In this document: piece after piece, positions 1-64,000 of the stretch | Position numbering within the stretch: the stretch's first letter is position 1 | How the letters are laid out: each line of letters begins with the position of its first letter | Assembly (NCBI GenBank): GCA_946498375.1 | Contig: CAMMOI010000001.1 | Location: 8,433 to 72,432 of the forward strand | Length of the DNA: 64,000 nucleotides | Direction: 5' to 3' | From: an uncultured Mycoplasmatota bacterium | Lineage (GTDB): Bacteria > Bacillota_I > Bacilli_A > RF39 > UBA660 | Position numbers and translations under genes: made by a program | Notes under the pieces: generated by a model | Database searches by the model: none | What the model was told of the DNA's origin: nothing | Seen by the model: the letters and a program-made list of their open reading frames with translations, nothing else

Positions 1-7
1 TAATCAA

Positions 8-271
8 TTACTTCATATCTTTAATCTTTTTATTTAATCTAGCCTTTTGTCTATTAGCTGTATTCTTTTTAATTAAACCTTTGCTAGCAGCTTTATCTAT
101 ATTTTTTTGAACGTCTTTAATAATATTTTGTGCACTTTCAATATCTTTAGCAGCGATAGCTTTTTCACATTTTTTAATTGAGTTTTTTACTCTTGCTTTA
201 TATTCATGAGCCGCATCTGTTTTTTTTGCAATAACTTTAACAGCTTTTTTTGAACTTTTAATATTTGGCAT
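8..271 (-). CDS. rpsT: 30S ribosomal protein S20
   Basis: ORF 8..352 trimmed to internal ATG (MPNIKSSKKAVKVIAKK...) that follows a GGAAGGGAG SD. Basic Ala/Lys-rich 87 aa product typical of S20. Confidence 0.85.
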   Translation of the reverse strand: MPNIKSSKKAVKVIAKKTDAAHEYKARVKNSIKKCEKAIAAKDIESAQNIIKDVQKNIDKAASKGLIKKNTANRQKARLNKKIKDMK

Positions 272-373
272 ACAAAATCTCCCTTCCATAAATACAATAT
301 AAATTGTATCAAAACATTTAATATTTTGCAATAAAAATCTATCTTTGAACACAATAAAATATAGGTGATTTTA

Positions 374-1108
374 ATGAAAAATATGCTTTTTTTAGATGTG
401 GCAGAAGAACTTATTAATAAAAATAAAGAAAAAATAGATATTAAAAAACAAAATGGTATAGAAACTAAACATTTTAAATTAACAAATAAACAAAGATATA
501 AAAGGGATTTAGGAGATTATTATACTATATCATTTGCTGAGGAAATATTAGAGTTTGATAAAAAATATCTTACCAAAGAAATAATTAAAACATTAAAAAG
601 ATTTAAAAAAAATATTACTCAGTACAATTCTACCTTAATAATAGGGCTGGGTAATTCTAGTATAATGTGTGATGCTTTAGGATCTAAAACTGCTAGTAAA
701 ATAATTGCTACAAATCATTATGTTGATTTTTTAAGTCTACCTAAAGTAGCTGTATTTGCCCCTGAGGTTATTAGTAAGACCGGAATTAGTTCTTTTGATT
801 TGATAAAAATGTTAGTCCATAATTTAAAACCAAGTTTAATCATTGTAATAGATTCTTTAGCAACTAATAATTATAGCCGCTTAAATAATTGTATAGAAAT
901 ATCAGATACCGGTATAATTCCTGGGAGTGCTTTAATGACTAATCGGAAAATTAGTTCTAAAACATTTAACATTCCTTTAATAACAATAGGAGCGCCTTTA
1001 GTTTTAAAAAATAAAAATATGATCTTAACTTCGCCAAATGTTAAACAGGTAGTTGATAATTTAAGTACTATTATAGCTAATGCTTTAAATTATTTATTTT
1101 TAAAATAG
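374..1108 (+). CDS. gpr: germination protease GPR (spore endopeptidase)
   Basis: Motifs IIGLGN...CDALG, FAPEV..TGI.S.D, ISDTGIIPGS and IPLITIGAPLV match B. subtilis Gpr. ATG at 374 follows AGGTGA; the GTG at 365 overlaps the SD. Synteny rpsT-gpr-spoIIP. Confidence 0.8.
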   Translation: MKNMLFLDVAEELINKNKEKIDIKKQNGIETKHFKLTNKQRYKRDLGDYYTISFAEEILEFDKKYLTKEIIKTLKRFKKNITQYNSTLIIGLGNSSIMCDALGSKTASKIIATNHYVDFLSLPKVAVFAPEVISKTGISSFDLIKMLVHNLKPSLIIVIDSLATNNYSRLNNCIEISDTGIIPGSALMTNRKISSKTFNIPLITIGAPLVLKNKNMILTSPNVKQVVDNLSTIIANALNYLFLK

Positions 1109-1186
1109 CATAAAATTATAATGTAGAAATATAAATCTACATTTTTTTTAATGCTTCTGATATACAATTTGTTTGAGATGATAATT

Positions 1187-2155
1187 ATGAAAAGATTTAA
1201 AGCTAAAAAAAGAAGAAAAAAAATTAAGTTATTAAAATTTATAGTTGTTCTTATAATAGGATATATTTCTTTTTCGTATTCAATAAATTATTTATTTAAT
1301 AATAAATTAAAAAAGAAAGTGACTAATCAAGTATTAATTAATTATTTACTAAAATCAAGTACTAATGATTTAATAAAAACACAAGATAATTCATTATTCA
1401 ATTTAAATACTTCTAATTTGTTACTTAAAACTAGTTTAAATAATATAAAATTAGATGATAATGCAGTGTTTATTGATGATTATAACGAAGATACTATAGT
1501 TACTAAATATTTTGAAGATCCAAATAAATATGTAGTTAATAGACCTATAATTTATATTTATAATAGTCATCAATTAGAAGAATATAGTAATTCTAATGTT
1601 GCTATGTATGAGGCTACACCTAATGTATTAATGGCAAGTTATATTTTAAAAGAAAAATTAAACGAATTAAATTTACCAACAATTGTAGAAGAAACAGACA
1701 TTAGTCAATTATTACATACCAATAATTGGTCTTATAATTATTCGTATGAAGCAAGTCGTATGTTAGTCCAAAGTGCCATTGAAAATAATTCTACTTTAAT
1801 GTATTTTATCGATCTTCATCGAGATTCTCTTTCTAAGGATAGAACAACTTTAACTGTAAATAATGTATCATATGCCAAAGTTTTATTTGTAATAGGAACT
1901 GATCATGAAAATTATACTAAAAATTTAGAGTTGGCCCATAAAATAAGTGATATGATTAATACTAAAATAAATCAGTTATCAAAAGGAGTTATAGAAAAGG
2001 GCGGTCAAGGGGTAAATGGTATTTATAATCAGGATTTAAATTCGAATTCTTTACTAATAGAAATAGGGGGACCAGAAAATACTATTGATGAAGTTACTAA
2101 TACCCTTAGTGTTATTGCCGATGTTTTATATGAATTAATAAAGGGGGATTTATGA
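1187..2155 (+). CDS. spoIIP: stage II sporulation protein P (SpoIIP)
   Basis: N-terminal basic region plus TM. Motifs IYIYNSHQLEEY, FIDLHRDS, VLFVIG and LIEIGG resemble SpoIIP. Lies immediately downstream of gpr as in Bacillus. Start taken at MKRFKAKK after GAGATGA. Confidence 0.75.
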   Translation: MKRFKAKKRRKKIKLLKFIVVLIIGYISFSYSINYLFNNKLKKKVTNQVLINYLLKSSTNDLIKTQDNSLFNLNTSNLLLKTSLNNIKLDDNAVFIDDYNEDTIVTKYFEDPNKYVVNRPIIYIYNSHQLEEYSNSNVAMYEATPNVLMASYILKEKLNELNLPTIVEETDISQLLHTNNWSYNYSYEASRMLVQSAIENNSTLMYFIDLHRDSLSKDRTTLTVNNVSYAKVLFVIGTDHENYTKNLELAHKISDMINTKINQLSKGVIEKGGQGVNGIYNQDLNSNSLLIEIGGPENTIDEVTNTLSVIADVLYELIKGDL

Positions 2156-2481
2156 AAAAGAAAAAAAATAGCAAGTTATTTTGGCTAATATTAGGAGGAT
2201 TATTTGTTGTATTTGTAGGACTATATATTTCCAATCAAACTGGATATTATGAAAGTAAATTAGCAAATAAAACTAAAATAACTGCTGAGGCAATTAATAA
2301 GTTTGAAAAAGATGTTGCTGAAGGTAAGGATGTTACAATTGATCAATATTTAGAAAAACAAACAGTTGATTACTCTAATTCAGCAACTAAGTTAGGACAA
2401 AATATCTCCTCAGGAGTAGAAGATTTTATGAATGAAGGTATTGGCAGATTATTTAAAGTTTTGTCTAAATTGTTTAGTTAA
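2152..2481 (+). CDS. yqxA: YqxA-like small membrane protein (DUF3679)
   Basis: 109 aa with one N-terminal TM helix. ATG overlaps the spoIIP stop (TTATGA) and follows GGGGGA SD. Positionally equivalent to B. subtilis yqxA after spoIIP. Confidence 0.5.
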   Translation: MKKKKNSKLFWLILGGLFVVFVGLYISNQTGYYESKLANKTKITAEAINKFEKDVAEGKDVTIDQYLEKQTVDYSNSATKLGQNISSGVEDFMNEGIGRLFKVLSKLFS

Positions 2482-2627
2482 TTTATTTAATATAACTATT
2501 TTTAATTAATTTCTTTTAAAAATACTTTCGCTGATTTTAATTATTTAATGTGATATAATATAGAAGAAGAAAAAGAAAGGGGTTAATAATCAAAATAGTA
2601 TTTTTAGTATGATTATATAAAGCAATT

Positions 2628-3497
2628 ATGATTTATGAAATAAAAGATAATAAAATATTATTAAGTAAACTAAAACAATTAAATTTAGAAAAATATAGTA
2701 ATCAACTTATTATTCTGACAAATAATGAATTTCAAAATGCTCATTTAAATTTAGAACAACCAATTAATAATTTTAAATATATAAAAATTGATGATTATAT
2801 GAATTATTTATTAGGAACTTTAATTATAAATAAGCAAAAAGATGTTTCTTTATATTTTTATATTATTAATAATAATATTATTTTTGTTGATGATTCTACC
2901 TTTACTAAAGATTTGATTGATGAAATTATAGAAAAATGTCAAAAACAAGGTTATGACATATATAAATTTTTAAAGGATTTTTTAGAAAAGATAATTGATA
3001 AAGATTTAGAAAACTTAGAAAAAATAAGTAGCAGTTTAGCACTTTTAGAAGAAACTATTTTAAAAAGTAATAAGGATGGAATTAATCATAGATTAATGAT
3101 AAAAAGAAAAGAAATTATAAAATTTTATCATTATTATTCTCAATTAATTGATTTTGGCTTAACTTTGCAAGAAAAAACAAATTCAACTTTATATTCAGTA
3201 TTTATTAAAAGAGTTGAAAGATTACAAAGTGAGACTATGTTATTAAGAGAATATACTCACCAATTACAAGAGTTATATAATTCAGAATTAAATAATCGAC
3301 AAAATGATATTATGAAAGTATTAACAATAGTTACGACTATTTTTTTACCATTAACTTTACTTACTAGTTGGTATGGAATGAATTTTAAATATATGCCGGA
3401 GATATCTTGGATTTTGGGATACCCTTTATTTATAATTTTATTTGCAATTACTTTTATTTTATGTTTAATAATATTTAAAATCAAAAAATTTTGGTAA
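2628..3497 (+). CDS. CorA-family divalent cation transporter
   Basis: C-terminal YGMNF (GMN motif) followed by two TM helices and a basic tail. Soluble N-terminal domain. Shorter (289 aa) than canonical CorA. Confidence 0.6.
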   Translation: MIYEIKDNKILLSKLKQLNLEKYSNQLIILTNNEFQNAHLNLEQPINNFKYIKIDDYMNYLLGTLIINKQKDVSLYFYIINNNIIFVDDSTFTKDLIDEIIEKCQKQGYDIYKFLKDFLEKIIDKDLENLEKISSSLALLEETILKSNKDGINHRLMIKRKEIIKFYHYYSQLIDFGLTLQEKTNSTLYSVFIKRVERLQSETMLLREYTHQLQELYNSELNNRQNDIMKVLTIVTTIFLPLTLLTSWYGMNFKYMPEISWILGYPLFIILFAITFILCLIIFKIKKFW

Positions 3498-3566
3498 GTA
3501 TATAAAAGTTTTTATCTAAAATTTACAAATTTTTAGGTTCATGATATACTTTCTAGGTGGTGAAAT

Positions 3567-4427
3567 ATGAAAATTGTAAAGGACTTTACGGAATATCAAA
3601 TTTTGGCGATGAGTAATTCAATGAAAGTGGAAAATTGGAATGGAATAATTTTAAAAAGACCTGATCCTCAAATTATTTGGAAAGATACAATGCCAAATGT
3701 TAAAATTGATGCAATTTATAATCGAAGTAATAAAGGTGGAGGAAGTTGGGATATTAAAAGTAAAAATATGCCAACTGTATGGCAAATACATTATAAAGAT
3801 TTAACTTTTAATTTAAAGTTAATGGGATTTAAACATACAGGGTTATTTCCAGAACAAGCTTATAATTGGAACTTAATTGAAGAAATTATAAAAAAAGCCA
3901 ATAGAGAAGTTAAAGTTTTAAATTTATTTGCTTATACGGGAGCAGCTTCTATTGCAGCTTTACATGCAGGTGCCAGTGTTGTACATGTTGATTCTTCCAA
4001 AGGAATGGTACAATGGGCAAAAGAAAATGTTTATTCCTCTCATTTAGAGAATCGACCAATTAGATTTATTGTTGATGATGTAGTAAAATTTGTTAAAAGA
4101 GAAATTAGAAGAAATCATAAATACGATATTATTTTAATGGATCCACCTTCTTTTGGTAGAGGGGCAAATAAAGAAGTTTGGAATTTAGAAAAAGATTTAT
4201 ATCCATTGGTAGAAGATTGTGTTAATTTATTAAGCGATAACCCTTTATTATTTATAATTAATTCATATACTACGGGATTATCTAAAAGTGTATTAGAAAA
4301 TATTCTTTATAAAACAGTTAATCAAAAAATAAAGGGCATAATTTCTAGTGATGAATTGGGAATCCAAATGAAGGATAGCAATTTAGTATTACCATGTGGT
4401 ATTTATGGAAGATGGGAAAGAAAATAG
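3567..4427 (+). CDS. class I SAM-dependent methyltransferase (RlmI/RlmK-like, no PUA domain)
   Basis: Motif I-like NLFAYTGAASIAA, acidic-loop VVHVDSS, and catalytic motif IV IILMDPPSFGRG typical of the RlmI/YccW family. GGTGGTGA SD upstream. Confidence 0.6.
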   Translation: MKIVKDFTEYQILAMSNSMKVENWNGIILKRPDPQIIWKDTMPNVKIDAIYNRSNKGGGSWDIKSKNMPTVWQIHYKDLTFNLKLMGFKHTGLFPEQAYNWNLIEEIIKKANREVKVLNLFAYTGAASIAALHAGASVVHVDSSKGMVQWAKENVYSSHLENRPIRFIVDDVVKFVKREIRRNHKYDIILMDPPSFGRGANKEVWNLEKDLYPLVEDCVNLLSDNPLLFIINSYTTGLSKSVLENILYKTVNQKIKGIISSDELGIQMKDSNLVLPCGIYGRWERK

Positions 4428-4484
4428 ATAGTTCTATTTCTTTTTTTATTACATATTATTAAATGTAAATACAAAGGAGGAATT

Positions 4485-4751
4485 ATGGAAATATTAAAAG
4501 TATCTACAAAATCAAATCCTAGCAAAGTAGCAGGAGCAATAGCGAATATTTATCGAGAAAAAAAGAGTGTCGAAATTCAAACTATTGGAGCTGGCTCTTT
4601 AAATCAAGCTATTAAAGCTATTTGTATTGCTAGAGGTTTTTTAGCTCCTGGTGGAGATGATATTGTAGTTATTCCATCATTTAATGATATTGTAATTGAT
4701 GGAGAAGCTAAAACTGCAATGAAATTATTAATTGAAAAAAAAGGTAATTAA
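4485..4751 (+). CDS. spoVS: stage V sporulation protein S
   Basis: 88 aa MEILKVSTKSNPSKVAGAIANI...IGAGSLNQAIKAICIARGF is nearly collinear with B. subtilis SpoVS. AAAGGAGG SD. Confidence 0.9.
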   Translation: MEILKVSTKSNPSKVAGAIANIYREKKSVEIQTIGAGSLNQAIKAICIARGFLAPGGDDIVVIPSFNDIVIDGEAKTAMKLLIEKKGN

Positions 4752-4796
4752 TAAATCCCTCATTAAATAATGGGGGATTTTCTTGTATTTAGTTTT

Positions 4797-5201
4797 TTAA
4801 GAAATTTTAGATAATAATACTAAAGCAATGGTTATGCCTGTGGCAAAAGTAGCAATTAAAATAGAGCTAATAGCTATAAAACCATTAGGGTTTGTATACT
4901 TATAAGCTGTACCACCTTCATCGCTTTGATAAGAATTTATACTAAATGCTTGAACATTTAACGTTTGTTTATAAAATTCTATAGTTCTTTTTTGGGCAGC
5001 ATTTAAAATTCCTGAATCTAATTGTTCTAAGTCACGACAAATTTTACGAAATTCTTGAAAAATAGCAAAACTTCCATCATTTAAATAAAATTGGTACTCA
5101 TTTAATTGCTGTTGATGTTTTAAATATGCTTCTAATTCTTCTGTAACTACACCTTTAGATAAAACTTCTTTAAATCTTTCATTTGATAAAACTTTTTTCA
5201 T
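4797..5201 (-). CDS. hypothetical protein, C-terminal TM anchor
   Basis: 134 aa ORF with a hydrophobic C-terminus (ISSILIATFATGITIALVLL). Its start overlaps the upstream ORF stop (ATGA), suggesting translational coupling. No recognisable family. Confidence 0.35.
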   Translation of the reverse strand: MKKVLSNERFKEVLSKGVVTEELEAYLKHQQQLNEYQFYLNDGSFAIFQEFRKICRDLEQLDSGILNAAQKRTIEFYKQTLNVQAFSINSYQSDEGGTAYKYTNPNGFIAISSILIATFATGITIALVLLSKIS

Positions 5202-5455
5202 TATATTTCCCCTGTTTCATTGCTTAATATAGTAATAGCATTTAATTTTATAATATTAAAAAATGTTTCAGCATCCATATTCTGTAAATCTTTTTTTAAT
5301 TGATAGCTTTCAAAAAGTGATTCTAAGTTAAAATTCTCTAAATCTATATTTTCGTTATTCAAAGAGAGGATATTATTATTAATATGAATTGAATTAATAT
5401 TAGGATTAAATTTTTGAATTGCTTCTAAAACAATAGCATTTATTTTTCCTATCAT
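5201..5455 (-). CDS. hypothetical small protein
   Basis: 84 aa ORF, first gene of a two-gene minus-strand unit. No recognisable motifs. AT-rich, so could be spurious. Confidence 0.3.
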   Translation of the reverse strand: MIGKINAIVLEAIQKFNPNINSIHINNNILSLNNENIDLENFNLESLFESYQLKKDLQNMDAETFFNIIKLNAITILSNETGEI

Positions 5456-5683
5456 ATTATTATCTCCTATCTTAAATATATTTTATCAAAAAAAATAGTA
5501 TTTTTAAATAATAATATATTAAATTATCAATATTTAAAATTTAGTTAATTAGAAAATTATAAAATATGAAAATATTAATAATTATTAAAAAATATTGTTT
5601 AAATTTTAAAGAAATTACTGCTAAATAGCTATTTGCGCTTTTTATTAGAAATTGTTATAGTCTTTAAAGAAAGGAGGAGAAAA

Positions 5684-6031
5684 TTGAATCAGGTAGTTTT
5701 GGTTGGAAGACTTACCAAAAATCCGGAAGTTACAGATTTAACGGATAATAAAAAAAGAACAACAATTACCCTTGCTGTAAATAGGCCCTTTAAAAATAGT
5801 GACGGTATCTATGAAACGGATTTTATTAAATGTATTTTATGGAATGGAATAGCTGCAAATACTAGCGAATTTTGCCATAAAGGGGACATTGTCGGAATTA
5901 AAGGCAGATTAGAAACTAATATTTATGAAGATACTGATAAAAGAAAAATATATAATATAGATGTAGTAGCAGAAAGAGTATCTTTTCTAGCAACTAATAA
6001 AAAAAATAATGAAAAAGAGACAGAAATTTAA
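5684..6031 (+). CDS. ssb: single-stranded DNA-binding protein (short SsbB-like form)
   Basis: OB-fold signature LNQVVLVGRLTKNPEV...ITLAVNRPFKN...TDFIKCILWNGIAAN. TTG at 5684 six nt after AGGAGGAGA. Product of about 116 aa lacks an acidic DDIPF-type C-terminal tail. Confidence 0.7.
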   Translation: MNQVVLVGRLTKNPEVTDLTDNKKRTTITLAVNRPFKNSDGIYETDFIKCILWNGIAANTSEFCHKGDIVGIKGRLETNIYEDTDKRKIYNIDVVAERVSFLATNKKNNEKETEI

Positions 6032-6054
6032 TTTTGTCTCAAAAGCTAAATATA

Positions 6055-6246
6055 CTAATCTTCCTCATAAAATAAATCATCAGGTTTTAATTCAAAAATA
6101 GCTGCAATTTGTTTTGCCATACTATAATATAAACCTCTTTGTTTATTTTCAATTTGCCAATAAAAAGCAGTGCAGATTCCTAAACGCTCTGCCATCTGCG
6201 CGCAAGTATAGCCCTTGCTTATTCTTATTTCTTTTAACTTATTCAT
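6055..6246 (-). CDS. XRE-family HTH transcriptional regulator (short, Cro-like)
   Basis: ORF 6055..6312 trimmed to MNKLKEIRISKGYTCAQMAERLGI, a canonical XRE helix-turn-helix. Divergent from the next regulator. Confidence 0.6.
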   Translation of the reverse strand: MNKLKEIRISKGYTCAQMAERLGICTAFYWQIENKQRGLYYSMAKQIAAIFELKPDDLFYEED

Positions 6247-6365
6247 ATCAATCACAATATTATTATAGTTTAATTTTAATAGATAATCAAGAAAAAGTTG
6301 ATGATTAGTCAACTATTAACATTTTGCTCTTTGTAAATTATATAATACAAATCAAGAGGTGTATT

Positions 6366-6722
6366 ATGTTTAAGGGTGATAGATTAAAAGACTTAAGAAA
6401 AGAAAAAGGATTAACGCAAGGTCAACTTGGGGAGATATTAGGAATTGATAAATCTACTATTTGTTGTTATGAAAAAGGAACTAGACAACCGCCAATTGAA
6501 AATATTATTGATTTTATGCAAATATTTAATGTTTCAGCTGACTTTTTGTTAGGAACCGATCATTTGATTACAACAATATCAGATGAACCTATTCAAAGTA
6601 TTACAATGAGTAAAGAAGAATTAGTTTTTTTAGAGGAATTAAAAAAAGATAAAACAGTATATAATATTTTAATTAGTAACCCAAAGCGAGGGGCAGATAT
6701 TGTAAAAAAACATCTTGTTTAA
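6366..6722 (+). CDS. XRE-family HTH transcriptional regulator (SinR/cI-like)
   Basis: MFKGDRLKDLRKEKGLTQGQLGEILGIDKSTICCYEKG HTH plus a C-terminal extension. ATG at 6366 after AGAGGTG. Confidence 0.65.
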   Translation: MFKGDRLKDLRKEKGLTQGQLGEILGIDKSTICCYEKGTRQPPIENIIDFMQIFNVSADFLLGTDHLITTISDEPIQSITMSKEELVFLEELKKDKTVYNILISNPKRGADIVKKHLV

Positions 6723-6776
6723 AATTTGCAAATTATTAAAATACATACATATATTTATATTAGGTGAAGCATTTAT

Positions 6777-7553
6777 ATGAAAAAATTTTTTCAAATTATT
6801 GGTTTATGTAGTATTTTAGTTTTTAGTTTTTATTATACAGATAAAATTGCAGTAATTGTTGAGCAAAAAAATCCGGTTTTAAAAGAAATAAAATCCAAAG
6901 AAGACGATCTTTATGTATCGGCAGTAGATGCAACTATAACTGAAGAATACATTATTCCTGGAATTTATGGAAGTAAAGTAAACGTTGAAAAAAGTTTTTA
7001 TAATATGAAAGCTTTAAATACTTTTAATGAGTATTATATTATTTATGATGATGTAAAACCAACTATTTCGATTGAAGATAATAAAGATAAAATTATCATA
7101 GGTGGTAATAACTCTAAAAGACAAGTTTCTATTATTTTAGAATATAATGATGAGTTAATTAATCTTTTTCAGAAATACAACGTAAATTTATTTATAAATA
7201 AAGATAATTATAGTGTATCTAGTGGATTTGAGTTAATTAATAATGAAAGTGAATTGAAATTATTTAATCAAGTTAATACATTATTAAATAATGATAATAT
7301 AAATAAACATCTTTGTATAGTTAATGATAATAATAAAGAAGTTTGTAAAAAGAATAATAATTATTTAGTTCAATCTACACTTAAATTATCAACTAATAAT
7401 TTAAGTGAAATTAAAGGGTTAATTGATAATGGTTCGATTATTACTGTTTCACAAAATGCAAAAATAGAAGATGTAAAACTATTGTTAAATTATATTCGAT
7501 TTAGAGATTTAGAAATTGTTTACTTAAGTGATTTAATTAGTGAAAAAAATTAG
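6777..7553 (+). CDS. secreted/membrane-anchored hypothetical protein (possible degenerate NodB/PdaB-like fold)
   Basis: N-terminal signal/TM (IIGLCSILVFSFYY). Central KRQVSIILEYNDE loosely resembles the NodB deacetylase motif-1 region but lacks the catalytic Asp pair. Assignment is weak. Confidence 0.3.
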   Translation: MKKFFQIIGLCSILVFSFYYTDKIAVIVEQKNPVLKEIKSKEDDLYVSAVDATITEEYIIPGIYGSKVNVEKSFYNMKALNTFNEYYIIYDDVKPTISIEDNKDKIIIGGNNSKRQVSIILEYNDELINLFQKYNVNLFINKDNYSVSSGFELINNESELKLFNQVNTLLNNDNINKHLCIVNDNNKEVCKKNNNYLVQSTLKLSTNNLSEIKGLIDNGSIITVSQNAKIEDVKLLLNYIRFRDLEIVYLSDLISEKN

Positions 7554-7649
7554 AATTTACAATTTTATTTGTGAATTTTGATATTTTATTTTTCCTTGAA
7601 AAGATTTAAGAATATGATAAACTATAATATATAGTAAAGGAAGAATAAA

Positions 7650-8249
7650 ATGAAAAAACTTAAGAAATTATTAGTTGTTGCAATTATAACTTTAACAATG
7701 ATAGGGTGTGAGCAGAAAGAAAATATGAATAATGATGATACAAAATATTTAAGCGGAACAATAAATGCTGAAATTGATGTAAAAGATTATGGAATAATAG
7801 AAGTTCAGTTAGATGCTGATACGGCTCCAATTAGTGTGACAAATTTTGTTAATTTAGCCAAAAGTGGGTTTTATGATGGATTAACTTTTCATCGAATTAT
7901 TGAAGGATTTATGATTCAAGGTGGAGATCCTAACCAAGATGGAACTGGGGGAAGCGAAGAGACTATCAAGGGTGAATTTTCCGCAAATGGAGTAGAAAAT
8001 GATATTTCACATGAAAGAGGCGTAATTTCTATGGCTCGTGCTCAAGATTATGATAGTGCAAGTTCTCAATTTTTTATCGTTCAAGAAGATAGTACATATT
8101 TAGATGGAGAATACGCTGCATTTGGTCATGTTACTAAAGGAATGGACATTGTAGATAAGATAGCTCAAGATGCAGAACCAACAGATAGTAATGGTACTAT
8201 TGAAAAAGAAAATCAGCCGGTGATTAATAGTATTAAAATAATTGATTAA
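7650..8249 (+). CDS. cyclophilin-type peptidyl-prolyl cis-trans isomerase, lipoprotein
   Basis: Lipobox LTMIGC. Cyclophilin signature GFYDGLTFHRIIEGFMIQGGDP and SMARAQDYDSASSQFFI. Confidence 0.85.
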   Translation: MKKLKKLLVVAIITLTMIGCEQKENMNNDDTKYLSGTINAEIDVKDYGIIEVQLDADTAPISVTNFVNLAKSGFYDGLTFHRIIEGFMIQGGDPNQDGTGGSEETIKGEFSANGVENDISHERGVISMARAQDYDSASSQFFIVQEDSTYLDGEYAAFGHVTKGMDIVDKIAQDAEPTDSNGTIEKENQPVINSIKIID

Positions 8250-8276
8250 ATAAAAAAATATTAGCATATGAGTGTG

Positions 8277-9191
8277 CTAATATTTTTTTATGTAAAAAGC
8301 ATAGTATTCATCAAAAGTAATATTGGCATCAAAAATTTCTTGTGCAACTTTTATTCCTACATAACGATAATGCCAAGATTCAAAAGCATAACCAGTTATA
8401 TCTTCTTTATTTTCAGGATATCTTAAAATAAAACCATATTTATAAGAATTGTTTTTTAGCCATTGATAAGCTTTTGTATACTTAAAATTACTCATAGGTT
8501 GATTATAAGTTATTATATCTAAAGCTAAACCAGTCTGGTGTTCTGAAAAACCAGGTTGAGCAGAAATGGTATCAGTATATTCTTGTCCGTAAGTTAGAAC
8601 ATAATTTGTATATAAATTTTTTTGATATTCATATGAACGATATGCTGAGGCAATAAATAAATCAATATTATTTTTCTTGGCATCATTATACATTTTTATA
8701 AAAGCATTTTTAACTTCTTCAATAGTTTGACGTTTTTTATATGCATAGGTTAAATCTAAATCGATAAGATTATCTGGTTCATAATTACTATCTAAATAAT
8801 TATATTTATTTACTAAAATCAGATTTCCTTTACTTAAATCAGCGGATTTTATATTTTTATAAGCTATAGCATCAGCATTTACATTTACTAAAGAAATAAT
8901 TTTACTAATTTCTATTTCGGGATGAGTTGTATAATAAGCTAAATAGCGATCTAAATTTTTATGAAGATAATATTTTTCTTTAATAAAGATATTAAGGTAA
9001 TTTATTTTTTTACGCTCTTTTAAATCAGTTATTTCACTATCTGTTAATTTTTGGTTAATTAATTGAAGTGTTTTTTGATCATAACCTATTTTATCTAATT
9101 TATTTTGACTATTTAAATTTAATCTAATAGTAATTAGACAAATTAAAAAAAATCCTATGACTATTAAAATTATCTTTTTTAAAGTCAACAT
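8277..9191 (-). CDS. VanY-type D-alanyl-D-alanine carboxypeptidase (M15B peptidase)
   Basis: N-terminal TM. Active-site signature SAQPGFSEHQTGLALDI (SxHxxGxAxD) and WHYRYVG typical of the VanY/M15 family. Confidence 0.75.
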   Translation of the reverse strand: MLTLKKIILIVIGFFLICLITIRLNLNSQNKLDKIGYDQKTLQLINQKLTDSEITDLKERKKINYLNIFIKEKYYLHKNLDRYLAYYTTHPEIEISKIISLVNVNADAIAYKNIKSADLSKGNLILVNKYNYLDSNYEPDNLIDLDLTYAYKKRQTIEEVKNAFIKMYNDAKKNNIDLFIASAYRSYEYQKNLYTNYVLTYGQEYTDTISAQPGFSEHQTGLALDIITYNQPMSNFKYTKAYQWLKNNSYKYGFILRYPENKEDITGYAFESWHYRYVGIKVAQEIFDANITFDEYYAFYIKKY

Positions 9192-9268
9192 TTTTAGTCA
9201 CTCTCCATATAATAATATTATAAAAAATTAAGATAATGTTAATTTTTTTAATATATTTAGAGAAAATG

Positions 9269-9277
9269 TGCTATAAT
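9269..9277 (+). promoter_or_regulatory. extended -10 promoter element TGcTATAAT
   Basis: TGCTATAAT at 9269-9277 with upstream AT-rich tract. Would start a transcript near 9284 that includes the structured leader below. Confidence 0.4.
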
Positions 9278-9284
9278 ATAAATG

Positions 9285-9427
9285 TACTGCCGAATTAGTT
9301 CAATGATAGAACGAATCCATGGTAAGGATTAAATGGTTGTTTGATTCAACCATTCGGCACCAGTAAGCAATCTGTTCGATTATTCGAATTTTTGATATAT
9401 AAATCAATCAGAAACGATTGGTTTTTT
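9285..9427 (+). ncRNA. structured 5' leader (candidate riboswitch/attenuator) ending in an intrinsic terminator
   Basis: Closing helix GCCGAAU(9289-9295)/AUUCGGC(9352-9358) encloses three hairpins (GUUC..GAAC, AAUCC..GGAUU, AAUGGUUG..CAACCAUU). Then competing helices UUGAU..AUCAA versus terminator AAUCAAUC-AGAAAC-GAUUGGUU + U6 (9402-9427). Located about 125 nt upstream of the CDS at 9551. Confidence 0.4.
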
Positions 9428-9550
9428 AATTTTATGAAATTTCTTTGCAAGCAATTTTTATTCTTTTGATAAAATATAGTACTTATAATTTATTTGTATG
9501 TAGATAATATTGAAATTAATGTTATAATACTCGTAATAGGAGGAAAATTT

Positions 9551-9958
9551 ATGGATGCTAAAAAAATTTCTGATATAGTTATGGAATCAGAAAGACAAGT
9601 AAGTCAAAGAAAACAACTTGATGATAAAACTCAAGAGAAAATAAAAATGTTATATAATATACAAGATGCTGAAACAATTCAAAGGCTAATAAATTTACAA
9701 TTATTTTTTGAACAAACAAAGCATGTAATTATGAGTATAGAGCAACTAATAATATTTTTAAAAACTGCTATTAATTATGATGACATGCAAATATGGATAA
9801 TGAAGCAAAAAATAAATGGTGTACAATTGTCTTTAAATGATACACTAAAAAAATTTTTTGAATTAAAAACAGATGAAGAAATATTAAGACAATATGATGT
9901 TGAACAAAATTACAATACAAATAATATAGCAAGAGTTAGAAAAGTTTTAAAAAAATAA
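9551..9958 (+). CDS. hypothetical protein
   Basis: ORF 9494..9958 trimmed to ATG 9551 after GGAGGA. 135 aa with no recognisable domain. Confidence 0.4.
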   Translation: MDAKKISDIVMESERQVSQRKQLDDKTQEKIKMLYNIQDAETIQRLINLQLFFEQTKHVIMSIEQLIIFLKTAINYDDMQIWIMKQKINGVQLSLNDTLKKFFELKTDEEILRQYDVEQNYNTNNIARVRKVLKK

Positions 9959-10061
9959 AACTTCAAAAGTAAAAATACAAATCGTTTTTATATTAAAATC
10001 TTTTTTGTATTTGGTATACTATTTTTAATTTAAAAATTATTTAAGTTTTAGGAGATAAACA

Positions 10062-10913
10062 ATGATATTACCATTTAATGAGCAAGTTATTAATGATGGA
10101 ACAATTAATAAGGAATCATTTAAATATCCTAATTTTATTGGCTATTTAAATCCATTAGGAGACCCTATTGATTTTAAAGATAAATATGGATATATTGGTC
10201 ATGATTCAACTTTAAATATTCAAGAGTATTTTAGAATATTTTATAATTTGAAAATTAAAGATTATGCGGGAATAAGTCAGTTAGAAAAATATCGAATGAC
10301 AAAAAATTATTTGATTTCTGAGAAAAATAGAAATATTCAGCTTTTGAAGCAATTGTGCGCTAATTTAAAAGAAGAAATAAATAATTATAGTAAACTAGCT
10401 CCGGATATTGTCATAATTGATCGAATGGAATTGGATATTTATAAATTTTTGTTAAATTGTTATAGTGCCAATACTTTTTTTGATGGTGTAGGAAATATTG
10501 TAACTTGTATGTGCGAAAAAGAATTTTGGTACAAAGAATATAAAAATAAAAGATTATATGATATGGACCATAATGACTTTCAAACTGAATATAAAATTTA
10601 TAAAGATGATATTTTGGCTAATGCTTTTAAAGACGTTATGATTCAATATTTAGGTTATCATAGTATAGAAAGAATACCAAAAACTATTACTACGTCTTCT
10701 TTAGAAATATATGAGACATTTTATAATTATTTATTAAATGATTTTACTATTGTTCAACTGCCTAAGATGAATTATGATTTAAATAAAAGAAAATATATTA
10801 ACCAAAATTCTAATTGCTTTTTCTTATCTGATCATCAATTAAGATTAAAAGAAGAAATTCAAGCAATCAAAAAATATGTACCATTAGATCAAAGATCAAA
10901 ATATTATCGTTAG
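10062..10913 (+). CDS. hypothetical protein
   Basis: 283 aa, Tyr/Asn-rich, no recognisable motifs. GGAGATAA SD. Followed by a strong terminator. Confidence 0.4.
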   Translation: MILPFNEQVINDGTINKESFKYPNFIGYLNPLGDPIDFKDKYGYIGHDSTLNIQEYFRIFYNLKIKDYAGISQLEKYRMTKNYLISEKNRNIQLLKQLCANLKEEINNYSKLAPDIVIIDRMELDIYKFLLNCYSANTFFDGVGNIVTCMCEKEFWYKEYKNKRLYDMDHNDFQTEYKIYKDDILANAFKDVMIQYLGYHSIERIPKTITTSSLEIYETFYNYLLNDFTIVQLPKMNYDLNKRKYINQNSNCFFLSDHQLRLKEEIQAIKKYVPLDQRSKYYR

Positions 10914-10961
10914 ATAAATCATTTAAACTTTAAGATTTATATTAAATAATTAATTATATAA

Positions 10962-10996
10962 AAAACCTCGTTTTAAAATTTAAAAACGAGGTTTTT
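10962..10996. terminator. bidirectional intrinsic terminator
   Basis: Perfect 13-bp palindrome AAAACCTCGTTTT-AAAATTT-AAAACGAGGTTTT between convergent genes (10062..10913 + and clpB -). Confidence 0.75.
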
Positions 10997-10999
10997 GTT

Positions 11000-13120
11000 T
11001 TAATCTTTAATTATTAAGTTATTATTTTCTACATCAATTTTAATAGTTGAATTAAATTTTATTTTATCTAAAATAATATTTTTAGCAATTAAGGTTTCTA
11101 GATTACGTGAAACAAATCTTTTAATTGGTCGAGCGCCATATTTTTCATCGTAAGATGAATCAATAATAAAGTCTTTTGCCTTATCAGACAATTGTATTTT
11201 TAAGCGTTTATCTTTTAATCTGTTTTCAATATCACTAATAATTTTATCTAAAATATTATAAACAATATCTTTAGATAAAGAATTAAATATAATTATTTCA
11301 TCAATACGATTAATAAATTCTGGTTTAAAAGTATGTTGTAATTCTTCCATTACAAGTTTATTGGCATTTTCAGTATTTTCTAGAATATATTCGCTTCCTA
11401 AATTAGAAGTCATAATAATTATTGTGTTTTTAAAATCGACGGTGCGACCTTGAGAGTCAGTAATTCTACCATCATCCAATATTTGAAGCAATATATTAAA
11501 AACATCTTTATGAGCTTTTTCAATTTCATCAAAAAGAACTATTGAATAAGGATTTCGACGAATTGCCTCAGTAAGTTGACCTCCTTCATCATATCCTACA
11601 TATCCTGGAGGAGCACCAACTAATCTTGAAACACTGTGAGCTTCCATATATTCAGACATATCTATTCTAACCATATGACGTTCATCATCAAATAGTTCAT
11701 AGGCTAAACTACGGGCAACTTCAGTTTTACCAACTCCAGTAGGTCCTAAGAAAATAAATGAACCAATAGGGCGGTTAGGGTCTTTAATTCCACTACGGGC
11801 TCTAATAATAGCCTCGCTAATTAGTTTTAATGCTTGATCCTGACCCATAACCCTTTTTCTTAGATTATTTTCTAAGTTAATTAATTTTTCTTTTTCACCA
11901 CTAACTAGCTTACTAATTGGAATATTTGTCCATTTAGAAATTATTTTAGCTATGGATTCATCATCAACAACATCACTAAGTAATTTTGATTTAGAGTTAA
12001 ATTTTAAAGTTTCTAGTTCTTCTTGCAATTTAGGAATAATTCCGTGACGTAATTTTGCAGCAGCTTCTAGATCATAATTATTTTCAGCTATTTCTAATTT
12101 ATGCATAGCATTTTCTAATTCTTCTTTTTTGCGATTTATATTGTTACTAACTTCTTTTTCTTGATTCCATTGATCTCTAAGTTCTTTTTCTTTTTCTTGC
12201 AATTGAGAAATTTTAGTATCTAATTCTTTAACTCTTTCCTTAGAAATTTCATCCTTTTCACGTTTTAAAGCTTCACGTTCAATTTGTAGGCGCATAATTT
12301 GTTTGGTTAAGATATCCAAATTAACAGGAACGGATTCCATTTGTACTTTAATAGTAGCACACGCCTCATCAACTAAATCAATAGCCTTATCTGGTAAATA
12401 TCTATTTGTAATATATCTATCAGAAAGAGTAGCAGCAGCAACTAAAGCTTTATCTTTAATAGTTACACCATGATATACCTCAAAACGTGATTTCAAACCA
12501 CGTAAAATGGTAATAGTATCCTCAACATTAGGTTCCTGTACCAAGATTTTTTGAAATCTTCGCTCTAATGCACCGTCTTTTTCTATGTATTTACGATATT
12601 CATTTAAAGTAGTAGCACCTATACAATGAATTTCTCCACGGGCAAGCATAGGCTTTAACATATTTCCAGCATCCATTGCTCCTTCTAAAGCTCCAGCACC
12701 AACTATCATGTGTATTTCATCAATAAACATAATAATTTGGCCATCAGAGTTTTTAACCTCTTTTAATACCGCTTTTAATCTTTCTTCAAATTCGCCTCGA
12801 TATTTTGCACCAGCAATTAATGATCCCATATCTAATTCCCAAATCTTTTTATCTTTTAAACTATTTGGGACATCACCTTTGATAATTCTTTGGGCTAGGC
12901 CTTCAACAATAGCTGTTTTACCAACTCCTGGATCACCAATTAAAACTGGATTATTCTTAGTTTTACGGGATAAAATTCTTGTAATGTTTCTTATTTCTTC
13001 ATCACGACCAATAATTGGATCATTTTTCCCATCTATAACACTTTGAGTAATATCTCTACCATATTTCTCTAAGACATTTTCTAAATTTTCTTGATATTCT
13101 TTTGGGTTATTCATTATCAT
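11000..13120 (-). CDS. clpB: ATP-dependent chaperone ClpB lacking the N-terminal domain
   Basis: Two AAA+ modules ([33 protein letters not shown]), sensor motifs, and a ClpB-length coiled-coil M-domain of about 120 aa between them. The protein begins at the LEKYGRDIT segment that normally follows the about 150 aa N-domain. Confidence 0.85.
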
Positions 13121-13153
13121 TTCTCCTTTTCCAATTATAATTATATCACATTT

Positions 13154-13180
13154 TTAGCACTTGTCAATATAGAGTGCTAA
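13154..13180. promoter_or_regulatory. CIRCE operator (HrcA binding site)
   Basis: TTAGCACTT-GTCAATATA-GAGTGCTAA matches CIRCE consensus TTAGCACTC-N9-GAGTGCTAA at 17 of 18 positions. On the minus strand it overlaps TTGACA-N16-TATAAT directly upstream of clpB. Confidence 0.75.
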
Positions 13181-13197
13181 TTTTATGGTGTTAATAC

Positions 13198-13226
13198 TTG
13201 CGTATATTGCTAAAATATGCTATAAT
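13198..13226 (+). promoter_or_regulatory. sigma-A-type promoter TTGCGT-N17-TGcTATAAT (copy 1)
   Basis: -35 TTGCGT 13198-13203 and extended -10 at 13218-13226. Leader GGCTAGAAAAGAGGGATTAATATG is identical to the copy at 15297-15319. Confidence 0.5.
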
Positions 13227-13249
13227 CTGGCTAGAAAAGAGGGATTAAT

Positions 13250-14926
13250 ATGTTTGATGAGCTTTTTTACAAAAATCAAGACTTACTAAATAAGTTAAAT
13301 TGTAGTAACGAGCAAATTGAAGAGTGGAAATCATATTTAATACAGATGGCTGGTCTTTTAAAAACAGAGGCACAAACACCACCAATTTTAGTAGAGTATA
13401 CTGAACACATGTTTTTAAATTTTAAAAATATTCTAGAAAGAAAAGAATTAAAAGAAAAAATCAGTGATCTAATTTATGAACGAATGAACTGTAAAGATGA
13501 ACAAAAAAAGGCTGAAATAGAACAGCAGTTAAGTGATTTAGATCAAAAATCTAAAGTTGCTGAGCAACAAAAGATAGATATAAGACAGAAAAATACTTTA
13601 ATACTTAATAAATTTAATCAAGAAATAGCTACTTTGCCTAAAGAAAATCAAGTATCTTTTGAGCAAATAAATCAACAACTAGGTGCTCTTATTTCTAATA
13701 TTAATAATGGTATTAATAAAACTAAAGCACCCCAACCTGAGCCAAAAACAGAATTTAGTGCTGAGGAGTTACAAAAACTCTTAGAAGAGCAAAGAAAAGA
13801 AAACGAACGTTTAAAAAAAGAAAATAAAGATTTAAATGATCAGTTAAATGTAATGCAACAAAGTATGGAAGAATTAAAAAACCAATTAGAAGAACAAAGA
13901 AAATTACTTGAAGATATGAAAAATAATACTTTAGGAACTAAAGTAAAAAATGTTGGTAAAAAAGCTAAAAGAAAAGTAGTTCAAGTAAAAAAATGGGCTA
14001 AAGCAAATCCTAAAAAAACAGCAGCTATTATTGGAACAGTAGCCTTAGCTGGTTTAGTTGGATCTGCCGTTGCTTATGGGCATCCTCTAGCTTTTGCTGG
14101 AAGAGTAGTATCTGCAATGTGGAAACCACTTCATAATGTTGGCCTAGGCGAACCACTTCATAATATTAACCGATTCTTGTTTGGTAAAATTCGAGGAGCA
14201 ACCTTTGATAGTGGAAGAGGACTATGGTTATTAAATGGAACACCATTAAATGATTTAGGAGCATTTGAAACCATTCTTAATAATGTAGTAGGAATGGGTG
14301 CTGGATTAGCAGGCGGAGCAGCAATTGGTTATGGAGCATATAAAGTAGCAAAAAAGGCCAAAAATGCCTGGTTAAATAGAGCCGAAGATGGCTTTATTAA
14401 TAAAATGACTAATAAAATTAAATCATTAGGTGGCAATGTAAAAGCATTTGGGGGAAAAATTAAAAGTAAATTAACTAATATTTTTAAGAAAAAGAAAAAA
14501 ACAAAAGATGATTTTGATGTTATGTCTATGGAAGTAGATCAAGAATTAATTGAAGATTGCTTAGGAGATATTAAAGATGCTACTGTTGATGATTTAATTT
14601 ATTTTCAAAATGATATGATATCTATTGGTAGTTATGTTCAAGAAAATCATGCTTTACCTGATGATATAGAGTATCCATTAACTTTAGGAACTATTGTTGA
14701 AATATGTTCATTATTAGATGATGCATTACAGAAAAAATTTGATGAACATATAGAAAATATGTCTAAAGAAGAATTAGAAAATTTAGCACAAGAATTAGAA
14801 GAAAAATTTCAAAACGAAGCAAATAACAATATAAATTACTTTGATTCTAAATATGGTATCAAATTAAGTGCTGCAATCAATAAGGTAAGCGCTAAAATGC
14901 AAGAACAAACAATGGGAGGAAGATAA
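13250..14926 (+). CDS. paralog 1 of duplicated coiled-coil / glycine-zipper protein, unknown function
   Basis: 558 aa. N-terminal about 230 aa heptad-rich coiled coil with a PQPEPK linker. Lys-rich segment (KNVGKKAKRKVVQVKKWAKANPKK), then about 110 aa Gly/Ala-rich hydrophobic core (AIIGTVALAGLVGSAV...VVGMGAGLAGGAAIGYGAY), a second Lys-rich segment, and a conserved C-terminal ENMSKEELENLAQELEEKFQNEANNNI region. Confidence 0.5.
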   Translation: MFDELFYKNQDLLNKLNCSNEQIEEWKSYLIQMAGLLKTEAQTPPILVEYTEHMFLNFKNILERKELKEKISDLIYERMNCKDEQKKAEIEQQLSDLDQKSKVAEQQKIDIRQKNTLILNKFNQEIATLPKENQVSFEQINQQLGALISNINNGINKTKAPQPEPKTEFSAEELQKLLEEQRKENERLKKENKDLNDQLNVMQQSMEELKNQLEEQRKLLEDMKNNTLGTKVKNVGKKAKRKVVQVKKWAKANPKKTAAIIGTVALAGLVGSAVAYGHPLAFAGRVVSAMWKPLHNVGLGEPLHNINRFLFGKIRGATFDSGRGLWLLNGTPLNDLGAFETILNNVVGMGAGLAGGAAIGYGAYKVAKKAKNAWLNRAEDGFINKMTNKIKSLGGNVKAFGGKIKSKLTNIFKKKKKTKDDFDVMSMEVDQELIEDCLGDIKDATVDDLIYFQNDMISIGSYVQENHALPDDIEYPLTLGTIVEICSLLDDALQKKFDEHIENMSKEELENLAQELEEKFQNEANNNINYFDSKYGIKLSAAINKVSAKMQEQTMGGR

Positions 14927-15207
14927 TGACTAAAGGTGATATAATAACTTTAGAAGATAATGAACAATTTCTTTTATTAATGGAAAATGAAATAGAGGGC
15001 AGAAAATTCTTTTATGCAAACAAAGTAGACAATGAGGAAAATACAACTAGCGAATATGAAATTTTTGAACAATTAACTGAAGATGGCGATAATTATTTAG
15101 AAATTGTTGAGGATGAAGATGAAAGAGAATTTTTAACAAATGTATTTAGTGCTGATTTAGTTGAGTTTGCCTCTGATGTGGAAAGTGGAAAGATTACATT
15201 CGAATAA
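14926..15207 (+). CDS. DUF1292-family small acidic protein
   Basis: 93 aa. ITLEDNEQFLLLMENEIEGRKFFYANKV...YLEIVEDEDEREFLTNVF fits the DUF1292/YrzB pattern. ATG overlaps the upstream stop (TAATG), suggesting translational coupling. Confidence 0.6.
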   Translation: MTKGDIITLEDNEQFLLLMENEIEGRKFFYANKVDNEENTTSEYEIFEQLTEDGDNYLEIVEDEDEREFLTNVFSADLVEFASDVESGKITFE

Positions 15208-15217
15208 TGAAAATAAG

Positions 15218-15243
15218 CTAATACTCTTAAGTATTAGTTTTTT
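15218..15243 (+). terminator. intrinsic terminator after operon copy 1
   Basis: CTAATACT-CTTAA-GTATTAG hairpin followed by T6. Confidence 0.6.
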
Positions 15244-15267
15244 AGTATAATAGTTTTAGGCTTATAT

Positions 15268-15296
15268 TTGCTAATATATAGGATTAATGCTATAAT
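15268..15296 (+). promoter_or_regulatory. sigma-A-type promoter TTGCTA-N17-TGcTATAAT (copy 2)
   Basis: Duplicate of the 13198-13226 promoter with an identical downstream leader and SD. Confidence 0.5.
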
Positions 15297-15319
15297 TTGG
15301 CTAGAAAAGAGGGATTAAT

Positions 15320-16984
15320 GTGATTGATGAGCTTTTTGACAAATATCAAGATTTGCTAAACAGATTAAATTGTAGTAACGAGCAAATTAAAGACTGGAAA
15401 CAAATTTTAACAAAAATGTCTGACTTTTTAAAATCTGAATCAGAAAAAGTAAGTGCTGTTGTAATAGAATATGCTGAGCAAATTTTTTTGAGTTTTGAAA
15501 ATATTTTAGAAAAAGAAAAGTTAAAAGAAAAAAAGAATATTTTAATTAATGAACGCGATAATTGTAAAGATGAAGAAAAAAAGTCTGAAATAGAAAAGCA
15601 ATTAAGTGATTTGGAACAAAAATTTAAAATCATTGAGCAACAAAGAGTAGAACTACGTCAAAAAAATAATATAGTATTTAATAAATTTAATCAACAAATT
15701 AATACTTTATCTGAAAAAGATCAAAATGCTTTTGATAAAGTAAACCAACAGTTAGGTAAATTAATTACTAATGTTAATGCTGGTATTGATAAGCCAAAAA
15801 CACCACAGCCTGAGCCCAAAGTAGAGCTTAGTGCTGAGGAGTTACAAAAACTCTTAGAACAGCAAAGACAAGAAAATGAACGTTTGAAAAAGGAAAATCA
15901 AAATTTAAAAAATCAGTTAAATATAATGCAACAAAGTATAGAAGAATTAAAAAAGCAATTAGAAGATCAGAAAAAATTTCTTGAAGAAATGAAAAATAAT
16001 ACTTTAGGAACTAAAGTAAAAAATGTTGGTAAAAAAGCGAAAAGAAAAGTAGTTCAAGTAAAAAAATGGGCCAAAGCAAATCCTAAAAAAACAGTAGCTA
16101 TTATTGGAACAGTAGCCTTAGCTGGTTTAGTTGGATCTGCCGTTATTTACGGACATCCTCTATCTTTTGCTGGAAGAGTAGTTTCGGCTTTGTGGAAACC
16201 ACTTCATAATGTAGGCCTAGGAAAACCACTTCATAATATTAACCGATTCTTATTTGGTAAAATTAGAGGAGCAACCTTTGATAGTGGAAGAGGACTATGG
16301 TTATTAAATGGAACACCATTAAATGATTTAGGAGCATTTGAAACCATTCTTAATAATGTAGTAGGAATGGGTGCTGGATTAGCAGGTCTTTCTGCGGTTG
16401 GTTATGGAGCATATAAAGTAGCAAAAAAGGCTAAAAATGCTTGGTTAAATAGAGCTGAAGATGGCTTTATTAATAAAATGACTAATAAAATCAAATCATT
16501 AAGGGGAACTTTAAAAAATAAGCTTACAAATAGATTTAAAAGAAAAAAAGATTTAATTGAAGATTATGATATTATGAGTCCGGTTGTAGATGCAACTTTA
16601 ATTGATGAAATTTTGCCCGATTTAGAAACTATAAGTATAGAAGAATTGATATATTTACAAAAATATATAAGTGAAGTTAATATATATATTTATAATAATC
16701 ACAAATTACCTGAGGATATTAATGTTCCATTAAATTTAGGGACTATAGAAGAAATTTTAAAAATAATAGACAAGGAGTTACAAATTAGATTTGATGAGTA
16801 TATAGAAAATATGTCTAAAGAAGAATTAGAAAATTTAGCAAAAGAATTAGAAGAAAAATTCCAAAATGAAGCAAATAATAATATTGATTATTTTGATCCT
16901 AAATATGGTATAAAATTAAGTGTAGCAATTAACAAAGTTAGTGCTAAGATTCAAGAGCATATAATTGTGACAAAAAAGATTTAA
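15320..16984 (+). CDS. paralog 2 of duplicated coiled-coil / glycine-zipper protein (GTG start)
   Basis: 554 aa, collinear with 13250..14926. The Gly-zipper core and C-terminal 60 aa are near-identical even at nucleotide level; the coiled-coil and the region before the C-terminus are diverged. Starts at GTG in the position of the copy-1 ATG. Confidence 0.5.
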   Translation: MIDELFDKYQDLLNRLNCSNEQIKDWKQILTKMSDFLKSESEKVSAVVIEYAEQIFLSFENILEKEKLKEKKNILINERDNCKDEEKKSEIEKQLSDLEQKFKIIEQQRVELRQKNNIVFNKFNQQINTLSEKDQNAFDKVNQQLGKLITNVNAGIDKPKTPQPEPKVELSAEELQKLLEQQRQENERLKKENQNLKNQLNIMQQSIEELKKQLEDQKKFLEEMKNNTLGTKVKNVGKKAKRKVVQVKKWAKANPKKTVAIIGTVALAGLVGSAVIYGHPLSFAGRVVSALWKPLHNVGLGKPLHNINRFLFGKIRGATFDSGRGLWLLNGTPLNDLGAFETILNNVVGMGAGLAGLSAVGYGAYKVAKKAKNAWLNRAEDGFINKMTNKIKSLRGTLKNKLTNRFKRKKDLIEDYDIMSPVVDATLIDEILPDLETISIEELIYLQKYISEVNIYIYNNHKLPEDINVPLNLGTIEEILKIIDKELQIRFDEYIENMSKEELENLAKELEEKFQNEANNNIDYFDPKYGIKLSVAINKVSAKIQEHIIVTKKI

Positions 16985-16995
16985 TATTTTTATAA

Positions 16996-17022
16996 GATAA
17001 CGATAAAATCGTTATTTTTTTT
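16996..17022 (+). terminator. intrinsic terminator after paralog 2
   Basis: GATAACGAT-AAAA-TCGTTAT hairpin followed by T8. Confidence 0.6.
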
Positions 17023-17152
17023 AATAATTTTTATAGAATTAAAACTTATAAAATATATTATTTACAGCTAGAAATTATTTCAAAATTAAATTTTATTAAT
17101 TGTACAAATTAAATTATATTTTGATATATATAGTTAGGGTGTTAAAGTAAAA

Positions 17153-18661
17153 ATGAAAGAACCAATAGTTATTAATAAACACAAACTAGATCATGATCAA
17201 ATGGCTATAGTTACTTCAACTTCGAAAAAAATATTAGTCATTGCTGGAGCCGGAAGTGGTAAAAGTTTAACTATGATTGGTAAAATCCACTATTTAATAA
17301 AAGAGTTAAATGTTTCTTCAAATGATATTTTAGCTATTTCTTTTACTAATGAAGCCACTAAAAGTTTAAAAACTAAGCTTCAAAAATATTTTAATTATAA
17401 TATTGATGTTTTAACTTTTCATAAACTAGCTTTAAGAATAATTCATAAACAATACCATAAAATAGTAGATGATAAATTTTTAGATGAAGTTATAGATATT
17501 TTTTTTGAAGGGCTAATTTTTAGTAATCCATATTTATTAAAACAAGTATTAAAATACTTTAGAATTATTTATATGCCATGGAATTATGAAATTAAATATA
17601 AACAATTACTTTTAACTAAAAAAATAACAGTAATGAAAAAAACTATTAGTGTCTTTTTAAAATTATTCAAAACTAATAATTATTCTAATGATGAATTTAT
17701 CCATTTTTTAAAAGCTGGTAAATATTATTCTTTTTTAATTATTGCATATAGTATATATACCTTTTATAAAGCTGAATTAAAAGCTACTAATAGTTTGGAT
17801 TTTGATGAAATAATAAAAAAAGCAATTGGTAATGTAAAAAGATCAAATATTAGTTATAAATATATTATAATTGATGAATATCAAGATACTTCTTTATTAA
17901 GATATGAACTTATAAAAAAAATATTAGATAAGACTAATGCTAATTTAATATGTGTAGGAGATGATTTTCAATCAATCTATAATTTTAGTGGGTGTACTTT
18001 AGATTTATTTTTAAATTTTAAAACTTATTTTCCTAATGCTTCTATAAAATATATTAACTTTACATATCGAAATGCACAGCAATTAATTGATGTTGCTGGA
18101 AGTTTTATTATGAAAAACAAATATCAGATAAGAAAAAATTTAGTTTCAACTAAAAATATTAATAAACCATTTATATTATTTTATTATAAAAATAAAAAAA
18201 GAGATTTTACTACTTTATTATTGAATTTAGGAAAAAAAGATAAATTATTTGTATTAGGAAGAAATAACTTTGATATAAAGAAATATTTAGATTTAAACAT
18301 CTTTAAATTAGAAAAAGATGGGTATATATATTTACTAAAGAATAACTATTGTTATGCTAGATATTTAACAATTCATAAAGCCAAGGGCTTGGAAAGTGAT
18401 AATGTTATAATTATTAATTTAGAAAACGATTTTTATGGATTTCCTAGTAAGCAAATTGATGAAAAAGTACTATCGCTAGTAAAAAAGCCAACTGATGCTT
18501 CAATTAAATATGCTGAGGAGCGTCGCTTATTTTATGTTGCAATTACAAGAAGTAAAAATAAGGTTTATTTATATCTTAGTTCTAATGAATCAATATTTAT
18601 AAAAGAATTAAAAAAAGATTATAAAAAATATTTAGTAATATATAAAAAGAAAACTTATTAG
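17153..18661 (+). CDS. compact UvrD/PcrA-like superfamily-1 DNA helicase
   Basis: Walker A AGAGSGKS, motif II IIIDEYQDTS, motif III GDDFQSIY, motif V TIHKAKGLE and motif VI FYVAITRSK all present in only 502 aa. Confidence 0.65.
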   Translation: MKEPIVINKHKLDHDQMAIVTSTSKKILVIAGAGSGKSLTMIGKIHYLIKELNVSSNDILAISFTNEATKSLKTKLQKYFNYNIDVLTFHKLALRIIHKQYHKIVDDKFLDEVIDIFFEGLIFSNPYLLKQVLKYFRIIYMPWNYEIKYKQLLLTKKITVMKKTISVFLKLFKTNNYSNDEFIHFLKAGKYYSFLIIAYSIYTFYKAELKATNSLDFDEIIKKAIGNVKRSNISYKYIIIDEYQDTSLLRYELIKKILDKTNANLICVGDDFQSIYNFSGCTLDLFLNFKTYFPNASIKYINFTYRNAQQLIDVAGSFIMKNKYQIRKNLVSTKNINKPFILFYYKNKKRDFTTLLLNLGKKDKLFVLGRNNFDIKKYLDLNIFKLEKDGYIYLLKNNYCYARYLTIHKAKGLESDNVIIINLENDFYGFPSKQIDEKVLSLVKKPTDASIKYAEERRLFYVAITRSKNKVYLYLSSNESIFIKELKKDYKKYLVIYKKKTY

Positions 18662-19524
18662 TTTTCTTTAGAATACATGCGATATAAATTTATTGATGGT
18701 TTATTAAAAAAGCGAAAGCTGTAGTCAGTAGTTCCTATTCCACCAGAAATAAAAAATTTAGTTAAATCTATATTATAATATTCATCATAATATGTTTTGC
18801 TACCATTTTTAGCAATAATTTGACCTACAAAAGGTATTCTAACTTGCCCATTTAAAGAATGACCGCTTAATACTAAATCAGGATTATAATCTTTAAATTG
18901 TAAGTAACTATCCGGCTCATTTACTAAAACAATTTTATATACTGGCGTGTTACTAAAATTTTGTAAACCACTAAAAGCTGTTTCATAGTCTTGAGTCCCT
19001 TTTAATAACGAAGGAAGTCCAATAATAATAATAGGAATATTATCTTTATAGTATAAAACATCATAAGTATTATTTAAATAATTAAATCCAGCATTTTTCA
19101 TTAATATTTCATAGTTATCTAATTTATAGTCTTGATCTCCGCTAACTGCATATTTACCTAATGTAGCATCAATTTGACTTAAACTTTCAGTCAAAAACTC
19201 AATTAAAGAATCACTTATAATTGTATCTTTATCGATAATATTACCACTAAAAACTACTAGATCAGGTTTTAAGTCATTTATTTGTTTTACTAAATTTTGA
19301 ACATCTTTTTTATTTACTGTTCTTCCATATAATAAATCAGAAAAATGAATTATTTTAAGCCCATCTATATTACTAGTGAATATTGAACTATTAATAGCAT
19401 ATTCTCTTACAGTTAATCCCTTTGTACTAATAAATCTAGCCCATAAAATGATAAAAACAATAAATAGTATCAAAATAATAAAAATTAATTTTCCATTGCT
19501 TAAATTTTTTCTTTCTTCATTCAT
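18658..19524 (-). CDS. membrane-anchored metallophosphoesterase (YkuE-like)
   Basis: N-terminal TM. Calcineurin-like motifs IIHFSDLLYG, GHSLNGQVRIPFVG (GHxHxGQ). Convergent with the helicase stop; overlaps it by 4 nt. Confidence 0.65.
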   Translation of the reverse strand: MNEERKNLSNGKLIFIILILFIVFIILWARFISTKGLTVREYAINSSIFTSNIDGLKIIHFSDLLYGRTVNKKDVQNLVKQINDLKPDLVVFSGNIIDKDTIISDSLIEFLTESLSQIDATLGKYAVSGDQDYKLDNYEILMKNAGFNYLNNTYDVLYYKDNIPIIIIGLPSLLKGTQDYETAFSGLQNFSNTPVYKIVLVNEPDSYLQFKDYNPDLVLSGHSLNGQVRIPFVGQIIAKNGSKTYYDEYYNIDLTKFFISGGIGTTDYSFRFFNKPSINLYRMYSKEN

Positions 19525-19528
19525 ATTT

Positions 19529-20293
19529 TTATACTCCAGCAGATAGCATAGAAAAAATAATTAATAATACAGATAATGAATTGTGAAATATATGCATAAA
19601 TATAGAGGTGAAAATATTATCAGTTTTATAATATGCATAACCAAAAGCAATCCCTAAGCTACCGTATGGTAAGAAGTAAAGTAATTCTTGCCAATTTTTT
19701 ATTATTCCTGCAATAGTAAAAGATTCAATTCCAGTGGCAACATGCATTCCAGCAAATAAAAGACCAGTAAAAAGAGAATATTTAATTATACTTTTGAAAG
19801 CATTTTTAAATGATGCTCGAAATAATAATTCTTCACATATTGGACCAATAATACACATTGAAACAATCGAAAATAAGGGGAATTGAGCTAATATAGCTCT
19901 ATTGGAACTTTCATTAGCTGCCATTCCATTTTCAATAATAAAAAGATTAATTATTAGATTACTAACTATCATTAGGCCAAAACCAATTAGCCAAAATTTA
20001 AAAGCAGTTTTAATATATTTTTTATAGTTTTTTTTAAAGTCTTTAAAATCTCGAAAAAATCTTTTATGAAAAATAAAAATCAAAATTAATAATGTACATA
20101 ATTCAGCCATTATATAACATATATTAGCTCCCCAATTAGTAGAACTAAAAGGAAATACTAAAAATATTTGTAAAAACAAGGATGGAACAATCATATATAA
20201 AATAATAATTCCAATACTCATTAAAATTGATATAAAAGAATCTTTATAATTTTTACATTCAAAATCCATAAATCTATTCACCTTTTTATTCAA
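19529..20293 (-). CDS. CPBP-family intramembrane metalloprotease (CAAX protease / Abi-like)
   Basis: Multi-TM protein with EELLFRASF (motif 1), FAGMHV and HIFHNSLSV motifs of the CPBP/Abi family. Confidence 0.65.
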   Translation of the reverse strand: MNKKVNRFMDFECKNYKDSFISILMSIGIIILYMIVPSLFLQIFLVFPFSSTNWGANICYIMAELCTLLILIFIFHKRFFRDFKDFKKNYKKYIKTAFKFWLIGFGLMIVSNLIINLFIIENGMAANESSNRAILAQFPLFSIVSMCIIGPICEELLFRASFKNAFKSIIKYSLFTGLLFAGMHVATGIESFTIAGIIKNWQELLYFLPYGSLGIAFGYAYYKTDNIFTSIFMHIFHNSLSVLLIIFSMLSAGV

Positions 20294-20726
20294 TATAATC
20301 TAATGATTTTAGCTTTTCTTCTATTGTTGAACGCGTAGCAGTACCAACAATTCTATTAACAACAGTTTTTTCTTCACCATCTTCTATAAAAATTGTTGTT
20401 GGTGTTCCGCTTACATTAGCAATACTATTCAAATACTTTTTGTCATCATCTGATAATGTTGCTAAATCAACATAATAACCAGTAACTTGATTATCTCTTA
20501 ATACATTAGTTAACACTGGCATGTATTCTGCACAATGAGAACAGCCTTCACGAGTAATTACTAAAATAAAACTATCTTTGTTATTAATTTTCTCTTCAAG
20601 TTTATCTTTTGTTAATTCTACTAAGTAGCTTTGAGCATTACTTTTTTCTTTTTTTGCTAAAAATAAAATTCCAATAACTAATGCAATAATTACAATGATA
20701 CCTATAATTATAAATTTCTTTTTCAT
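20286..20726 (-). CDS. membrane-anchored thioredoxin-like protein with CSHC active site (bacteriocin-transport-accessory-like)
   Basis: N-terminal TM, then ILVITREGCSHCAEYMPVL (CxxC). Overlaps the CPBP gene start by 8 nt (operon). Confidence 0.6.
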   Translation of the reverse strand: MKKKFIIIGIIVIIALVIGILFLAKKEKSNAQSYLVELTKDKLEEKINNKDSFILVITREGCSHCAEYMPVLTNVLRDNQVTGYYVDLATLSDDDKKYLNSIANVSGTPTTIFIEDGEEKTVVNRIVGTATRSTIEEKLKSLDYIE

Positions 20727-20864
20727 TAACTCTCACCGTTTATAAATATATCATAATTTATAGTGCTATTCAAATTTCTTTATACTTTATTAGACAATTT
20801 TTACAATTTTATTAATACTAAATTTTTTAAAATTTAATATATTTTATTAGAATAGGAGATAAAA

Positions 20865-21806
20865 ATGAAAAAGGTAATTGTTGGTATTCCGAAGGCATTG
20901 TTATTTTATCATTATAAAAGTTTATGGTTAGAATTTTTTAATAACTTACAAATTGAAGTGTTAATAAGTCCTGACACTAATAAGCAAATATTAGAAAATG
21001 GTAGTAAACATGTAGTAGATGAAGCATGTCTTTCTTTAAAAATATTTATGGGCCATATTGATTATTTAAAAGATAAAGTTGATTACATATTAATTCCTCG
21101 AATAGAGTGTGTCAAATTAAATGAAAAAGTATGTACTAATTTTTTAGCTCTTTATGATTTAGTAAATAACGTATTTAATGACATTAAAATTTTAAATTAT
21201 AATGTTGATTTAGAAAAAGGTGAAAGTCAAGTTGATGGCTTTATAAAAATTGGTAAAGAACTTGGTTTTTCATATATTCAAACCTTAAGTGCTTATAATG
21301 AAGCATTAGTTAAATTTAAAAAAGAAAATCAAAAAAAGATAAGCATAAATGATAAAAAATTAGAGTCTGATAAGTTAAAAATATTAGTAGCTGCTCATCC
21401 GTATAATTTGCATGATGCTTTAATAGGACAGCCCATTATTGATTATTTAAAACAAGAGAATATAAGCGTTTTAACATCCGATATATATGATGATTATTCT
21501 AAATTTGACTGTAAAGAAATTTCTAAAACTATCTATTGGACTTATAACAAGCGAATAAATGCTGCAATTTTGAAATATAAGGATTTTATTGATGGTATCA
21601 TATTACTTTCTACTTTCCCATGTGGACCGGATTCTTTATGTAATGAGCTTATAATTAGGAAGATAAAAAGTGTACCAATTTTATATATAACTAAAGATGA
21701 TTCATCTAGTGATGCCGGATTAATTACAAGATTGGAAAGTTTTATAGATATTATAAAATTAAAAAAACAAAGAGAGCAGGTTATAAATGAAAACAATAAT
21801 AATTAG
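20865..21806 (+). CDS. acyl-CoA dehydratase activase-related protein (DUF2229-like, N-terminal half)
   Basis: VGIPKALLFYHYKSLWLEFFNNLQIEVLISPDTNKQI...VDEACLSLKIFMGH...VDYILIPR pattern is typical of the uncharacterised domain found in CoA-substrate-specific enzyme activase proteins. Confidence 0.5.
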   Translation: MKKVIVGIPKALLFYHYKSLWLEFFNNLQIEVLISPDTNKQILENGSKHVVDEACLSLKIFMGHIDYLKDKVDYILIPRIECVKLNEKVCTNFLALYDLVNNVFNDIKILNYNVDLEKGESQVDGFIKIGKELGFSYIQTLSAYNEALVKFKKENQKKISINDKKLESDKLKILVAAHPYNLHDALIGQPIIDYLKQENISVLTSDIYDDYSKFDCKEISKTIYWTYNKRINAAILKYKDFIDGIILLSTFPCGPDSLCNELIIRKIKSVPILYITKDDSSSDAGLITRLESFIDIIKLKKQREQVINENNNN

Positions 21807-22857
21807 TTTTCCTCATTTAGGAAATTATCATGTTCCAATTAAATTTTTTTTGTCACACTTAACTGATGCCCAAATTTTAATTCCCCCTAAAATAACTAAA
21901 AAAACTATTGATTTGGGAAGCAAATACAGTCCTGATTTTGTCTGTTTGCCTTTTAAATATAATTTAGGTAATTATATTGAAGCCTTAGAACAAGGAGCCA
22001 ATGTATTAGTTCAAGCTGGTGGCGGGTGTAGATATGGTTGTTATGGAGAAGTACAAGAACAAATTTTAAGAGATTTAGGATATGATTTTAAGCTTGTATC
22101 TTTAGTTGAAAATGGCAAAATTAATATACTAAGTATTTATAAATCATTAAAAAATATCAATCCTAAAGTTAACTTTTTTAAATATGTTTATTATCTAATT
22201 TTTACAATGTTAATGATAATGTGCATGGATAAAATCGAAATTTATATTCGTAAAAATATTGGATTTGAAAAAGTAAAAAATAGTTTTAAAACTTTAGAGA
22301 CAAAAATGTTAGAAGATTTTGCTAAGACTAAATGTATATCATCTTTAATATTTAAATATTGGAAATATAAACATAAATTTAAGCAAATAAAAGTAAAAAA
22401 AGTCAGTAATCCCATTAAAGTTGGAATTATAGGAGAATTATATACTTCTATGGAGCCTTTTTCTTCGTATTTTGTTGAAGAATCACTAGCTAAATATAAT
22501 ATTGAAATAAAACGCTTTACTAATTTAACGTATTTACTTGTTAAAAAAAGTAAGCTAATTAAAAAAATGCTTAAAAGAAGTAAAAACTATGTTAGTTATG
22601 AACTAGGAGCAGATGGAATGGATAATGTAGCTAGGGCTTTGTATTTAAAACAAAAAGGGTATGATGGAATAATTCATATTAAACCATTTGGATGTACCCC
22701 GGAAATTGGAGCTATGCCCATTATTGATAAAGTATGCAAAGACAATAAAATGCCTGTAATTTATTTTTCATTTGATTCTCAAACATCAAATGAAGGTATT
22801 AAAACTAGATTAGAAGCTTTAGTAGATATGTTAGTAGAAAGGAAGAAAAAAGGATAA
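21787..22857 (+). CDS. acyl-CoA dehydratase activase-related protein (DUF2229-like, second half)
   Basis: ISFPHLGNYHVPIKFF...DFVCLPFKYNLGNY...AGGGCRYGCYGE pattern. Overlaps the upstream ORF by 20 nt and the downstream ATPase by 1 nt. Confidence 0.5.
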   Translation: MKTIIISFPHLGNYHVPIKFFLSHLTDAQILIPPKITKKTIDLGSKYSPDFVCLPFKYNLGNYIEALEQGANVLVQAGGGCRYGCYGEVQEQILRDLGYDFKLVSLVENGKINILSIYKSLKNINPKVNFFKYVYYLIFTMLMIMCMDKIEIYIRKNIGFEKVKNSFKTLETKMLEDFAKTKCISSLIFKYWKYKHKFKQIKVKKVSNPIKVGIIGELYTSMEPFSSYFVEESLAKYNIEIKRFTNLTYLLVKKSKLIKKMLKRSKNYVSYELGADGMDNVARALYLKQKGYDGIIHIKPFGCTPEIGAMPIIDKVCKDNKMPVIYFSFDSQTSNEGIKTRLEALVDMLVERKKKG

Positions 22858-23810
22858 TGGAAAAGTGCTATTTAGGAATTGATATCGGGTCAATTTCAAC
22901 AAAAGGTGTAATTATAGATAAAGATAATAATATTTTATATAGTGAATATTTATGGACTGAGGGAAATCCTATAGAAGCTGTAAAGCGAGTGATTAAATCT
23001 TTAGAAAAACAATTTGACAAAGAAAAATATCAAATTGTTCAAATTGGAACTACAGGTAGTGCCCGAAAATTAATAGGAACTATTTTAAATGCTAGTGTTA
23101 TAAAAAATGAAATTACTGCTCATGCAATAGGCACCACATCTTTATATCCTCAAATAAAAACTATTTTAGAAATAGGTGGTCAAGATTCAAAAATTATTTT
23201 AATTGAAGATGGAATTGCCGTTGATTATGCCATGAATACTTTATGTGCAGCAGGTACAGGGGCATTTTTATCAAGTCAAGCAAAAAGATTAAATGTTGCA
23301 GTTGAAGATTTTGGCTCAATAGCATTAACTAGCAAAAATCCTACTAAAATAGCTGCAAGATGTACTGTGTTTGCTGAATCAGATTTAGTTCATAAAGCTC
23401 AAATGGGGTATAAAAAAGAAGATATTATAGCAGGTCTTTGTAAAAGTGTTGCCGTAAATTATTTAAATAATGTTGGAAAAGGAAAAAAAATAAACTCTCC
23501 TATAATTTTTCAAGGAGGAGTAAGTAAAAATATTGGTGTAAAAAAGGCTTTTGAAGATTTATTAGGCCAAGAAGTAATTGTAGATAAAAATGGCCATTTA
23601 ATGGGAGCTTTGGGTGCTGCAATATTAGCTAGTCGAAGTGAAGAAAAAGAAATAAATTTTGATTTTAATATCTCCAATATTAAATTTGAAACCAAAGCTA
23701 TTGAGTGCAAAGGATGTCCAAATAATTGTGAAATTATTTGCGTGTATAAAAATGATGAGTTGATTGATTCATGGGGCAATCGATGCGAAAAAGGTATATT
23801 AAAACATTAA
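22857..23810 (+). CDS. BadF/BadG/BcrA/BcrD-type ATPase (CoA-substrate-specific enzyme activase, HgdC-like)
   Basis: ASKHA-fold motifs LGIDIGSISTKGVII, GTTGSARKL and LCAAGTGAFL. C-terminal Cys cluster CKGCPNNC for an Fe-S centre. Confidence 0.65.
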   Translation: MEKCYLGIDIGSISTKGVIIDKDNNILYSEYLWTEGNPIEAVKRVIKSLEKQFDKEKYQIVQIGTTGSARKLIGTILNASVIKNEITAHAIGTTSLYPQIKTILEIGGQDSKIILIEDGIAVDYAMNTLCAAGTGAFLSSQAKRLNVAVEDFGSIALTSKNPTKIAARCTVFAESDLVHKAQMGYKKEDIIAGLCKSVAVNYLNNVGKGKKINSPIIFQGGVSKNIGVKKAFEDLLGQEVIVDKNGHLMGALGAAILASRSEEKEINFDFNISNIKFETKAIECKGCPNNCEIICVYKNDELIDSWGNRCEKGILKH

Positions 23811-23923
23811 ATTTAAGGAAAAATATACTATATAATTCTATGTAAAGTTAAATTGTCAATATTTTAGAGTTTTGTAAGTAAAAAATAAAATTTATGGTAA
23901 ATTATAATTAGGAGAGTGATTAA

Positions 23924-25003
23924 ATGGATGATAAAAAATTAAAAGTTTTGCAAATTGGCTGTGGTAAAATGAGTAAATTCATTATGCAATATGTGTATCA
24001 AAAAGGAGGACAAATTGTAGGGGCAGTAGATATTAATCCGGAAATTATAGGAAAAGATATAGCTACAATTATGGAGTCAAAGAATAAAAATGTTATTATT
24101 GAATCAATAGATAAATTAGAAGAGTTGCTTATTAAATTAAAACCAGATATTGCTATAATCACGACTATGAGTTTACTAAATGATGTTAAAAACGAGTTAT
24201 TTATTTGTGCTAAATGTGGAATAAATGCTATAACAACTTGTGAGGAAGCTTTTTTTGCAAGCAATTCTAATAGTGAAGTATTTAAAGATATTGATACAAT
24301 GGCTAAAGCTAATAATTGCACAATAACCGGTTGTGGATATCAAGATTTTGCTTGGGGTAATTTAATAACTACCCTTGCAGGCAGTACCCATACTATTACT
24401 AAAATAAAAGGAAGTTCGTCATACAATGTTGAAGATTACGGAATTGCTTTAGCTAAAGCCCACGGAGCAGGATTAACTTTAGAAGAATTTGATAAAGATA
24501 TAGCATCTATAGATAAAATGAGTGAAGAACAAAGAAATAAGTTAATAAAGGAGGGGAATTTTGCACCGTCTTATATGTGGAATACAGTAGGTTGGCTTGC
24601 TGATAAATTAAATTTAACTATTACTTCTATGGATCAAAAATGCGTTCCTCAAACTTATAGTGAAGAACTTCATTCTACGACTTTAAATTTAACAATCCCT
24701 GCTGGAAATGCAACAGGGATGAGTGCTGTTGTTAGTGCTAAAACTAAAGAGGGAATAGATTTAGAAGCAGAATGTGTAGGTAAGGTTTATAGCCCAAATG
24801 ATTTTGATAAAAATGAGTGGACTATTATTGGAGAGCCTACTACAAATATTATTATGAATAAACCTGACACTGTAAAATTAACCTGTGCCGATGTTGTTAA
24901 TAGGATTCCAGATGTAATAAATTCTAAACCTGGTTTTATACCTACTAGTCAGATGCCAGAAATGTCTTATCGTTTAAAAGCGTTAAATGAATATGTAAAA
25001 TAA
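23924..25003 (+). CDS. DapB-N-like NAD(P)-binding oxidoreductase (possible amine dehydrogenase / 2,4-diaminopentanoate dehydrogenase-like)
   Basis: N-terminal Rossmann LKVLQIGCGKMSKFIM...GGQIVGAVD resembles the dihydrodipicolinate-reductase N-domain family. C-terminal part unassigned. Confidence 0.35.
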   Translation: MDDKKLKVLQIGCGKMSKFIMQYVYQKGGQIVGAVDINPEIIGKDIATIMESKNKNVIIESIDKLEELLIKLKPDIAIITTMSLLNDVKNELFICAKCGINAITTCEEAFFASNSNSEVFKDIDTMAKANNCTITGCGYQDFAWGNLITTLAGSTHTITKIKGSSSYNVEDYGIALAKAHGAGLTLEEFDKDIASIDKMSEEQRNKLIKEGNFAPSYMWNTVGWLADKLNLTITSMDQKCVPQTYSEELHSTTLNLTIPAGNATGMSAVVSAKTKEGIDLEAECVGKVYSPNDFDKNEWTIIGEPTTNIIMNKPDTVKLTCADVVNRIPDVINSKPGFIPTSQMPEMSYRLKALNEYVK

Positions 25004-25057
25004 AAAAAGAAAAATGATGCTACTACCTGTCAAGTACTCACTAAATAAAAAGATAAA

Positions 25058-25768
25058 TTAATTTGAATATTTTAGACGATACTGTACAGGTGACAAGTAT
25101 CCAAGATTCTTTTGAATACGTTCATTATTATACCAGTGAACGTATTTTTTTATTTCTTCAGTAGCTTGTTTTCTAGTTAATTTACTAAATTGACAAAGCC
25201 ATTCGTGTTTTAATTGCATAAACCAGTTTTCAATTGGACAATTTTCCCAACAGTGTCCTCTATGTGACATACTTCTAGTAAATCCCATAGTTTCTGCAAG
25301 TTCAACATATTCATATGCAAAATATACTGCACCTTGATCTGTATTAACTATTGCATTTTCATTTATTTTTAAATCTTTATAACTTTCTTTTATTAATTCT
25401 ACATCATTGTTATTTGACGTAAAACGTGATACAATTTCTTTATTGAAGTAATCTTTAATAGCTGATAAATATAGTGTACCATCACTACATTTTATATAGC
25501 TAACATCAGAAGAAAACTTTTGACCTGGTTTTTCTGATTTAAAGTTACATTCAATTAGGTATTGAGCCTTATTTGTAAGGTTCTTTTCTTTTGCTCTAGA
25601 AACAGACAATCCCTTTTTAGTTCTTTTAATTGTTTCTAATCTCAATATGTTTTTATATCTTCTAATCAATTTGTGATTTAAAACTAATTTTAATTTAATT
25701 TCTATATGTTTTTTTAATCTTATTGTTCCATAAATCCCTTTAACATTTTTATGCTCCTCTGATATCAC
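25058..25768 (-). CDS. IS3-family transposase OrfB (DDE integrase core)
   Basis: HRGHCWENCPIENWFMQLKHEWL and YVHWYNNERIQKNLGYLSPVQY are C-terminal IS3 transposase signatures. The reading frame remains open upstream to the slippery site near 25960. Confidence 0.8.
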   Translation of the reverse strand: MISEEHKNVKGIYGTIRLKKHIEIKLKLVLNHKLIRRYKNILRLETIKRTKKGLSVSRAKEKNLTNKAQYLIECNFKSEKPGQKFSSDVSYIKCSDGTLYLSAIKDYFNKEIVSRFTSNNNDVELIKESYKDLKINENAIVNTDQGAVYFAYEYVELAETMGFTRSMSHRGHCWENCPIENWFMQLKHEWLCQFSKLTRKQATEEIKKYVHWYNNERIQKNLGYLSPVQYRLKYSN

Positions 25769-25914
25769 ATCAGCAATTTCTTGATTAAAATTATTAGCTA
25801 TCGGTTTTCCAATACTACACCATTTGTAATAACTTCTTCTATTAATATTTAAAACGTTACATATCCTAGTAATTGGATATTCTGTTTTTAATCTATCAAT
25901 AATTTGGTATTTTT

Positions 25915-26181
25915 CTATTTGCGTTGCTGAGAGCGGATTTCTATCAGAAGAGCATAGGATTTTTTTAATATATCAATATCCTCAATTTCTTGCTGAGATT
26001 TTCTTTTCCCTCGATTATCTACACCAAGTCTGCCTTCATCATATTCTTGATTCCATCTGCTTACTGTACCCCAACCTGATATACCATATTTGTTATTTAA
26101 ATATGATATAGTTGCACCTTTCTTAAATTCTTTAACTATTTTGACTTTATCTTCTAAAGTCTATTTCTTATGTTTACCCAT
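25915..26181 (-). pseudogene. IS3 orfA (HTH subunit) interrupted by an in-frame amber codon at codon 7
   Basis: Reverse complement reads ATG GGT AAA CAT AAG AAA TAG ACT TTA GAA GAT AAA GTC... (MGKHKK*TLEDKVKIVKEFKKG...) after GGAGGTG SD. TAG lies at + coordinates 26161-26163. The 7-A slippery heptamer at + 25960-25966 would give an OrfAB fusion. Confidence 0.6.
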
Positions 26182-26281
26182 AAAAAACACCTCCAAAATC
26201 CTTTCTAAATAAATTTTACCATATTTTGGTTATTTTTATTTAGTGTGAACTTTAAAGGTATTATAATCTTTTTTTCTCTTT

Positions 26282-26794
26282 TTAAATTAAATTATTTAAA
26301 ATTGACTCAAAAATATGAATGTGATGTTGCTCATCTAAAATTAAACGATTTAAAATATCAGAAATTGCCTCGTCATTAGCATATTTAATAATCTCCTGAT
26401 ATTGTTTAATCGCTTTTTTTTCGCTTTTTATATCGTTTTTAATCATAGATAGTAGATCTGTTTCATAATTAATTAAATCACTATTCCAATAGGTTTCATT
26501 ATCTTTTTTATTTATATAAGTATATATAGGGAGCAAACCAAGTTGTTTTATCATTTTACCTAAAATTTCTAAATGTTGCATTTCTACAATTGCAATTTTT
26601 TTAAAAGCTATTTTAATTTCTTTAAAATCATCTGGAGTTATTAGATATTGATATATATAATTATTTATACAGCTCATTTCACTAACAGTTCCAGAAAACG
26701 CTTGCTTTAATTTATAAGCAATATCTTTATTTTGTTTTAGAATTTTTACCTCAGGATAAGGTTCATCTAAAATAATATTTATACCATTTATCAA
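26282..26794 (-). CDS. ferritin-like / manganese-catalase-family protein (CotJC-like)
   Basis: Paired E..H-type motifs IAIVEMQHLEILG and DEQHHIHIFE, spaced as in the CotJC/rubrerythrin ferritin-like fold. 170 aa. Confidence 0.45.
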   Translation of the reverse strand: MINGINIILDEPYPEVKILKQNKDIAYKLKQAFSGTVSEMSCINNYIYQYLITPDDFKEIKIAFKKIAIVEMQHLEILGKMIKQLGLLPIYTYINKKDNETYWNSDLINYETDLLSMIKNDIKSEKKAIKQYQEIIKYANDEAISDILNRLILDEQHHIHIFESILNNLI

Positions 26795-26867
26795 ATAAAA
26801 TCACCACTATTATTTTATGTTTAAAAAAAATAATTATTTCAATAATTTTTTTAATTATTAAAAATAA

Positions 26868-27071
26868 TTAACGATTTATTTTTTGAGTAAAAATATATAC
26901 TGCAAGTATAACTAAAACTAAGACTATTACCATCATAGTTACTTCATGAGGTAATACTTTATCTAAAGCATCTACTATTGTTTCATATATATTTACAAAA
27001 AATTTAGCAATTTTCCCAAAAAAAGCTCCTAGTTTTTCTTCTAATTCTTCTGCCGTTATTCTTAGTATCAT
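26868..27071 (-). CDS. small membrane protein, hypothetical
   Basis: 67 aa with a single C-terminal TM helix (MMVIVLVLVILAVYIF). Confidence 0.3.
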   Translation of the reverse strand: MILRITAEELEEKLGAFFGKIAKFFVNIYETIVDALDKVLPHEVTMMVIVLVLVILAVYIFTQKINR

Positions 27072-27215
27072 AAATATCTACCTCTTAATCTTAATTATAA
27101 ATTAAAATAAATAAATTTCAATAAAAAAATGGTATAAGACAGTATATTTACATTATAAAATGTTCCTAATTTGCTAAATTAGGCTGTTAATGATATAATT
27201 TATTTGGTGAATATT

Positions 27216-27662
27216 ATGTTGTCAAATACTAATATGCCTGGAGTTGGAATAGGGGTTATGATATTTAATAAAAAAGGAGAAGTTTTATTGATTTTAAGAA
27301 ATGATAATCCTATTTTAGCTGATAGTGATATGCATTTGGAAGGAACGTGGACTTTACCAGCAGGAAAAGTAAAATACAATGAAACACTTGTTGAAGCTGC
27401 TATTAGAAAAGTTAAACAAGAAACAAATTTAGATGTATCTAATTTAGAAATTGTATCTATAGCTGATGATATTAATAAGTATGCTCATTTTGTTACTATT
27501 GGTTTAGTGGCATATCAAAATTCAGGAAATATTAATTTAGGAAATACTTTAGAACATGTTGATTATAAATTTTTTGATTTAAATAGTTTGCCTAATAATT
27601 TATGCAAACCATCGCTAACTATTATAAATAACTATTTAAATAAACAAATTTATAAAAACTAG
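27216..27662 (+). CDS. NUDIX hydrolase
   Basis: Nudix box region GKVKYNETLVEAAIRKVKQETNL after GVGIGVMIFNKKGEVLLILR. ATG at 27216 after GGTGA. Confidence 0.7.
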   Translation: MLSNTNMPGVGIGVMIFNKKGEVLLILRNDNPILADSDMHLEGTWTLPAGKVKYNETLVEAAIRKVKQETNLDVSNLEIVSIADDINKYAHFVTIGLVAYQNSGNINLGNTLEHVDYKFFDLNSLPNNLCKPSLTIINNYLNKQIYKN

Positions 27663-27674
27663 GAGATGATATTG

Positions 27675-29201
27675 ATGAAAAAGTTTTATATTTCAACAGC
27701 AATTGCTTATACTTCCGGAAAGCCTCACATTGGAAATACATATGAAATAGTATTAGCTGATGCCATAGCAAGATATAAGCGCTTATCTGGATATGAGGTT
27801 TATTTTCAAACAGGAACTGATGAGCACGGTGAAAAAATCGAGCTAAAAGCTCGTGAAGCAGGAGTTTCTCCCCAAGAATTTGTTGATAATTTATCATTAG
27901 AGATAAAACGTATTTGGGATATAATGGATACGACATATGATAAATTTGTCAGAACTACTGATAAGAATCATGAAAAAGTAGTGCAAAAAATTTTTAAAAA
28001 ATTATATGATCAAGGAGATATTTACAAGGGAGAGTATAAAGGATGGTATTGTACACCATGCGAATCATTTTGGACCGAAACGCAGTTAAATGATGGGTTA
28101 TGTCCTGATTGCAATCGAAAAGTGCATCAAACATCAGAAGAAGCTTATTTTTTTAGAATGTCTAAATACCAAGATAAATTAATAGATTATATAAATAAAC
28201 ATCCTGAATTTATTCAACCGGAGGCCAGAAAAAATGAGATGATTAATAATTTTTTACGTCCGGGATTACAAGATCTTTGTGTATCTCGTACTTCTTTTAA
28301 GTGGGGCATTCCAGTTAGTTTTGATCAAGACCATGTAATTTATGTTTGGATAGATGCTTTATCAAATTATATTACTAACATTGGATATGATGTTGATTTT
28401 CAAAGTGAAGAGTTTAATAAATGGTGGCCAGCAGACTTACATTTAGTTGGCAAAGACATTATTCGTTTTCATACAATTTATTGGCCAATTATTTTAATGG
28501 CATTAGATTTACCGTTGCCTAAACAGATTTTTGGCCATCCTTGGCTTTTATTTGGTAATGATAAAATGAGTAAATCAAAAGGTAATATTATTTATGCTGA
28601 TGATTTGGTAGATAAATATGGTGTTGATGCAATTAGATATTATTTATTACATGAGATACCTTTTTCTTCAGATGGTTCAATAACTGAAGATTTAGTTGTA
28701 GAAAGAATTAATTCTGATTTAGCTAATGTCTTAGGTAATTTGGTAAATCGAACAATTTCAATGGTGAAAAAATATTTTAATGGAATTATTCCAGAAATTG
28801 GCCCAATTGAGTCTGTAGATTTAATTTTAAAAGAAGATGTAAGAAATCTTAAACAAAAAGTTGATTTAAAAATGGATAATCTTAAAATTGGTGAAGCTTT
28901 AGATGAAATATTTAAAGTATTAAGAAAATGTAATAAATATATTGATGATACAATGCCTTGGGTTTTAGCCAAAGATAATAATAGTATTAGTAGGTTAGGA
29001 ACAGTATTATATAATTTATTAGATGCAATTAGGGTTTGTGCAATTTTATTACAACCTTTTATGCCTTCAACTAGTAAAAAGATTTGCACTTCGTTAAATA
29101 TCGAAGATAGATCATTTGCTAGTGCCGATAAAGAAAATGATTTAAATTCAGGAATTATTCTAAATGATTTAGAGCCTTTATTTATGAGAATTAGTAAATA
29201 A
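27675..29201 (+). CDS. metG: methionine--tRNA ligase (short form lacking the C-terminal tRNA-binding domain)
   Basis: HIGN (PHIGNTYE), zinc knuckle CTPCESF...CPDC, and KMSKS motifs. 509 aa. Start at ATG 27675 with proper spacing from TAGGAGA. Confidence 0.9.
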   Translation: MKKFYISTAIAYTSGKPHIGNTYEIVLADAIARYKRLSGYEVYFQTGTDEHGEKIELKAREAGVSPQEFVDNLSLEIKRIWDIMDTTYDKFVRTTDKNHEKVVQKIFKKLYDQGDIYKGEYKGWYCTPCESFWTETQLNDGLCPDCNRKVHQTSEEAYFFRMSKYQDKLIDYINKHPEFIQPEARKNEMINNFLRPGLQDLCVSRTSFKWGIPVSFDQDHVIYVWIDALSNYITNIGYDVDFQSEEFNKWWPADLHLVGKDIIRFHTIYWPIILMALDLPLPKQIFGHPWLLFGNDKMSKSKGNIIYADDLVDKYGVDAIRYYLLHEIPFSSDGSITEDLVVERINSDLANVLGNLVNRTISMVKKYFNGIIPEIGPIESVDLILKEDVRNLKQKVDLKMDNLKIGEALDEIFKVLRKCNKYIDDTMPWVLAKDNNSISRLGTVLYNLLDAIRVCAILLQPFMPSTSKKICTSLNIEDRSFASADKENDLNSGIILNDLEPLFMRISK

Positions 29202-29314
29202 ATCAAATTATTTGAACGTAATTTGATTTTTTCTTTAGTTAAAAGCAAAAATATCTTAAAAAGCCTTGACGAAGTAAAAATAAAATGATATATTAAATTA
29301 CGTCCAAGGCATTT

Positions 29315-29391
29315 GGGCGATTAGCTCAGTTGGTTAGAGCACCTGCCTTACAAGCAGGGGGTCGTAGGTTCGAGTCCTACATCGCCCACCA
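29315..29391 (+). tRNA. tRNA-Val (anticodon TAC)
   Basis: Cloverleaf with acceptor GGGCGAT/ATCGCCC, anticodon loop CTTACAA, T-loop GGTTCGAGTCC, encoded CCA. Confidence 0.9.
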
Positions 29392-29399
29392 TTTTTTTT

Positions 29400-29475
29400 G
29401 CCGACATAGCGTAACTGGCAGCGCAACTGACTTGTAATCAGTAGGTTGGGGGTTCGACTCCCTCTGTCGGCACCA
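29400..29475 (+). tRNA. tRNA-Thr (anticodon TGT)
   Basis: Acceptor GCCGACA/TGTCGGC, anticodon stem ACTGA/TCAGT with loop CTTGTAA, GGTTCGACTCC T-arm, encoded CCA. Confidence 0.85.
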
Positions 29476-29482
29476 TTCTTAT

Positions 29483-29566
29483 GGAGGGATAGCGAAGTGG
29501 TCAAACGCGGCAGACTGTAAATCTGTTCCTTCGGGTTCCATGGTTCAAATCCATGTCCCTCCACCA
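29483..29566 (+). tRNA. tRNA-Tyr (anticodon GTA)
   Basis: Acceptor GGAGGGA/TCCCTCC, anticodon loop CTGTAAA, long variable arm, GGTTCAAATCC T-arm, encoded CCA. Confidence 0.85.
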
Positions 29567-29573
29567 CTTAAAT

Positions 29574-29649
29574 TGCCTCGTAGCCAAGTGGTAAGGCATC
29601 AGACTTTGACTCTGACATTCCGATGGTTCGAATCCATCCGAGGCAGCCA
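29574..29649 (+). tRNA. tRNA-Gln (anticodon TTG)
   Basis: Acceptor TGCCTCG/CGAGGCA, anticodon loop CTTTGAC, GGTTCGAATCC T-arm, encoded CCA. Confidence 0.85.
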
Positions 29650-29657
29650 TATATTAT

Positions 29658-29733
29658 GTCCTGTTAGCTCAGTAGGTAGAGCATCTGACTTTTAATCAGA
29701 GGGTCTGGGATTCGAGTTCCCAACAGGACACCA
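29658..29733 (+). tRNA. tRNA-Lys (anticodon TTT)
   Basis: Acceptor GTCCTGT/ACAGGAC, anticodon loop CTTTTAA, GATTCGAGTTC T-arm, encoded CCA. Confidence 0.85.
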
Positions 29734-29748
29734 TTTTATTTTGAAAGT

Positions 29749-29777
29749 AAAAGTTCTTGTAGGAACTTTTTTATTTT
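29749..29777 (+). terminator. intrinsic terminator after tRNA cluster
   Basis: AAAAGTTC-TTGTAG-GAACTTTT hairpin followed by TTATTTT. Confidence 0.65.
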
Positions 29778-29856
29778 AAAATTTAAAGTTATGTTTTGTA
29801 TTTACTTGTTTTTTTGAAAAAGATTGCTTATAATGGACAAGAAGGGAGATAATACA

Positions 29857-30414
29857 ATGTCTGAAAACGATAAAATTATGAAAAAATTACTTGTTTGTTC
29901 ATATATAATTATAGGATTAATTATTCTTAATACTATTATATTAATTTGTAAAGGTAATGTAACAAATTCTAATACTAATTCAACCACTACTACTAATGAT
30001 ACTACTAGTTATGATGTTAGTATGATGGAAAGCGTTGATTTGGATACAATGTTAAATGATGTATTTAAACGTGAAGATATTCAGGTTATATATATGGGAC
30101 GTCCTACATGTAGTCACTGCATCAGCTTCTTACCATCTTTACAACAAGCTCAAGAAGAGTTAGGATACACAACAGTTTATTTAGATATTGAAACAGTAGA
30201 TTCAAGTAGTGATGAATTTGATGAATTTATTGAAAAACTAGATATGGAATATACTATGGGTGAAGAAACTGGTACTTATGGTTCATTCTATGGATACACT
30301 CCAGCTGTATTCTTATATCAAAATGGTAAAATGATTGATGGTATAATTGGAGAATTATCATATGATGAATTGCTTGCTTGGTTAGAAGAAAATAATGTCG
30401 GTAATTCAAAATAA
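29857..30414 (+). CDS. membrane-anchored thioredoxin-like protein with CSHC active site (second paralog)
   Basis: ATG 29857 after AAGGGAG. N-terminal TM and Thr/Asn-rich linker, then IYMGRPTCSHCISFLPSL (CxxC). Same CSHC tetrad as the protein at 20286..20726. Confidence 0.55.
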   Translation: MSENDKIMKKLLVCSYIIIGLIILNTIILICKGNVTNSNTNSTTTTNDTTSYDVSMMESVDLDTMLNDVFKREDIQVIYMGRPTCSHCISFLPSLQQAQEELGYTTVYLDIETVDSSSDEFDEFIEKLDMEYTMGEETGTYGSFYGYTPAVFLYQNGKMIDGIIGELSYDELLAWLEENNVGNSK

Positions 30415-30524
30415 TTAATTATTTTCATTCACGTTATAGTCCTTTTTCCATAAAATAGAATATAAAAGGTTGATTTTTATAAAAAATGAATATATAATAA
30501 TATTGCATCAGAAATGATGCAATT

Positions 30525-30601
30525 GCGCCCATAGCTCAATTGGATAGAGCGTTTGACTACGGATCAAAAGGTTAGGGGTTCGACTCCCTTTGGGCGCACC
30601 A
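30525..30601 (+). tRNA. tRNA-Arg (anticodon ACG)
   Basis: Acceptor GCGCCCA/TGGGCGC, anticodon stem TTTGA/TCAAA with loop CTACGGA, GGTTCGACTCC T-arm, encoded CCA. Confidence 0.85.
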
Positions 30602-30608
30602 TTATTAC

Positions 30609-30685
30609 CGAGAAGTAGCACAGTTTGGTAGTGCACTTGGTTTGGGACCAAGGGGTCGCAGGTTCGAATCCTGTCTTCTCGACCA
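30609..30685 (+). tRNA. tRNA-Pro (anticodon TGG)
   Basis: Acceptor CGAGAAG/CTTCTCG, anticodon stem CTTGG/CCAAG with loop TTTGGGA, GGTTCGAATCC T-arm, encoded CCA. Confidence 0.85.
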
Positions 30686-30700
30686 TTTAGATTTGTAATT

Positions 30701-30726
30701 CCCTTAAATAAGGGATTTTTTATTTG
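30701..30726 (+). terminator. intrinsic terminator after Arg-Pro tRNAs
   Basis: CCCTTA-AATA-AGGG hairpin followed by ATTTTTTAT. Confidence 0.5.
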
Positions 30727-30813
30727 TATTAATATTAAAGAATTAATTAATAACGAATTATTATGAATAAAAATGCATATTTCTTCCCAATATGAAAATA
30801 AGGAGGATATGTA

Positions 30814-31590
30814 ATGAGTAAATATAAAGTAGATATAACAGGAATTAATACAAGTCAATTAAAAGTGTTGACTCAAGATCAACAAAAGGATTTATTTGAA
30901 AAATTAAAAAATGGTGATCAATCAGCAAAAGTTAAAATAGCAGAAGGTAATTTAAAATTAGTATTAAGTATTTTAAAAAGATACGCTAATCAAAAATATA
31001 ATATGGATGATTTATTTCAAGTTGGTTGTATAGGACTTATGAAAGCTATTGATAATTTTGATACTAATTATGGAGTTATGTTTTCAACTTATGCAGTTCC
31101 TTTAATTTTAGGAGAAGTTAAAAGGTATGTTAGAGATAATACATCTATTCGTGTAAGTAGAAGTACCAGAGATTTAGCATATAAGATTATAAAATACAAA
31201 GATGAATATGTTACTTTAAATGGAAGCACTCCTAGTAGTGAGCAAATTGCTAAAGCTTTGGATGTTGAAGAATATGAAATATCGAATGCTTTAGATTCCC
31301 TAAAGGATCCTATGAGTATTTTTGAACCCATTTATAATGATGGTGGAGATACTATTTATTTATTAGACCAAATTGCTGATAAAAAAGAAAAAAGTCAAGA
31401 TAAAGATATGTTAATTTCTCTAAGAAAGGCATTAAGCCAAATTAAACAAAGAGAAAAAGAGGTATTATTAAGTCGTTATATTATAGGCAAAACCCAAATG
31501 GAAATAGCACAATCTTTAGATATCTCCCAAGCTCAAGTTTCTAGAATCGAAAAAAATGCAATTAGTAATATAAAGCGGTTAATTAAATAA
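30814..31590 (+). CDS. sigG: RNA polymerase sporulation sigma factor SigG (forespore-specific)
   Basis: Collinear with B. subtilis SigG: N-terminal MSKYKVDITGINTSQLKVL, GNLKLVLSILKRY, DLFQVGCIGLMKAIDNFD, IRVSRSTRDLAYK, and C-terminal GKTQMEIAQSLDISQAQVSRIEK. AAGGAGGA SD. Confidence 0.85.
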   Translation: MSKYKVDITGINTSQLKVLTQDQQKDLFEKLKNGDQSAKVKIAEGNLKLVLSILKRYANQKYNMDDLFQVGCIGLMKAIDNFDTNYGVMFSTYAVPLILGEVKRYVRDNTSIRVSRSTRDLAYKIIKYKDEYVTLNGSTPSSEQIAKALDVEEYEISNALDSLKDPMSIFEPIYNDGGDTIYLLDQIADKKEKSQDKDMLISLRKALSQIKQREKEVLLSRYIIGKTQMEIAQSLDISQAQVSRIEKNAISNIKRLIK

Positions 31591-31609
31591 AATATTATTA
31601 GGTGGTAAA

Positions 31610-31837
31610 ATGAATTTATCTGATTTACAATCTAAAGAAATCGTAAGTGTAGCAGATGGTAAAAAACTTGGCCATATAGTTGATGTAAATGTAGAAGTAA
31701 AAGAAGGAAAAATAAATTATTTTGTAGCTGAACAGCGAAAATTTTTTAAAAGAATATTTGGAAATAGTACTGAAGTAAAATTTACTATTGCTAATATCGA
31801 ACAAATAGGAGAAGATGTAATATTAATTAAATTATGA
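31610..31837 (+). CDS. ylmC: YlmC/YmxH-family sporulation protein (PRC-barrel)
   Basis: 75 aa. SDLQSKEIVSVADGKKLGHIVDVNVEVKEGKI...IGEDVILIKL matches the YlmC/YmxH pattern. Follows sigG as in Bacillus. Confidence 0.7.
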   Translation: MNLSDLQSKEIVSVADGKKLGHIVDVNVEVKEGKINYFVAEQRKFFKRIFGNSTEVKFTIANIEQIGEDVILIKL

Positions 31838-31856
31838 TATAATGAAACAAGAGTGA

Positions 31857-32354
31857 TTGAATATGAATAAAAAAATCTTATTGATATCTGTAATAGTATT
31901 AGCATTAGATCAACTTAGTAAAGCAATAATTGATATAATTATGCAAGTTGGTGATAGCATAACGGTAATAAAAAACTTTTTTTCGATATCTTATATTCAA
32001 AATAATGGCGCAGCTTGGGGAATATTCAGTAATAAAATGGCTATTTTAATTATAATTAGTTTAATAATATTAATTATTTTATATAGATATATGTATACCT
32101 TTAAAATGAATAAAAGAAATATATTAGCGTTTGGACTTTTAGTAGGAGGAATAGTAGGTAACTTATTAGATCGAATTATTTTTGGCTATGTTAAAGATTT
32201 TTTGGATTTTAACATATTAGGATATAATTTTCCGGTATTTAACATCAGTGATATATGTATAGTTAGTGGTATTGGTCTTTTAATTGTAGCAATTATTAAA
32301 GGAGAAGAATTAAATGGAAGAAATAGTAGTAAAAAATCCTCAAAAAAGAATTGA
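31857..32354 (+). CDS. lspA: lipoprotein signal peptidase II
   Basis: Conserved NNGAAWGIF and FNISDICIVSG(IGLL) boxes in a four-TM 165 aa protein. Confidence 0.8.
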   Translation: MNMNKKILLISVIVLALDQLSKAIIDIIMQVGDSITVIKNFFSISYIQNNGAAWGIFSNKMAILIIISLIILIILYRYMYTFKMNKRNILAFGLLVGGIVGNLLDRIIFGYVKDFLDFNILGYNFPVFNISDICIVSGIGLLIVAIIKGEELNGRNSSKKSSKKN

Positions 32355-33207
32355 TAAATACTTAGCTGAGGTTACAGATTTAAGTAGAAGTACGATAGGA
32401 AAAATGATAGAGTCTGACTATATTTTAGTTAACAATAAGAAAGTAAAAAATAGTACTTCATTAAAAATTGATGATATTATAACAATTAAAGATAATTTTA
32501 AAGAAGACTGTGATATTGTTCCTGTTAAAATGCCTTTAGATATTGTATTTGAAAATGAAAATGTTATTCTTATTAATAAACCAAGTGGCCTTACCGTTCA
32601 TCCGGGTAGTGGTAATTATAATAACACACTTGTTAATGCTTTATTATATTATACTAAGAATTTAAGCAATATTGGTGGTGATGAACGCCCAGGTATAGTT
32701 CATAGAATAGATAAAGATACATCTGGTTTATTACTTGTTGCTAAGAATAATAAAGCTCATCAGATATTAGCTGACGATTTTAAAAATAAACGTATAAAAA
32801 GAGAATATATAGCTTTACTTAATGGAGTTTTTCCTCATAATAGTGCTACGATTGATGCCCCAATTGGTCGAGATGAAATAAATCGAAAACAAATGTGTGT
32901 AACATCCAAAAATTCTAAAAAGGCCATAACCCATTTGAAAGTATTAAAAAGATATAAAAATCATACCCTAGCTTCTTTACACTTAGATACAGGTAGAACC
33001 CATCAAATTAGAGTGCATATGAAATATATTGGTTTTCCAATTTATAATGATCCGGTTTATTCACAAAAAAAGTGTACTGAATTTGGTCAATTTTTACACT
33101 CTGCCAAAATCAGTTTTCATGAGCCTATTACAAAGGAATTTTTAGAATTTGAAGTGCCAGTTCCTAAATATTTTCAAGATTATTTAGATCAATTAGAAGA
33201 AATATAA
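32314..33207 (+). CDS. rluD: RluA/RluD-family 23S rRNA pseudouridine synthase
   Basis: S4-like N-terminus (RIDKYLAE). Catalytic HRIDKDTSGLLLVAKN motif. lspA-rluD adjacency conserved; 41-nt overlap with lspA if the first ATG is used. Confidence 0.8.
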   Translation: MEEIVVKNPQKRIDKYLAEVTDLSRSTIGKMIESDYILVNNKKVKNSTSLKIDDIITIKDNFKEDCDIVPVKMPLDIVFENENVILINKPSGLTVHPGSGNYNNTLVNALLYYTKNLSNIGGDERPGIVHRIDKDTSGLLLVAKNNKAHQILADDFKNKRIKREYIALLNGVFPHNSATIDAPIGRDEINRKQMCVTSKNSKKAITHLKVLKRYKNHTLASLHLDTGRTHQIRVHMKYIGFPIYNDPVYSQKKCTEFGQFLHSAKISFHEPITKEFLEFEVPVPKYFQDYLDQLEEI

Positions 33208-33223
33208 AAAGTTAGGTAAATTC

Positions 33224-33850
33224 CTAACTTTTTATATTTCGATATAATCCTATAGCGACTCCTAAAATAGTGCAATTATTTAATATTATAGGATCCATTG
33301 TATCATTTTCTGGTTGTAATCGGATATGATCTTTTTCTTTATAAAATCTTTTTAATGTAACTTCATTTTCTTCAGTCATAGCAACAACAATCTGGTTATT
33401 ACGTGCAGTTTTCTGCCTTTTTATTATTACAATATCTCCATCCAATATCCCAGCATTAATCATACTTTCGCCACTAACTTTTAATGTAAATACTTCTTCA
33501 TTTTGGGGAACTAAGGAAGCTGGAAGAGAAAAAAAGTCATTTGGAGTTTCAATTGCTTCAATTGGATTTCCAGCAGTTACTTTTCCCAACATAGGGACCT
33601 GAATGATTTGTTCATTTTGTTCTTCAAATTCGTTATCAACTAGTATTTCAATGGTTCTAAATTTGGAATCAGTTTTTCTTATACATCCAGCATCAATTAA
33701 ATGCTTTAAGTGAACATGAACAGTAGCCGGAGATGAAAGACCTAATCCTGAGCAAATTTCTCTAATAGAAGGTGGGAAACCATGTTCGACAGTGTATTTT
33801 TTTATAAACTGTAAAACATCATATTGTTTTTTTGTTAACTCTTTAGGCAT
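33224..33850 (-). CDS. lexA: LexA repressor
   Basis: N-terminal winged HTH (LTKKQYDVLQFIKKY...GFPPSIREI). C-terminal S24 peptidase motifs VSGESMINAGILDGDIVII and catalytic Lys (IKRQKTA). Confidence 0.85.
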   Translation of the reverse strand: MPKELTKKQYDVLQFIKKYTVEHGFPPSIREICSGLGLSSPATVHVHLKHLIDAGCIRKTDSKFRTIEILVDNEFEEQNEQIIQVPMLGKVTAGNPIEAIETPNDFFSLPASLVPQNEEVFTLKVSGESMINAGILDGDIVIIKRQKTARNNQIVVAMTEENEVTLKRFYKEKDHIRLQPENDTMDPIILNNCTILGVAIGLYRNIKS

Positions 33851-33895
33851 ATAAATTCCTCCAATATCATATTAACATAACTCAAAAAAAACGTC

Positions 33896-33936
33896 AAACA
33901 TTTGTTCAAAAACCATTGACAACAAACAACTGTTCG
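33896..33936. promoter_or_regulatory. two candidate LexA (Cheo-type) boxes in the lexA / divergent-gene intergenic region
   Basis: AAACATTTGTTC (33896-33907) and AAACAACTGTTCG (33924-33936) each differ at about one position per half-site from the Gram-positive SOS box CGAACN4GTTCG. The second lies between a TTGACA -35 (33915-33920) and the -10 region of the + strand gene. Confidence 0.45.
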
Positions 33937-33969
33937 TGTTATTCTAAAAACATGGAAAGAGGGATGTAT

Positions 33970-34116
33970 ATGAAAAGAATAATTAATGATTATAAGGGAG
34001 TAGCATTTTTTTATTTGTTGATAATAATATCTCTATTTATGGTAAGTATTCAAAATACTAATAGTAAAGTTAATAATATTAGTAATGTGGGGAAGGTAAT
34101 TGTTTTATCTAATTAA
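33970..34116 (+). CDS. small SOS-region membrane protein (candidate division-inhibitor analogue, no LysM)
   Basis: ORF 33916..34116 trimmed to ATG 33970, nine nt after AGAGGGA. 48 aa with one TM helix (VAFFYLLIIISLFMV). Divergent from lexA at the position yneA holds in Bacillus. Confidence 0.25.
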   Translation: MKRIINDYKGVAFFYLLIIISLFMVSIQNTNSKVNNISNVGKVIVLSN

Positions 34117-34178
34117 TTTTTTCTAAAAAACGACAAATTTAATAATGATAATTTTATATACTAAGTTCGGTGATCAAT

Positions 34179-34607
34179 ATGCGAACTTTTTATATATTTG
34201 AAATTAATCCTGAATTTGCTACTCTTTTGAAAGATAGTCCTTACAATTTATTTAAAAGTATGGAAAGTATTTATTATACGAATAAACAAAATATTTATAG
34301 TGCTTTTAATATCTATGAACAGTTAGTACATCCATTAGATAAAAAATTATTAAATCAGCAAATTTATGATAGCCATAAAGATAGTGATATTTATACTAAA
34401 TTTAATAATACTCATATGATTAATAATTTTTATAATGATGAACAGACTAAATTAACTATAAATTCTTCATTTATTTTACTAAAAAGTAATATTAATAGAC
34501 CAAGTTTTTTTGATGATTTAAAGCAAAATAATAATTTGTTTATATGCGATTTTGAAAATCAAGATTATTTTTGGTTGCAAGCAATTACGCTTGAAACTTG
34601 TCATTAA
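34179..34607 (+). CDS. hypothetical protein
   Basis: 142 aa from ATG 34179 after GGTGA. Tyr/Asn-rich, no recognisable domain. Confidence 0.35.
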   Translation: MRTFYIFEINPEFATLLKDSPYNLFKSMESIYYTNKQNIYSAFNIYEQLVHPLDKKLLNQQIYDSHKDSDIYTKFNNTHMINNFYNDEQTKLTINSSFILLKSNINRPSFFDDLKQNNNLFICDFENQDYFWLQAITLETCH

Positions 34608-34649
34608 ACAAATTATTTAGTAAAATGTTCATATAAGGAGGGAATATAA

Positions 34650-34859
34650 ATGTTAGCAGATATATTATTAGTTGTTATTGGACTAGTAGTTGGTATTATC
34701 ATTGGTTTTTTAATATCTAAACATTTTACCAAGAAATATTTAAAGGAAAATCCACCAATTAATGAAAAAATGATTGAAGCAATGATGAGTAGTATGGGGA
34801 GAAAACCTTCTCAAAAACAAGTTAATCAAGTAATGAAACAAATGAATCGTTATATGTAA
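34650..34859 (+). CDS. yneF: UPF0154 family protein YneF
   Basis: 69 aa with N-terminal TM, then KKYLKENPPINEKMIEAMMSSMGRKPSQKQVNQVMKQMN, collinear with B. subtilis YneF. AAGGAGG SD. Confidence 0.7.
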   Translation: MLADILLVVIGLVVGIIIGFLISKHFTKKYLKENPPINEKMIEAMMSSMGRKPSQKQVNQVMKQMNRYM

Positions 34860-34901
34860 AACTAGTATTGATCATAAATTATAGACATATAATTTACATA
34901 G

Positions 34902-35714
34902 GTGATACTAGTGAACAATATAATATTATTTTTTAAAGGTTTTATAGTGGGATTAGGAAAAATAATCCCGGGAGTAAGTGGGAGTCTGCTTGCTTTTTCT
35001 TTGGGAATTTATGAAAAGGCAATAGATGCAATTAATAACTTTTTTAGCGATATAAAAGAAAATATTCTGTTTTTGGGAAAAATTGGTTTAGGAGTAGTTT
35101 TAGCAATATTATTATGTAGTAAATTAATAATTTTTTTGTTAAATCACTATTATCTATATACCATTATATTTTTTATTGGCCTAATAGGTGGAACCGTACC
35201 TTATATTTTAAAAAAAGTAAAAATAAATAAAATTAAAGATATAAGTTATATATTAATATCTGTATTAATAGTAGTTTTAATAGGAATGTTTAAAAATGAT
35301 AGTAATTTTAATCCTACTAATAATTTATTATCTTATGTATATATTATTTTTATTGGCTTTTTAGATGCAGCAACCATGATAATTCCGGGGATAAGTGGAA
35401 CCGCTACATATATGATGTTGGGGTGTTATGAATTTGTTTTAAATATTTTTAGTAATCCTTTTGAAAATATTATTTTTAGTATATTATTTGGTAGTGGGTT
35501 ATTATTAGGAATTTTTTTAGTAAGTAAATTTATTGCATATATGTTAAAAAATCATTATCAAAAAATATATTTGTTAATTATTGGATTTTCATTAAGTTCT
35601 ATTTTTTATTTATTTTTAGATATATATAAATATATTAGTTATTCTTCTTTGATTTATTGTTCTATACTATTATTAATTGGCTTTTTAATAGGTATTAAGT
35701 TAGGAAATGATTAG
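34902..35714 (+). CDS. DUF368-family polytopic membrane protein (candidate undecaprenyl-phosphate translocase)
   Basis: Two repeats of the DUF368 signature (IIPGVSGSLLAF and IIPGISGTATYM) within about 8 TM helices. GTG start. Confidence 0.6.
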   Translation: MILVNNIILFFKGFIVGLGKIIPGVSGSLLAFSLGIYEKAIDAINNFFSDIKENILFLGKIGLGVVLAILLCSKLIIFLLNHYYLYTIIFFIGLIGGTVPYILKKVKINKIKDISYILISVLIVVLIGMFKNDSNFNPTNNLLSYVYIIFIGFLDAATMIIPGISGTATYMMLGCYEFVLNIFSNPFENIIFSILFGSGLLLGIFLVSKFIAYMLKNHYQKIYLLIIGFSLSSIFYLFLDIYKYISYSSLIYCSILLLIGFLIGIKLGND

Positions 35715-35805
35715 ATAAAGTACAATAATTATTATAAAAAGGGTTTTTCTTTTAGAATGATTTGTAGTATAATATGGAATGTTAAAAGAAAGAGGTAGTT
35801 TGTTT

Positions 35806-37212
35806 ATGAGAAAAACAAAAATGATTTGTGGTATAGGACCTGCCACTCAAGATTGGGAGGTTTTTAAAGAGTTAGTAAATAATGGAATGAATGTTGTACG
35901 TGTTAACTTTTCTCATGCTACAGATGAAGAAAGAAAAATGGATGAAGAATTAGTTTTACGTGCTAGAAAAGAATTAAATCAACATATAGCTATTTTGTAT
36001 GATACTAAAGGACCAGATTTAAGAACTTGTGCTTTTGAAAATGATTCAATTGATTTTGTTGCAGGTAATACAATTAGAATTGTAAAAGAATCTGTAATTG
36101 GTAATAAAGAACGTATTAGTTTTAATTATCCTCAAGTTATAGATAGTCTAAAGGTCGGAACAACTATTCTTTTAAATGATGGTTTTGTACGTCTTGAAGT
36201 TATATCTTTAGAAGAAGATGGCGTAACTTGTAAGATATTAGATGATGCTACATTATCATCTCGTCGTGGTACCAATATACCAGGAATTGATTTAAATATT
36301 CCTTTTGTCTCAGAAGATGATGAAAAAGATATAAAATATGCTTGTGATCACGATGGGGATTTTTTAGGAATATCTTTTGTATCTAGTGCTAATGATGTAA
36401 AAGCTGCAAGAAATTTATTGAAAAAATATGGTAAACCAGAAATGCCAATTTTGTCAAAAATTGAAACAGCAAAAGCAATTGAAAATATTGATGAAATCAT
36501 TGATGAAACTGATGGAATAATCGTAGCACGTGGTGATTTAAGTGTTGAAGTTCCATTTATTCAAGTACCAATTTTACAAAAACAAATAATTAAAAAATGT
36601 CGTGAAAAAGGTAAAGTTTGTATTGTTGCTACTGAAATGTTGAAAAGTATGGTTAAGAATTCTCGACCAACCAAAGCAGAACTTACTGATATTTCAACAG
36701 CAGTATTTGATGGAGCTGATGCAGTGTGGTTAAGTGATGAAACTACAATCGGATCTCATCCTGATTTAGCAAGTAAATATTTAGGACAAATTGCTGAGGT
36801 AGCTGAAGAACATTATCATGAATATGCGCGTACCTATGATATAAGTGCCGATGATGAACAAGAATTAGTTGCTAAAAGTGTAGTTGAAGCAGCTAAAGAT
36901 TTACATATTAAATTAATTGTAGCAGCTACAATGAGTGGCTATACAGCTCAGAAAATAAGTAATTTAAAACCTGATGCAAATATTTTGGCTTTATGTCCAA
37001 ATGAACATATTGCCAGAAGTTTAGTATTAAACAGCGGAGTAATTCCTGTTGTAACAGGATTATATGAAAATATTGATGAGCTTATTGAATCAGCTAAAAC
37101 AGAGGCTAATAAAATTATGAACTTTAAAGAAGGAGAAGCTATTATTATTACAGGAAGCTATCCAAGTATTAAAGAAAAAAGTACTAATTTTATGAAAATT
37201 GAAGAAATGTAA
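35806..37212 (+). CDS. pyk: pyruvate kinase
   Basis: MRKTKMICGIGPAT, VVRVNFSHA, ILYDTKGPDLRT, MPILSKIETAKAIENIDEI, and VARGDLSVEVPF signatures. ATG 35806 after AGAGGTAG. Confidence 0.85.
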   Translation: MRKTKMICGIGPATQDWEVFKELVNNGMNVVRVNFSHATDEERKMDEELVLRARKELNQHIAILYDTKGPDLRTCAFENDSIDFVAGNTIRIVKESVIGNKERISFNYPQVIDSLKVGTTILLNDGFVRLEVISLEEDGVTCKILDDATLSSRRGTNIPGIDLNIPFVSEDDEKDIKYACDHDGDFLGISFVSSANDVKAARNLLKKYGKPEMPILSKIETAKAIENIDEIIDETDGIIVARGDLSVEVPFIQVPILQKQIIKKCREKGKVCIVATEMLKSMVKNSRPTKAELTDISTAVFDGADAVWLSDETTIGSHPDLASKYLGQIAEVAEEHYHEYARTYDISADDEQELVAKSVVEAAKDLHIKLIVAATMSGYTAQKISNLKPDANILALCPNEHIARSLVLNSGVIPVVTGLYENIDELIESAKTEANKIMNFKEGEAIIITGSYPSIKEKSTNFMKIEEM

Positions 37213-37235
37213 TTTATTTTACTAAAGAGGTAAAT

Positions 37236-38006
37236 ATGTATAATATAAAGAATTTCACAGATAATAATGATATTAAAATACTAAATCAATTAGGGCCATT
37301 TACAGTAATAGAGTATCTAAGAGATTTAAGTGTAACACCACTGACTGCTCAAACAAGTTATTTTAGCAACTTAATGAATGTTAGAAAAAGACAAGTAATT
37401 TGTAATTTAGCTAATTCTTCTGTTACAGTTCAAGCAGGATCTATGCAATGGATGATTGGAAATGTAAATGCTACAACTGGAATTAAAGGAGTAGGAGATT
37501 TATTTTCTAAAGCTGTTAGAGGTAAAGTTACTGGAGAATCTGCAATCAAACCAGAATATACTGGTGATGGACAATTGATTTTAGAACCTACTTATAAGCA
37601 TATTATTTTATTAAACTTAGAAAGCTGGAATGGATCAATAGTCTTAGATGATGGATTATTTTTGGCTTGTGAATCAAGCTTACAACAAAAAGCTGTAATG
37701 CGTACAAATTTTTCTTCAGCTTTGGCGGGAAATGAAGGCTTATTTAATTTAGGTATTCAAGGTCATGGAATACTGTGTATTGAGTCTCCTTGTCCTTATG
37801 AAGAATTAATAGAAATAGAACTAGAAAATGATGTTTTAAAAATTGATGGAAACATGGCTATTGCTTGGAGTGGTAGTTTGGAATTTACTGTGGAAAGATC
37901 AGGTAAGAGCCTAGTTGGCTCAGCTGCCTCTAAAGAGGGGTTAGTAAATGTCTATCGTGGTACAGGAAAGGTGCTTCTTGCACCAGTAAATGAAATGAAG
38001 CGTTAG
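37236..38006 (+). CDS. AIM24/DUF124 (TIGR00266) family protein
   Basis: 256 aa with the repeated beta-rich pattern GLFNLGIQGHGILCIESPCPYEELIEIELENDVLKIDGNMAIAWSGSLEFTVERS characteristic of the AIM24 family. Confidence 0.55.
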   Translation: MYNIKNFTDNNDIKILNQLGPFTVIEYLRDLSVTPLTAQTSYFSNLMNVRKRQVICNLANSSVTVQAGSMQWMIGNVNATTGIKGVGDLFSKAVRGKVTGESAIKPEYTGDGQLILEPTYKHIILLNLESWNGSIVLDDGLFLACESSLQQKAVMRTNFSSALAGNEGLFNLGIQGHGILCIESPCPYEELIEIELENDVLKIDGNMAIAWSGSLEFTVERSGKSLVGSAASKEGLVNVYRGTGKVLLAPVNEMKR

Positions 38007-38618
38007 TTATAACGCTTCTTTTTTTAATAAATAAACTAAGATTTTTTTGGTTTCTTTATACATATTATTATAGTCATATTCAGAATGTTTATGATATATT
38101 TTTTCATAAATAAAGTCATTAACAATATGAATAAATAAATGAATGCTTTCTTTACTATTATTTTTAAAACAGTTTTTAGCTTTTAAAATTTTAACAATTT
38201 TAGATGTTACTTCTATTTCATTTTGGTTAAATATTTGAGCAACATCTTGATCTAGATAACACATACTCATTAATTCTTGATGAGCTTTATAAGAAAGAGT
38301 CTGTTTTTGAATAGAGTTTTCTAATATATAAGATACCAATTCTTCTACAGACATTTCATTTTTAGAATACCATTCAAAAACTTCTAACATTGGAAAACAA
38401 ATATCTTTTAAATAAATTTTAGATCCCTCAATAAAAATTGCTTTTTTATCTGGAAAATATTGATAAATGCACCCTGTAGAAACGCCACTATATTTTGCTA
38501 TATCCACTGAGTTAACATTGTGATAACCTTTCTCACACATTAATTCAAACCCTTTTTTTATAATCTTTTCTTTCTTTTTAATGCTACTTTTTTTGATTGG
38601 TTCACGTACTTCACTCAT
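38007..38618 (-). CDS. TetR/AcrR-family transcriptional regulator
   Basis: N-terminal HTH KGYHNVNSVDIAKYSGVSTGCIYQYFPDKKAIF. About 200 aa. Confidence 0.7.
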   Translation of the reverse strand: MSEVREPIKKSSIKKKEKIIKKGFELMCEKGYHNVNSVDIAKYSGVSTGCIYQYFPDKKAIFIEGSKIYLKDICFPMLEVFEWYSKNEMSVEELVSYILENSIQKQTLSYKAHQELMSMCYLDQDVAQIFNQNEIEVTSKIVKILKAKNCFKNNSKESIHLFIHIVNDFIYEKIYHKHSEYDYNNMYKETKKILVYLLKKEAL

Positions 38619-38640
38619 TGATAACTCCCTTAAAAATAAA

Positions 38641-39558
38641 TTACTTTAGAAAACCTTTTATAATTAGTTTTTCTGCTTCTTTTTCAGATAATCCTAAGCT
38701 CATTAATTTAATAAGTTGTTCTCCGGCAATTTTTCCAATTGCGGCTTCATGAATAAGATTTGCATCCGGATTTTTGGCATATATTTGAGGAATTGCTTTT
38801 ACTTTTCCTTTATCTTTTAAAATAGCATCACATTCTACATGAGCATAACAATTTGCATTACCAATAACATTAGAAACAAATTCTTGGTAAGAATTTTCTG
38901 TTGCTACACTTCGTGAAACGACATGAGTGCTAGCATTTGTACCATTTAATTCAACATCAAAGACAGTTGTGGCATTTTGAGAATCACTAGTTAAAATCTT
39001 TTCATTAATTATTAATGTAGCATTACCATCTAAAATAGCTTTAGTTTTTCTAGTAGTTTGGTCAACTCCCTTTATTTGAGTTGTATCCATAGTCATATTA
39101 GAACCAGGTTGCATATAAATTTCGGTTAAAGGATTTAATATTTTCTTGCCATTTCCTATACCTTCACCATAATGTTTTTCAATATATTTCACTTTGGCAT
39201 CTTCTTCTAAATAAAATCGATGAATACCATCATGTTCACTATCTTGGTGTTCATCATTATGAACTCCACATCCCGCTAAAATTACTACATTTGAATTTTT
39301 ACCAATATGAAAATCATTATAAACAACATCTGTTAAACCACTTTCGGTTATTATAACAGGAATATGAACAATACCTATAAGGGTATTTTCTTTAACATAA
39401 ATATCAATTCCTTTATTATCTTCTTTAGATATGATATCTATATATGGACTAATTTGTCTTTTAATACTTTTTCCGTTTTTTCGAATATTATAAGCATGAG
39501 CTTTTCTTATATTTTTGTCACTTATTTTATTTAATAATTTCTGGTCAATATCATTCAT
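38641..39558 (-). CDS. SufB/SufD-family (UPF0051) protein
   Basis: C-terminal beta-helix pattern HVVSRSVATENSYQEFVSNVIGNANCYAHVECDAIL...AKNPDANLIHEAAIGKIAGEQL matches the SufD family. Confidence 0.6.
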   Translation of the reverse strand: MNDIDQKLLNKISDKNIRKAHAYNIRKNGKSIKRQISPYIDIISKEDNKGIDIYVKENTLIGIVHIPVIITESGLTDVVYNDFHIGKNSNVVILAGCGVHNDEHQDSEHDGIHRFYLEEDAKVKYIEKHYGEGIGNGKKILNPLTEIYMQPGSNMTMDTTQIKGVDQTTRKTKAILDGNATLIINEKILTSDSQNATTVFDVELNGTNASTHVVSRSVATENSYQEFVSNVIGNANCYAHVECDAILKDKGKVKAIPQIYAKNPDANLIHEAAIGKIAGEQLIKLMSLGLSEKEAEKLIIKGFLK

Positions 39559-40267
39559 TTATTTTATTTCCTTTCTGACAACATTTTTCTTCATTTAAAA
39601 TTATTTTAAGCATAGAATTTTTATTTCCTATATTTTTAACTTGTCCTTTTTCTAATAAGATAATTTGATCAGCAATACGAAGTATACGTTCTTGATGAGA
39701 AATTACTAATGTAATTCCTTGACTTTCTTTTTCTAAATCTTTAAATACTTCAATTAAGTTTTGAAAACTCCATAAATCTATACCAGCTTCTGGCTCATCA
39801 AAAATAGCAACTTTAGGATTTCTGGCAATTACTGTAGCTATTTCAATTCGTTTTAATTCTCCACCGGACAAAGAAGCATTTATTTCCCGATCAATATATT
39901 CATTTGCACATAAACCTACTTTAGATAAAATATTACAAGCATCTTTTTTGTCAATATTCTTATTAACAGCAATTTTTAGTAAGTCATATACAGTAAGGCC
40001 TTTAAAACGTACTGGTTGTTGAAATGCAAAAGCTAATCCTTTTTTTGCCCGTTGATCTACACTTAATGAAGTAATATCCTCACCATTAAATAAAATTTGC
40101 CCTTGATCAGGTTTTAAAATGCCCGTAATTATCTTTGCTAAAGTGCTTTTACCAGAACCATTTGGTCCTGTAATTACGTAAAACTTAGTTTCATCTAATA
40201 CTAAATTAATGTGATTTAAAATTTTTTTATTATCTCTTTCAAAACAAATATCTTTAATTTCTAACAT
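39551..40267 (-). CDS. SufC-like ABC ATPase
   Basis: Walker A GPNGSGKST, signature LSGGELKR, Walker B IFDEPEAGID. Overlaps the SufD-like gene by 8 nt. Confidence 0.7.
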   Translation of the reverse strand: MLEIKDICFERDNKKILNHINLVLDETKFYVITGPNGSGKSTLAKIITGILKPDQGQILFNGEDITSLSVDQRAKKGLAFAFQQPVRFKGLTVYDLLKIAVNKNIDKKDACNILSKVGLCANEYIDREINASLSGGELKRIEIATVIARNPKVAIFDEPEAGIDLWSFQNLIEVFKDLEKESQGITLVISHQERILRIADQIILLEKGQVKNIGNKNSMLKIILNEEKCCQKGNKINE

Positions 40268-40407
40268 TTATATAATCCTTTCGTAACATGAAAAATATTT
40301 CATGTTAATTATACCTTTTCTAGAAAAATGCGTCAACGTAATTTTTTGACATATTTTCATTTTGAGTTGTTTAATTATAACAATTAGCTTATAATAAGGA
40401 TGTAGTT

Positions 40408-40484
<77 letters not shown>

Positions 40485-40494
40485 GATTGATAGA

Positions 40495-40520
40495 AAACTC
40501 GAATTTTTATATTCGAGTTT
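40495..40520 (+). terminator. intrinsic terminator (10-bp stem) after tRNA-Arg(CCT)
   Basis: AAACTCGAAT-TTTTAT-ATTCGAGTTT followed by TATTATATTTT. The same 28-nt element follows tRNA-Arg(TCT) at 61406-61431. Confidence 0.65.
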
Positions 40521-40711
40521 TATTATATTTTAAAATATAATAATGTAGATGGTTCTAATTCTAATTATCAATTACTTGATTTAAGAGTAAGAACAGATGC
40601 TTTAGTTTTAACAATGACAAAAATAATTATTTATTTTAGAAAATAAAAGTACAGGTAAACCTCATCAAGGCACTAATAGGAAATTTTTTCAAATTATTTG
40701 AAATTTTATGA

Positions 40712-41533
40712 CTATTTTTTTGTATATTTATAATAAAGAATTTTTTGGCTTTCTTTTTTATCTATAAATAATTCTTCATAATTAAAATAGTTTTGAAATA
40801 ATATTTTTTCTTTATTTAAAAGTTCAGAATGTTGAGGTATTTGAGAACAAATAATTGAACCATTATTATTTAATAAATTCCATAAGTTTTCACAAATAAT
40901 AGTTAATTTTTTTGTATTGTTACGATTATAGTCTAAAATATTTGTTAAAAATATAATATCATATGTTTCTTTTATATCAATTAATTTATTTCCAATATCA
41001 ATGTTATTATATTTTATAATTAAATCATTTAAAATTTCTTTTAATTCAACTATTTTTATTTTATATGGAACATCAGGTTTTTCTATATATTCAAAAAGTA
41101 TATTACTATAAAAGTGTATATTATCTATTTTATTCAAAAAATATTGCCAAAATATTTGACTATCCTGCTCATCTTTAGATATAAATCTTGCATGATTAAC
41201 TATATATAGTAATTCACTTATTGATAAACCATCAGCATCTATATATTTCCAATTTAATATCCATTTGCGAAGATGAAAATATCTATAAGTAATTGGATTG
41301 ATATCAAAGCAATCAACTTTTTTGGCACCGTTTGTCAATGCAGAAAATAATATATCTGATGATGACATAACTGTATATACATCTTTATTTGTTAAATCAA
41401 TTTCTTTAAAAAGTTTTACTAAATTTTCATTTGTTCTTGAATAAATAAAACCAAATATATCACTACATTGTTTATTTAAAATAGAATCAACATATTTTAT
41501 ATCTTTTTCTAAATTATTCATATAATATTTCAC
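40712..41533 (-). CDS. Rossmann-fold methyltransferase-like protein with non-canonical glycine loop, hypothetical
   Basis: DVYTVMSSSDILFSALTNGAKKVDCFDINP aligns to class I MTase motif I-II (xxGxGxG replaced by MSSSD). YDIIFLTNILDY resembles the post-II/motif IV region. 273 aa. Confidence 0.35.
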   Translation of the reverse strand: MKYYMNNLEKDIKYVDSILNKQCSDIFGFIYSRTNENLVKLFKEIDLTNKDVYTVMSSSDILFSALTNGAKKVDCFDINPITYRYFHLRKWILNWKYIDADGLSISELLYIVNHARFISKDEQDSQIFWQYFLNKIDNIHFYSNILFEYIEKPDVPYKIKIVELKEILNDLIIKYNNIDIGNKLIDIKETYDIIFLTNILDYNRNNTKKLTIICENLWNLLNNNGSIICSQIPQHSELLNKEKILFQNYFNYEELFIDKKESQKILYYKYTKK

Positions 41534-41694
41534 CTCAAAAATTAAAGTTATTATATATTATTAAATTAGATTATACAAATGCTATTATAAAATTATACTA
41601 TATTTTTATTAAAAAATAGGAAAGTAGGTGTTAGGTTAGGAAATTAGAATTTAACAAAGAAATGTTTAGTTGAAGTGACTTATATATTGAAAAA

Positions 41695-41722
41695 AGGACT
41701 ATGATTTTTAATTCATAGTCCT
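41695..41722. terminator. strong hairpin, probably a bidirectional terminator
   Basis: AGGACTATGA-TTTTTAAT-TCATAGTCCT, a perfect 10-bp stem, between the minus-strand genes 41753..42841 and 40712..41533. Confidence 0.5.
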
Positions 41723-41752
41723 TATATAAAATACTTCCATGTTGGATAAATA

Positions 41753-42841
41753 CTATTTTTTCCTCTTCATTAAATAAGCTTGTGGAAGTTCGTTATCTCC
41801 CATTCTTAGTGATTTTTCCCATACACTTTGTGGAATTATTTTTTGATATTCTGGATTAAAAGCTATGGAATAACCCTCAGCATCTCCACGAATAATGCCT
41901 CTTACTAGATAGTTATCTTCAAAATCAAAAGTATATCTTTCCACTACGGCAAGATAACTAATTGCTCCTTCTTTATTTCCTTTTTTAATTTCACGCATAA
42001 TTTGATTGCCTAAACGTTTATGAATATATTTAAATGCCTGAGTACAATCAGAAGTTATAAAAGTTTTATAATCTTTTATTCTTAGCATTCTTTGGATATC
42101 TATATCATCCCAATTAATATTAATCATTTTTTTTGCATCAGTAGTAATAAGTTTTGTCCCAGCAAATAAATGATTTGGATGACAAATATGAATACAATGA
42201 TTATCCCATACTGATAACATGTCTTGCATTAATTTTTTTCCATCTTCAGTTAATATAGTTTTTTTATCACTTTCTAAACGAGTAAAATTTGTTAAAGATG
42301 TGTAATCTATAGTTATTTCATTATTATGGTCAGTACAAAGTTTATCAAATTTTAATTTTCCGAGATCTGTTAATCTAATTTCATTGTAAATAACTTCATC
42401 TTGTAATGTGGTTGTAATGTAGCCTTTTTTAGCTAATTTTTTTAATTCTTTTTGTTGTGTTTTACTGAAAATATTATCAATGGATTCTTCTTTAATACTA
42501 CCATAGTATTCAATTTTTCTTAACATAAATTCTTCAATATCAAAGTATTGAAAATATTTATTAACACAAGTTCCTGCAATTTGCTCTAATCTTTTTTCTA
42601 ATGTAGATTTGTTTTCAGAAATATAAGATTCAACAGTTATTCCATCTTTTAAAGAAATTTTCCCATCAGTTATTTTTATATAATTTTTTAAATAATCTAA
42701 TTTTAAACTATTAAGTTGATAATTTGGATTTCTTTTTAAAAAATCTTGCGTTAATAAAAAAATGTCTAAACTTGAAATATCATCAAATTGTAGCAATGCT
42801 CCTGCAACTAATTGTTCGGTATGCAAAATTGTTTTAGCCAT
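41753..42841 (-). CDS. hypothetical protein (362 aa)
   Basis: Long ORF with AGGAG-like SD. No recognisable family. Contains the HCIHICHPNH His/Cys cluster. Confidence 0.4.
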   Translation of the reverse strand: MAKTILHTEQLVAGALLQFDDISSLDIFLLTQDFLKRNPNYQLNSLKLDYLKNYIKITDGKISLKDGITVESYISENKSTLEKRLEQIAGTCVNKYFQYFDIEEFMLRKIEYYGSIKEESIDNIFSKTQQKELKKLAKKGYITTTLQDEVIYNEIRLTDLGKLKFDKLCTDHNNEITIDYTSLTNFTRLESDKKTILTEDGKKLMQDMLSVWDNHCIHICHPNHLFAGTKLITTDAKKMININWDDIDIQRMLRIKDYKTFITSDCTQAFKYIHKRLGNQIMREIKKGNKEGAISYLAVVERYTFDFEDNYLVRGIIRGDAEGYSIAFNPEYQKIIPQSVWEKSLRMGDNELPQAYLMKRKK

Positions 42842-42932
42842 ATATAAAAATCTCCTTCACTTAATTACTTATTATAGCATAAAAGCACTTAATTTTAGAT
42901 TAGGTGCTTTTTATATAACTTAATATAAAGTT

Positions 42933-43451
42933 TTATTTTCTATTAAACACATTTTTAATTAATTTTTTTATTCCTGTTTCTTGTCTACATTCAGTAGGGC
43001 AATCTATACCATTAGGTAGTTTTATTTTAAGACGACCTTGTTTCATCCATACAATATCTCTTATAGAAAGTATTTTAAAATCAAGTAATTCAACTTGTGA
43101 TATCATAAACATATTATTTTTTCTTTCATCTTCTGACATAGAATTAAATCTTTTTGCTAAATCATCACGCTTTTGACAAACACTTTGTCCCAAATCAATC
43201 AGTTCTTTTTCTGTTAAGTTTTTAATACTACTAAAGTCAACCATCCAATCTAAAGAGGAAAAAAATTCAATTTCTTCTGGTAAATTAAATTCAAGGAATT
43301 CATATCTATTAGTATCATCAATAATAGTTACATCTTTATTAAATGCTTTTGTAAATATCGAAGCGGGAATAAATAAATCATAACAATAGCTATTTAAGTA
43401 TGCCAAATCATTTTTTTGAACATACGCAGCATTTTGAGTAATTATTTTCAT
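42933..43451 (-). CDS. hypothetical protein (172 aa)
   Basis: ORF preceded by AAGGAGATTG. No recognisable family. First gene of a minus-strand unit divergent from 43623..44312. Confidence 0.4.
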   Translation of the reverse strand: MKIITQNAAYVQKNDLAYLNSYCYDLFIPASIFTKAFNKDVTIIDDTNRYEFLEFNLPEEIEFFSSLDWMVDFSSIKNLTEKELIDLGQSVCQKRDDLAKRFNSMSEDERKNNMFMISQVELLDFKILSIRDIVWMKQGRLKIKLPNGIDCPTECRQETGIKKLIKNVFNRK

Positions 43452-43622
43452 TATTACAATCTCCTTATGAATAGTTAAAACTAATCACCTTTTTTAAAAT
43501 TTAGGTATATAATATCACAATTGCTAAAAAAATACTATAAATATTGTACTTAGTTAAAAAATTGCTAAATTTATTTTAATATGCTAGTATATCTAATACT
43601 TAAACAAAAGGGGGGCATTAAT

Positions 43623-44312
43623 ATGGCAAATTTATTAGAAAAGAAAAAATGGGAATTACATGAAAAAAAATATAAATTATTACTGGAATATGGAGCTAAA
43701 AAGGGGTTAATAAAAGTTTATGATGAAAAATTAATTGCTGATTTAAGACAAGTTTACTATAAAGGGTTGCCAGTTTCTATTTTAATTTTACATAAATGGC
43801 TTAGTAATGGGCATTGTTTTGATAGGGCATTATTGATAAGTTTAGGATTTAATGATGATGATTTTCAAGTCATTACAGCTAATGTTGATAGCTTACGCCT
43901 AAATCCTTATTACATTGATGAATATCAAAAAAATAAAATCAGTAATGATTATGCAACTCATCGTTTTGCTCAAAGGATAAAAAAAGATGGAACAACTTGG
44001 ATTTATGATACATCAATAGGGTTAATATTTGACAAAGAATTATATTCTAAAATAGAAAATCCAAGAATAAAATATGTATTTGATAAACAAACAACACTAG
44101 AATGTTTAGATGATTTTCAAAAAGAATCAAACATAGAAGAAGATAAATATGCTTTACCATTAATATTACCTAATCTAGAGCGATATTTAGTACCAATACA
44201 ACCATTTTATTATGAGTTGCTTAAACAAGAAATTGCTTTATTTAAAAAAACTATACATTATGAAAAAATATGTAAAGAGATCAGTGAGGATTTTACGCGC
44301 AAAATGTTTTAA
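43623..44312 (+). CDS. transglutaminase-like / papain-like cysteine peptidase-fold protein, hypothetical
   Basis: ATG 43623 after AAAGGGGGG. Cys in SNGHCFDRALLISLGF, His in ATHRFAQRIKKDGTTW, and Asp in IYDTS are spaced and flanked like the transglutaminase-like core (G.C..A...; H.W.E...W..D.T). Confidence 0.4.
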   Translation: MANLLEKKKWELHEKKYKLLLEYGAKKGLIKVYDEKLIADLRQVYYKGLPVSILILHKWLSNGHCFDRALLISLGFNDDDFQVITANVDSLRLNPYYIDEYQKNKISNDYATHRFAQRIKKDGTTWIYDTSIGLIFDKELYSKIENPRIKYVFDKQTTLECLDDFQKESNIEEDKYALPLILPNLERYLVPIQPFYYELLKQEIALFKKTIHYEKICKEISEDFTRKMF

Positions 44313-44369
44313 TTTACTCAGTAAGATTAATTTTTATAAATAAAAAAATTCCTAATAAATTTTAGAAAT

Positions 44370-44987
44370 TTAATGTTTCTTTTTTAATCTTTTTTTGTAA
44401 AATATATAGATAGCAACTACAAAGATAATTACTAATAAAATTACAACAATGTGTGAATAAGTATCAAAGATATTTAAAATAGATGTCCAGTTTTCGCCAA
44501 CCATCGATCCTATAACTACTAATACTATATTCCATATAGCTGAACCACAAGTTGTATATAATAAAAACTTAGTCATAGGCATTTCACTCATTCCAGCTGG
44601 TATAGAAATTAAGCTTCTTACAATTGGAATAAATCTACAAAAGAAAACAGTTTTATTTCCTTTAGTATCGAACCAATGATCGGCGTTGTCAATATCGCTG
44701 TTTTTTAGACGAATTATTTTTCCAATTTTACCCGAAAGAATTTTTTTAAGTCTTTCTTTGTTGAAAATTTTTCCAATATAGTATAAAACAATAGCACCAA
44801 CTACTGATCCTAAAGTTGAGGCTATAACCATCCCTATAACATTTAATTTGGTATAGGTAGTCATAAATCCGCCAAAAAGCAAGATTACTTCAGATGGAAT
44901 AGGCGGGAAAATATTTTCAATTGCGATTAATAAAAAGACTCCTAAGTATCCAAATTTATTCATTATTGATAAGATTAATTGTTGCAT
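44370..44987 (-). CDS. DedA-family membrane protein
   Basis: DedA/SNARE-associated signature FFCRFIPIVRSLISIPAGMSEMP and N-terminal GYLGVFLLIAIENIFPPIPSEVIL. Confidence 0.75.
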   Translation of the reverse strand: MQQLILSIMNKFGYLGVFLLIAIENIFPPIPSEVILLFGGFMTTYTKLNVIGMVIASTLGSVVGAIVLYYIGKIFNKERLKKILSGKIGKIIRLKNSDIDNADHWFDTKGNKTVFFCRFIPIVRSLISIPAGMSEMPMTKFLLYTTCGSAIWNIVLVVIGSMVGENWTSILNIFDTYSHIVVILLVIIFVVAIYIFYKKRLKKKH

Positions 44988-45229
44988 TTATATTCTCCTT
45001 TTTAAATATTTGAGGTTAAGTATTTAAACTCACTTTATATTATACATTATTTGTAATTTTAAAGCATCATTTTTTAAGTATTTTAATTTAAATCTTTGTT
45101 TAACAAACTAGTTTACTAACATTTAATCTATTGTAAATAGAACGTAAATTAGTTTAAGTAATAATAATATTTAGTAAAAATATGTTACAATATACGAACT
45201 ATATATAATTTTTAAAGGGAAGGAAATTA

Positions 45230-45931
45230 ATGAGTAAAATTATTATTTATGATTTTGATGGTACTTTAACTCCTTATACATTGCCTCATTTTGAAATTTT
45301 ACAAAAGTGTGGTTATGCTAAAGGATTAGATGATGAAAAATTTCAAAGAATAGTTACTAATAAAATCAAAAAGGGAATTAGTTCATATAAAGCAAGTTAT
45401 GATACTTATTTTGAAGTATTAAAAGAAAATAATATTGATTTAAATTATGAAAATATTATTTTGGGATCTAAAAAGATAAAGTATAATAAAGGCGTAAAAA
45501 GTTATTTAAAATATTTATCTTCTAAAAATGTTAAAAATTATCTATTAAGTTCAGGAATTTTTGAATACTTAGATAATATATCTTTAAAAGATTATTTTAC
45601 CAAAATTTATGCTACAACATTGCATTTTAGCTGTGGTAAAGCTATTGGAATAAAAAAATTAATGACTGATGAAGAAAAAGTAAAAGTAGTTGAAGATATT
45701 GTTAAGATCAATAGATTAACTAATTGTAAAGATATAATTTATATTGGTGATGGCTTAACTGATTACAAAGCTATGAAATATGTTAAAGAAAATCAAGGAA
45801 TTTCGATTTTAGTTTATCATGATTTAAAAAAATGTCCCAATAGGAAAATGGAAGAAGTCATTACCAAATCTTTTAAAGCAGATTTTCGTATATATAAACC
45901 ATTATTTAAATATATAAAAAGCTTACTATAA
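45230..45931 (+). CDS. HAD-superfamily hydrolase
   Basis: Motif I IIYDFDGTLT, motif III Lys region, motif IV IYIGDGLTDYKAM. Confidence 0.6.
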   Translation: MSKIIIYDFDGTLTPYTLPHFEILQKCGYAKGLDDEKFQRIVTNKIKKGISSYKASYDTYFEVLKENNIDLNYENIILGSKKIKYNKGVKSYLKYLSSKNVKNYLLSSGIFEYLDNISLKDYFTKIYATTLHFSCGKAIGIKKLMTDEEKVKVVEDIVKINRLTNCKDIIYIGDGLTDYKAMKYVKENQGISILVYHDLKKCPNRKMEEVITKSFKADFRIYKPLFKYIKSLL

Positions 45932-45993
45932 TAACTATTTATTTTCATTTAATTGCTAAACCATTAATTTATGTTTATAATAACTACAAGGAT

Positions 45994-47136
45994 GTGAATA
46001 AAATGGTTTATCTTGATTATGCCGCATCAACACCCGTTGATGAGAAAGTATTAAACAGTTTTATAAAAGTAACTAAAAAATACTATGCTAATCCTAATTC
46101 GACTCATGATTTAGGATTAGCAGCTTCTAATTTAATAACTGAAAGTAGTAAAAATATTGCAGAAATTTTAGGGTGTACAGCTGATGAGTTAATTTATACA
46201 AGTGGAGCAACGGAAGCTAATAACTTAGTAATAAAAGGGATATGTCAAAAATATCAATCTTATGGAAAGCATATAATTTTATCTAATATAGAACATTCAT
46301 CTTTAATTGCGCCAGCTACTTATATGCAGAAACTTGGTTTTGAAGTAGACTTAATTGAAGTAAATAGTGAAGGCTTAATAGATATAAAAAAATTAGAAAA
46401 AATGATACGAGAAGATACTATTTTAGTAAGTATTTGTTCAATTGATAGTGAAGTAGGTATTATTCAACCAATTGAACAAATAGCTTCCCTTTTAAAAAAA
46501 TATCCAAATTGTTTTTTTCATACTGATGCATCTCAAGCAATTGGCAAAATTAATATTGATTTTACAAATGTTGATTTAATAACTATTGCTCCTCATAAAT
46601 TTTATGGAATGAATGGAGTGGGGTTGCTTGTAAAAAGAAAACAAGTGAGTTTAATTCCTCTTATTCACGGAGGAAAATCAACAACTATTTATCGTAGCGG
46701 AACCCCAGTAGTTGCAAATGTTACATCCTTAGAATTAGCTTTAAAAATAGCATATGATAAATTACAACAACGATCAACTTATGTTTCCAAATTAAATGAG
46801 TTATTAAAAAATAGTTTAACTAAATATTCTAAAGTGCATATTAATAGTATTAAAAATTGTGTTCCTTTTACTTTAAATATTAGCATAAAATCGATTGATT
46901 CTAACGTATTTGCACAAGCCCTTGCTAAAGAAAACATATATGTATCTACTAAATCAGCATGCAGTTCTAATCAACCATTATCTAAAGTTGTTTTGGCAAT
47001 TACGCAAGATGAAGATCTTGCAAGATCTTCATTAAGAATTAGTCTTTCTCATTTGACTACTATAGATCAGATAAATACATTTTTACAAGTTTTTGATAAA
47101 ATATATAAGGAATGTTGTTATGATGGAAAAATATAA
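45994..47136 (+). CDS. cysteine desulfurase (class V aminotransferase, NifS/IscS-like)
   Basis: MVYLDYAASTPVD, SGATEANN, PLP-lysine region IAPHKFYGMNGVGLL, active-site Cys near SACSSNQ. Confidence 0.8.
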   Translation: MNKMVYLDYAASTPVDEKVLNSFIKVTKKYYANPNSTHDLGLAASNLITESSKNIAEILGCTADELIYTSGATEANNLVIKGICQKYQSYGKHIILSNIEHSSLIAPATYMQKLGFEVDLIEVNSEGLIDIKKLEKMIREDTILVSICSIDSEVGIIQPIEQIASLLKKYPNCFFHTDASQAIGKINIDFTNVDLITIAPHKFYGMNGVGLLVKRKQVSLIPLIHGGKSTTIYRSGTPVVANVTSLELALKIAYDKLQQRSTYVSKLNELLKNSLTKYSKVHINSIKNCVPFTLNISIKSIDSNVFAQALAKENIYVSTKSACSSNQPLSKVVLAITQDEDLARSSLRISLSHLTTIDQINTFLQVFDKIYKECCYDGKI

Positions 47137-47944
47137 AGAAATAGAAAGAAGTATAATCAAAAAATATCGTAAAGAGATATGGGCAAGATTTGTAAAAGCA
47201 GTAAAAGATTATCGCTTAATTGAAGAAAATGATAACATAATGGTATGTTTAAGTGGGGGCAAAGACTCTTTTTTACTTGCTAAATGTATTCAAGAACTGG
47301 CTAGACACGGTGATGTTCAATTTGAAGCTAGATATGTAGTAATGGATCCAGGATATAATAATGTTAATTTGCAATATATTAAAAAAAATGCTGAAATATT
47401 AAGAATACCTATTGAAATATTCAAAAGCGATATATTTGAAGTTTTAAACAAAACCCAAGCAAAAAGTCCTTGCTATTTGTGTGCAAGAATGCGCAGAGGT
47501 CATTTATATAATAAAGCCTTAGAACTAGGATGCAATAAAATAGCTTTAGGACATCATTTTGACGATGTTATTGAAACAACACTTTTATCAATGTTTTATG
47601 GGGCTGAAGTTAAAACAATGCTTCCAAAATTACATAGTGATAATTTTAAAGGGGTTGATTTAATTCGACCTTTATATTTGGTTAAGGAAATGAATATTAT
47701 TTCCTGGGTCAACTATAATAAATTAAATTTTATTAATTGTGCTTGCCCACTTATGGAAAATAAAATAGTAGGTGAGGGAATAAATAGTAAAAGACAAGAA
47801 ATTAAAGATTTAATAAAATTTTTAAAAAAGACTCATAAGGACATTGATAATAATATATTTAAAGCCTTAGATAATATAAATTTAAATTGTGTATTAGGTT
47901 ATCATAAAGATCAAAAACGTCATACTTTTTTAGATGATTTTTAA
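47120..47944 (+). CDS. TtcA/TtuA-like PP-loop tRNA thiolation ATPase
   Basis: PP-loop VCLSGGKDS. Cys motifs CYLCARMRR and CACP. ATG 47120 overlaps the cysteine desulfurase 3' end. Confidence 0.6.
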   Translation: MMEKYKEIERSIIKKYRKEIWARFVKAVKDYRLIEENDNIMVCLSGGKDSFLLAKCIQELARHGDVQFEARYVVMDPGYNNVNLQYIKKNAEILRIPIEIFKSDIFEVLNKTQAKSPCYLCARMRRGHLYNKALELGCNKIALGHHFDDVIETTLLSMFYGAEVKTMLPKLHSDNFKGVDLIRPLYLVKEMNIISWVNYNKLNFINCACPLMENKIVGEGINSKRQEIKDLIKFLKKTHKDIDNNIFKALDNINLNCVLGYHKDQKRHTFLDDF

Positions 47945-47967
47945 AAATAATAAAATAAGATAATATT

Positions 47968-48858
47968 TTATCCTATTTTATTTGCAAAAAAATTTAATAT
48001 AGGCTCATCACCTTTTATTATCTCTTTATCAACATATATGGTGTTGTTTTTTTTAATTTTAAATTTCCATTTTACTAAAGTTATTTTACCATTTTGAATT
48101 TCTAAACAAGTTATTCCGCTAGGGTAAATACATGATCCATCATTAAAATATAGGCTATTGCCAGTTTTAGGAAATATAGCTCTATGAGTATGTCCAGCAA
48201 TTAATATTTTATTATTTTTAATACTCCAATTTTCTAATCTTTTTTCTACTTTTTTGGTAACTTTATAATTTTTAGCAGCACTAGTTGGATCTTTAAAACC
48301 TAATCGTTCAATATTTTTCCATATATATCTTACTAAAAATTTAGCAAGAAGCCAAAATTGGCTATTTAATAAATCTACTTGATGACCATGAAGCATAAAA
48401 ATATCATAATTATAATAATTTAAAATTAGTGCTTCATCAACTTCTAAATTATTAAGCAAGTATTCTTCTTTTTCATTAACTTCATCATAAAATTTATAAA
48501 AATATTTCTTTAAAATTTTAGATGATTTTTTTCCTTTATCATGATTACCATATACCATGAATAGACGATTTGAATCATGAAATTTTTTTAATAATTTGAA
48601 AGCATCTATATTTTCTTGAATAATTTCTTGATAATTTTTTACTTCCCACATCTCATCGCCATCACCAAGTTCTATATAAGTAAAATCATTATCAAAATAG
48701 TAATTTAAAGCAGATATAAAAATATTTTTGTTTTTCATAAAGTTATCAAAATTATTTCCGGATCCTCGGTGACAATCACTCATTATAACTATTTTAGAAT
48801 TATTATCTATTTTTATTTTTTTAGCATTTTTATATATTTTAGTTAAATTCTTTTTCAT
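47968..48858 (-). CDS. calcineurin-like metallophosphoesterase
   Basis: Motifs IVIMSDCHRGSG, GDGDEMW, MVYGNHD, and GHTHR. Confidence 0.6.
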   Translation of the reverse strand: MKKNLTKIYKNAKKIKIDNNSKIVIMSDCHRGSGNNFDNFMKNKNIFISALNYYFDNDFTYIELGDGDEMWEVKNYQEIIQENIDAFKLLKKFHDSNRLFMVYGNHDKGKKSSKILKKYFYKFYDEVNEKEEYLLNNLEVDEALILNYYNYDIFMLHGHQVDLLNSQFWLLAKFLVRYIWKNIERLGFKDPTSAAKNYKVTKKVEKRLENWSIKNNKILIAGHTHRAIFPKTGNSLYFNDGSCIYPSGITCLEIQNGKITLVKWKFKIKKNNTIYVDKEIIKGDEPILNFFANKIG

Positions 48859-48860
48859 TA

Positions 48861-49685
48861 TTATTTTACTTTTCTATTTATTTTTTTAATCAATTTATTT
48901 AGCTTTAATTTCTTTTCTTGAGTATCATTTGTACTTATTGCATCTGCTAAAAATTCGTTATATAAGTTAACATTGCGACGATTTAAATAATTAATAATGG
49001 CATCCGATAACCAATTTCTAGTCCATACTTTACGAGTTTTAGGTTTTTTATATAAAAAGCAAAAAGTATTATCAATAATTTTATAATCTTTAGATTTATA
49101 TCCTATTTTTTTAAAAGCAGTTAAAAATGCTTCTAACATTTCTTTGTTTTTAAAAGTTAAATTGATGTCCATATCAAGCTCTTTAGGTTTAGAAAACATT
49201 CCTAATTTAAAAGCTGTTAGCCACCAGTGTTTAGCACTAACATGTATTATTTTTTGATTATTTTTATATAGACTAAAGCTCATATTTAACATATCTTCTT
49301 GATTTATTGGTTTATAAACTACTTTTTTATTAACTTTTTTTTGCCTTGTATAATAAATGCCGATTTCAGCTCCGGTTACGATTCCATATTGTCCTTTCCA
49401 AAAAGTAATTAACCAATTTTTATTATCATAAAAAAACTTTATTGGTTCAGTATCAATAATCATGCGAAAAATAGGAGCTGCAACATCATAAAGGTGAGTA
49501 TAGCCAAAATTTTTTTGCCATGCATTTTTTGTTGAATAAAATAAATCTTTTTGGGCATCGTAGGAAAATCCAGCAATTGATAGTTCTTCATAAGAAAATT
49601 TGCCATATTTTTTTACTAAAATATTAAGACTTATTTTAATAAAAATAAAAATGATAGGAATTAATATTAAACAAAATAAAAACAT
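48861..49685 (-). CDS. membrane-anchored hypothetical protein (possibly DUF4474-like)
   Basis: N-terminal TM, Trp/Tyr-rich soluble domain (WKGQYGIVTGAEIGIYY). Family assignment from memory only. Confidence 0.3.
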   Translation of the reverse strand: MFLFCLILIPIIFIFIKISLNILVKKYGKFSYEELSIAGFSYDAQKDLFYSTKNAWQKNFGYTHLYDVAAPIFRMIIDTEPIKFFYDNKNWLITFWKGQYGIVTGAEIGIYYTRQKKVNKKVVYKPINQEDMLNMSFSLYKNNQKIIHVSAKHWWLTAFKLGMFSKPKELDMDINLTFKNKEMLEAFLTAFKKIGYKSKDYKIIDNTFCFLYKKPKTRKVWTRNWLSDAIINYLNRRNVNLYNEFLADAISTNDTQEKKLKLNKLIKKINRKVK

Positions 49686-49829
49686 TTAATCACTTCCGTA
49701 TCTAATTTATAATATGCTGAATTAAACTAAGTCTGTAAGGACGAAAACAATAATAAGTTCTTAATTTTATAAAATTTGTGAAAAAATTTAAGAATATGGT
49801 ATACTACATATAGAATAAAGAGGTATAAA

Positions 49830-51380
49830 ATGAAACAAGATAATCTGACAAGGTTTAAACAAATATTAAAAATTATAAAACAAAGCGATATAATTCATGG
49901 ACTTACTCCTGAAAAATTATATGACATGATAGTTAAATTGGGGCCAACCTTTATTAAACTTGGTCAAATTCTATCAACTAGGGTAGATCTATTTCCTGAG
50001 GAATATATAAAAAAACTTTCTCAACTTCGAAGTAAAGTAGCACCGATTGATTTTTTAAAAATAGAAGCCATATTAAATAAGTCGTATGGCAATTATCATA
50101 ATATTTTTAAATACGTAGATTCTAAAGCTTTAGGTTCAGCATCAATTGCTCAAGTACATAAAGCAATCCTAAAAGATGATACTCAAGTAGTAATTAAAAT
50201 AAAAAAGCCAGATATTGAAAAAATTATGATTCAAGATATTAATCTTTTTCAAAAAGCAATAAAAACTTTAAAATTAAATAAATTTATTAAAGTCATTAAC
50301 TTAAATGAAGTATTAGAACAAGTAAAATCATCTGTTTTAGAAGAAACAAACTTTTTAAAAGAAGCCAATAATTTAATAAAATTTAGCAAAAACCAACAAG
50401 ATATTAAATATATTAGCTCTCCCAAAATTTATCCTGATTTATCTAATAATGATTGCATTGTCATGGAATATATTAAAGGAATTAAAATAGATAATATAAA
50501 AAAATTATCTAAACAAGGCTATGATTTAAAACAAATAGCATCTTTAGTTGGAGTAAATTATATTAAACAAGCTTTAGAGGATGGCTTTTTTCATGCTGAT
50601 CCTCATCCAGATAATATATTAATATCTTATGATAAAATAATGTTTATTGATTTGGGCATGATGGGTAAAATTACGCCTAAAAATCAAAAATTACTATCTA
50701 AATGTGTTAGAGCAATAGTAAATAATGATTATCATTCTGTAACTGATATTTTAATTGAAATGTCTAAGACTTTAGAAGAATTTGATTACAATGAATTAAA
50801 AAATGATATTCAAAATATTTTAGAAGAATTTCAAAATACAGCTTTAGAAGATATTCAAGCTAGTAAATTTTTTAATCAAATGTTTATAATTTTGCAAAAC
50901 AATCATTTAATGCTTGATAAAGATGTTACACTCTTAGTAAGAGGAATAATTATTATAGAAGGTGTACTTAAAAATTTAGATCCAACTATTAGTTTATATA
51001 CTATACTAGAAGAAAGTATTCTTTATTCTAATACGACTAAAAAGCAAATTTTTGATAATTTAAAAGACGTTAATAAAAAAATATCTCAATGCGGCAATAG
51101 TTTGATTTCTTTACCAAAAGAATTAAATAATTTAATAAAAGATTTAAATAATGGGAAAATAAAATTTAATTTTGAATTAGCTAATTCGAATAAACAAGTT
51201 GATAAAATTGAATCTTTAGTTCATGAATTAATTTTAGGCTTTATTGATGGATGCCTAATTATAAGCGCAAGTATAGTTGATGAGGCTTATATTAAATTAG
51301 TATTTATTTTATTTATTATAATTGTATCATCTATATTAGTTACTAAGATAATTATTGATCACAACCATCATGGGTATTAA
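49830..51380 (+). CDS. ABC1/UbiB-family atypical protein kinase
   Basis: KLGQILSTRVDLFPEEY, LGSASIAQVHKA, FHADPHPDNIL, FIDLGMMG motifs. C-terminal TM. Confidence 0.75.
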   Translation: MKQDNLTRFKQILKIIKQSDIIHGLTPEKLYDMIVKLGPTFIKLGQILSTRVDLFPEEYIKKLSQLRSKVAPIDFLKIEAILNKSYGNYHNIFKYVDSKALGSASIAQVHKAILKDDTQVVIKIKKPDIEKIMIQDINLFQKAIKTLKLNKFIKVINLNEVLEQVKSSVLEETNFLKEANNLIKFSKNQQDIKYISSPKIYPDLSNNDCIVMEYIKGIKIDNIKKLSKQGYDLKQIASLVGVNYIKQALEDGFFHADPHPDNILISYDKIMFIDLGMMGKITPKNQKLLSKCVRAIVNNDYHSVTDILIEMSKTLEEFDYNELKNDIQNILEEFQNTALEDIQASKFFNQMFIILQNNHLMLDKDVTLLVRGIIIIEGVLKNLDPTISLYTILEESILYSNTTKKQIFDNLKDVNKKISQCGNSLISLPKELNNLIKDLNNGKIKFNFELANSNKQVDKIESLVHELILGFIDGCLIISASIVDEAYIKLVFILFIIIVSSILVTKIIIDHNHHGY

Positions 51381-51435
51381 ACTTCATGCTTGCTTAAGTA
51401 TGTAGTTTTTTTATATAATGAAATAGGTGATATAA

Positions 51436-52416
51436 ATGGGTTTGTTTGATAAATTAAAAACTCTTGTTAAGAAAAAAGAAAAACAAGATTCAGAGGAAAT
51501 AAAAATATATGAAAAGGGTTTAGAAAAAACACGTGATGAATTTGTTTCACAACTAAATGTTTTAGGAATTAAGTATACTAAGGTAAGTGAAGAATATTTC
51601 GAAGAATTAGAAGAATTACTAATAATGGCAGATATTGGAGTTAAAACCGTTGTAGAATTTATTGAGAGACTAAAAAAACGTGTTAAAGAAGAAAAAATAA
51701 TAGATACTAAATATTTAAATGAGGTTATTATTGATGAATTGTTTATTATCTATGTTGAAGGGCAATCATTAACTGATAAGATAAATGAAGCAAAAGATGG
51801 CCCAACAGTAATATTATTTGTAGGGGTAAATGGGGTAGGTAAAACTACTACCATTGGAAAATTAGCATATAAGTATAATCAAAAGCATAAAAAAGTTATG
51901 TTAATAGCAGGAGATACTTTTAGAGCAGGAGCTGTAGAACAATTACGAGAATGGGCAGATAAAACAAATTCGCTATTTTACGGAAAAGAAAATACGGATC
52001 CTGCCGGAGTTGTTTATGATGGCTTAGAAAAAGCATTAGAACAAAAAGTTGATATAGTTTTAATTGATACTGCTGGACGTTTGCAAAATAAAATAAATTT
52101 AATGAAAGAATTAGAAAAAATTAATAAAGTAATTGAAAAACATATTCCTAAAGCTCCCCATGAAACTTTACTAGTAATTGATGCAACTACTGGTCAAAAT
52201 GGAATAAGCCAAGCTAAAAGTTTTAAAGAAATTACTAATGTTAGTGGAATAGTTTTAACTAAATTAGATGGAACGGCTAAAGGGGGAATAGTACTAGCTA
52301 TTAAAGAAGAGGTAAATATTCCTGTCAAATTTATTGGTTTAGGAGAAAAAGCTGAAGATTTACAAAATTTTGATATTGAAAATTATATTTATGGATTATT
52401 TAAAGATTTAATGTAA
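51436..52416 (+). CDS. ftsY: signal recognition particle receptor FtsY
   Basis: NG domain: [45 protein letters not shown]. Confidence 0.9.
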
Positions 52417-52428
52417 GGGTGGTTTTTT

Positions 52429-53100
52429 ATGAAAAGTAAAATTATAACTTTAGAGGGAACCGATGGTAGTGGGAAAACTACTCAATTAAATTTATCAATA
52501 AATAAATTAAAAGAAAAAGGACTTGATGTAACTTTTCATAGTTTTCCTCAATACGATAGGCCATCTAGTTATTTTATTAAAAATTATTTAAGTGGGGCTT
52601 ATGGTTTAAATCCAAATGATGTAAGTGCTCAAATATCTACAATTTTTTATGCTTTAGATAGATATGATGCTTTTAAAACTATTTTAAAAGAAGATTATCT
52701 AAATAATAAAAACTTTTTATTTGGAAGATTTACTGAATCTAATATTCTTCACCAAGCAACTAAAAAAAATACTCGTAAAGAAATAATCGATGTTGCTAAA
52801 TGGATATTTGATTTTGAACAAAATTTATTACAAATTCCTAAGAGTGATAAGGTTATATATCTATATTTAGAAAAGAAAGTTGCTTTAGAATTACTAAAAA
52901 ATAGAGTAGATAATGCAGGAATAAAAAATGATATTCATGAAGTGGATTTAGAATATCAAGATAAAGTGCGAAAATGTGGAATAATCCTTGCTGAATATTT
53001 TAATTGGGATGTAATAGAATGTTCAACTAATGGCAAAATAAGAAATAGAGAAGATATTAATGAAGAAATAATTAAAAAGATGTTAACTATTTACAAATAA
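52429..53100 (+). CDS. thymidylate kinase-like paralog with degenerate DRY motif
   Basis: P-loop LEGTDGSGKTTQ and SFPQYDRPSSYFIKNYL (eukaryote/archaeal-type FPxR.S..G..YL motif). The catalytic DRY position reads GRF (LFGRFTESN). Confidence 0.5.
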   Translation: MKSKIITLEGTDGSGKTTQLNLSINKLKEKGLDVTFHSFPQYDRPSSYFIKNYLSGAYGLNPNDVSAQISTIFYALDRYDAFKTILKEDYLNNKNFLFGRFTESNILHQATKKNTRKEIIDVAKWIFDFEQNLLQIPKSDKVIYLYLEKKVALELLKNRVDNAGIKNDIHEVDLEYQDKVRKCGIILAEYFNWDVIECSTNGKIRNREDINEEIIKKMLTIYK

Positions 53101-53109
53101 GGAGTAAAT

Positions 53110-53793
53110 ATGACAAAGGGAAGAATTATTGTAATTGAAGGAACTGATTGTTCAGGAAAAGAGACTCAAACCTCACTTTTATTTCAACATTTAAAAAGAA
53201 ATGGTAAAAAGGTTGAACGTTTTAGATTTCCCATGTATGAGTCTCCTACTGGTCAAATTGTGGGTGGACCCTATTTAGGAAAAAGTTATATTTCTGAAAG
53301 TTTTTTTAAAGAAGGCCCAGTTGAAGTTGATCCTAAAGTTGCCGCATTATATTATGCAGCAGATAGAAGATATAATATAAAAATGATTAATGATTATTTA
53401 AATGATGGATATGATGTTATTTTAGACCGTTATGTTGAAAGCAATATGGCTCACCAAGGGGCAAAATTATTTGATAAAAATAAACGTCAGGAGCTTTATA
53501 ATTGGTTAGAGAAACTAGAATATGAACTATTAGAACTACCTAAACCTGATTTAACTATATTTTTATATATGCCGTATCAAGAAGTTGCTAAATTAAAAGC
53601 CTTAAGAGCTGATGAATCAATAATGGATTTAAAAAATTTGGAATATATTAAAAATGCTGAATATACTTATCAAGAATTAGCTAAAATATATAATTTTATA
53701 ACTATAAATTGCATTAAAGATAATAAACTGCGTAAAATTGAAGATATCAACACTGAAATTTGTACTATAGTTGAAAATTATATAAAGAGGTAA
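53110..53793 (+). CDS. tmk: thymidylate kinase (dTMP kinase)
   Basis: P-loop IEGTDCSGKETQ, RFPMYESPTGQIVGGPYL, and intact DRY (ILDRYVESNMAHQG). Confidence 0.6.
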   Translation: MTKGRIIVIEGTDCSGKETQTSLLFQHLKRNGKKVERFRFPMYESPTGQIVGGPYLGKSYISESFFKEGPVEVDPKVAALYYAADRRYNIKMINDYLNDGYDVILDRYVESNMAHQGAKLFDKNKRQELYNWLEKLEYELLELPKPDLTIFLYMPYQEVAKLKALRADESIMDLKNLEYIKNAEYTYQELAKIYNFITINCIKDNKLRKIEDINTEICTIVENYIKR

Positions 53794-53796
53794 AAT

Positions 53797-54087
53797 ATGA
53801 ATAGAATTTATTTGAATGAGTTATTTGATTATTATAAATTATTACTTACACCAAAAGAAGTTAATATATTTATAGATTATTATGAAGAAGATTTAAGTTT
53901 ACAGGAAATAGCAGATAATTTAAATATAAGTAAATCAGCAGTTGGCAAGACATTAAAAACTGTAGAAAATAAGTTATTAAATTATGAAGAAAAATTACAG
54001 TTGAAGAAAAAAAATAGACAAATAAATGAGCTTTTGTATCAAAAAGTAGATAGTAATTTATTAGAAAAAATAAATGAAATAATTTAA
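53797..54087 (+). CDS. ylxM: UPF0122 YlxM-family DNA-binding protein
   Basis: 96 aa with sigma-70 region-4-like HTH (LSLQEIADNLNISKSAVGKTLK). Sits near ftsY as in the Bacillus ftsY/ylxM/ffh region, but ffh is not present downstream. Confidence 0.65.
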   Translation: MNRIYLNELFDYYKLLLTPKEVNIFIDYYEEDLSLQEIADNLNISKSAVGKTLKTVENKLLNYEEKLQLKKKNRQINELLYQKVDSNLLEKINEII

Positions 54088-54166
54088 AATTTGATTAATG
54101 ATAAAAGTATGAAATATAAAATAATAAGAATAATAAAATTGAAATAATTATAGAAAGAATGATTAG

Positions 54167-55393
54167 ATGATATTTCGTGAATTAACAGAGCAAGAATTTA
54201 AAGATTATGCTTTAACTCACCCTCAAAGAAATTTTTTTGAATCGTTATATATGAAGCAATTACTTCAATTAGAAAAACGAGAAGTGTATTTAGTTGGGGT
54301 AGTTGAAGAAAATAAAATATTGGCTGCAACTCTTCTAGCTAGTAGTACACAATTTTTAGGACAAAAAACATATGAAGCTTTAAAAGGCTTCTTAATTGAT
54401 TATCATAATAAGCCACTTTTAAATTTTTTTGTCAGTGAAGTTAAAAAATTTGTTAAACAAAAAAATGGATTTCGTTTAATTATTGATCCTTATATTCCAT
54501 ATAAAGAGCGTGATACTGATGCTAATATTATCAAAAATGGAATTAACAATGAACAAGTAGATGGATTTTTAAAAGAATTGGGCTTTAGACCTTTGGAGCA
54601 TTCAGCTCAAGTTAAATGGACTTATGTTTTGGATATAAAGGGTAAAAGTAGTCAAGAATTATTTGCTTTAATGCGTCCAAATACAAGAAATTACATTAAT
54701 CGTACGCTAAATAAGTATAAGTTAGTAATAGAACAGTTAACTTATGATCAATTAGATATCTTTAAAAAGATTACTGCTGATACTTGTGCTCGTCGAGGAT
54801 TTCCTGATCGTAGTTTAGAATACTATCAGAATATGTATAAAATATTTAAAGATGATTTGAAAGTGTTAATTTGTAAATTAGATTGTAATTTATATTTAGA
54901 AACTCTTACAAAAGAAAAAGAAGAATTAAAAAATAAAATAGATAATTTAAGTGATTCATCTAGTAACAAAAAGAAAAAAGAAGTAATGAAAAAGGATATT
55001 GTAAATATTGATAAAAAAATAGAAGAAGTTCAACTTTTAAAAAAAGAACATGGAGATTATATTATTTTATCAGGAGCTATGTTTGTTTTATATGCTGATG
55101 AGGTAGTCTATTTATTTAGTGGTTCGTATGATGAATATATGAAATATTGTGGGCAGTATGCTTTGCAGTGGGAAATGATAAAATATGCTGCAGATCATAA
55201 ATATCGTCGCTATAATTTTTATGGAATAAAAGATGTATTTGACAAAAATGGCAAAGATTATGGTGTTTATGAGTTTAAAAAGGGATTTAATGGTTATGTT
55301 GAAGAACTTATTGGAGCCTATGAAATGAAAATAAGCTACATTTATTCATTATATAGTTTAATGAGGAAGATTAAAGATAAACTAAAAAACTAA
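54167..55393 (+). CDS. FemAB-family peptidoglycan interpeptide-bridge aminoacyltransferase
   Basis: About 410 aa with the GNAT-like duplicated fold and an internal coiled-coil insert (LETLTKEKEELKNKIDNL...), as in FemA/FemB/FemX. Motifs FFESLYMKQ, NGGNY-like GAMFVLYADEVVYLFSGS. Confidence 0.7.
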   Translation: MIFRELTEQEFKDYALTHPQRNFFESLYMKQLLQLEKREVYLVGVVEENKILAATLLASSTQFLGQKTYEALKGFLIDYHNKPLLNFFVSEVKKFVKQKNGFRLIIDPYIPYKERDTDANIIKNGINNEQVDGFLKELGFRPLEHSAQVKWTYVLDIKGKSSQELFALMRPNTRNYINRTLNKYKLVIEQLTYDQLDIFKKITADTCARRGFPDRSLEYYQNMYKIFKDDLKVLICKLDCNLYLETLTKEKEELKNKIDNLSDSSSNKKKKEVMKKDIVNIDKKIEEVQLLKKEHGDYIILSGAMFVLYADEVVYLFSGSYDEYMKYCGQYALQWEMIKYAADHKYRRYNFYGIKDVFDKNGKDYGVYEFKKGFNGYVEELIGAYEMKISYIYSLYSLMRKIKDKLKN

Positions 55394-55439
55394 AGATATT
55401 GACAAAAATTGTCAATTATAAATAATAGAAGTTTAAAAT

Positions 55440-55587
55440 CATTAAGAAATATTATATAATTATAAAAGAAAAAGCGATGACGGATCTTTGGCAAGTCTAT
55501 CAGCTATATTTATAAAAGTGATTCTTCAAAAAAGAATAAGTAGGGTGGAACCGCGTGTATTTATACGTCCCTACATATTCTTTTTTG
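55440..55587 (+). promoter_or_regulatory. T-box riboswitch leader (glycine-specific candidate) with terminator/antiterminator
   Basis: Conserved T-box sequence AAGTAGGGTGGAACCGCG (55538-55555) overlaps the terminator AGAATAAGTAGGG...CCCTACATATTCT + T6 (55533-55587). A GGC triplet lies in the upstream stem region. Precedes the LOG-glyQS operon. Confidence 0.6.
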
Positions 55588-55613
55588 TTTTTAAATTTAG
55601 AAAGAGGTAAAAT

Positions 55614-56168
55614 ATGAATGTATTTATTGCAAGTTCAGCAAGTAAAACTATTGATGAAAAATATTTAGTTATGGCACGTGAAACATCTGATTATTTAGCC
55701 AAAAAAGGTTTAAATTTAGTTTTTGGAGGAGCTAACTTTTCAATGATGGGAGAATGCTTTAAAACTTTTAGGGAGTATAATCGAAATATTGAGGCTTTTA
55801 CCGTAAAAATGTATGAAGATGATTTAGCCGAATTAGATGGGGCTAATTGTCATTTAGTTGATGATACTTTGGTAAGATTTAAAGAAATGTATGATATGTC
55901 GCAAATAATATTAATTTTACCAGGGGGAATAGGCACTCTTGCTGAACTAGCCTCAGCATTAGAAGAATTTAGAAGTAATATTGAAAAGAAATTAATCATA
56001 ATATATAACCAAGATGGATATTATTCTAAAATTTTTGAATGGATGAATCAAAATATTAATACCGGTTTTTTAAGTCAAACTTTGAATAATGATTTTAAAG
56101 TTGTTGAAAATTTAGAAAGATTACAAATGTATGTTGATGAATTCATGGAGGCTTATGATGAAGATTAA
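55614..56168 (+). CDS. LOG-family (TIGR00730) Rossmann-fold nucleotide-binding protein
   Basis: PGGxGTxxE motif [12 protein letters not shown] and upstream [13 protein letters not shown]. Stop overlaps the glyQS start region. Confidence 0.65.
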
Positions 56169-57534
56169 GATGGAAGATTTAGTAAATTATACAAAGCAAT
56201 ATGGTTTTATATTTCAAGGAAGTGAGATATATGGGGGATTATCAAATTCTTGGGATTACGGACCCTTAGGAAAAGAACTAAAAGAAAATGTTAAACGAGC
56301 TTGGTGGAAAAAATTTATCCAGGAAAATCCTTATAATTATGGCCTAGATGCAGCAATTTTGATGAATCCAAATGTTTGGGTTGCATCAGGGCATGTTACT
56401 TCTTTTGCTGATCCTTTAATTGATTGTAAAACATGTAAGACTCGTCATAGAGCAGATAAATTAATTGAAGAATTTACAAATGGTGCTGAAACTGCAGATG
56501 GTTGGGATAATGAAAAATTAGAAAATTATATTAAAGATCATCATATTGTTTGTCCAAAATGTGGTCAAAGTGATTTTACGCCAATTCGAAAATTTAATTT
56601 ATTATTTGAAACTCATATGGGAGTTACAGAGGATACTAAAAGTAAAGTATATTTAAGAGGAGAGACTGCCCAGGGAATATTTACTAATTTTTTAAATGTT
56701 CAAAGAAGTATGAGGGCTAAACTGCCATTTGGAATAGGTCAAATTGGCAAAAGTTTTCGAAATGAAATAACTCCTGGAAATTTTATTTTTCGAACTCGTG
56801 AGTTTGAACAAATGGAATTAGAATTTTTTTGTAAACCTAATACAGATTTAGAATGGTTTGGGTATTGGAAAAATTATTGTTTAAATTTTTTGAAAGATTT
56901 AGGTATTAAAAAAGAAAACTTAAGATATCGAGATCATGCTAAAGAAGAACTTAGTTTTTATAGTAAAGCTACAACCGATATTGAATATTTATTCCCTATG
57001 GGATGGGGAGAATTATGGGGGATTGCTGATCGTACTGATTATGATTTATCTACTCACATGAAGCATTCAAATGCTGATTTAAGATATCTTGATCCAGAAA
57101 CAAATGAAAAATATATTCCCTATGTTATTGAACCTTCAGTGGGATTAGATAGATTTATTTTAGCTTTAATTACTGATGCTTATACTAAAGAAGAAATAAA
57201 AGATAATGAACAAAGAGAAGTACTTAAAATTCATCCATTTTTAGCGCCTAATAAAGCTACTATTTTACCCCTTATAAAAAAAGTTCATAGTTCAAAGGCT
57301 ATGGAAATATATGCTCAGTTATGTAAAGATTTTAATGTTTCTTATGATGAATCTGGATCAATTGGAAAGCGCTATCGAAGAAGCGATGCTATTGGTACAC
57401 CTTTTTGTATAACCGTTGATGATGATACTTTAGAATATAACACAGTAACTATTCGAGATCGAGATACTATGCAACAAGAGAAAATAAATATTAGAGATTT
57501 AAAGGATTACATTAATAAAAAAATAGAATTTTAA
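56155..57534 (+). CDS. glyQS: glycine--tRNA ligase (alpha2 form GlyQS)
   Basis: [35 protein letters not shown]-terminus. Class II motifs [25 protein letters not shown] and [10 protein letters not shown]. Start at ATG 56155/56158 after GGAGG. Confidence 0.9.
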
Positions 57535-57614
57535 TTTTACCGATTAACTTCAAATTTTATAATTTGAGGTTTTTATTTATGTTATGATATAATCTAAAAT
57601 TAGAGGAGGCATTT

Positions 57615-58310
57615 ATGAAATTAGTAGTAAAAAAACTAAAGAAAAGTTTTGCTACAAAAGAAGTTTTAAAGGATATAAATTTTGAATTTGAAAAGGGGAA
57701 AATATATGGTTTATTAGGCAGAAATGGAGCCGGTAAAACTACTTTTTTTAATTGTTTAAATGAAGATTTGGAAATTGATTTTGGAGAATTTTACTTAGAA
57801 AATAAAAATGTTAAAAGCTCTATTAGACCGGAAGATATTGGCTATGTGTTATCTACTCCAAATGTTCCTGAATTTTTAACAGGAAGGGAATTTTTAAAGT
57901 TTTTTATTGAAATTAATAAAGATAGAATTAAAAAAGATAAAACTATTGATGAATATTTTGATTTTATGCAAATCGAAAAAGAAGATAGAGATAAACTTAT
58001 GAAAGATTATTCTCATGGTATGAAAAATAAAATGCAAATGCTTGTAAATATTATTGCTTCGCCAAATATATTACTTTTAGATGAGCCTTTAACTTCATTT
58101 GATGTGGTAGCTCAAGAGGAAATGAAACAAATGTTTAAAGACATAAAAAAAGATCATATTATTATTTTCTCAACTCATATTATGGAATTGGCCTTAGATT
58201 TATGTGATGAAATAGTTGTTTTAAATAAAGGCGTTTTAAAACAAATAACTAAAGGTAATTTGAATTCTCAAAGCTTCAAAGATAAAATTATTGAAGCATT
58301 AAAGGAGTAA
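57615..58310 (+). CDS. ABC transporter ATP-binding protein
   Basis: Walker A GLLGRNGAGKTT, signature-like YSHGMKNKMQM, Walker B LLLDEPLTSFD. Confidence 0.8.
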   Translation: MKLVVKKLKKSFATKEVLKDINFEFEKGKIYGLLGRNGAGKTTFFNCLNEDLEIDFGEFYLENKNVKSSIRPEDIGYVLSTPNVPEFLTGREFLKFFIEINKDRIKKDKTIDEYFDFMQIEKEDRDKLMKDYSHGMKNKMQMLVNIIASPNILLLDEPLTSFDVVAQEEMKQMFKDIKKDHIIIFSTHIMELALDLCDEIVVLNKGVLKQITKGNLNSQSFKDKIIEALKE

Positions 58311-58314
58311 TAAT

Positions 58315-59892
58315 ATGTTAGATGCTTTTATTACTTCCTTTAAATTAAAAAATACATATCGAGTTAATAGTATTATCTATTCAATTAAGCAATTACCTTT
58401 AATTAAAAGAATATTACCAGAAAGTTTATATAAAAACAAAGTATTAAAAATTATTGGTAATATTATTAGTATAATTATGGAATTATGCAGTATTTTTTTA
58501 GGAAAATTTCTCTATATATTTTTTTGCATATTTGCTTTTTTTCCAGTTTATAAATTAAATACTACTTACATATTTCTTCATCTATTTTTGTTTTTAAGTA
58601 TAGTTGGTGGGATTATGAATACTTATATGTTTAATCCAACTAAAGATAAATATTATGCTATGATAATCATGAATATGGATGCTAAAAAATTTACATTATC
58701 AAATTATATATATGCTATGTTAAAAACTTTTATAGGTTTCATGCCATTTACAGTAATATTTGGGTTAATGTCTAATATTCCCCTTTGGATATGTCTTATT
58801 ATGCCTATTTTTGTTGTAATGATTAAAATGACGTTTAGTGCATATATTTTAATTGATTTTAATAAAACTAAAATAGCAAAAAATGAAAACTTATTAAATA
58901 AATTAACGTGGGTAGTTATCACAACATTATTGCTATGTGCTTATGGACTTCCTTATATTAAAATTACTATAAATCCAACTATTTTTATTATTTATTTTAT
59001 TATTAGTTTAATTACCGGGGCAATAAGTTGTCAAGTAATCAGCTCATTTGGTAAATATAAACAGATATATAAACAATTATTAACTACTGAAAATGTTTAT
59101 GCTGTAGAAAATGCTAAAAGTAATCAAAAAATAAGAGAAAATGTATCTAAACAAATAAAACTAGATAAAAACTTTACTAGTAATAAACATGGTTTTGCTT
59201 ATTTTCATGAATTGTTTGTTAAAAGACATAGTCAGATTTTAACTAAAGCGATTAAAAAACAATCTTTGGTAATTATCGCTATATTTATTGTTTTATCGAT
59301 AGTATGTTTACAAAATAATGAAGTTGCTAAAACTATCAATTCTTTATTACTAGTTTATTTGCCATATTTTGTTTTTGTTATGTATATTCTAAATCGGGGA
59401 ACAACTCTTACTCAGGCAATGTTTATGAATTGTGATCACAGTATGCTTACTTATCGTATATATAGAACGCCAAAAGTTATTTTAGGCGTATTTAAAGAAA
59501 GATTAAAAACTTTAATTTTAATTAATTTAGTTCCTGCAATTTTACTTGGAGGAGGCTTAGCATTTCTTTTATATATAAGTGGAGGAACAACTGAACAATT
59601 AAATTATTTAATCTTATTTGTATCTATTATAGCAATGAGTATATTTTTCTCAGTTCATTATTTAGTTATGTATTATTTGCTTCAGCCATATAATGTAAAT
59701 ACTGAAATTAAAAGTAGTACTTATCAAATTGTTCAAGGCTTAACATATTTTGTGTGTTATTTCTTAATCGGAAAAAAACTACCAACATTTCATTTTGGTT
59801 TGGTAATGATCATTTTCTGTGTTATATATTCTTTAATTTCTTTGATTTTAGCATACAAATATGCTCCTAAGACTTTTAAAATAAGAGTTTAG
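58315..59892 (+). CDS. polytopic membrane protein, probable ABC-2-type permease partner
   Basis: 525 aa with about 10 to 12 hydrophobic helices, directly downstream of the ABC ATPase. No sequence family recognised. Confidence 0.45.
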   Translation: MLDAFITSFKLKNTYRVNSIIYSIKQLPLIKRILPESLYKNKVLKIIGNIISIIMELCSIFLGKFLYIFFCIFAFFPVYKLNTTYIFLHLFLFLSIVGGIMNTYMFNPTKDKYYAMIIMNMDAKKFTLSNYIYAMLKTFIGFMPFTVIFGLMSNIPLWICLIMPIFVVMIKMTFSAYILIDFNKTKIAKNENLLNKLTWVVITTLLLCAYGLPYIKITINPTIFIIYFIISLITGAISCQVISSFGKYKQIYKQLLTTENVYAVENAKSNQKIRENVSKQIKLDKNFTSNKHGFAYFHELFVKRHSQILTKAIKKQSLVIIAIFIVLSIVCLQNNEVAKTINSLLLVYLPYFVFVMYILNRGTTLTQAMFMNCDHSMLTYRIYRTPKVILGVFKERLKTLILINLVPAILLGGGLAFLLYISGGTTEQLNYLILFVSIIAMSIFFSVHYLVMYYLLQPYNVNTEIKSSTYQIVQGLTYFVCYFLIGKKLPTFHFGLVMIIFCVIYSLISLILAYKYAPKTFKIRV

Positions 59893-60060
59893 ATAATAAA
59901 ACAGTTTGTTAAGCATATTGTTAATTTTAAAGACATTGGAATGTCTTTTTTTTAACTAGCTAAATAATTTTATAATAAACTAACAACAAAATAACGTATA
60001 AAAATTTATTGAAAAAAATGTATTTTCATTTATAATATATAAGCAATTGGAAGTGAAGAT

Positions 60061-61344
60061 ATGAATGTATTTGTATTAAATGATGGTTGTGTAAGAGAAG
60101 ATGCTTTAACTCAAAATTTAAAAAATAGACTAAAAGTTGAAAATCATACTATCACAACCGATTATAAAAATGCTGATATACTAGTTTATACAACTTGTGC
60201 TGGAACAGGTCGTTGTATTGAGGCATGTGTTGAAATGAGTTATTTTCTACAGTATTGTAAAAAGAAAACATCTCCATTAATCATTACAGGATGTCTTGCA
60301 GAATTAATAGGAAAATTAGATTTTGTAAAAAATAGAGATGATATCAAAATTATTGCCAAAAAAGACTTTGTAGTGCCTGTAACAAATTATATTAATGAAG
60401 AAAATAAAAAAACGACAAAAAAATTATCTCTAGAACACGCTACGAAAAGACTTTGTAGTCAAGATATTCATATTCAATTTATGCTAGAAGATGGTTGTAC
60501 AAATAAGTGTAGTTTTTGTAAAACCCATTACTATCCCAAAAAAGTAGAATCAGCAAATTATATAGATTCTTTAAATTATTTAAAAGAAAAAATAAGCAAT
60601 GGCACTAGAATTATTACATTATCAGGAGAAAACTTAACTCTTTATGGAATTGATCAATATAAAAAACCAATACTTCATAAATTTATTCATGAATTAGCTC
60701 AAGAAGAGGATTTAAATTATATTATAGTAAATGAGATAACTGCACAAAATATGTATCCGGAATTATTAGAAGAATTAGTTAGAAATAAAAAAGTAGTTCA
60801 AGTATCACTTCAACTAGAAAGTGCCAGTGATAAACTGCTAACAGCTATGAATAGAGGACACAATCTTGAAAAATATGATTATATTGTAAAAAAATTACAA
60901 GAACAAGGAAAAATAGTTGATACTATACTAATGACAGGTTTTCCAACAGAAACTGAAGAAGATTTAAATAAAACGATAAATTATATTAAAGAAAGACAAA
61001 TATATGTAGAAGGAATATCTAGTTATGAAGATTTTTATGCAATACCATCTCATACGTTAGAACAATTATCTGAAAGTGAGAAAAAAAGACACTTAATGAT
61101 AGTAGGTCAAGCGATTAAAAGTTCCAATTATGAGGTCTTAGAAAGAGCAATGAGCTATCCTTTTACAAATTTATCATATGTAATTGGGCATGATGAAAAA
61201 AGAGTATACTTAGCAAACTCGATGACCCATTATAGCATTAAAAAGAATTTATATGAACTTCCCTTAGGAGCAGTAGTAGAAGAGGCTCCAAAAAGGATAG
61301 TAAAAAGGCTGGGAAGTAAAATAAATTATCAATATAGATATTAG
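60061..61344 (+). CDS. radical SAM methylthiotransferase (MiaB/RimO family)
   Basis: N-terminal MTTase domain with three Cys (DGCVRE, TTCAGTG, ITGCLAE). Radical SAM CTNKCSFC (CxxxCxxC). TRAM-like C-terminus. Confidence 0.7.
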   Translation: MNVFVLNDGCVREDALTQNLKNRLKVENHTITTDYKNADILVYTTCAGTGRCIEACVEMSYFLQYCKKKTSPLIITGCLAELIGKLDFVKNRDDIKIIAKKDFVVPVTNYINEENKKTTKKLSLEHATKRLCSQDIHIQFMLEDGCTNKCSFCKTHYYPKKVESANYIDSLNYLKEKISNGTRIITLSGENLTLYGIDQYKKPILHKFIHELAQEEDLNYIIVNEITAQNMYPELLEELVRNKKVVQVSLQLESASDKLLTAMNRGHNLEKYDYIVKKLQEQGKIVDTILMTGFPTETEEDLNKTINYIKERQIYVEGISSYEDFYAIPSHTLEQLSESEKKRHLMIVGQAIKSSNYEVLERAMSYPFTNLSYVIGHDEKRVYLANSMTHYSIKKNLYELPLGAVVEEAPKRIVKRLGSKINYQYRY

Positions 61345-61347
61345 AAA

Positions 61348-61372
61348 ATTCCTCAACTTGAGGAATTTTTTT
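61348..61372 (+). terminator. intrinsic terminator after methylthiotransferase gene
   Basis: ATTCCTC-AACTT-GAGGAAT followed by T7. Confidence 0.6.
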
Positions 61373-61405
61373 ATTAACTATTTTTTAATAAATTTTTGTA
61401 TTTTA

Positions 61406-61431
61406 AAACTCGAATATAAAAATTCGAGTTT
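61406..61431 (-). terminator. intrinsic terminator after tRNA-Arg(TCT), same element as at 40495-40520
   Basis: Reverse complement reads AAACTCGAAT-TTTTAT-ATTCGAGTTT followed by TAAAATAC. Confidence 0.6.
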
Positions 61432-61441
61432 AATATCTATC

Positions 61442-61518
61442 TGGTGTCCCGAGGGGGATTCGAACCCTCGACCGTACGCTTAGAAGGCGTATGCTCTATC
61501 CAGCTGAGCTATCGGGAC
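61442..61518 (-). tRNA. tRNA-Arg (anticodon TCT)
   Basis: Reverse complement GTCCCGATAGCTCAGCTGGATAGAGCATACGCCTTCTAAGCGTACGGTCGAGGGTTCGAATCCCCCTCGGGACACCA. Anticodon stem TACGC/GCGTA with loop CTTCTAA. Confidence 0.85.
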
Positions 61519-61551
61519 AACTTCAAATAGATTATAAACCAAAATGATAAA

Positions 61552-62502
61552 TTATTCAACATTTTTTAAAACTAAACTATCAATTTGTTCATTATTTACA
61601 ATAAAATTAACTTCTGTGATGTCTAAATTATCTTTTAGAGATAATAAAATTGTGTATTTAACTTCTTCTAATATATTTTTTTTATCTAAATCATCAAATA
61701 AATATTCATTAAAACTTAAATTAATACTGTTTTCTATTATTTCATAGTCTTGAAGCTCAGCATTTGCTTTTAAATAACTCATAAGATTAGTTTGATAAAC
61801 AGGAGTACTTTTTAATTCATCAATAATAATTTCAACTTTATTACTTTGATTATTATCAATTTTAGTTATAGGGACATAATAGTATAAATCATTATATTTG
61901 CTTACATAATAGATTGTTGTTTGAGTAGTATTTTTAAAACTTTCTAAATCATAAGTTTTGTTTACTCCTATAGAACGATTTAAAACTTGAGGTAATGCTT
62001 TTTTAGAATTGGGTAATTCATTTAATATTTGACCATCTACAAATATCATAACATTATTAATATCTTTAATTGAAGTAAGGGAATAAACAATAGATTCTAT
62101 TAATTTTTCTTCATTTTTACGACTTATATTTAAAAATTCTTTAGAAAAATCTATTTTTAACAATCCATCTTTTAAATCTATACTATTTATTTTAGTATTT
62201 TTGGGAATTATTGCTTTAAATCCATTTGGTATATATTGACTTTTATTATTATCAATGGTTAATGTTTGGATTAATTCTTGAGCAAGTTTTAAACTATCAG
62301 TATTAGTAGTAGGAACATTAGTCATGGCAACATAATTATTTTCATCTAATAAAAATATATTACTAATGTTTGCATTAGCATTATAATTTTTAGTTATTTC
62401 ATAAGATGAACTATCTTTTGTAGGAAATAAATATAAGATTCCTATAATTAGTAGAGCACAAGTAGCTATAGTTATTCTTCTAAATGAAGCTTTTTTTAGC
62501 AT
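61552..62502 (-). CDS. gerM: GerM-like spore germination lipoprotein (tandem GerMN domains)
   Basis: Lipobox-like IATCALLIIG. Two repeated modules with L.I..NN...Y..NGF..I and DG.L..DFS/V..D...L patterns typical of GerMN. Start at ATG 62502 after AGGTGA. Confidence 0.5.
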   Translation of the reverse strand: MLKKASFRRITIATCALLIIGILYLFPTKDSSSYEITKNYNANANISNIFLLDENNYVAMTNVPTTNTDSLKLAQELIQTLTIDNNKSQYIPNGFKAIIPKNTKINSIDLKDGLLKIDFSKEFLNISRKNEEKLIESIVYSLTSIKDINNVMIFVDGQILNELPNSKKALPQVLNRSIGVNKTYDLESFKNTTQTTIYYVSKYNDLYYYVPITKIDNNQSNKVEIIIDELKSTPVYQTNLMSYLKANAELQDYEIIENSINLSFNEYLFDDLDKKNILEEVKYTILLSLKDNLDITEVNFIVNNEQIDSLVLKNVE

Positions 62503-62575
62503 AAGAATCACCTAATTAATTTTATTCTATTAAATAAAAATAATTCAAAAAAAGCCATAATTTGGCTTTTGAATT

Positions 62576-62782
62576 TTATATTGTAATTTCACCTAATTTT
62601 AAAAGTTCTACTACTGCATGAGCGCGTCCTTTTACACCGAGTTTTTGCATAGCATTAGAAATATGATTACGCACAGTTTTTTCGCTTATACCTAAGAAAT
62701 TTGCAATCTCTTGTGTAGATTTATTAAGAACTAAAAGATCAAATACTTCTTTTTCTCTAGTGGTAAGAATGCTTTTTTTCAT
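62576..62782 (-). CDS. gerE: LuxR-family spore-coat regulator GerE
   Basis: 68 aa LTTREKEVFDLLVLNKSTQEIANFLGISEKTVRNHISNAMQKLGVKGRAHAVVELLKLGEI is nearly identical in pattern to B. subtilis GerE. Confidence 0.85.
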   Translation of the reverse strand: MKKSILTTREKEVFDLLVLNKSTQEIANFLGISEKTVRNHISNAMQKLGVKGRAHAVVELLKLGEITI

Positions 62783-62819
62783 GATTAGACCTCACTTCCT
62801 TCATATTCTACATCCATTT

Positions 62820-62828
62820 TATTGTATG
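62820..62828 (-). promoter_or_regulatory. candidate sigma-K-type -10 element (CATACAATA) upstream of gerE
   Basis: Minus-strand CATACAATA fits sigma-K -10 consensus CATA-N3-TA about 40 nt upstream of the gerE ATG. No clear -35 assessed. Confidence 0.25.
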
Positions 62829-62873
62829 ATATTCTATTTTAGAAAGTGAAAGCTAAAGCCTAGAGATGATTAA

Positions 62874-63380
62874 CTAGCTTTGAAATTTAACAGTAATAAA
62901 CATACGGGTGTCAAAATTATTTTGAACAGTTCTAATAATTTTATTGGCAAGTTGTTCATCATGTTCTTTGTTAGAAATAACTACTTGAACTTGATCTTCT
63001 TTTATTTTAACAAAACTTTTTAATTTATGCTCATCTAAAATTGCTTGTTCAACAGTCTCTTCTTTGCCTTTATTTTGATTTAATTCTTTTAAAGCTTCGT
63101 AAGCATCATTTTTTTCCTCAACACTTGCTTCTTCATTTAAAAGAATTTCTTGATAAGTGGCCATTTCTTGAGTAGTTTGTTCATCCGCATCTACTCTTAA
63201 AGCAGTTAATACATCACTTTGTTCAACTTCAATTGTTTGGGTATCATTACTCTTAGAAGTATTAATTGTCTGTAGTGCTTCCTCTGGCATGGTTAAATAA
63301 TAAATACTTAAAACTAAAATTAAACTAAAAAGAGTTAAAAACCATAAATTTTGCTTATTAATCAATGCTAACACCTCCAT
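62874..63380 (-). CDS. spoIIIAH: stage III sporulation protein AH (SpoIIIAH)
   Basis: N-terminal TM NLWFLTLFSLILVLSIYYLTMPEE and C-terminal ...KEHDEQLANKIIRTVQNNFDTRMFITVKFQS parallel B. subtilis SpoIIIAH (VWLLTMLSLVVVLSVYYIMSPE ... VAVTFEP). The rest of spoIIIA is expected beyond the window edge. Confidence 0.6.
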   Translation of the reverse strand: MEVLALINKQNLWFLTLFSLILVLSIYYLTMPEEALQTINTSKSNDTQTIEVEQSDVLTALRVDADEQTTQEMATYQEILLNEEASVEEKNDAYEALKELNQNKGKEETVEQAILDEHKLKSFVKIKEDQVQVVISNKEHDEQLANKIIRTVQNNFDTRMFITVKFQS

Positions 63381-63475
63381 GTGTTTCTAATAAATGGTAT
63401 GTCAAAATAAAAAAAATATTCAATAAAAAAGGAAATAAAAAATAAATTGTTAAGATATAAAAGTGAAGGGAGAAA

Positions 63476-64000
63476 ATAATTATTAGAAAGAATATTATTG
63501 TTAAACAAGTAGATTTGCAAGATTGTGGTCCATGTTGTATGTTGTCAATAATAAGGTTCTATGGAGGAAATATTCCATTAGAAAAAATAAAATTAGATAC
63601 TCTGACTGCAAAAGATGGAACAAGTGCTTTTCATATTATAGAAGCATTTAAAAAATATGGCTTTGATGCAGTAGGAAAAAAAGTACCATTAAAAGATTTA
63701 AATGATAATTTATTACCTGTAATTGCTCATGTTCAAATAGATAATGTTTTTAAACATTATGTCGTAATTTATAAAATTAATTATGATAAAGAAAAAATAG
63801 GTATTATGGATCCTGCTATTGGTATTAAAGAGATTACTTTTAAAGAGTTTTTAAAAGTATGGAATAATGTTATTATTCAAGTATATCCCCAATCTAAAAC
63901 TCCACCTTTTATTACTGATCATTCACTTACCTCATTAATAGTAAAGCTTTTAAAAACTGAGAAGGAAAATATTTTAAAATTAATAGCTATAAGTAGTCTT
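63476..64000 (+). CDS. N-terminal peptidase-C39 domain of a bacteriocin-type ABC exporter (partial, runs off window)
   Basis: IVKQVDLQDCGPCCMLSIIRFYGG matches the C39 active-site region (Q.D..DCG.A.L). Catalytic His region HYVVIYKI follows. In-frame stop at 63464-63466 and no ATG/GTG/TTG before the Cys motif. Only ATA/ATT codons follow the AGGGAG SD. Confidence 0.6.
   Translation, partial: MIIRKNIIVKQVDLQDCGPCCMLSIIRFYGGNIPLEKIKLDTLTAKDGTSAFHIIEAFKKYGFDAVGKKVPLKDLNDNLLPVIAHVQIDNVFKHYVVIYKINYDKEKIGIMDPAIGIKEITFKEFLKVWNNVIIQVYPQSKTPPFITDHSLTSLIVKLLKTEKENILKLIAISSL

Follow-up and report, generated by a model that had tools for sequence, protein, structure and literature searches.

A ClpB without an N domain behind a CIRCE-overlapping promoter in an apparently spore-forming relative of the mycoplasmas

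Introduction

E. coli ClpB80 is a short isoform of ClpB that arises from an internal GTG start (Val149) and coexists with the full-length ClpB95 from the same gene. In UniProt the ClpB proteins of M. pneumoniae and M. genitalium are listed at 715 and 714 aa, respectively. No outright statement that Mollicutes ClpB lacks the N domain was found in the literature searched. In B. subtilis the CIRCE element lies between the transcription start and the ribosome-binding site (RBS) and is transcribed, and to our knowledge this organism has no clpB.

In Mollicutes clpB is under the control of HrcA and CIRCE, as described for M. pneumoniae (MPN531; PMC7737663), for S. melliferum and M. gallisepticum (PMC5138195) and for M. 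feriruminatoris, in which the CIRCE consensus is TTAGCACTT-N9-AAGTGCTAA and the lon promoter carries the element upstream of the Pribnow box (PMC12597100). The clpB gene of M. genitalium is likewise counted in the HrcA/CIRCE regulon (PMC7737663, PMC5138195, PMC12597100). HrcA is described as a repressor titrated by GroEL (Mogk et al. 1997, cited in PMC7737663). The clpB genes of Listeria, Staphylococcus and lactic acid bacteria are instead controlled by CtsR, through a direct heptad repeat (RGTCAAA-N3-RGTCAAA) in place of CIRCE.

The locus described here lies in a 64-kb stretch of bacterial DNA, referred to as the window. Its clpB resembles those of Mollicutes in having CIRCE in the promoter region, in being monocistronic (or nearly so, as in Mollicutes) and in encoding a ClpB of about 700–715 aa that has no N domain. 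It differs from them in that a canonical −35 element is retained, fused into CIRCE, and in that the organism uses the standard genetic code and carries genes for peptidoglycan and sporulation. With the CtsR-controlled genes it has in common the function of the gene and the logic of heat-shock repression.

Results

The product of the gene is a ClpB that begins just ahead of NBD1

The features of the locus are collected in Table 1. A second ATG at 13114, six nucleotides into the open reading frame, stands at a better distance from the GGAG and is the one chosen by gene callers; it is the likelier start of clpB and gives a protein of 704 aa.

Table 1. Features of the clpB locus, in window coordinates
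Feature	Position	Strand	Remarks
clpB CDS	11000..13120	(-)	706 aa from ATG 13120
CIRCE inverted repeat TTAGCACTC-TATATTGAC-AAGTGCTAA	13180..13154	(-)	17/18 match, predicted HrcA operator
−35 TTGACA	13167..13162	(-)	inside CIRCE: end of spacer and first base of right arm
Extended −10 TGaTATAAT	13140..13148	(-)	hexamer TATAAT 13145..13140; kept in relatives
Shine-Dalgarno GGAG	13123..13126	(-)	2 nt before ATG 13120, 8 nt before ATG 13114
Bidirectional stem-loop terminator	10961..10996		14-pair stem, flanked by A and T runs

The protein consists of NBD1, a full-length M-domain coiled coil, NBD2 and the D2-small domain. A Pfam search matched AAA, AAA_lid_9, AAA_2 and ClpB_D2-small, and gave no match to Clp_N (PF02861). 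When the PDB was searched with phmmer, residues 8–702 fell on residues 144–844 of T. thermophilus ClpB as one stretch (E 1e-268), a single, gap-free alignment of 897 bits that takes in residues 400–530, the whole M domain. Residues 11–703 aligned with residues 155–854 of E. coli ClpB, and with residues 13–712 of the 727-residue E. coli ClpB chain 4CIU. A preceding sequence-only reading of this DNA had proposed that the N domain is absent, which these alignments and the Pfam result bear out; it had also placed the beginning of the ORF at the LEKYGRDIT segment, which is present but is preceded by 16 leader residues. The best NCBIfam model is the ClpB equivalog, matched over positions 148–852 of 853 with 1121 bits. 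This score is below the cut-off of the model (1232 bits), presumably because some 147 model positions are missing.

In the translation every catalytic motif is intact: the two AAA+ modules carry Walker A and Walker B motifs, the former being GDPGVGKT and GPTGVGKT, and two pore loops (the second being GAPPGYVGY) with their tyrosines. In studies of delta-N ClpB and of ClpB80 the N domain is dispensable for core disaggregase activity. The short ClpB is therefore a variant architecture rather than a non-member of the ClpB/Hsp104 group, and by its motifs it would be a disaggregase. In motif 2 of the M domain a histidine occupies the position of E. coli Tyr503. An altered DnaK interface was considered on this account and rejected, as histidine is found there in 23 of 84 sampled ClpBs, full-length proteins included.

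A full-length M domain in NBD1 sets ClpB apart from ClpA, ClpC, ClpE and ClpL. In contrast to the uninterrupted alignment with the ClpB structures, the matches to ClpC, to ClpE and to the 701-residue chain 6LSY, which we take to be pneumococcal ClpL, consist of two separate stretches only (518–703 bits). The ClpP-docking tripeptide [ILV]G[FL] is also absent between TSNLG and FKPEF in NBD2. These observations, together with the best NCBIfam match, make it highly improbable that the protein is some other N-domain-poor Hsp100, either ClpL (about 700 aa) or ClpC/ClpE, even though it resembles ClpL in size and ClpL of Lactobacillus gasseri has been named as a potential member of the HrcA regulon (reference list of PMC7053576).

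The short gene is intact

The window ClpB is about 150 aa shorter than the usual 855–880 aa, and in one sampled genome (L037) clpB is frameshifted, with the N domain in another frame. A gene of this length could accordingly be a truncated pseudogene, an assembly artefact or one part of a split gene with its N domain encoded elsewhere. In the window, however, the promoter, CIRCE and RBS stand directly before the short ORF, and an in-frame TAA (13156..13154), formed by the end of the CIRCE right arm, is found 12 codons upstream of the clpB ATG. A search of all six frames of the 64-kb window with an HMM of 73 ClpB N domains detected no N-domain coding sequence (best E 0.13), and the six frames of seven related short-ClpB loci likewise held no N-domain-like sequence. 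Over 200 independent proteins in the databases are of this length. With the catalytic motifs also intact, a truncated or split gene is largely refuted and we regard it as extremely improbable; the earlier claim that the gene is not split stands.

The −35 element is built into CIRCE

CIRCE was searched for as the 9-bp inverted repeat TTAGCACTC-N9-GAGTGCTAA. The element before clpB is the sole match when up to 3 mismatches are allowed across the 64 kb, where 0.01 would be expected, and about 17 kb of additional flanking DNA of this organism (about 80 kb in total) contained no other CIRCE. Its right arm, AAGTGCTAA, is identical to the right arm of the M. feriruminatoris consensus. As the sequence-only reading had it, the element overlaps a TTGACA-N16-TATAAT promoter; this sigma-A promoter scores 12/12 and has a TG extension. 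The single mismatch to CIRCE, a G to A change in the right arm, is forced by the embedded TTGACA. Since CIRCE lies upstream of the −10 element, as it does in the M. feriruminatoris lon promoter, it is outside the mRNA and should act solely as a DNA operator.

The clpB intergenic region is 129 bp long, and a divergent gene is found at 13250. This gene was considered as the target of the operator and rejected, as CIRCE stays with clpB in relatives whose upstream neighbours differ. At the other end, the stem-loop terminator separates clpB from a convergent ORF (10062–10913), which makes clpB monocistronic. The CtsR operator was scanned for as the tandem heptad RGTCAAANANRGTCAAA; no box with up to 2 mismatches is present in the 64-kb window, the 129-bp intergenic region included.

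A search for the repressor gene, hrcA, was negative in the window and over the 8–10 kb beyond each end (L086 and L089; about 80 kb in all). Its presence in this genome is assumed from the near-universal occurrence of hrcA in Firmicutes and Mollicutes (PMC5138195).

Module and protein are conserved in relatives

The best 120 homologues of the window ClpB are all 699–707 aa long and without PF02861. The best 120 relatives of an Izemoplasmatales ClpB, among which are Ca. Izemoplasma sp. B36, Acholeplasma sp. and Mycoplasmatota, are all 660–724 aa long. None of the matches listed in a scan of genome contigs with the window ClpB exceeds 77% identity.

The same module of CIRCE, −35, −10 and RBS precedes the short clpB at nine loci from seven distinct relatives (L081–L085, L001, L002, L004 and L023), among which the surrounding genes differ completely. 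No hrcA is found near the short clpB of L001, L002, L004 and L023, where the flanks are unrelated genes. In alignment A1 the invariant columns are concentrated in both CIRCE arms, the embedded TTGAC, the −10 element, the RBS (of which one G is invariant) and the ATG. In L085 the arms carry a symmetric double change, TTGGCACTC...AAGTGCCAA, by which the palindrome is preserved. A second CIRCE of the same design is found before an hsp20 gene in L081–84, which indicates a working CIRCE regulon in the lineage.

It could still be argued that the palindrome is a relic or a chance match, and that clpB is constitutive or under a different factor. The site carries one mismatch, hrcA was not found in the approximately 80 kb searched, and degenerating CIRCE copies have been reported in Spiroplasma (PMC5138195). 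Functional mycoplasma CIRCEs, however, tolerate up to 2 mismatches (PMC5138195), and the low chance expectation, the invariance of the arms in relatives with diverged surroundings, the symmetric substitution in one lineage and the absence of a CtsR box from the window all speak against this explanation, which we consider quite unlikely. Direct control of clpB by HrcA, and induction of the gene by heat, are predictions.

The host appears to belong to the mycoplasma-related Bacilli

In a neighbour-joining tree (of a single gene and with no support values) the short ClpBs form one clade beside the Izemoplasmatales. The clade includes metagenome-assembled genomes (MAGs) with the coarse labels ‘Bacilli’ or ‘Tenericutes’. 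One MAG in the tree bears the name ‘Muribaculaceae’, probably through a mistake in binning or labelling. The contigs of the relatives measure 1.0–1.2 Mb. The window itself has a GC content of 25.6% and contains genes for sporulation (GPR, SpoIIP, SigG-like, GerM and SpoIIIAH) and for peptidoglycan (FemAB and VanY); no rRNA gene is present in its 64 kb. The sporulation and cell-wall genes fit the RFN20/RF39/ML615J-28-type relatives of the mycoplasmas, which are walled, sporulating and vertically related (PMC10868615). The host thus appears to be a small, AT-rich, spore-forming gut bacterium of the mycoplasma-related Bacilli branch; its exact taxonomic placement we infer.

For a short ClpB under HrcA in a spore former, the sequence-only reading had left the choice between affinity with the Mollicutes branch and regulatory rewiring. 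The position of the ClpB clade, the GC content and the wall and sporulation genes favour the former, and rewiring is unneeded because the CIRCE-clpB module is an inherited feature of the clade as a whole. A spore former of the Bacillus or Clostridium type could nevertheless have come by a Mollicutes-type clpB cassette, through rewiring or horizontal transfer, given that the promoter-clpB unit is compact and monocistronic and has a different gene neighbourhood in every lineage, and that the nearest MAGs carry conflicting taxonomic labels. Against this, the local synteny around clpB is common to the window and to relatives with an 86% identical ClpB (coiled-coil protein, 93-aa ORF, UvrD-like helicase and phosphoesterase; Rce1-like protein, thioredoxin, VanY and PPIase), and the composition of clpB matches the AT-rich genome. 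Furthermore, walled, sporulating members are vertically related in the Mollicutes-related orders (PMC10868615), which removes the conflict between sporulation and a Mollicutes-type trait. Such an acquisition is therefore unlikely.

CIRCE and short ClpB also occur apart from each other

CIRCE (up to 2 mismatches) precedes a full-length clpB in 17 of 80 sampled genomes, mostly Clostridia (Lachnospiraceae, Oscillospiraceae and Christensenellaceae) and largely from spore-forming groups. CIRCE before clpB is thus not diagnostic of Mollicutes, to which the sequence-only reading had assigned the arrangement. The Clostridia genes have the same operator, often with TTGACA fused into spacer and right arm (TTAGCACTC-N5/6-TTGACAGTGCTAA), but keep the N domain, with ClpB proteins of 854–900 aa. 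TTGAC is embedded in CIRCE in 15 of the 23 CIRCE-bearing clpB promoters. No account of CIRCE before the full-length clpB of Clostridia was found in the literature searched. At one locus with a full-length ClpB (L072) the element lies between transcription start and RBS, the B. subtilis-type position; a search with this ClpB gave as relatives MAGs labelled ‘Bacilli’ and ‘Bacillales’ only.

The scan for CtsR boxes that was negative in the window found them before clpB in Staphylococcus caprae, two Lactobacillales MAGs, Anoxybacillus, Planococcus and L079. In Planococcus maritimus a short ClpB is encoded behind a perfect CtsR box. Loss of the N domain in Planococcus is independent and under CtsR control, and the implied link between this loss and HrcA is not supported. 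With CIRCE-clpB widespread in Clostridia and the N domain lost in Planococcus, neither feature alone is a taxonomic marker.

Discussion

The combination of a short ClpB with CIRCE is the normal arrangement in the mycoplasma-related Bacilli, and as such is real, conserved and ordinary. We consider it probable that the locus is a single-gene heat-shock unit of a Mollicutes-related clade, in which an inherited CIRCE/−35 promoter, repressed by HrcA, serves an N-domain-less ClpB. In such a unit the strong sigma-A promoter (TTGACA-N16-TGaTATAAT), with its −35 built into the palindrome, would drive clpB. As long as the temperature is normal, a CIRCE-bound HrcA dimer would deny sigma region 4 access to the −35 element and hold the gene silent. 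The repressor would leave, and clpB would be transcribed, once GroEL is titrated by unfolded proteins or HrcA is inactivated by heat. The product, starting in the linker ahead of NBD1, is predicted to form hexamers and to work with DnaK/DnaJ/GrpE through its intact M domain, and to thread aggregated proteins through its conserved pore loops with no N domain to assist in capturing the substrate. Both protein and promoter would be inherited traits of a clade of small-genome, AT-rich Bacilli related to the Izemoplasmatales, Acholeplasmatales and Mycoplasmatales, so that the short ClpB would be no local truncation and the promoter no recent rewiring.

The start of the window ClpB presumably lies very close to the internal Val149 start of E. 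coli. Like ClpB80, the protein begins at practically the same place in the linker between N domain and NBD1 and retains NBD1, M domain and NBD2; unlike ClpB80, it is the only form that its gene can make. With the hrcA-grpE-dnaK-dnaJ and groESL operons of the B. subtilis type the locus shares the 9-N9-9 inverted repeat and, it is presumed, the repressor that GroEL titrates. It differs from them in that CIRCE overlaps the −35 element, is untranscribed and has clpB as its target. It also differs from M. feriruminatoris, where hrcA adjoins clpB.

The importance of the locus is modest. A possibly more useful by-product is the finding that CIRCE before clpB is widespread in Clostridia, often with the −35 element inside the operator. 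The locus also provides a ClpB that exists naturally in the delta-N form alone, in an organism whose proteostasis context is fuller. It is possible, though we hold it to be doubtful, that the N-domain-less ClpB and the −35-in-CIRCE promoter are ancestral shared characters of the Mollicutes-related clade, fixed in walled, spore-making ancestors. If so, HrcA would have taken over the Clp branch of the heat-shock response, perhaps with loss of CtsR, before genome minimization and not as a consequence of it, and the sporulating lineage would represent a surviving intermediate that allows this order of events to be tested. A short-only, ClpB80-like ClpB and HrcA/CIRCE control of clpB are usually linked with the wall-less mycoplasmas. 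Both traits are present here in a small-genome relative that has a wall and apparently forms spores, which is of help in working out the sequence of reductive steps within this branch of the Bacilli.

Domain organization of ClpB

The clpB gene of the window is a single long ORF with a 5' end that reads ATG-ATA-ATG. Gene callers begin an identical database protein (704 aa) at the second of these ATGs, 13114, which is spaced 8 nt from the GGAG. A Pfam search of the protein gives the AAA, AAA_lid_9, AAA_2 and ClpB_D2-small domains and no Clp_N (the N-terminal domain, PF02861). Aligning it with PDB sequences produces one uninterrupted match to T. thermophilus ClpB (residues 8–702 onto 144–844, E 1e-268), and similarly to E. 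coli ClpB (11–703 onto 155–854) and to the 727-residue E. coli ClpB chain 4CIU (11–703 onto positions 13–712). ClpC, ClpE, ClpA and the 701-residue chain 6LSY each align in two separate stretches with lower scores. As the ClpB match is uninterrupted where these are split, the M domain is full length and the protein is a ClpB, not a ClpL or ClpC. The NCBIfam ClpB equivalog model is covered from position 148 to 852 of 853, with a score (1121 bits) below the 1232-bit cut-off, as expected with approximately 147 model positions missing. The translation retains intact Walker motifs and two intact pore loops, and lacks a ClpP-docking tripeptide. The protein begins in the linker between the N domain and NBD1, and the motor elements and DnaK-binding M domain are all intact. 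We take it to be the natural equivalent of E. coli ClpB80, which is made from an internal start at Val149. ClpB without its N domain keeps the core disaggregase activity, but its preference among substrates changes and casein stimulates it less strongly.

The sequence-only reading had proposed that this ClpB lacks the N domain and is not part of a split gene, and both points hold. Besides the missing Clp_N and the start of the T. thermophilus alignment at 144, an in-frame stop lies 12 codons upstream of the clpB ATG, and is the TAA that ends the right arm of the CIRCE (the predicted HrcA operator). An HMM built from the N-terminal 130–160 residues of 73 full-length ClpBs, run on all six frames of the 64 kb, gives a best match of only E 0.13, within a coiled-coil protein; there is therefore no separate N-domain ORF in this stretch. 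With this HMM the N domain of Staphylococcus caprae clpB is readily recognized, as is that of the frameshifted clpB of L037, an Opitutia MAG. The loss of the N domain is genuine. In L037 the N domain (2508–3434) and the remainder of clpB (match from 3001 onward) do not share a reading frame, owing either to a frameshift or to a sequencing error.

Features of the window and of related loci
Feature	Position	Strand	Remarks
Stem-loop	10961–10996		flanked by A and T runs; closes clpB unit against convergent downstream ORF
clpB	11000–13120	minus	706 aa
CIRCE	13154–13180	minus (gene strand)	27 nt; 17/18 match
Tandem paralogues	13250–14926, 15320–16984	plus	558 and 554 aa, 71% identical; divergent from clpB
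ORF between paralogues	14926–15207	plus	93 aa; sub-threshold DUF1292 match
IS3-like ORF	25058–25768	minus	236 aa; by eye like catalytic part of IS3-family (rve-type) transposase
tRNA Val-Thr-Tyr-Gln-Lys	29315–29733	plus
tRNA Arg-Pro	30525–30685	plus
Sporulation-type genes	365–2155, 30814–31590, 61552–63380		window
Sporulation-type genes	L086 5521–5787; L089 534–770		matching contigs past the window ends
Second CIRCE	L081 13219–13245		also L082–L084; upstream of hsp20
hsp20	L081 12684–13103	minus
Variant CIRCE	L085 5935–5961
Short clpB of Planococcus maritimus	L026 ~2920–5140		711 aa; TTG start

The clpB promoter and its CIRCE operator

Written on the gene strand, the intergenic sequence is TTAGCACTC TATATTGAC AAGTGCTAA AAATGTGA TATAAT ... 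GGAGAA ATG. The CIRCE is the sole match in the window at ≤3 mismatches, where 0.01 would be expected, and overlaps the promoter as had been proposed. In a promoter scan of the clpB upstream region TTGACA-N16-TATAAT is the only 12/12 site, and carries a TG extension. Of the six bases of its -35, five are the last of the CIRCE spacer and the sixth opens the right arm; the single CIRCE mismatch arises because the embedded -35 requires an A there. As the element lies upstream of the -10, it would not be transcribed. From its sequence clpB is predicted to be a monocistronic unit with a strong sigma-A promoter, the -35 of which is inside a conserved CIRCE. A CtsR box, which might have been overlooked, was not found anywhere in the 64-kb window (consensus RGTCAAANANRGTCAAA, ≤2 mismatches). 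Neither the window nor the DNA obtained beyond both its ends yielded an hrcA gene, and that flanking DNA contains no further CIRCE.

A common design precedes short clpB at nine further loci (L081–L085 from closer relatives, and L001, L002, L004 and L023 from the genome scan). Since L081 hardly differs from L082, nor L083 from L084, the nine amount to seven distinct relatives. The design consists of TTAGCACTC, 4–5 bases, TTGACA(A)GTGCTAA, ~12 bases, TATAAT, an RBS and ATG. In a MAFFT alignment the invariant columns cluster in both CIRCE arms, the embedded TTGAC, part of the -10, one G of the RBS and the ATG. The neighbours of clpB vary by lineage (tRNA, diacylglycerol kinase, histidyl-tRNA synthetase, resolvase and others). 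In L085 the operator is TTGGCACTC-N9-AAGTGCCAA, with a mirror-image substitution in each arm, so that the palindrome is preserved. About 115 nt upstream of hsp20, L081–L084 have a second CIRCE of like design, which has 2 mismatches and likewise includes TTGACA on the gene strand; the syntenic interval of the window, which runs from the PPIase gene to its neighbour, has no hsp20. Together, the conserved module, the symmetric change in L085 and the hsp20 CIRCE are good comparative evidence that the operator is functional and the CIRCE regulon live in this lineage.

Distribution of short ClpB, CIRCE and CtsR

The best 120 database homologues of the window ClpB (81–100% identity) are all 699–707 aa, and none contains PF02861. 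Several sit on contigs of 1.0–1.2 Mb; ‘Bacilli bacterium’ is the only name that occurs. Among the 80 genomes listed in the clpB scan, the short form occurs in L001 (‘uncultured Bacilli’), L002 (‘uncultured Tenericutes’), L004 (‘Muribaculaceae’, probably a labelling or binning error), L023 (Izemoplasmatales) and L026 (Planococcus maritimus). A neighbour-joining tree of 693 shared columns places the window, L081, L083, L085, L004, L002 and L001 in one clade, the sister of which contains the short Izemoplasmatales protein and full-length ‘Bacilli’ L072. The best 120 relatives of the Izemoplasmatales ClpB are 660–724 aa throughout and include Ca. Izemoplasma sp. B36, Acholeplasma sp. and Tenericutes/Mycoplasmatota; the relatives of L072 are all 842–882 aa, with Clp_N. 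From these lengths and the tree, the short form is the standard ClpB in several Mollicutes-related lineages. The ClpBs of M. genitalium and M. pneumoniae are 714–715 aa, with which the short form agrees.

Control of clpB by HrcA is documented in Mollicutes (PMC5138195, PMC7737663, PMC12597100), in agreement with the sequence-only reading. The arrangement is, however, not exclusive to them as that reading had suggested. CIRCE (≤2 mismatches) precedes full-length clpB at 17 loci of the genomes listed (L003, L007, L012, L014, L020, L024, L028, L029, L032, L033, L041, L052, L063, L065, L072, L075 and L077), mostly from Clostridia (Lachnospiraceae, Oscillospiraceae and Christensenellaceae). A frequent form here is TTAGCACTC-N5/6-TTGACAGTGCTAA, in which the -35 box forms part of the operator; at ≤3 mismatches, 15 of the 23 CIRCE-bearing clpB promoters have TTGAC embedded. 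Judged from these predicted operators, control of clpB through CIRCE extends beyond Mollicutes and is frequent among spore-forming Clostridia; for the Clostridia arrangement no description was found in the literature searched.

Among the genomes listed, a CtsR box is present upstream of clpB in Staphylococcus caprae, two Lactobacillales MAGs, Anoxybacillus, scan locus L079 and Planococcus. The sequence-only reading was right that clpB of Bacillus-type Bacilli is under CtsR. The Planococcus ClpB is naturally N-domain-less, with no N-domain sequence within 3 kb, and its gene is directly behind TATAAT-N6-AGTCAAAGATGGTCAAA, a perfect CtsR box. This is an independent N-domain loss in Bacillales with CtsR as the predicted repressor. 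As Planococcus pairs short ClpB with a CtsR box, long and short ClpB each occur both with CIRCE and with CtsR. The original observation holds and is well beyond what chance would give. Its interpretation stands for gene, operator and probable phylogenetic affinity; the rarity of the combination was overstated.

Host organism and other window features

The GC content of the window is 25.6%. Read with the standard code, ~86% of it is coding; TGG codons number 120 and TGA stops are few. It encodes GPR (158 bits, cut-off 120), SpoIIP (156 bits, cut-off 123), a SigF/SigG-type sigma factor, GerM and SpoIIIAH, together with FemAB and VanY; in the matching contigs, gene calls add SpoVS, a GerE-like gene and YabP. 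The sporulation-type genes make up a full set. Given these genes, it is fair to call the organism a spore former, as the earlier description did, and it has a cell wall. No rRNA gene was found in the window. The uncultured orders RFN20, RF39 and ML615J-28 group with Mycoplasmatales, Acholeplasmatales, Izemoplasmatales and Erysipelotrichales, and have small genomes and both walled sporulating and wall-less non-sporulating species (PMC10868615). The window fits the walled, sporulating Mollicutes-related part of this picture. If the 1.0–1.2 Mb contigs of the relatives are near-complete, these would be among the smallest spore-former genomes.

In the tandem paralogues beside clpB the N-terminal half is a coiled coil and a hydrophobic core rich in Gly/Ala is conserved; neither has a significant match in Pfam or NCBIfam. 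At this site L081–L084 have a single copy (583 aa, 45% identical over the core) and the 93-aa ORF. The IS3-like ORF is possibly truncated. The two tRNA clusters flank a thioredoxin-like membrane protein gene and lie directly upstream of the SigG-like sigma factor gene.

Proposed regulation

Following the established HrcA model (Mogk et al., 1997, as cited in PMC7737663; PMC12597100), an HrcA dimer bound at the CIRCE would block access to the -35. Proteotoxic stress would titrate GroEL or inactivate HrcA, derepressing clpB, and the short ClpB hexamer would then act together with DnaK, DnaJ and GrpE. The main value of the finding is that it marks the mycoplasma-style ClpB/HrcA arrangement as already present in walled, sporulating relatives.

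Follow-up and report, generated by a model that had tools for sequence, protein, structure and literature searches.

Segmental gene conversion and concerted evolution are known from duplicated bacterial genes such as tufA and tufB in Salmonella; cases of this kind are reportedly the subject of a review by Santoyo and Romero in FEMS Microbiol Rev in 2005. In Helicobacter pylori, the paralog pairs babA/babB and sabA/sabB encode outer-membrane proteins whose diverged middle contacts host ligands at the cell surface; chimeric forms occur among strains. Cassette antigenic variation operates in Neisseria pilE/pilS, Mycoplasma genitalium mgpB/MgPar and Borrelia vlsE. Here we analysed two tandem paralogs, A and B, in a 64,000-nucleotide stretch of DNA (the window) from an uncultured Mycoplasmatota bacterium; all coordinates are positions in the window on the forward strand. 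We consider it likely that parts of the membrane core shared by A and B were overwritten by gene conversion after the split from a sister species, the duplication itself being older.

Gene A (13250..14926; 558 amino acids) is the canonical family copy, collinear with the single-copy ortholog O of the sister species, and its product ends with ...QTMGGR. Its stop overlaps the start of g93 (14926..15207), a small acidic partner ORF of 93 amino acids; an equivalent ORF of 89-98 amino acids lies downstream of the homolog in all relatives examined. Assignment of g93 to DUF1292 (PF06949) was rejected, because two members scored 18.5 and 16.2 bits against a gathering threshold of 24 and two others had no hit. 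Gene B (15320..16984; 554 amino acids, GTG start) is a lineage-specific extra copy located between g93 and a UvrD-like helicase gene. Relatives with the conserved order of clpB, the family gene, the small ORF and the UvrD-like helicase gene carry a single copy, which identifies B as the added one. B is not followed by a partner ORF; a search for a second g93 remnant downstream of it gave weak AT-rich alignments only, and no further copy of the gene was found in the window. In the species carrying O, the A-g93 module is found at another locus, adjoining serS, so the history of O may itself include transfer or recombination.

Homology between the two copies begins with a 33-nt leader (13217..13249 upstream of A and 15287..15319 upstream of B, 32 of 33 positions identical), in which we recognized a putative extended -10 element, TGCTATAAT, and a putative ribosome-binding site, AAAGAGGGA. 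A promoter-like site upstream of B was detected by scanning at 15268-15296 (TTGCTA, 17 nt, TATAAT, with TG). Terminator-like hairpins followed by U-runs lie after g93 (15215..15240; -9.6 kcal/mol, z = -3.1) and after B (16994..17018; -8.7 kcal/mol, z = -3.1), and the first of these would separate the A-g93 transcription unit from B. At the other end, homology stops about 19 nt short of the stop codon of B. The divergent tail of B with its stop codon (16952..16984) lacks the family motif GG[R/K], and the last 7-10 codons are unrelated between A and B (...IIVTKKI in the latter).

To compare the copies block by block, we used a codon alignment of A (13250-14926) and B (15320-16984), which are 81% identical in DNA and 71% in protein over the whole gene. 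The original prediction of a mosaic was borne out, and divergence was not uniform along the alignment. Across the N-terminal columns 1-165, identity is 58% in protein (predicted as about 60%) and 76% in DNA. Identity rises to 95% (protein) and 93.8% (DNA) in the core, which spans LGTKVKN to KSL (columns 228-395; 13928-14431 in A, 16001-16504 in B); the perfect runs there measure 50, 32, 49, 28, 121, 34 and 35 nt, in agreement with the near-identity and long perfect runs noted before. The longest run (14193..14313 in A, 16266..16386 in B) had a probability of 0.005 when mismatch positions were permuted within the core and below 5e-5 gene-wide. Between core and C-terminus, the variable block (columns 396-496; A, 14432-14734; B, 16505..16786) is as strongly diverged as had been described, with 45% identity in protein, 62% in DNA and a 7-codon indel. 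The following conserved C-terminal block (columns 497-551; A, 14735-14899; B, 16787..16951) is 87% identical in protein and DNA alike. The description of the last 60 or so codons as near-identical thus fits this block at the level of overall identity but fails at its synonymous sites, about half of which differ (14 of 27), and in the unrelated final codons.

Silent sites were compared between A, B and O, with the outgroup representing one lineage only (four near-identical O sequences) and with small silent-site counts per block (24-120). A and B differ at 20 of 120 silent sites in the core (0.17) and at 82 of 192 elsewhere (0.43; p = 1.2e-6), a 2.6-fold reduction. A and O, in contrast, differ uniformly, at 37 of 119 silent sites in the core (0.31) and 57 of 197 in the rest (0.29; p = 0.70), which shows that silent change is not inherently slower in the core. 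Correspondingly, dS between A and B is 0.12-0.15 in the core versus 0.57-0.89 elsewhere.

The grouping of the three sequences at silent sites, scored on the blocks of the original prediction, also changes along the gene. In the core, 26 sites group A with B and 5 group A with O, whereas in the variable block the respective numbers are 1 and 17 (Fisher p = 6e-8); the outcome did not change with another outgroup sequence. The N-terminal half gave a star-like or mixed signal (12:11:12). In one of its sub-blocks, columns 121-165, B goes with O, a grouping not accounted for by a single conversion event; dN between A and O in these columns (0.54) exceeds dS (0.42). An unsupervised maximum chi-square scan delimited the A+B segment to codons 178-386, with none of 300 permutations reaching the observed value; silent sites for and against grouping A with B number 31:5 within this segment and 11:34 outside. 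The inferred conversion zone (13778..14404 in A and, by alignment, 15851..16477 in B) takes in the last part of the coiled coil, then a polybasic stretch and both membrane helices (TM1 and TM2) with the loop between them. Over all sites, A is only a little closer to B in the zone (distance 0.072) than it is to O (0.088), because B retains replacement differences of its own.

Conversion of the core is patchy rather than uniform, as judged from two B-specific islands that survive in it. In island 1 (codons 275-290; 16145..16190), B differs from A at 9 of 46 nt, including five silent differences, at two of which O carries the base of B. Immediately next to the 121-nt run, island 2 (codons 356-360; 16387..16397) shows 8 differences from A within 11 nt (GGAAI versus GLSAV). 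Both silent and replacement differences occur in the islands, at a density similar to that of unconverted regions. In columns 306-355 (50 codons), which hold the 121-nt run, O differs from A at 14 positions, mostly synonymous, whereas B differs at 2; from its sequence, this run appears to be the most recent tract.

In the variable block, dS between A and B is 0.88 (dN 0.47) and that between A and O is 0.22. This clean ((A,O),B) history indicates that A and B separated before the species did. We propose that the duplication giving rise to A and B preceded the split from the sister species and that, once the species had separated, the two direct repeats underwent homologous recombination, presumably of RecA type, in which parts of the central third of one copy were overwritten with the other by non-reciprocal gene conversion. 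The affected zone would begin where the coiled coil ends and stop shortly after TM2, and conversion would have occurred in several tracts, leaving the two short islands of B type. The direction was probably from A to B, since the dS of tracts to the ortholog (0.31-0.46) is near the species level and well under the paralog level of 0.9. Constraint across the family is strongest in the core, and high identity there may ease further conversion; the fast-evolving flanks would by now be too diverged (24-38%) for recombination.

The silent-site pattern, with A+B in the core and A+O in the flanks, is predicted equally well if B is a post-split duplicate of A that kept its original core and had its N-terminal part and variable block replaced, through recombination, from a divergent allele of a different strain or species. 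The location of the A-g93 module elsewhere in the species of O suggests that the gene can move, and in strain L004, 5 of 14 SNPs fall within 56 nt of B, three of them unlike both paralogs, which hints at import from a third allele. Such a history, however, requires separate imports of the N-terminal part, the two core islands and the variable block, all ending before the C-terminal block, which is itself diverged at silent sites. No donor-like sequence turned up in sets of 5.8 billion clustered and 1.84 billion representative proteins, and the variable block of B retains family-ancestral residues (LNLGT, I-x-K) common to distant homologs, as expected for an old resident paralog. We consider imported flanks unlikely.

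It is more improbable still that no recombination took place and that the mosaic reflects uneven purifying selection on a constrained core and C-terminal block, with the coiled coil and linker free to change. The pattern of conserved and variable blocks recurs family-wide, and the core protein is almost invariant even between species. For the C-terminal block, this explanation is in fact the correct one. There, dS between A and B is 0.89, as in the variable block, with dN/dS of 0.06, which points to purifying selection and not conversion; silent sites give no A-B grouping (3 sites AB|O, 6 AO|B, 5 BO|A); the proportion of silent differences does not depart from that of the variable block (p = 1.0) and exceeds that of the core (p = 3e-4); and the block is likewise conserved between species. 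The resemblance of A and B in this block would thus be due solely to selection on amino acids. Selection on amino acids, however, does not lower synonymous divergence, and it accounts neither for the fall of A-B silent divergence in the core with A-O unchanged nor for the opposite silent-site topologies of core and variable block. The predicted recombination between tandem copies is supported for the core and fails for the C-terminus.

That the identical stretches are an assembly artefact, with copies collapsed or bubble-popped or the contig mis-phased, we regard as the most remote of these explanations, since a de Bruijn graph merges only sequence truly identical over at least k nt, A is collinear with a single-copy ortholog, and a simple collapse of the copies would not leave interleaved islands of B type. 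The locus is nevertheless difficult to assemble. All data on A and B are metagenome assemblies, in which bubble-popping could have erased a few A/B differences and from which copy number is not readable. Three independent public contigs (L003, L009 and L010) are repeat loops with a period of 2073 nt whose prefix equals the suffix over 55, 77 and 52 nt, and a hybrid protein from one loop contig is present in a protein database, indicating that assemblers struggle here. In an independent sample, contig L004 carries g93, the whole of B and the helicase gene, phased as in the window. In another sample, a contig built by MEGAHIT at k87 extends into the 121-nt run from both of its edges, by 86 and 87 nt, and these edges match those in the window. 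Independent samples and assemblers give the same sequences, with contigs breaking or looping at the edges of the perfect run.

The hybrid P0002/L003, with an N-terminal half and core of B type and a C-terminal part of A type, was rejected as a true recombinant because the contig that encodes it begins and ends with the same 55 nt and has a period of 2073 nt; most simply, it is an assembly-graph loop from a circular-looking contig. Seven in-gene strain variants match the base of the paralog (four in L013, two in L004 and one in L015). We rejected these as ongoing micro-conversion, as they are indistinguishable from parallel transitions at unconstrained sites. Two strains were available for comparing the variable block of B (B versus B4), which differs between them by 0.4%, and the apparent hybrids were loops; neither strain-variable blocks nor genuine chimeras of the cassette kind were found.

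A and B appear from their sequences to be separately transcribed members of a rare, unannotated family of membrane-hairpin proteins in uncultured low-GC Bacilli. About 14 representatives were found among 1.84 billion proteins, and they are syntenic within that group. Read from the N-terminus, the predicted layout places a cytoplasmic helical bundle with a coiled coil ahead of a membrane hairpin (TM1, a conserved loop of about 64 amino acids and a Gly-rich TM2), which is flanked by a polybasic stretch on either side and followed by an acidic helical C-terminal domain; there is no signal peptide. K+R versus D+E residues number 12:0 before TM1, 6:4 in the loop and 18:3 after TM2. By the positive-inside rule, both termini are predicted to be cytoplasmic, together with both variable regions, and the conserved loop alone to be outside; the most conserved part of the protein would then be the external loop. 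The earlier suggestion that a variable region diversifies a target-binding surface is, as regards an external surface, not supported by this topology. The "membrane-active core" stands as a predicted two-helix membrane hairpin only, no toxin or pore-forming family having been matched. The diverging coiled coil is real but partly a family-wide trait: the flanks evolve fast in every lineage, and the flanking domains are 22-32% identical to those of relatives whose ClpB is 80-86% identical.

No curated family in Pfam, NCBIfam, PHROGs, PADLOC or PDB sequences matched A or B at threshold; the best profile matches were coiled-coil noise (MakE, 17 bits against a cutoff of 360; Rod_CreS, 16 against 100). 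AlphaFold predicted confident helical domains at the N-terminus (1-155) and C-terminus (421-555) with a low-confidence core. The best Foldseek matches, at E = 1.5 in PDB and 0.03 in BFVD, did not reach the cutoff of E<=0.001, and no fold-based function could be derived from the models. One rather doubtful idea is that the core is an oligomerisation or membrane module in a hairpin protein that is restricted to this lineage and evolves very fast, and that the A and B cores stay interchangeable through repeated conversion, allowing co-assembly with differing cytoplasmic termini. On this view, B would have lost the family C-terminal GG[R/K] motif and the small acidic partner, and the 2073-bp unit may also expand, contract or be excised as a circle via the 121-nt identity, generating copy-number heterogeneity within the population.

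The pair offers a clean, small example of distinct footprints of conversion and selection within one gene pair: silent-site likeness in the core points to conversion and amino-acid likeness in the C-terminal block to selection, and identity alone cannot separate them. It also poses a practical problem, because the tandem repeat yields loop contigs and a hybrid protein has already entered public protein collections. The unannotated family may deserve a family definition. Nothing in the data indicates a new biological principle.

Like the cassette systems, the locus would combine conversion between repeated copies with conserved and variable blocks. Unlike in those systems, the block exchanged between A and B would be the conserved one, and the variable parts are predicted not to be exposed. 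Neither copy is a silent donor cassette, as each is full-length and has a promoter-like site and a ribosome-binding site of its own. The resemblance to babA/babB and sabA/sabB lies in a paralog pair with a conserved end or core and a diverged region, with exchange through the conserved segments; the differences are that the variable regions of A and B are predicted to be cytoplasmic and that the apparent chimeras look like assembly loops. As in tufA/tufB, within-genome non-reciprocal recombination would homogenize the most similar segment, and silent identity and a paralog-with-paralog tree are confined to it. Unlike in tufA/tufB, only the central third would have been homogenized, and this patchily, with flanks presumably too diverged to take part and in a gene whose function is unannotated. 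Gene conversion is a textbook process, proposed here for an obscure gene family.

Genes A (13250-14926, + strand; 558 aa, ATG start) and B (15320-16984, + strand; 554 aa, GTG start) are tandem paralogs in the window (G+C ~25%), with a clpB-like gene (11000-13120, - strand) upstream of A and a UvrD-like helicase gene (502 aa; 17153-18661) downstream of B. Between them lies g93 (14926-15207, + strand), an acidic ORF of 93 aa whose start overlaps the stop of A. A and B have in common a leader of 33 nt that contains an extended -10 (TGCTATAAT) and an RBS; of its two copies, a promoter scan flagged the one before B. Both g93 and B are followed by an AT-rich hairpin and a U-run. The leader in both genes and the two hairpins therefore suggest that A is transcribed with g93 and B on its own.

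Over the whole codon alignment, the identity of A and B is 81% for DNA and 71% for protein. By block, protein and DNA identities are 58% and 76% in columns 1-165, 76% and 88% in columns 166-227, 95% and 93.8% in the core (columns 228-395), 45% and 62% in the variable block (columns 396-496), where a 7-codon indel is situated, and 87% and 87% in the C-terminal block (columns 497-551). The mosaic described in the original prediction is thus real (protein identity 45-95% by block), including the N-terminal protein identity of about 60%, the core near-identical in DNA with long perfect runs, and the strong divergence between core and C-terminus. The longest perfect run, in the core, spans 121 nt (A 14193-14313, B 16266-16386; p=0.005 against the core's own 6% divergence) and was absent from gene-wide permutations. 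The "near-identical" C-terminus holds in protein but not in DNA, and the prediction missed a divergent tail: the final 7-10 codons of A and B are unrelated (ending in MGGR and IIVTKKI, respectively). The GG[R/K] terminus is present in A, in O (the single-copy ortholog of A in a sister species) and in most aligned distant homologs, and is missing from B (16952-16984 vs 14900-14926), which is also without an overlapping partner ORF.

Identity of both the core and the C-terminus had been ascribed to gene conversion. Using the Nei-Gojobori method, we obtained dS 0.18 and dN 0.03 between A and B in the core, 0.88 and 0.47 in the variable block (dN/dS 0.53), and 0.89 and 0.05 in the C-terminal block, so that dS of the C-terminal block is the same as that of the variable block. 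These estimates tell the two conserved blocks apart; dN/dS per block, a calculation proposed with the prediction, is 0.17 in the core and 0.06 in the C-terminal block. Silent divergence between A and O is uniform (core 37/119, elsewhere 57/197; p=0.70), whereas that between A and B drops in the core (20/120 vs 82/192 elsewhere; p=1.2e-6). With O as outgroup, silent informative sites were then counted in the prediction's own blocks. Sites with A=B≠O and A=O≠B numbered 26 and 5 in the core, 1 and 17 in the variable block (p=6e-8 relative to the core), and 3 and 6 in the C-terminal block, which had 5 more with B=O≠A. An unsupervised scan delimited the A+B segment to codons 178-386 (31:5 inside, 11:34 outside), a result reached in 0/300 permutations. 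Because silent sites of the variable block group A with O, the A/B split is older than the species split. The central third was homogenised between A and B after the species split, and conversion of the core is supported. Conversion of the C-terminus is not; that block is held by purifying selection.

In the three-way nucleotide alignment, the core contains near-identical A/B tracts, and the differences of O within them are mostly synonymous; in columns 306-355, O differs from A at 14 sites and B at 2. Two B-specific islands interrupt the core: codons 275-290 (B 16145-16190; 9 differences in 46 nt, part silent and part replacement), with divergence close to that of unconverted regions, and codons 356-360 (B 16387-16397; 8 differences in 11 nt), above that level. 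These islands therefore suggest that the core was homogenised as a patchwork of several tracts rather than in one event. Because dS between the tracts and O (0.31-0.46) is at the species level, not the paralog level (about 0.9), A is favoured as the donor, with a predicted direction from A to B.

The N-terminal half gave a mixed signal, with silent sites split 12:11:12. In columns 121-165, B is nearer to O than A is, and dN between A and O (0.54) exceeds dS (0.42). By nucleotide distance, A is the outlier at 13610-13741 (A codons about 121-164; B 15683-15814): A-O 0.37, B-O 0.24, A-B 0.26. The mixed signal could reflect older or additional exchanges, maybe involving the O lineage, or rapid change in A.

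Assembly collapse could also have made A and B look alike. In another sample, a MEGAHIT contig (k87) covers 86 nt of the 121-nt run from one edge and 87 nt from the other, so there the run begins and ends as it does in the window; L004, a contig from a second strain covering g93, B and the helicase gene, has the same phasing, and O is collinear with A. These observations, all from assembled contigs, speak against collapse as the source of the identity.

L004, with coverage of only about 3x, matches the window at 99.6% identity. Its B carries a 36-nt in-frame deletion (window 16718-16753; L004 junction 2458/2459) that removes the family-conserved LNLGT, and 5 of its 14 SNPs cluster within 56 nt in B codons 367-385 at the core edge (L004 2159-2214; window 16418-16473), two matching A and three matching neither paralog. 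In L004, L013 and L015 taken together, the base of the paralog is found at 7 in-gene SNPs; since parallel transitions at free sites could account for that many, they are not taken as a sign of ongoing conversion.

P0002, a public protein of 559 aa, joins a B-type N-terminal half and core to an A-type C-terminal part. Its source, L003 (2128 nt, g93 on both flanks), begins and ends with the same 55 nt, and two contigs from different samples, L009 (2150 nt) and L010 (2125 nt), have prefix/suffix overlaps of 77 and 52 nt. Length minus overlap is 2073 nt in all three, exactly the A-to-B offset, and we rejected them as real chimeras. Most simply, they are de Bruijn graph products of a two-copy tandem repeat whose copies share a perfect stretch no shorter than k nt; the same contigs would be expected from a circle that had really been excised or from a change in copy number. 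The hybrid P0002 is now present in public protein collections.

The family is tiny: 6 proteins among 5.8 billion clusters, A and B included, the others being P0006 (B of the second strain, on L004), O (83% identical to A; contigs L001, L002, L005, L006 and L017) and the hybrid P0002. Among 1.84 billion representatives, a profile search yielded 14 proteins at E<=0.001, of which 12 were below 1e-10; the 11 retrieved and aligned are 22-32% identical to A. They have one architecture in common: an N-terminal helical domain with coiled coil, a polybasic stretch, a hydrophobic helix, a conserved loop (P279, R285, L294, L303, H304, G312, G324, W326, N334), a second, Gly/Ala-rich helix, a second basic stretch, and an acidic helical C-terminal domain with a GG[R/K]-type end in most members. 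Pfam, NCBIfam, PHROG, PADLOC and PDB-sequence searches gave nothing above coiled-coil noise, leaving the proposed "membrane-active core" unsupported. AlphaFold models had high confidence at residues 1-155 and 421-555 and low confidence in the core, and no Foldseek hit reached E<=0.001, the best being 1.5 in PDB and 0.03 in BFVD.

The K+R:D+E counts (12:0 before TM1, 6:4 in the loop, 18:3 after TM2) and the absence of a signal peptide predict an N-in/C-in membrane hairpin. Both variable regions would be cytoplasmic, with the most conserved loop as the sole external part, which counts against a diversifying binding region exposed on the cell surface; the suggested target-binding surface is unsupported.

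In four distant relatives (L007, L008, L021 and L022), the order clpB (- strand), a single family homolog (X), a small acidic ORF of 89-98 aa with its start overlapping the stop of X, and the UvrD-like helicase gene is kept; L020 likewise has X followed by the small ORF. The window (11000-18661) differs in that an extra gene, B, separates g93 from the helicase gene. The ClpB-like protein has just 706 aa in the window and 700 aa in L021 and L022. The helicase scored well against PADLOC GajB and DRT-associated helicase models (E 1e-40 to 1e-50), probably through generic SF1 similarity, since its gene is syntenic in all relatives. In O, the X-g93 module adjoins serS instead (L001 9940-11959; L006 5940-8008; L017), and homology to the window is limited, with sharp edges, to 13189-15244; the two-gene module was apparently relocated or transferred. 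The module's other neighbour there is a Flg_new-repeat protein gene, so that in O the module lies outside the clpB/helicase locus.

X is an unusually fast-evolving gene within a stable neighbourhood. In relatives with the shared order, ClpB is 80-86% identical to that of the window and X 22-32% (86% and 26% in L008). Much of the conserved-core/variable-flank pattern therefore belongs to the family as a whole, with the core the one place where conversion has contributed.

One gene pair here contrasts the footprint of conversion with that of selection, and its family, syntenic among relatives, is a candidate for a new group of membrane-hairpin proteins. The event itself is ordinary, well-understood segmental gene conversion between tandem paralogs, in this case of an unannotated, rare family.

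Follow-up and report, generated by a model that had tools for sequence, protein, structure and literature searches.

A probable variable islet of four unrelated genes at the 3' flank of tRNA-Arg(CCT) in uncultured gut Bacilli

The 3.8-kb stretch that follows tRNA-Arg(CCT) is probably a small variable islet at the 3' flank of the tRNA gene, composed of four unrelated and separately transcribed genes (A to D) rather than of one system. It forms part of the window, by which we mean the whole 64,000-nucleotide stretch of DNA that was analyzed. On this reading, the content of the site would differ by species within a clade of uncultured, spore-forming gut Bacilli of about 25% GC, whose nearest relatives are 'Candidatus Ventrenecus' and chicken-gut MAGs, and each gene would come from a clade-restricted family that is found alone in other neighborhoods. 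We infer that the islet was gained piecemeal by recombination at the tRNA flank and that the four products, whose biochemical activities are predicted, act independently. Genes A to D would then represent an ordinary variable islet of orphan families.

The initial annotation placed four ORFs between tRNA-Arg(CCT) with its terminator and a dedA-like gene, and this order is borne out by the ORF list, ARAGORN, Rfam, the terminator scan, and a VTT_dom match. The features, in window coordinates, are as follows:

40408-40484, + strand: tRNA-Arg(CCT), the left anchor of the variable site (ARAGORN; Rfam RF00005, 65.7 bits)
40494-40521, + strand: intrinsic terminator of the tRNA, a palindromic hairpin with a T-run and A/T runs on both sides (terminator scan)
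40712-41533, - strand: gene A ORF, 273 aa from GTG or 269 aa from the likely ATG at 41521 (ORF list)
41584-41612, - strand: promoter-like site for gene A, TTAATA-17-TATAAT (consensus scan, 10/12 matches)
41694-41723, - strand: strong intrinsic terminator directly 3' of gene B, an 11-bp stem followed by TTTTTT
41753-42841, - strand: gene B ORF, 362 aa (ORF list)
42851-42858, - strand: putative ribosome-binding site of gene B, GAAGGAGA (read from the sequence)
42871-42879, - strand: putative extended -10 element upstream of gene B, TGCTATAAT (read from the sequence)
42881-42912, - strand: weak hairpin with a T-rich tail 3' of gene C (AAAGCAC/GTGCTTT stem in the fold)
42933-43451, - strand: gene C ORF, 172 aa (ORF list)
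43581-44312, + strand: gene D ORF, 243 aa, or 229 aa from the likely start at 43623 (ORF list)
44370-44987, - strand: dedA/UptA-like membrane protein gene, the right flank, outside the islet (Pfam VTT_dom, E 8e-25)

The hairpin that terminates the tRNA has a fold energy of -12.8 kcal/mol (z = -4.18 relative to shuffles), and an equivalent hairpin lies 3' of tRNA-Arg(CCT) in relatives. The terminator of gene B reaches -18.2 kcal/mol (z = -4.16, with 0 of 200 shuffles equally stable), in agreement with the earlier suggestion that these genes have their own promoters and a strong palindromic terminator. The promoter-like site of gene A, which is a consensus match only, sits between this terminator and the ribosome-binding site of gene A. 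Folded as a whole, the spacer from gene C to gene B gives no significant structure (z = -1.3), and gene D is transcribed divergently from gene C. The strong terminator after B, the promoter-like sites before A and B, and the divergent orientation of D indicate, at the level of sequence signals, that the four genes are separately transcribed. They are real genes, since each family comprises tens to hundreds of conserved homologues; none of the four proteins reaches a Pfam or NCBIfam threshold. For the dedA-like gene, the NCBIfam UptA models were matched only below their cut-offs, and at another locus (L040) an orthologue with 83% identity is located close to the suf genes, with A to D absent.

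The site was compared with that of the nearest GTDB relatives carrying tRNA-Arg(CCT) beside sufC, that is, related uncultured chicken-gut Bacilli. In loci L014-L017, L020, and L021, as in the window, sufC adjoins the tRNA gene and the two are arranged divergently. The flank carries no genes in L015 and L017, where about 0.5 kb without any ORF of at least 40 aa leads to a sigma-factor gene. Other genes occupy it in L014 (three other uncharacterized genes), L020 (genes of 419 aa and 458 aa), and L021 (genes for Fic-wHTH, a 93-aa ORF, APH, and an ABC-F protein). Genes A to D are absent from all 80 relatives' loci examined. Counting against the islet reading, the right flank consists of dedA, HAD, and nifS in the window, and of a sigma factor, a 98-aa gene, and LCP in those relatives. 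Because related chicken-gut Bacilli have either an empty flank or entirely different genes at this position, the 3' flank of tRNA-Arg(CCT) is a hypervariable site; the comparison at the same tRNA that had been recommended revealed a presence/absence polymorphism, a trait of integrase-mediated tRNA-linked genomic islands. The nearest comparison genomes share only 75-79% identity in SufBD and have a different tRNA-Arg sequence from the window, so part of the difference could reflect general synteny loss rather than a species hotspot.

Gene A likely begins at ATG 41521, as this codon is preceded by a GAGGTG ribosome-binding site and all homologues (682 representatives) align from residue 5; the product is therefore likely 269 aa rather than 273 aa. 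Its description as a Rossmann methyltransferase-like protein agrees with family and PDB profile matches, from which we predict a class I SAM-dependent methyltransferase fold. The window protein alone is below every Pfam gathering score and weakly matches DUF3419, NodS, CheR, and Methyltransf_31. Among 42 family members, half (21/42) match Methyltransf_12 (best E 4.7e-6), 12/42 match DUF3419, and 12/42 match Methyltransf_31; matches to Methyltransf_23 also occur. The family profile matches SAM-methyltransferases in the PDB (8k76, E 0.006; CheR; NodS), and the conserved motifs are VLSSSD, VDxFDIN, and YDxIFLSNILDY. Most likely, the product would bind SAM and then methylate or otherwise alkylate a substrate.

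The 362-aa product of gene B contains the His/Cys cluster reported for it, HCIHICHPNH. Its homologues form 61 clusters and are typically about 413 aa long. Aligned with them, the copy studied here has lost, in frame, some 53 conserved residues that lie between the winged-helix and C-terminal parts, and without them it may be impaired. The identical 362-aa sequence is present in three independent assemblies. In the AF2 model, pLDDT is 85.7, falling below 50 at the deletion junction (residues 173-179). Foldseek searches of the PDB and BFVD returned MarR/SarS/ScpB-type winged helices only; for the N-terminal part, E-values are weak (about 0.01-0.05), with probabilities of 0.93-1.0 to SarS, YusO, MarR, and AspA, and Pfam adds weak matches to HTH_34 and DUF6293_C. 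The C-terminal domain (about 200-250 residues) has no structural or sequence relative in the PDB or BFVD. It carries the motifs CHPNH, INWDDID, YLVRGIIRGD, and GYSxAFNPEY, including conserved Cys, His, Glu, and Asp residues (CHPNH...H274...E301...D320). The N-terminal part is thus modeled as two winged helices, through which the product would most likely bind DNA, acting through the C-terminal domain of unmatched fold.

Homologues of gene B are found beside restriction-modification (R-M) genes and a helicase (L004), within arrays of uncharacterized genes (L005, L158), beside AAA_14 and DEAD-helicase genes (L007), and beside genes for a Mob_Pre relaxase, IS110, and a resolvase fragment (L094, L097). 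Between L158 and L005, nucleotide synteny begins inside the gene B homologue. Relatives of gene B border mobile or variable DNA.

Gene D likely starts at 43623, after AAAGGGGGG, and its homologues form 33 clusters. Across 23 sequences, C65, D67, and H113 never vary, and D129 is kept in at least 90%. In the AF2 model (pLDDT 91.8), helix 64-75 begins at C65, and the strands bearing H113 (112-119) and D129 (125-129) are adjacent. The top Foldseek matches, all weak (E from 0.03, probability about 0.9), are NTAQ1, a Josephin clippase, a papain-like toxin, CtaG, and a C39-like peptidase; the NTAQ1 match has E 0.03 and probability 0.89-0.94, with a TM of about 0.27 over some 105-120 residues. A profile search against the PDB found nothing. 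The label "transglutaminase-like" is apt for the conserved Cys-His-Asp triad and the papain/transglutaminase-like fold, and it is not supported at the family level, where neither Tgl nor Pfam Transglut_core is matched. Gene D is predicted to encode a Cys-His-Asp enzyme of this fold, with NTAQ1 as its nearest neighbor. The product would be a cytosolic thiol enzyme in which Cys65 is the predicted nucleophile and His113 and Asp129 complete the triad, in a fold common to transglutaminases, papain-like peptidases, and the N-terminal glutamine amidase NTAQ1; most likely, it would hydrolyze or transfer an amide or peptide bond.

Gene C encodes a strongly conserved small cytosolic protein. Its 131 homologue clusters are nearly all 160-180 aa long, with a mean column identity of 69% in the family alignment, and it has no match in any family, PDB, or defense library. 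One homologue lies 3' of rplM-rpsI (L012), and homologues of gene D similarly lie between housekeeping genes (L008, L010).

The families are not linked to one another. We sampled about seven contexts for B, two for D, two to three for C, and a few for A. In these, no gene B homologue occurs together with A, C, or D, and tblastn searches of A to D against all fetched loci never placed B, C, and D homologues adjacent to each other. On one metagenome contig (L107), homologues of C and A lie 3 kb apart, with four unrelated enzyme genes between them.

These contexts bear on two roles proposed in the initial annotation. One is a toxin-immunity or anti-phage module, which we considered as made up of all four genes or of the divergently oriented C and D alone, with D as the effector. 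tRNA flanks are hotspots for toxin and defense cargo, which suits the location of the genes, the weak structural neighbors of D include a CdiA-CT/CdiI complex and 9l5u, a papain-like toxin that belongs to a toxin/immunity pair, and B homologues sometimes adjoin R-M or helicase genes. We nevertheless consider such a module extremely unlikely. Adjacency of partners is not conserved across the sampled loci, homologues of B, C, and D occurring singly in unrelated contexts, and on this ground a toxin-immunity pair or module was rejected; D lacks both a secretion signal and a toxin-delivery domain, its homologues stand alone among housekeeping genes, and each gene has its own transcription signals. 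A known defense system was likewise rejected, as the recommended search of PADLOC-DB v2 gave no significant match: the window proteins yielded only matches of E about 0.01, to the winged-helix end of CARF3 models, and ten family members gave nothing below E 0.017. According to the other proposal, which we regard as very unlikely, the products of the genes are sporulation or spore-coat proteins, and D resembles the coat cross-linking transglutaminase Tgl. The host clade does have sporulation genes (SirA on the contig of the window; SpoVA, SASP, and SpoIID near homologues), the A to D families are restricted to this clade, and D belongs to the same Cys-based acyl-transfer fold class as transglutaminases. 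Like Bacillus subtilis Tgl, D would be a small cytosolic Cys-dependent protein of a spore-forming Firmicute, which is a resemblance only. Unlike Tgl, it matches no Tgl model in Pfam or NCBIfam, and Tgl structures are absent among its top 50 Foldseek PDB matches, so gene D was rejected as a Tgl orthologue; moreover, no coat-gene neighbors were seen, and A, B, and C lack any feature typical of coat proteins.

A further explanation, possible but unlikely, is that one mobilizable element integrated at the tRNA-Arg flank, carrying B and possibly also A, C, and D as cargo, and has since eroded to the present stretch, with loss of its att repeats and of its integrase or relaxase. The variability of the site in relatives is consistent with this history, as are the Mob_Pre, IS110, and resolvase-fragment neighbors of B homologues, their position precisely where conserved DNA gives way to variable DNA (L158 versus L005), and the repeated decay of B, seen in the internal deletion here, a 5'-truncated form (P0038), and RhuM::B chimeras. 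However, no recombinase or integrase was detected in the ORF list for 38-47 kb or in Pfam scans, and the region has no relaxase or transposase. The 24-nt tRNA 3' end has no second copy in the 64 kb with up to three mismatches allowed, as had already been noted by eye, and the direct repeats flanking the region are only AT-rich chance repeats. The composition of A to D is native, with no sign of the foreign origin that the suggested check of composition and codon use might have disclosed: B, C, and D fall within 0.6 sd of the mean of 56 window ORFs in GC, GC3, and synonymous codon choice, and gene A is very AT-rich (GC z = -2.1) with a codon choice that fits the host well. In addition, C and D homologues lie among housekeeping genes elsewhere, a poor fit to the cargo of one element, and PHROGs, IMG/VR, and phage and plasmid records contain no relatives of A to D.

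A more ambitious reading makes two separate claims: that B represents an undescribed family of single-gene DNA-sensing effectors in which two winged helices are joined to a new Cys/His-containing catalytic domain, and that D is a bacterial counterpart of NTAQ1, the N-terminal glutamine amidase of eukaryotes. We regard this reading as quite unlikely. If it were true, B could be a new stand-alone defense, exclusion, or addiction protein that travels with mobile-element edges in gut Bacilli, and D would be a hint that Firmicutes have a protein-tagging step of the N-degron type.

Compared with known protein families, gene A shares with DUF3419/BtaA-like and other class I SAM-methyltransferases three motifs: VLSSSD, a serine-rich motif I; VDxFDIN, an acidic post-I motif; and YDxIFLSNILDY, which resembles motif IV. 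It differs from DUF3419 in scoring 19.5 bits against a cut-off of 28.2, over only 62 residues (model positions 9-71 of 385), and in its length of 269 aa, far below the 385-position model; with the gathering threshold missed and the full model not covered, membership in DUF3419 was rejected. Like MarR/SarS-type proteins, gene B is predicted to fold as two winged helices over residues 1 to about 170 (Foldseek probability 0.9-1.0 to YusO, MarR, SarS, AspA, and ScpB); unlike them, it carries an extra conserved region of about 200-250 residues and remains below every HTH family threshold. Gene D shares its conserved Cys-His-Asp triad with the NTAQ1, transglutaminase-like, and papain-like superfamily (BTLCP/LapG, Josephin, C39), with the Cys at the N-terminal end of a helix and the other two residues on neighboring strands. 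Its predicted triad spacing of 48/16 resembles the 53/16 of NTAQ1, whose triad is Cys28-His81-Asp97 (PMC4214742). In contrast to this superfamily, D carries additional helices at its N-terminus and a helical bundle of about 75 residues at its C-terminus, and its structural match is weak, with no profile match to a solved structure or Pfam family.

As for the locus, it differs from tRNA-flank islands in having no integrase, duplicated tRNA 3' end, or atypical composition, and in a cargo of four apparently unrelated single genes native to the clade rather than a recognizable mobile element or defense system. Like tRNA-flank genomic islets and integration hotspots, it lies immediately 3' of a tRNA gene, holds accessory genes of uncharacterized function, and differs in gene content between related species at the same anchor.

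Four ORFs, A to D, lie directly past the tRNA-Arg(CCT) terminator and are followed by a dedA-like gene, as the initial annotation described, in a window whose GC content is about 25% throughout.

Features of the tRNA-Arg(CCT) to dedA interval (window coordinates, strand, feature)
40408-40484, +, tRNA-Arg(CCT)
40494-40521, terminator hairpin after tRNA-Arg(CCT) (fold energy z = -4.2)
40712-41533, -, gene A; start set at 41521 by ribosome-binding site and homologues, giving 269 aa
41753-42841, -, gene B, 362 aa
42933-43451, -, gene C, 172 aa
43581-44312, +, gene D; probable real start 43623, giving 229 aa
44370-44987, -, dedA/VTT-domain gene, beyond the four ORFs

A, B, C and D are real genes, each with many conserved homologues: 682 representatives for A (at E of 0.001 or better), 61 clusters for B, 131 for C and 33 for D. 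Exact copies of the proteins occur in metagenome assemblies only, on contigs with the identical gene order that carry Firmicute markers, SirA and LexA among them. Homologues in named sources are exclusively hypothetical proteins of “Bacilli bacterium” MAGs, and a cluster look-up of source annotations returned no name for any of A–D. In Pfam, NCBIfam, PADLOC and PHROGs, scans of the four proteins and their family alignments gave no match at or above threshold.

GTDB species genomes were scanned with the neighboring SufBD-like protein, which yielded 80 loci. The closest (75–79% identical) come from MAGs of uncultured chicken-gut Bacilli and from “Candidatus Ventrenecus,” named in a chicken-gut study (PMC8035907). 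In the relatives' loci L014–L017, L020 and L021, tRNA-Arg(CCT) adjoins sufC exactly as in the window, and an equivalent hairpin comes next. Beyond it, L015 and L017 have about 0.5 kb of non-coding DNA, with no ORF of at least 40 aa, and then a sigma-factor gene. L014 carries unknown genes of 298, 416 and 126 aa, followed by the same sigma factor, a 98-aa gene and LCP genes; L020 carries a 419-aa relative of the 416-aa protein together with a 458-aa protein; and L021 carries Fic-wHTH, a 93-aa ORF, an APH phosphotransferase and a LysR-HTH::ABC-F gene, again followed by the sigma factor, the 98-aa gene and LCP. Because content past the tRNA differs among L014, L015, L017, L020 and L021, the tRNA-Arg(CCT) flank is a variable site in the clade. 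A, B, C and D are absent from all 80 loci; L040 has an 83%-identical dedA close to the suf genes and likewise lacks the four. General synteny decay contributes to these differences, the window lineage being distant from the relatives; both its tRNA-Arg sequence and its right flank are unlike theirs.

In L021, from a related chicken-gut MAG, the Fic-wHTH protein, the APH phosphotransferase and the ABC-F ATPase fused to a LysR-type HTH (4052-8909) may together represent a small islet of resistance genes. The 416-aa protein of L014, similar in length to B family members, was considered as a diverged B and rejected (hhalign probability 0.2%). The L014/L020 protein shares a 68-residue C-terminal stretch with window positions 10629-10832 (32% identity, E 4e-5), within the ORF at 10062-10913 (+), which suggests another clade-specific domain family. 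Elsewhere in the window, and unrelated to A–D, positions 29315-30685 (+) hold seven tRNA genes: Val, Thr, Tyr, Gln and Lys, then Arg-ACG and Pro.

The A–D locus contains no integrase, and the 3' end of tRNA-Arg(CCT) has no second copy anywhere in the 64-kb window, both absences having been observed in the initial annotation; nor were att-like or flanking repeats found around the four genes. Measured against 56 window ORFs, B, C and D fall within 0.6 sd in GC, GC3 and synonymous codon choice, and A, although very AT-rich (18.7% GC, z = -2.1), still uses host-preferred codons; thus the composition of A–D shows no sign of foreign origin, and the four genes look native. By contrast, the dedA/UptA-like gene at 44370-44987 (-) is the strongest codon-usage outlier among the same ORFs (GC3 0.224, z = +3.3; synonymous-choice score z = -3.2).

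The four genes look monocistronic from their flanking signals. A strong intrinsic terminator stands behind B (41694-41723; 11-bp stem and T-run, z = -4.16, 0/200 shuffles as stable), and past it, upstream of A, are a TTAATA-17-TATAAT site and a GAGGTG ribosome-binding site. The C–B spacer holds, in order, a small hairpin that is not significant on its own in the fold-energy test, TGCTATAAT and the ribosome-binding site GAAGGAGA. D and C diverge from a 171-nt spacer, and D has a ribosome-binding site of its own. The palindromic terminator reported initially is present; the promoter calls are consensus matches only.

The A family displays the class I methyltransferase pattern VLSSSD, VDxFDIN, YDxIFLSNILDY and LLxxNGxVI, and 21 of 42 members match Methyltransf_12 and 12 of 42 DUF3419, although A is not a DUF3419 member by score. 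Its profile weakly matched only solved SAM-methyltransferases in the PDB. A has a methyltransferase fold, in line with the Rossmann MTase-like label first given to it, and we predict it to be a SAM-dependent enzyme of that fold. For C, conservation is high (69% mean column identity over 32 sequences), and Pfam, NCBIfam, PADLOC and PHROGs contained no relatives of known function.

In the D family alignment, C65, D67 and H113 are invariant and D129 nearly so. In the confident model (pLDDT 91.8, pTM 0.87), C65 lies at the N-terminal end of helix 64-75 and H113 and D129 lie on neighboring strands, a predicted layout that is the papain/transglutaminase arrangement. The best Foldseek matches, all weak (E from 0.03, probability 0.89-0.94, TM ~0.27), were human NTAQ1, the Josephin clippase PaJOS, a papain-like toxin, CtaG and a C39-like peptidase. 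The initial transglutaminase-like label fits the Cys-His-Asp arrangement in the model. Tgl and Transglut_core models of Pfam and NCBIfam gave nothing, and a profile search of the PDB was likewise empty. We predict that D is an NTAQ1/transglutaminase-like thiol enzyme.

B is modeled (AF2; pLDDT 85.7, pTM 0.51) with two N-terminal winged helices resembling MarR, SarS, YusO, AspA and ScpB-type structures (probability up to 1.0, E ~0.01-0.05). Foldseek searches of PDB and BFVD returned winged-helix matches only, so the C-terminal alpha/beta domain is unmatched there; the B profile also found nothing in the PDB. Conserved residues of this domain are C220-H221-P222-N223, part of the HCIHICHPNH stretch noted initially as a His/Cys cluster, W244, H274, E301, Y303, Y311, R314-G315, D320 and F328-N329-P330. 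The family is about 413 aa long, and the window protein lacks, in frame, ~53 conserved residues (alignment columns 184-233) present in every other full-length member; precisely at the junction (residues 173-179), its model shows disorder. Three independent assemblies contain this 362-aa sequence, and the deletion is therefore genuine. Another member, P0038, is missing the first 103 residues, and when the homologue loci L158 (8001-8957) and L005 (8001-9251) are compared, nucleotide synteny begins inside the B-family gene. PF13310 (RhuM) was rejected as a true B-relative domain: P0026 and P0061 are chimeric ORFs joining a RhuM fragment to the C-terminal two-thirds of B. Breaks in B-family genes recur at recombination boundaries, where B thus behaves like cargo. 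The window copy is predicted to be a DNA-binding protein, possibly crippled, of a mobile-DNA-associated family.

Contexts of diverged homologues were fetched and searched with A–D by tblastn. B homologues adjoin a type I R-M S subunit, a 1664-aa helicase/nuclease and a queuosine-salvage gene (L004), AAA_14/DUF4143 and DEAD-helicase genes (L007), a Mob_Pre relaxase (L094), or SymE, IS110, Mob_Pre, ThyX and a resolvase fragment (L097), or lie within co-directional arrays of unknown genes (L005/L006 and L158). D homologues sit between thioredoxin/tRNA-Leu and Ppx-GppA genes (L008) or between PHP and ABC-transporter genes (L010), and a C homologue sits behind rplM-rpsI (L012/L013); the closest A homologue is on a 1.2-kb contig, which yielded no context of use. 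The sole co-occurrence among these contexts is in L107, where 3 kb separate a homologue of C (1808-2287) from one of A (5239-6084) within a long array (1-10000) of co-directional genes for small, unrelated enzymes (SDR, HD, methyltransferase, His_Phos, DUF5662, Metallophos); mixed arrays like this seem to be typical in these genomes. IMG/VR held no relatives of B, C or D, and phage and plasmid records gave no tblastn match for B, D or A. A–D are not one module.

We consider it probable, with moderate confidence, that what occupies this tRNA flank is an ordinary variable islet composed of four independent clade-restricted genes. That A–D are instead a single eroded mobile element is unlikely: the cargo-like behavior of B and the differing site content among relatives would suit such an element, but integrase, repeats and foreign composition are all missing. 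The module proposed initially, whether toxin/immunity, defense or spore coat, is not supported, the homologues lying in unrelated contexts. A sporulation or coat role, to which the transglutaminase-like layout of D would lend itself, is improbable given the lack of a Tgl match, and a toxin or defense module, despite the papain-like toxin among the D matches, is more improbable still, the proposed PADLOC check having found none of A–D at threshold.

The practical result is negative: the locus should not be listed among candidate defense, toxin or coat systems, and the value of the analysis lies in removing a false candidate. It also documents that the tRNA-Arg(CCT) flank is hypervariable in a little-known clade of AT-rich Bacilli from the gut. 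Three orphan families are perhaps worth structural or biochemical follow-up, although none is surprising enough alone to alter current thinking: C, a very well conserved 172-aa protein; B, a winged-helix protein whose C-terminal domain is unmatched and which tracks the boundaries of mobile DNA; and D, the NTAQ1-like thiol enzyme, with B and D as possible small projects. NTAQ1 itself has the triad Cys28-His81-Asp97, common to transglutaminases and cysteine proteases (PMC4214742), with a spacing of 53/16 compared with 48/16 in D.
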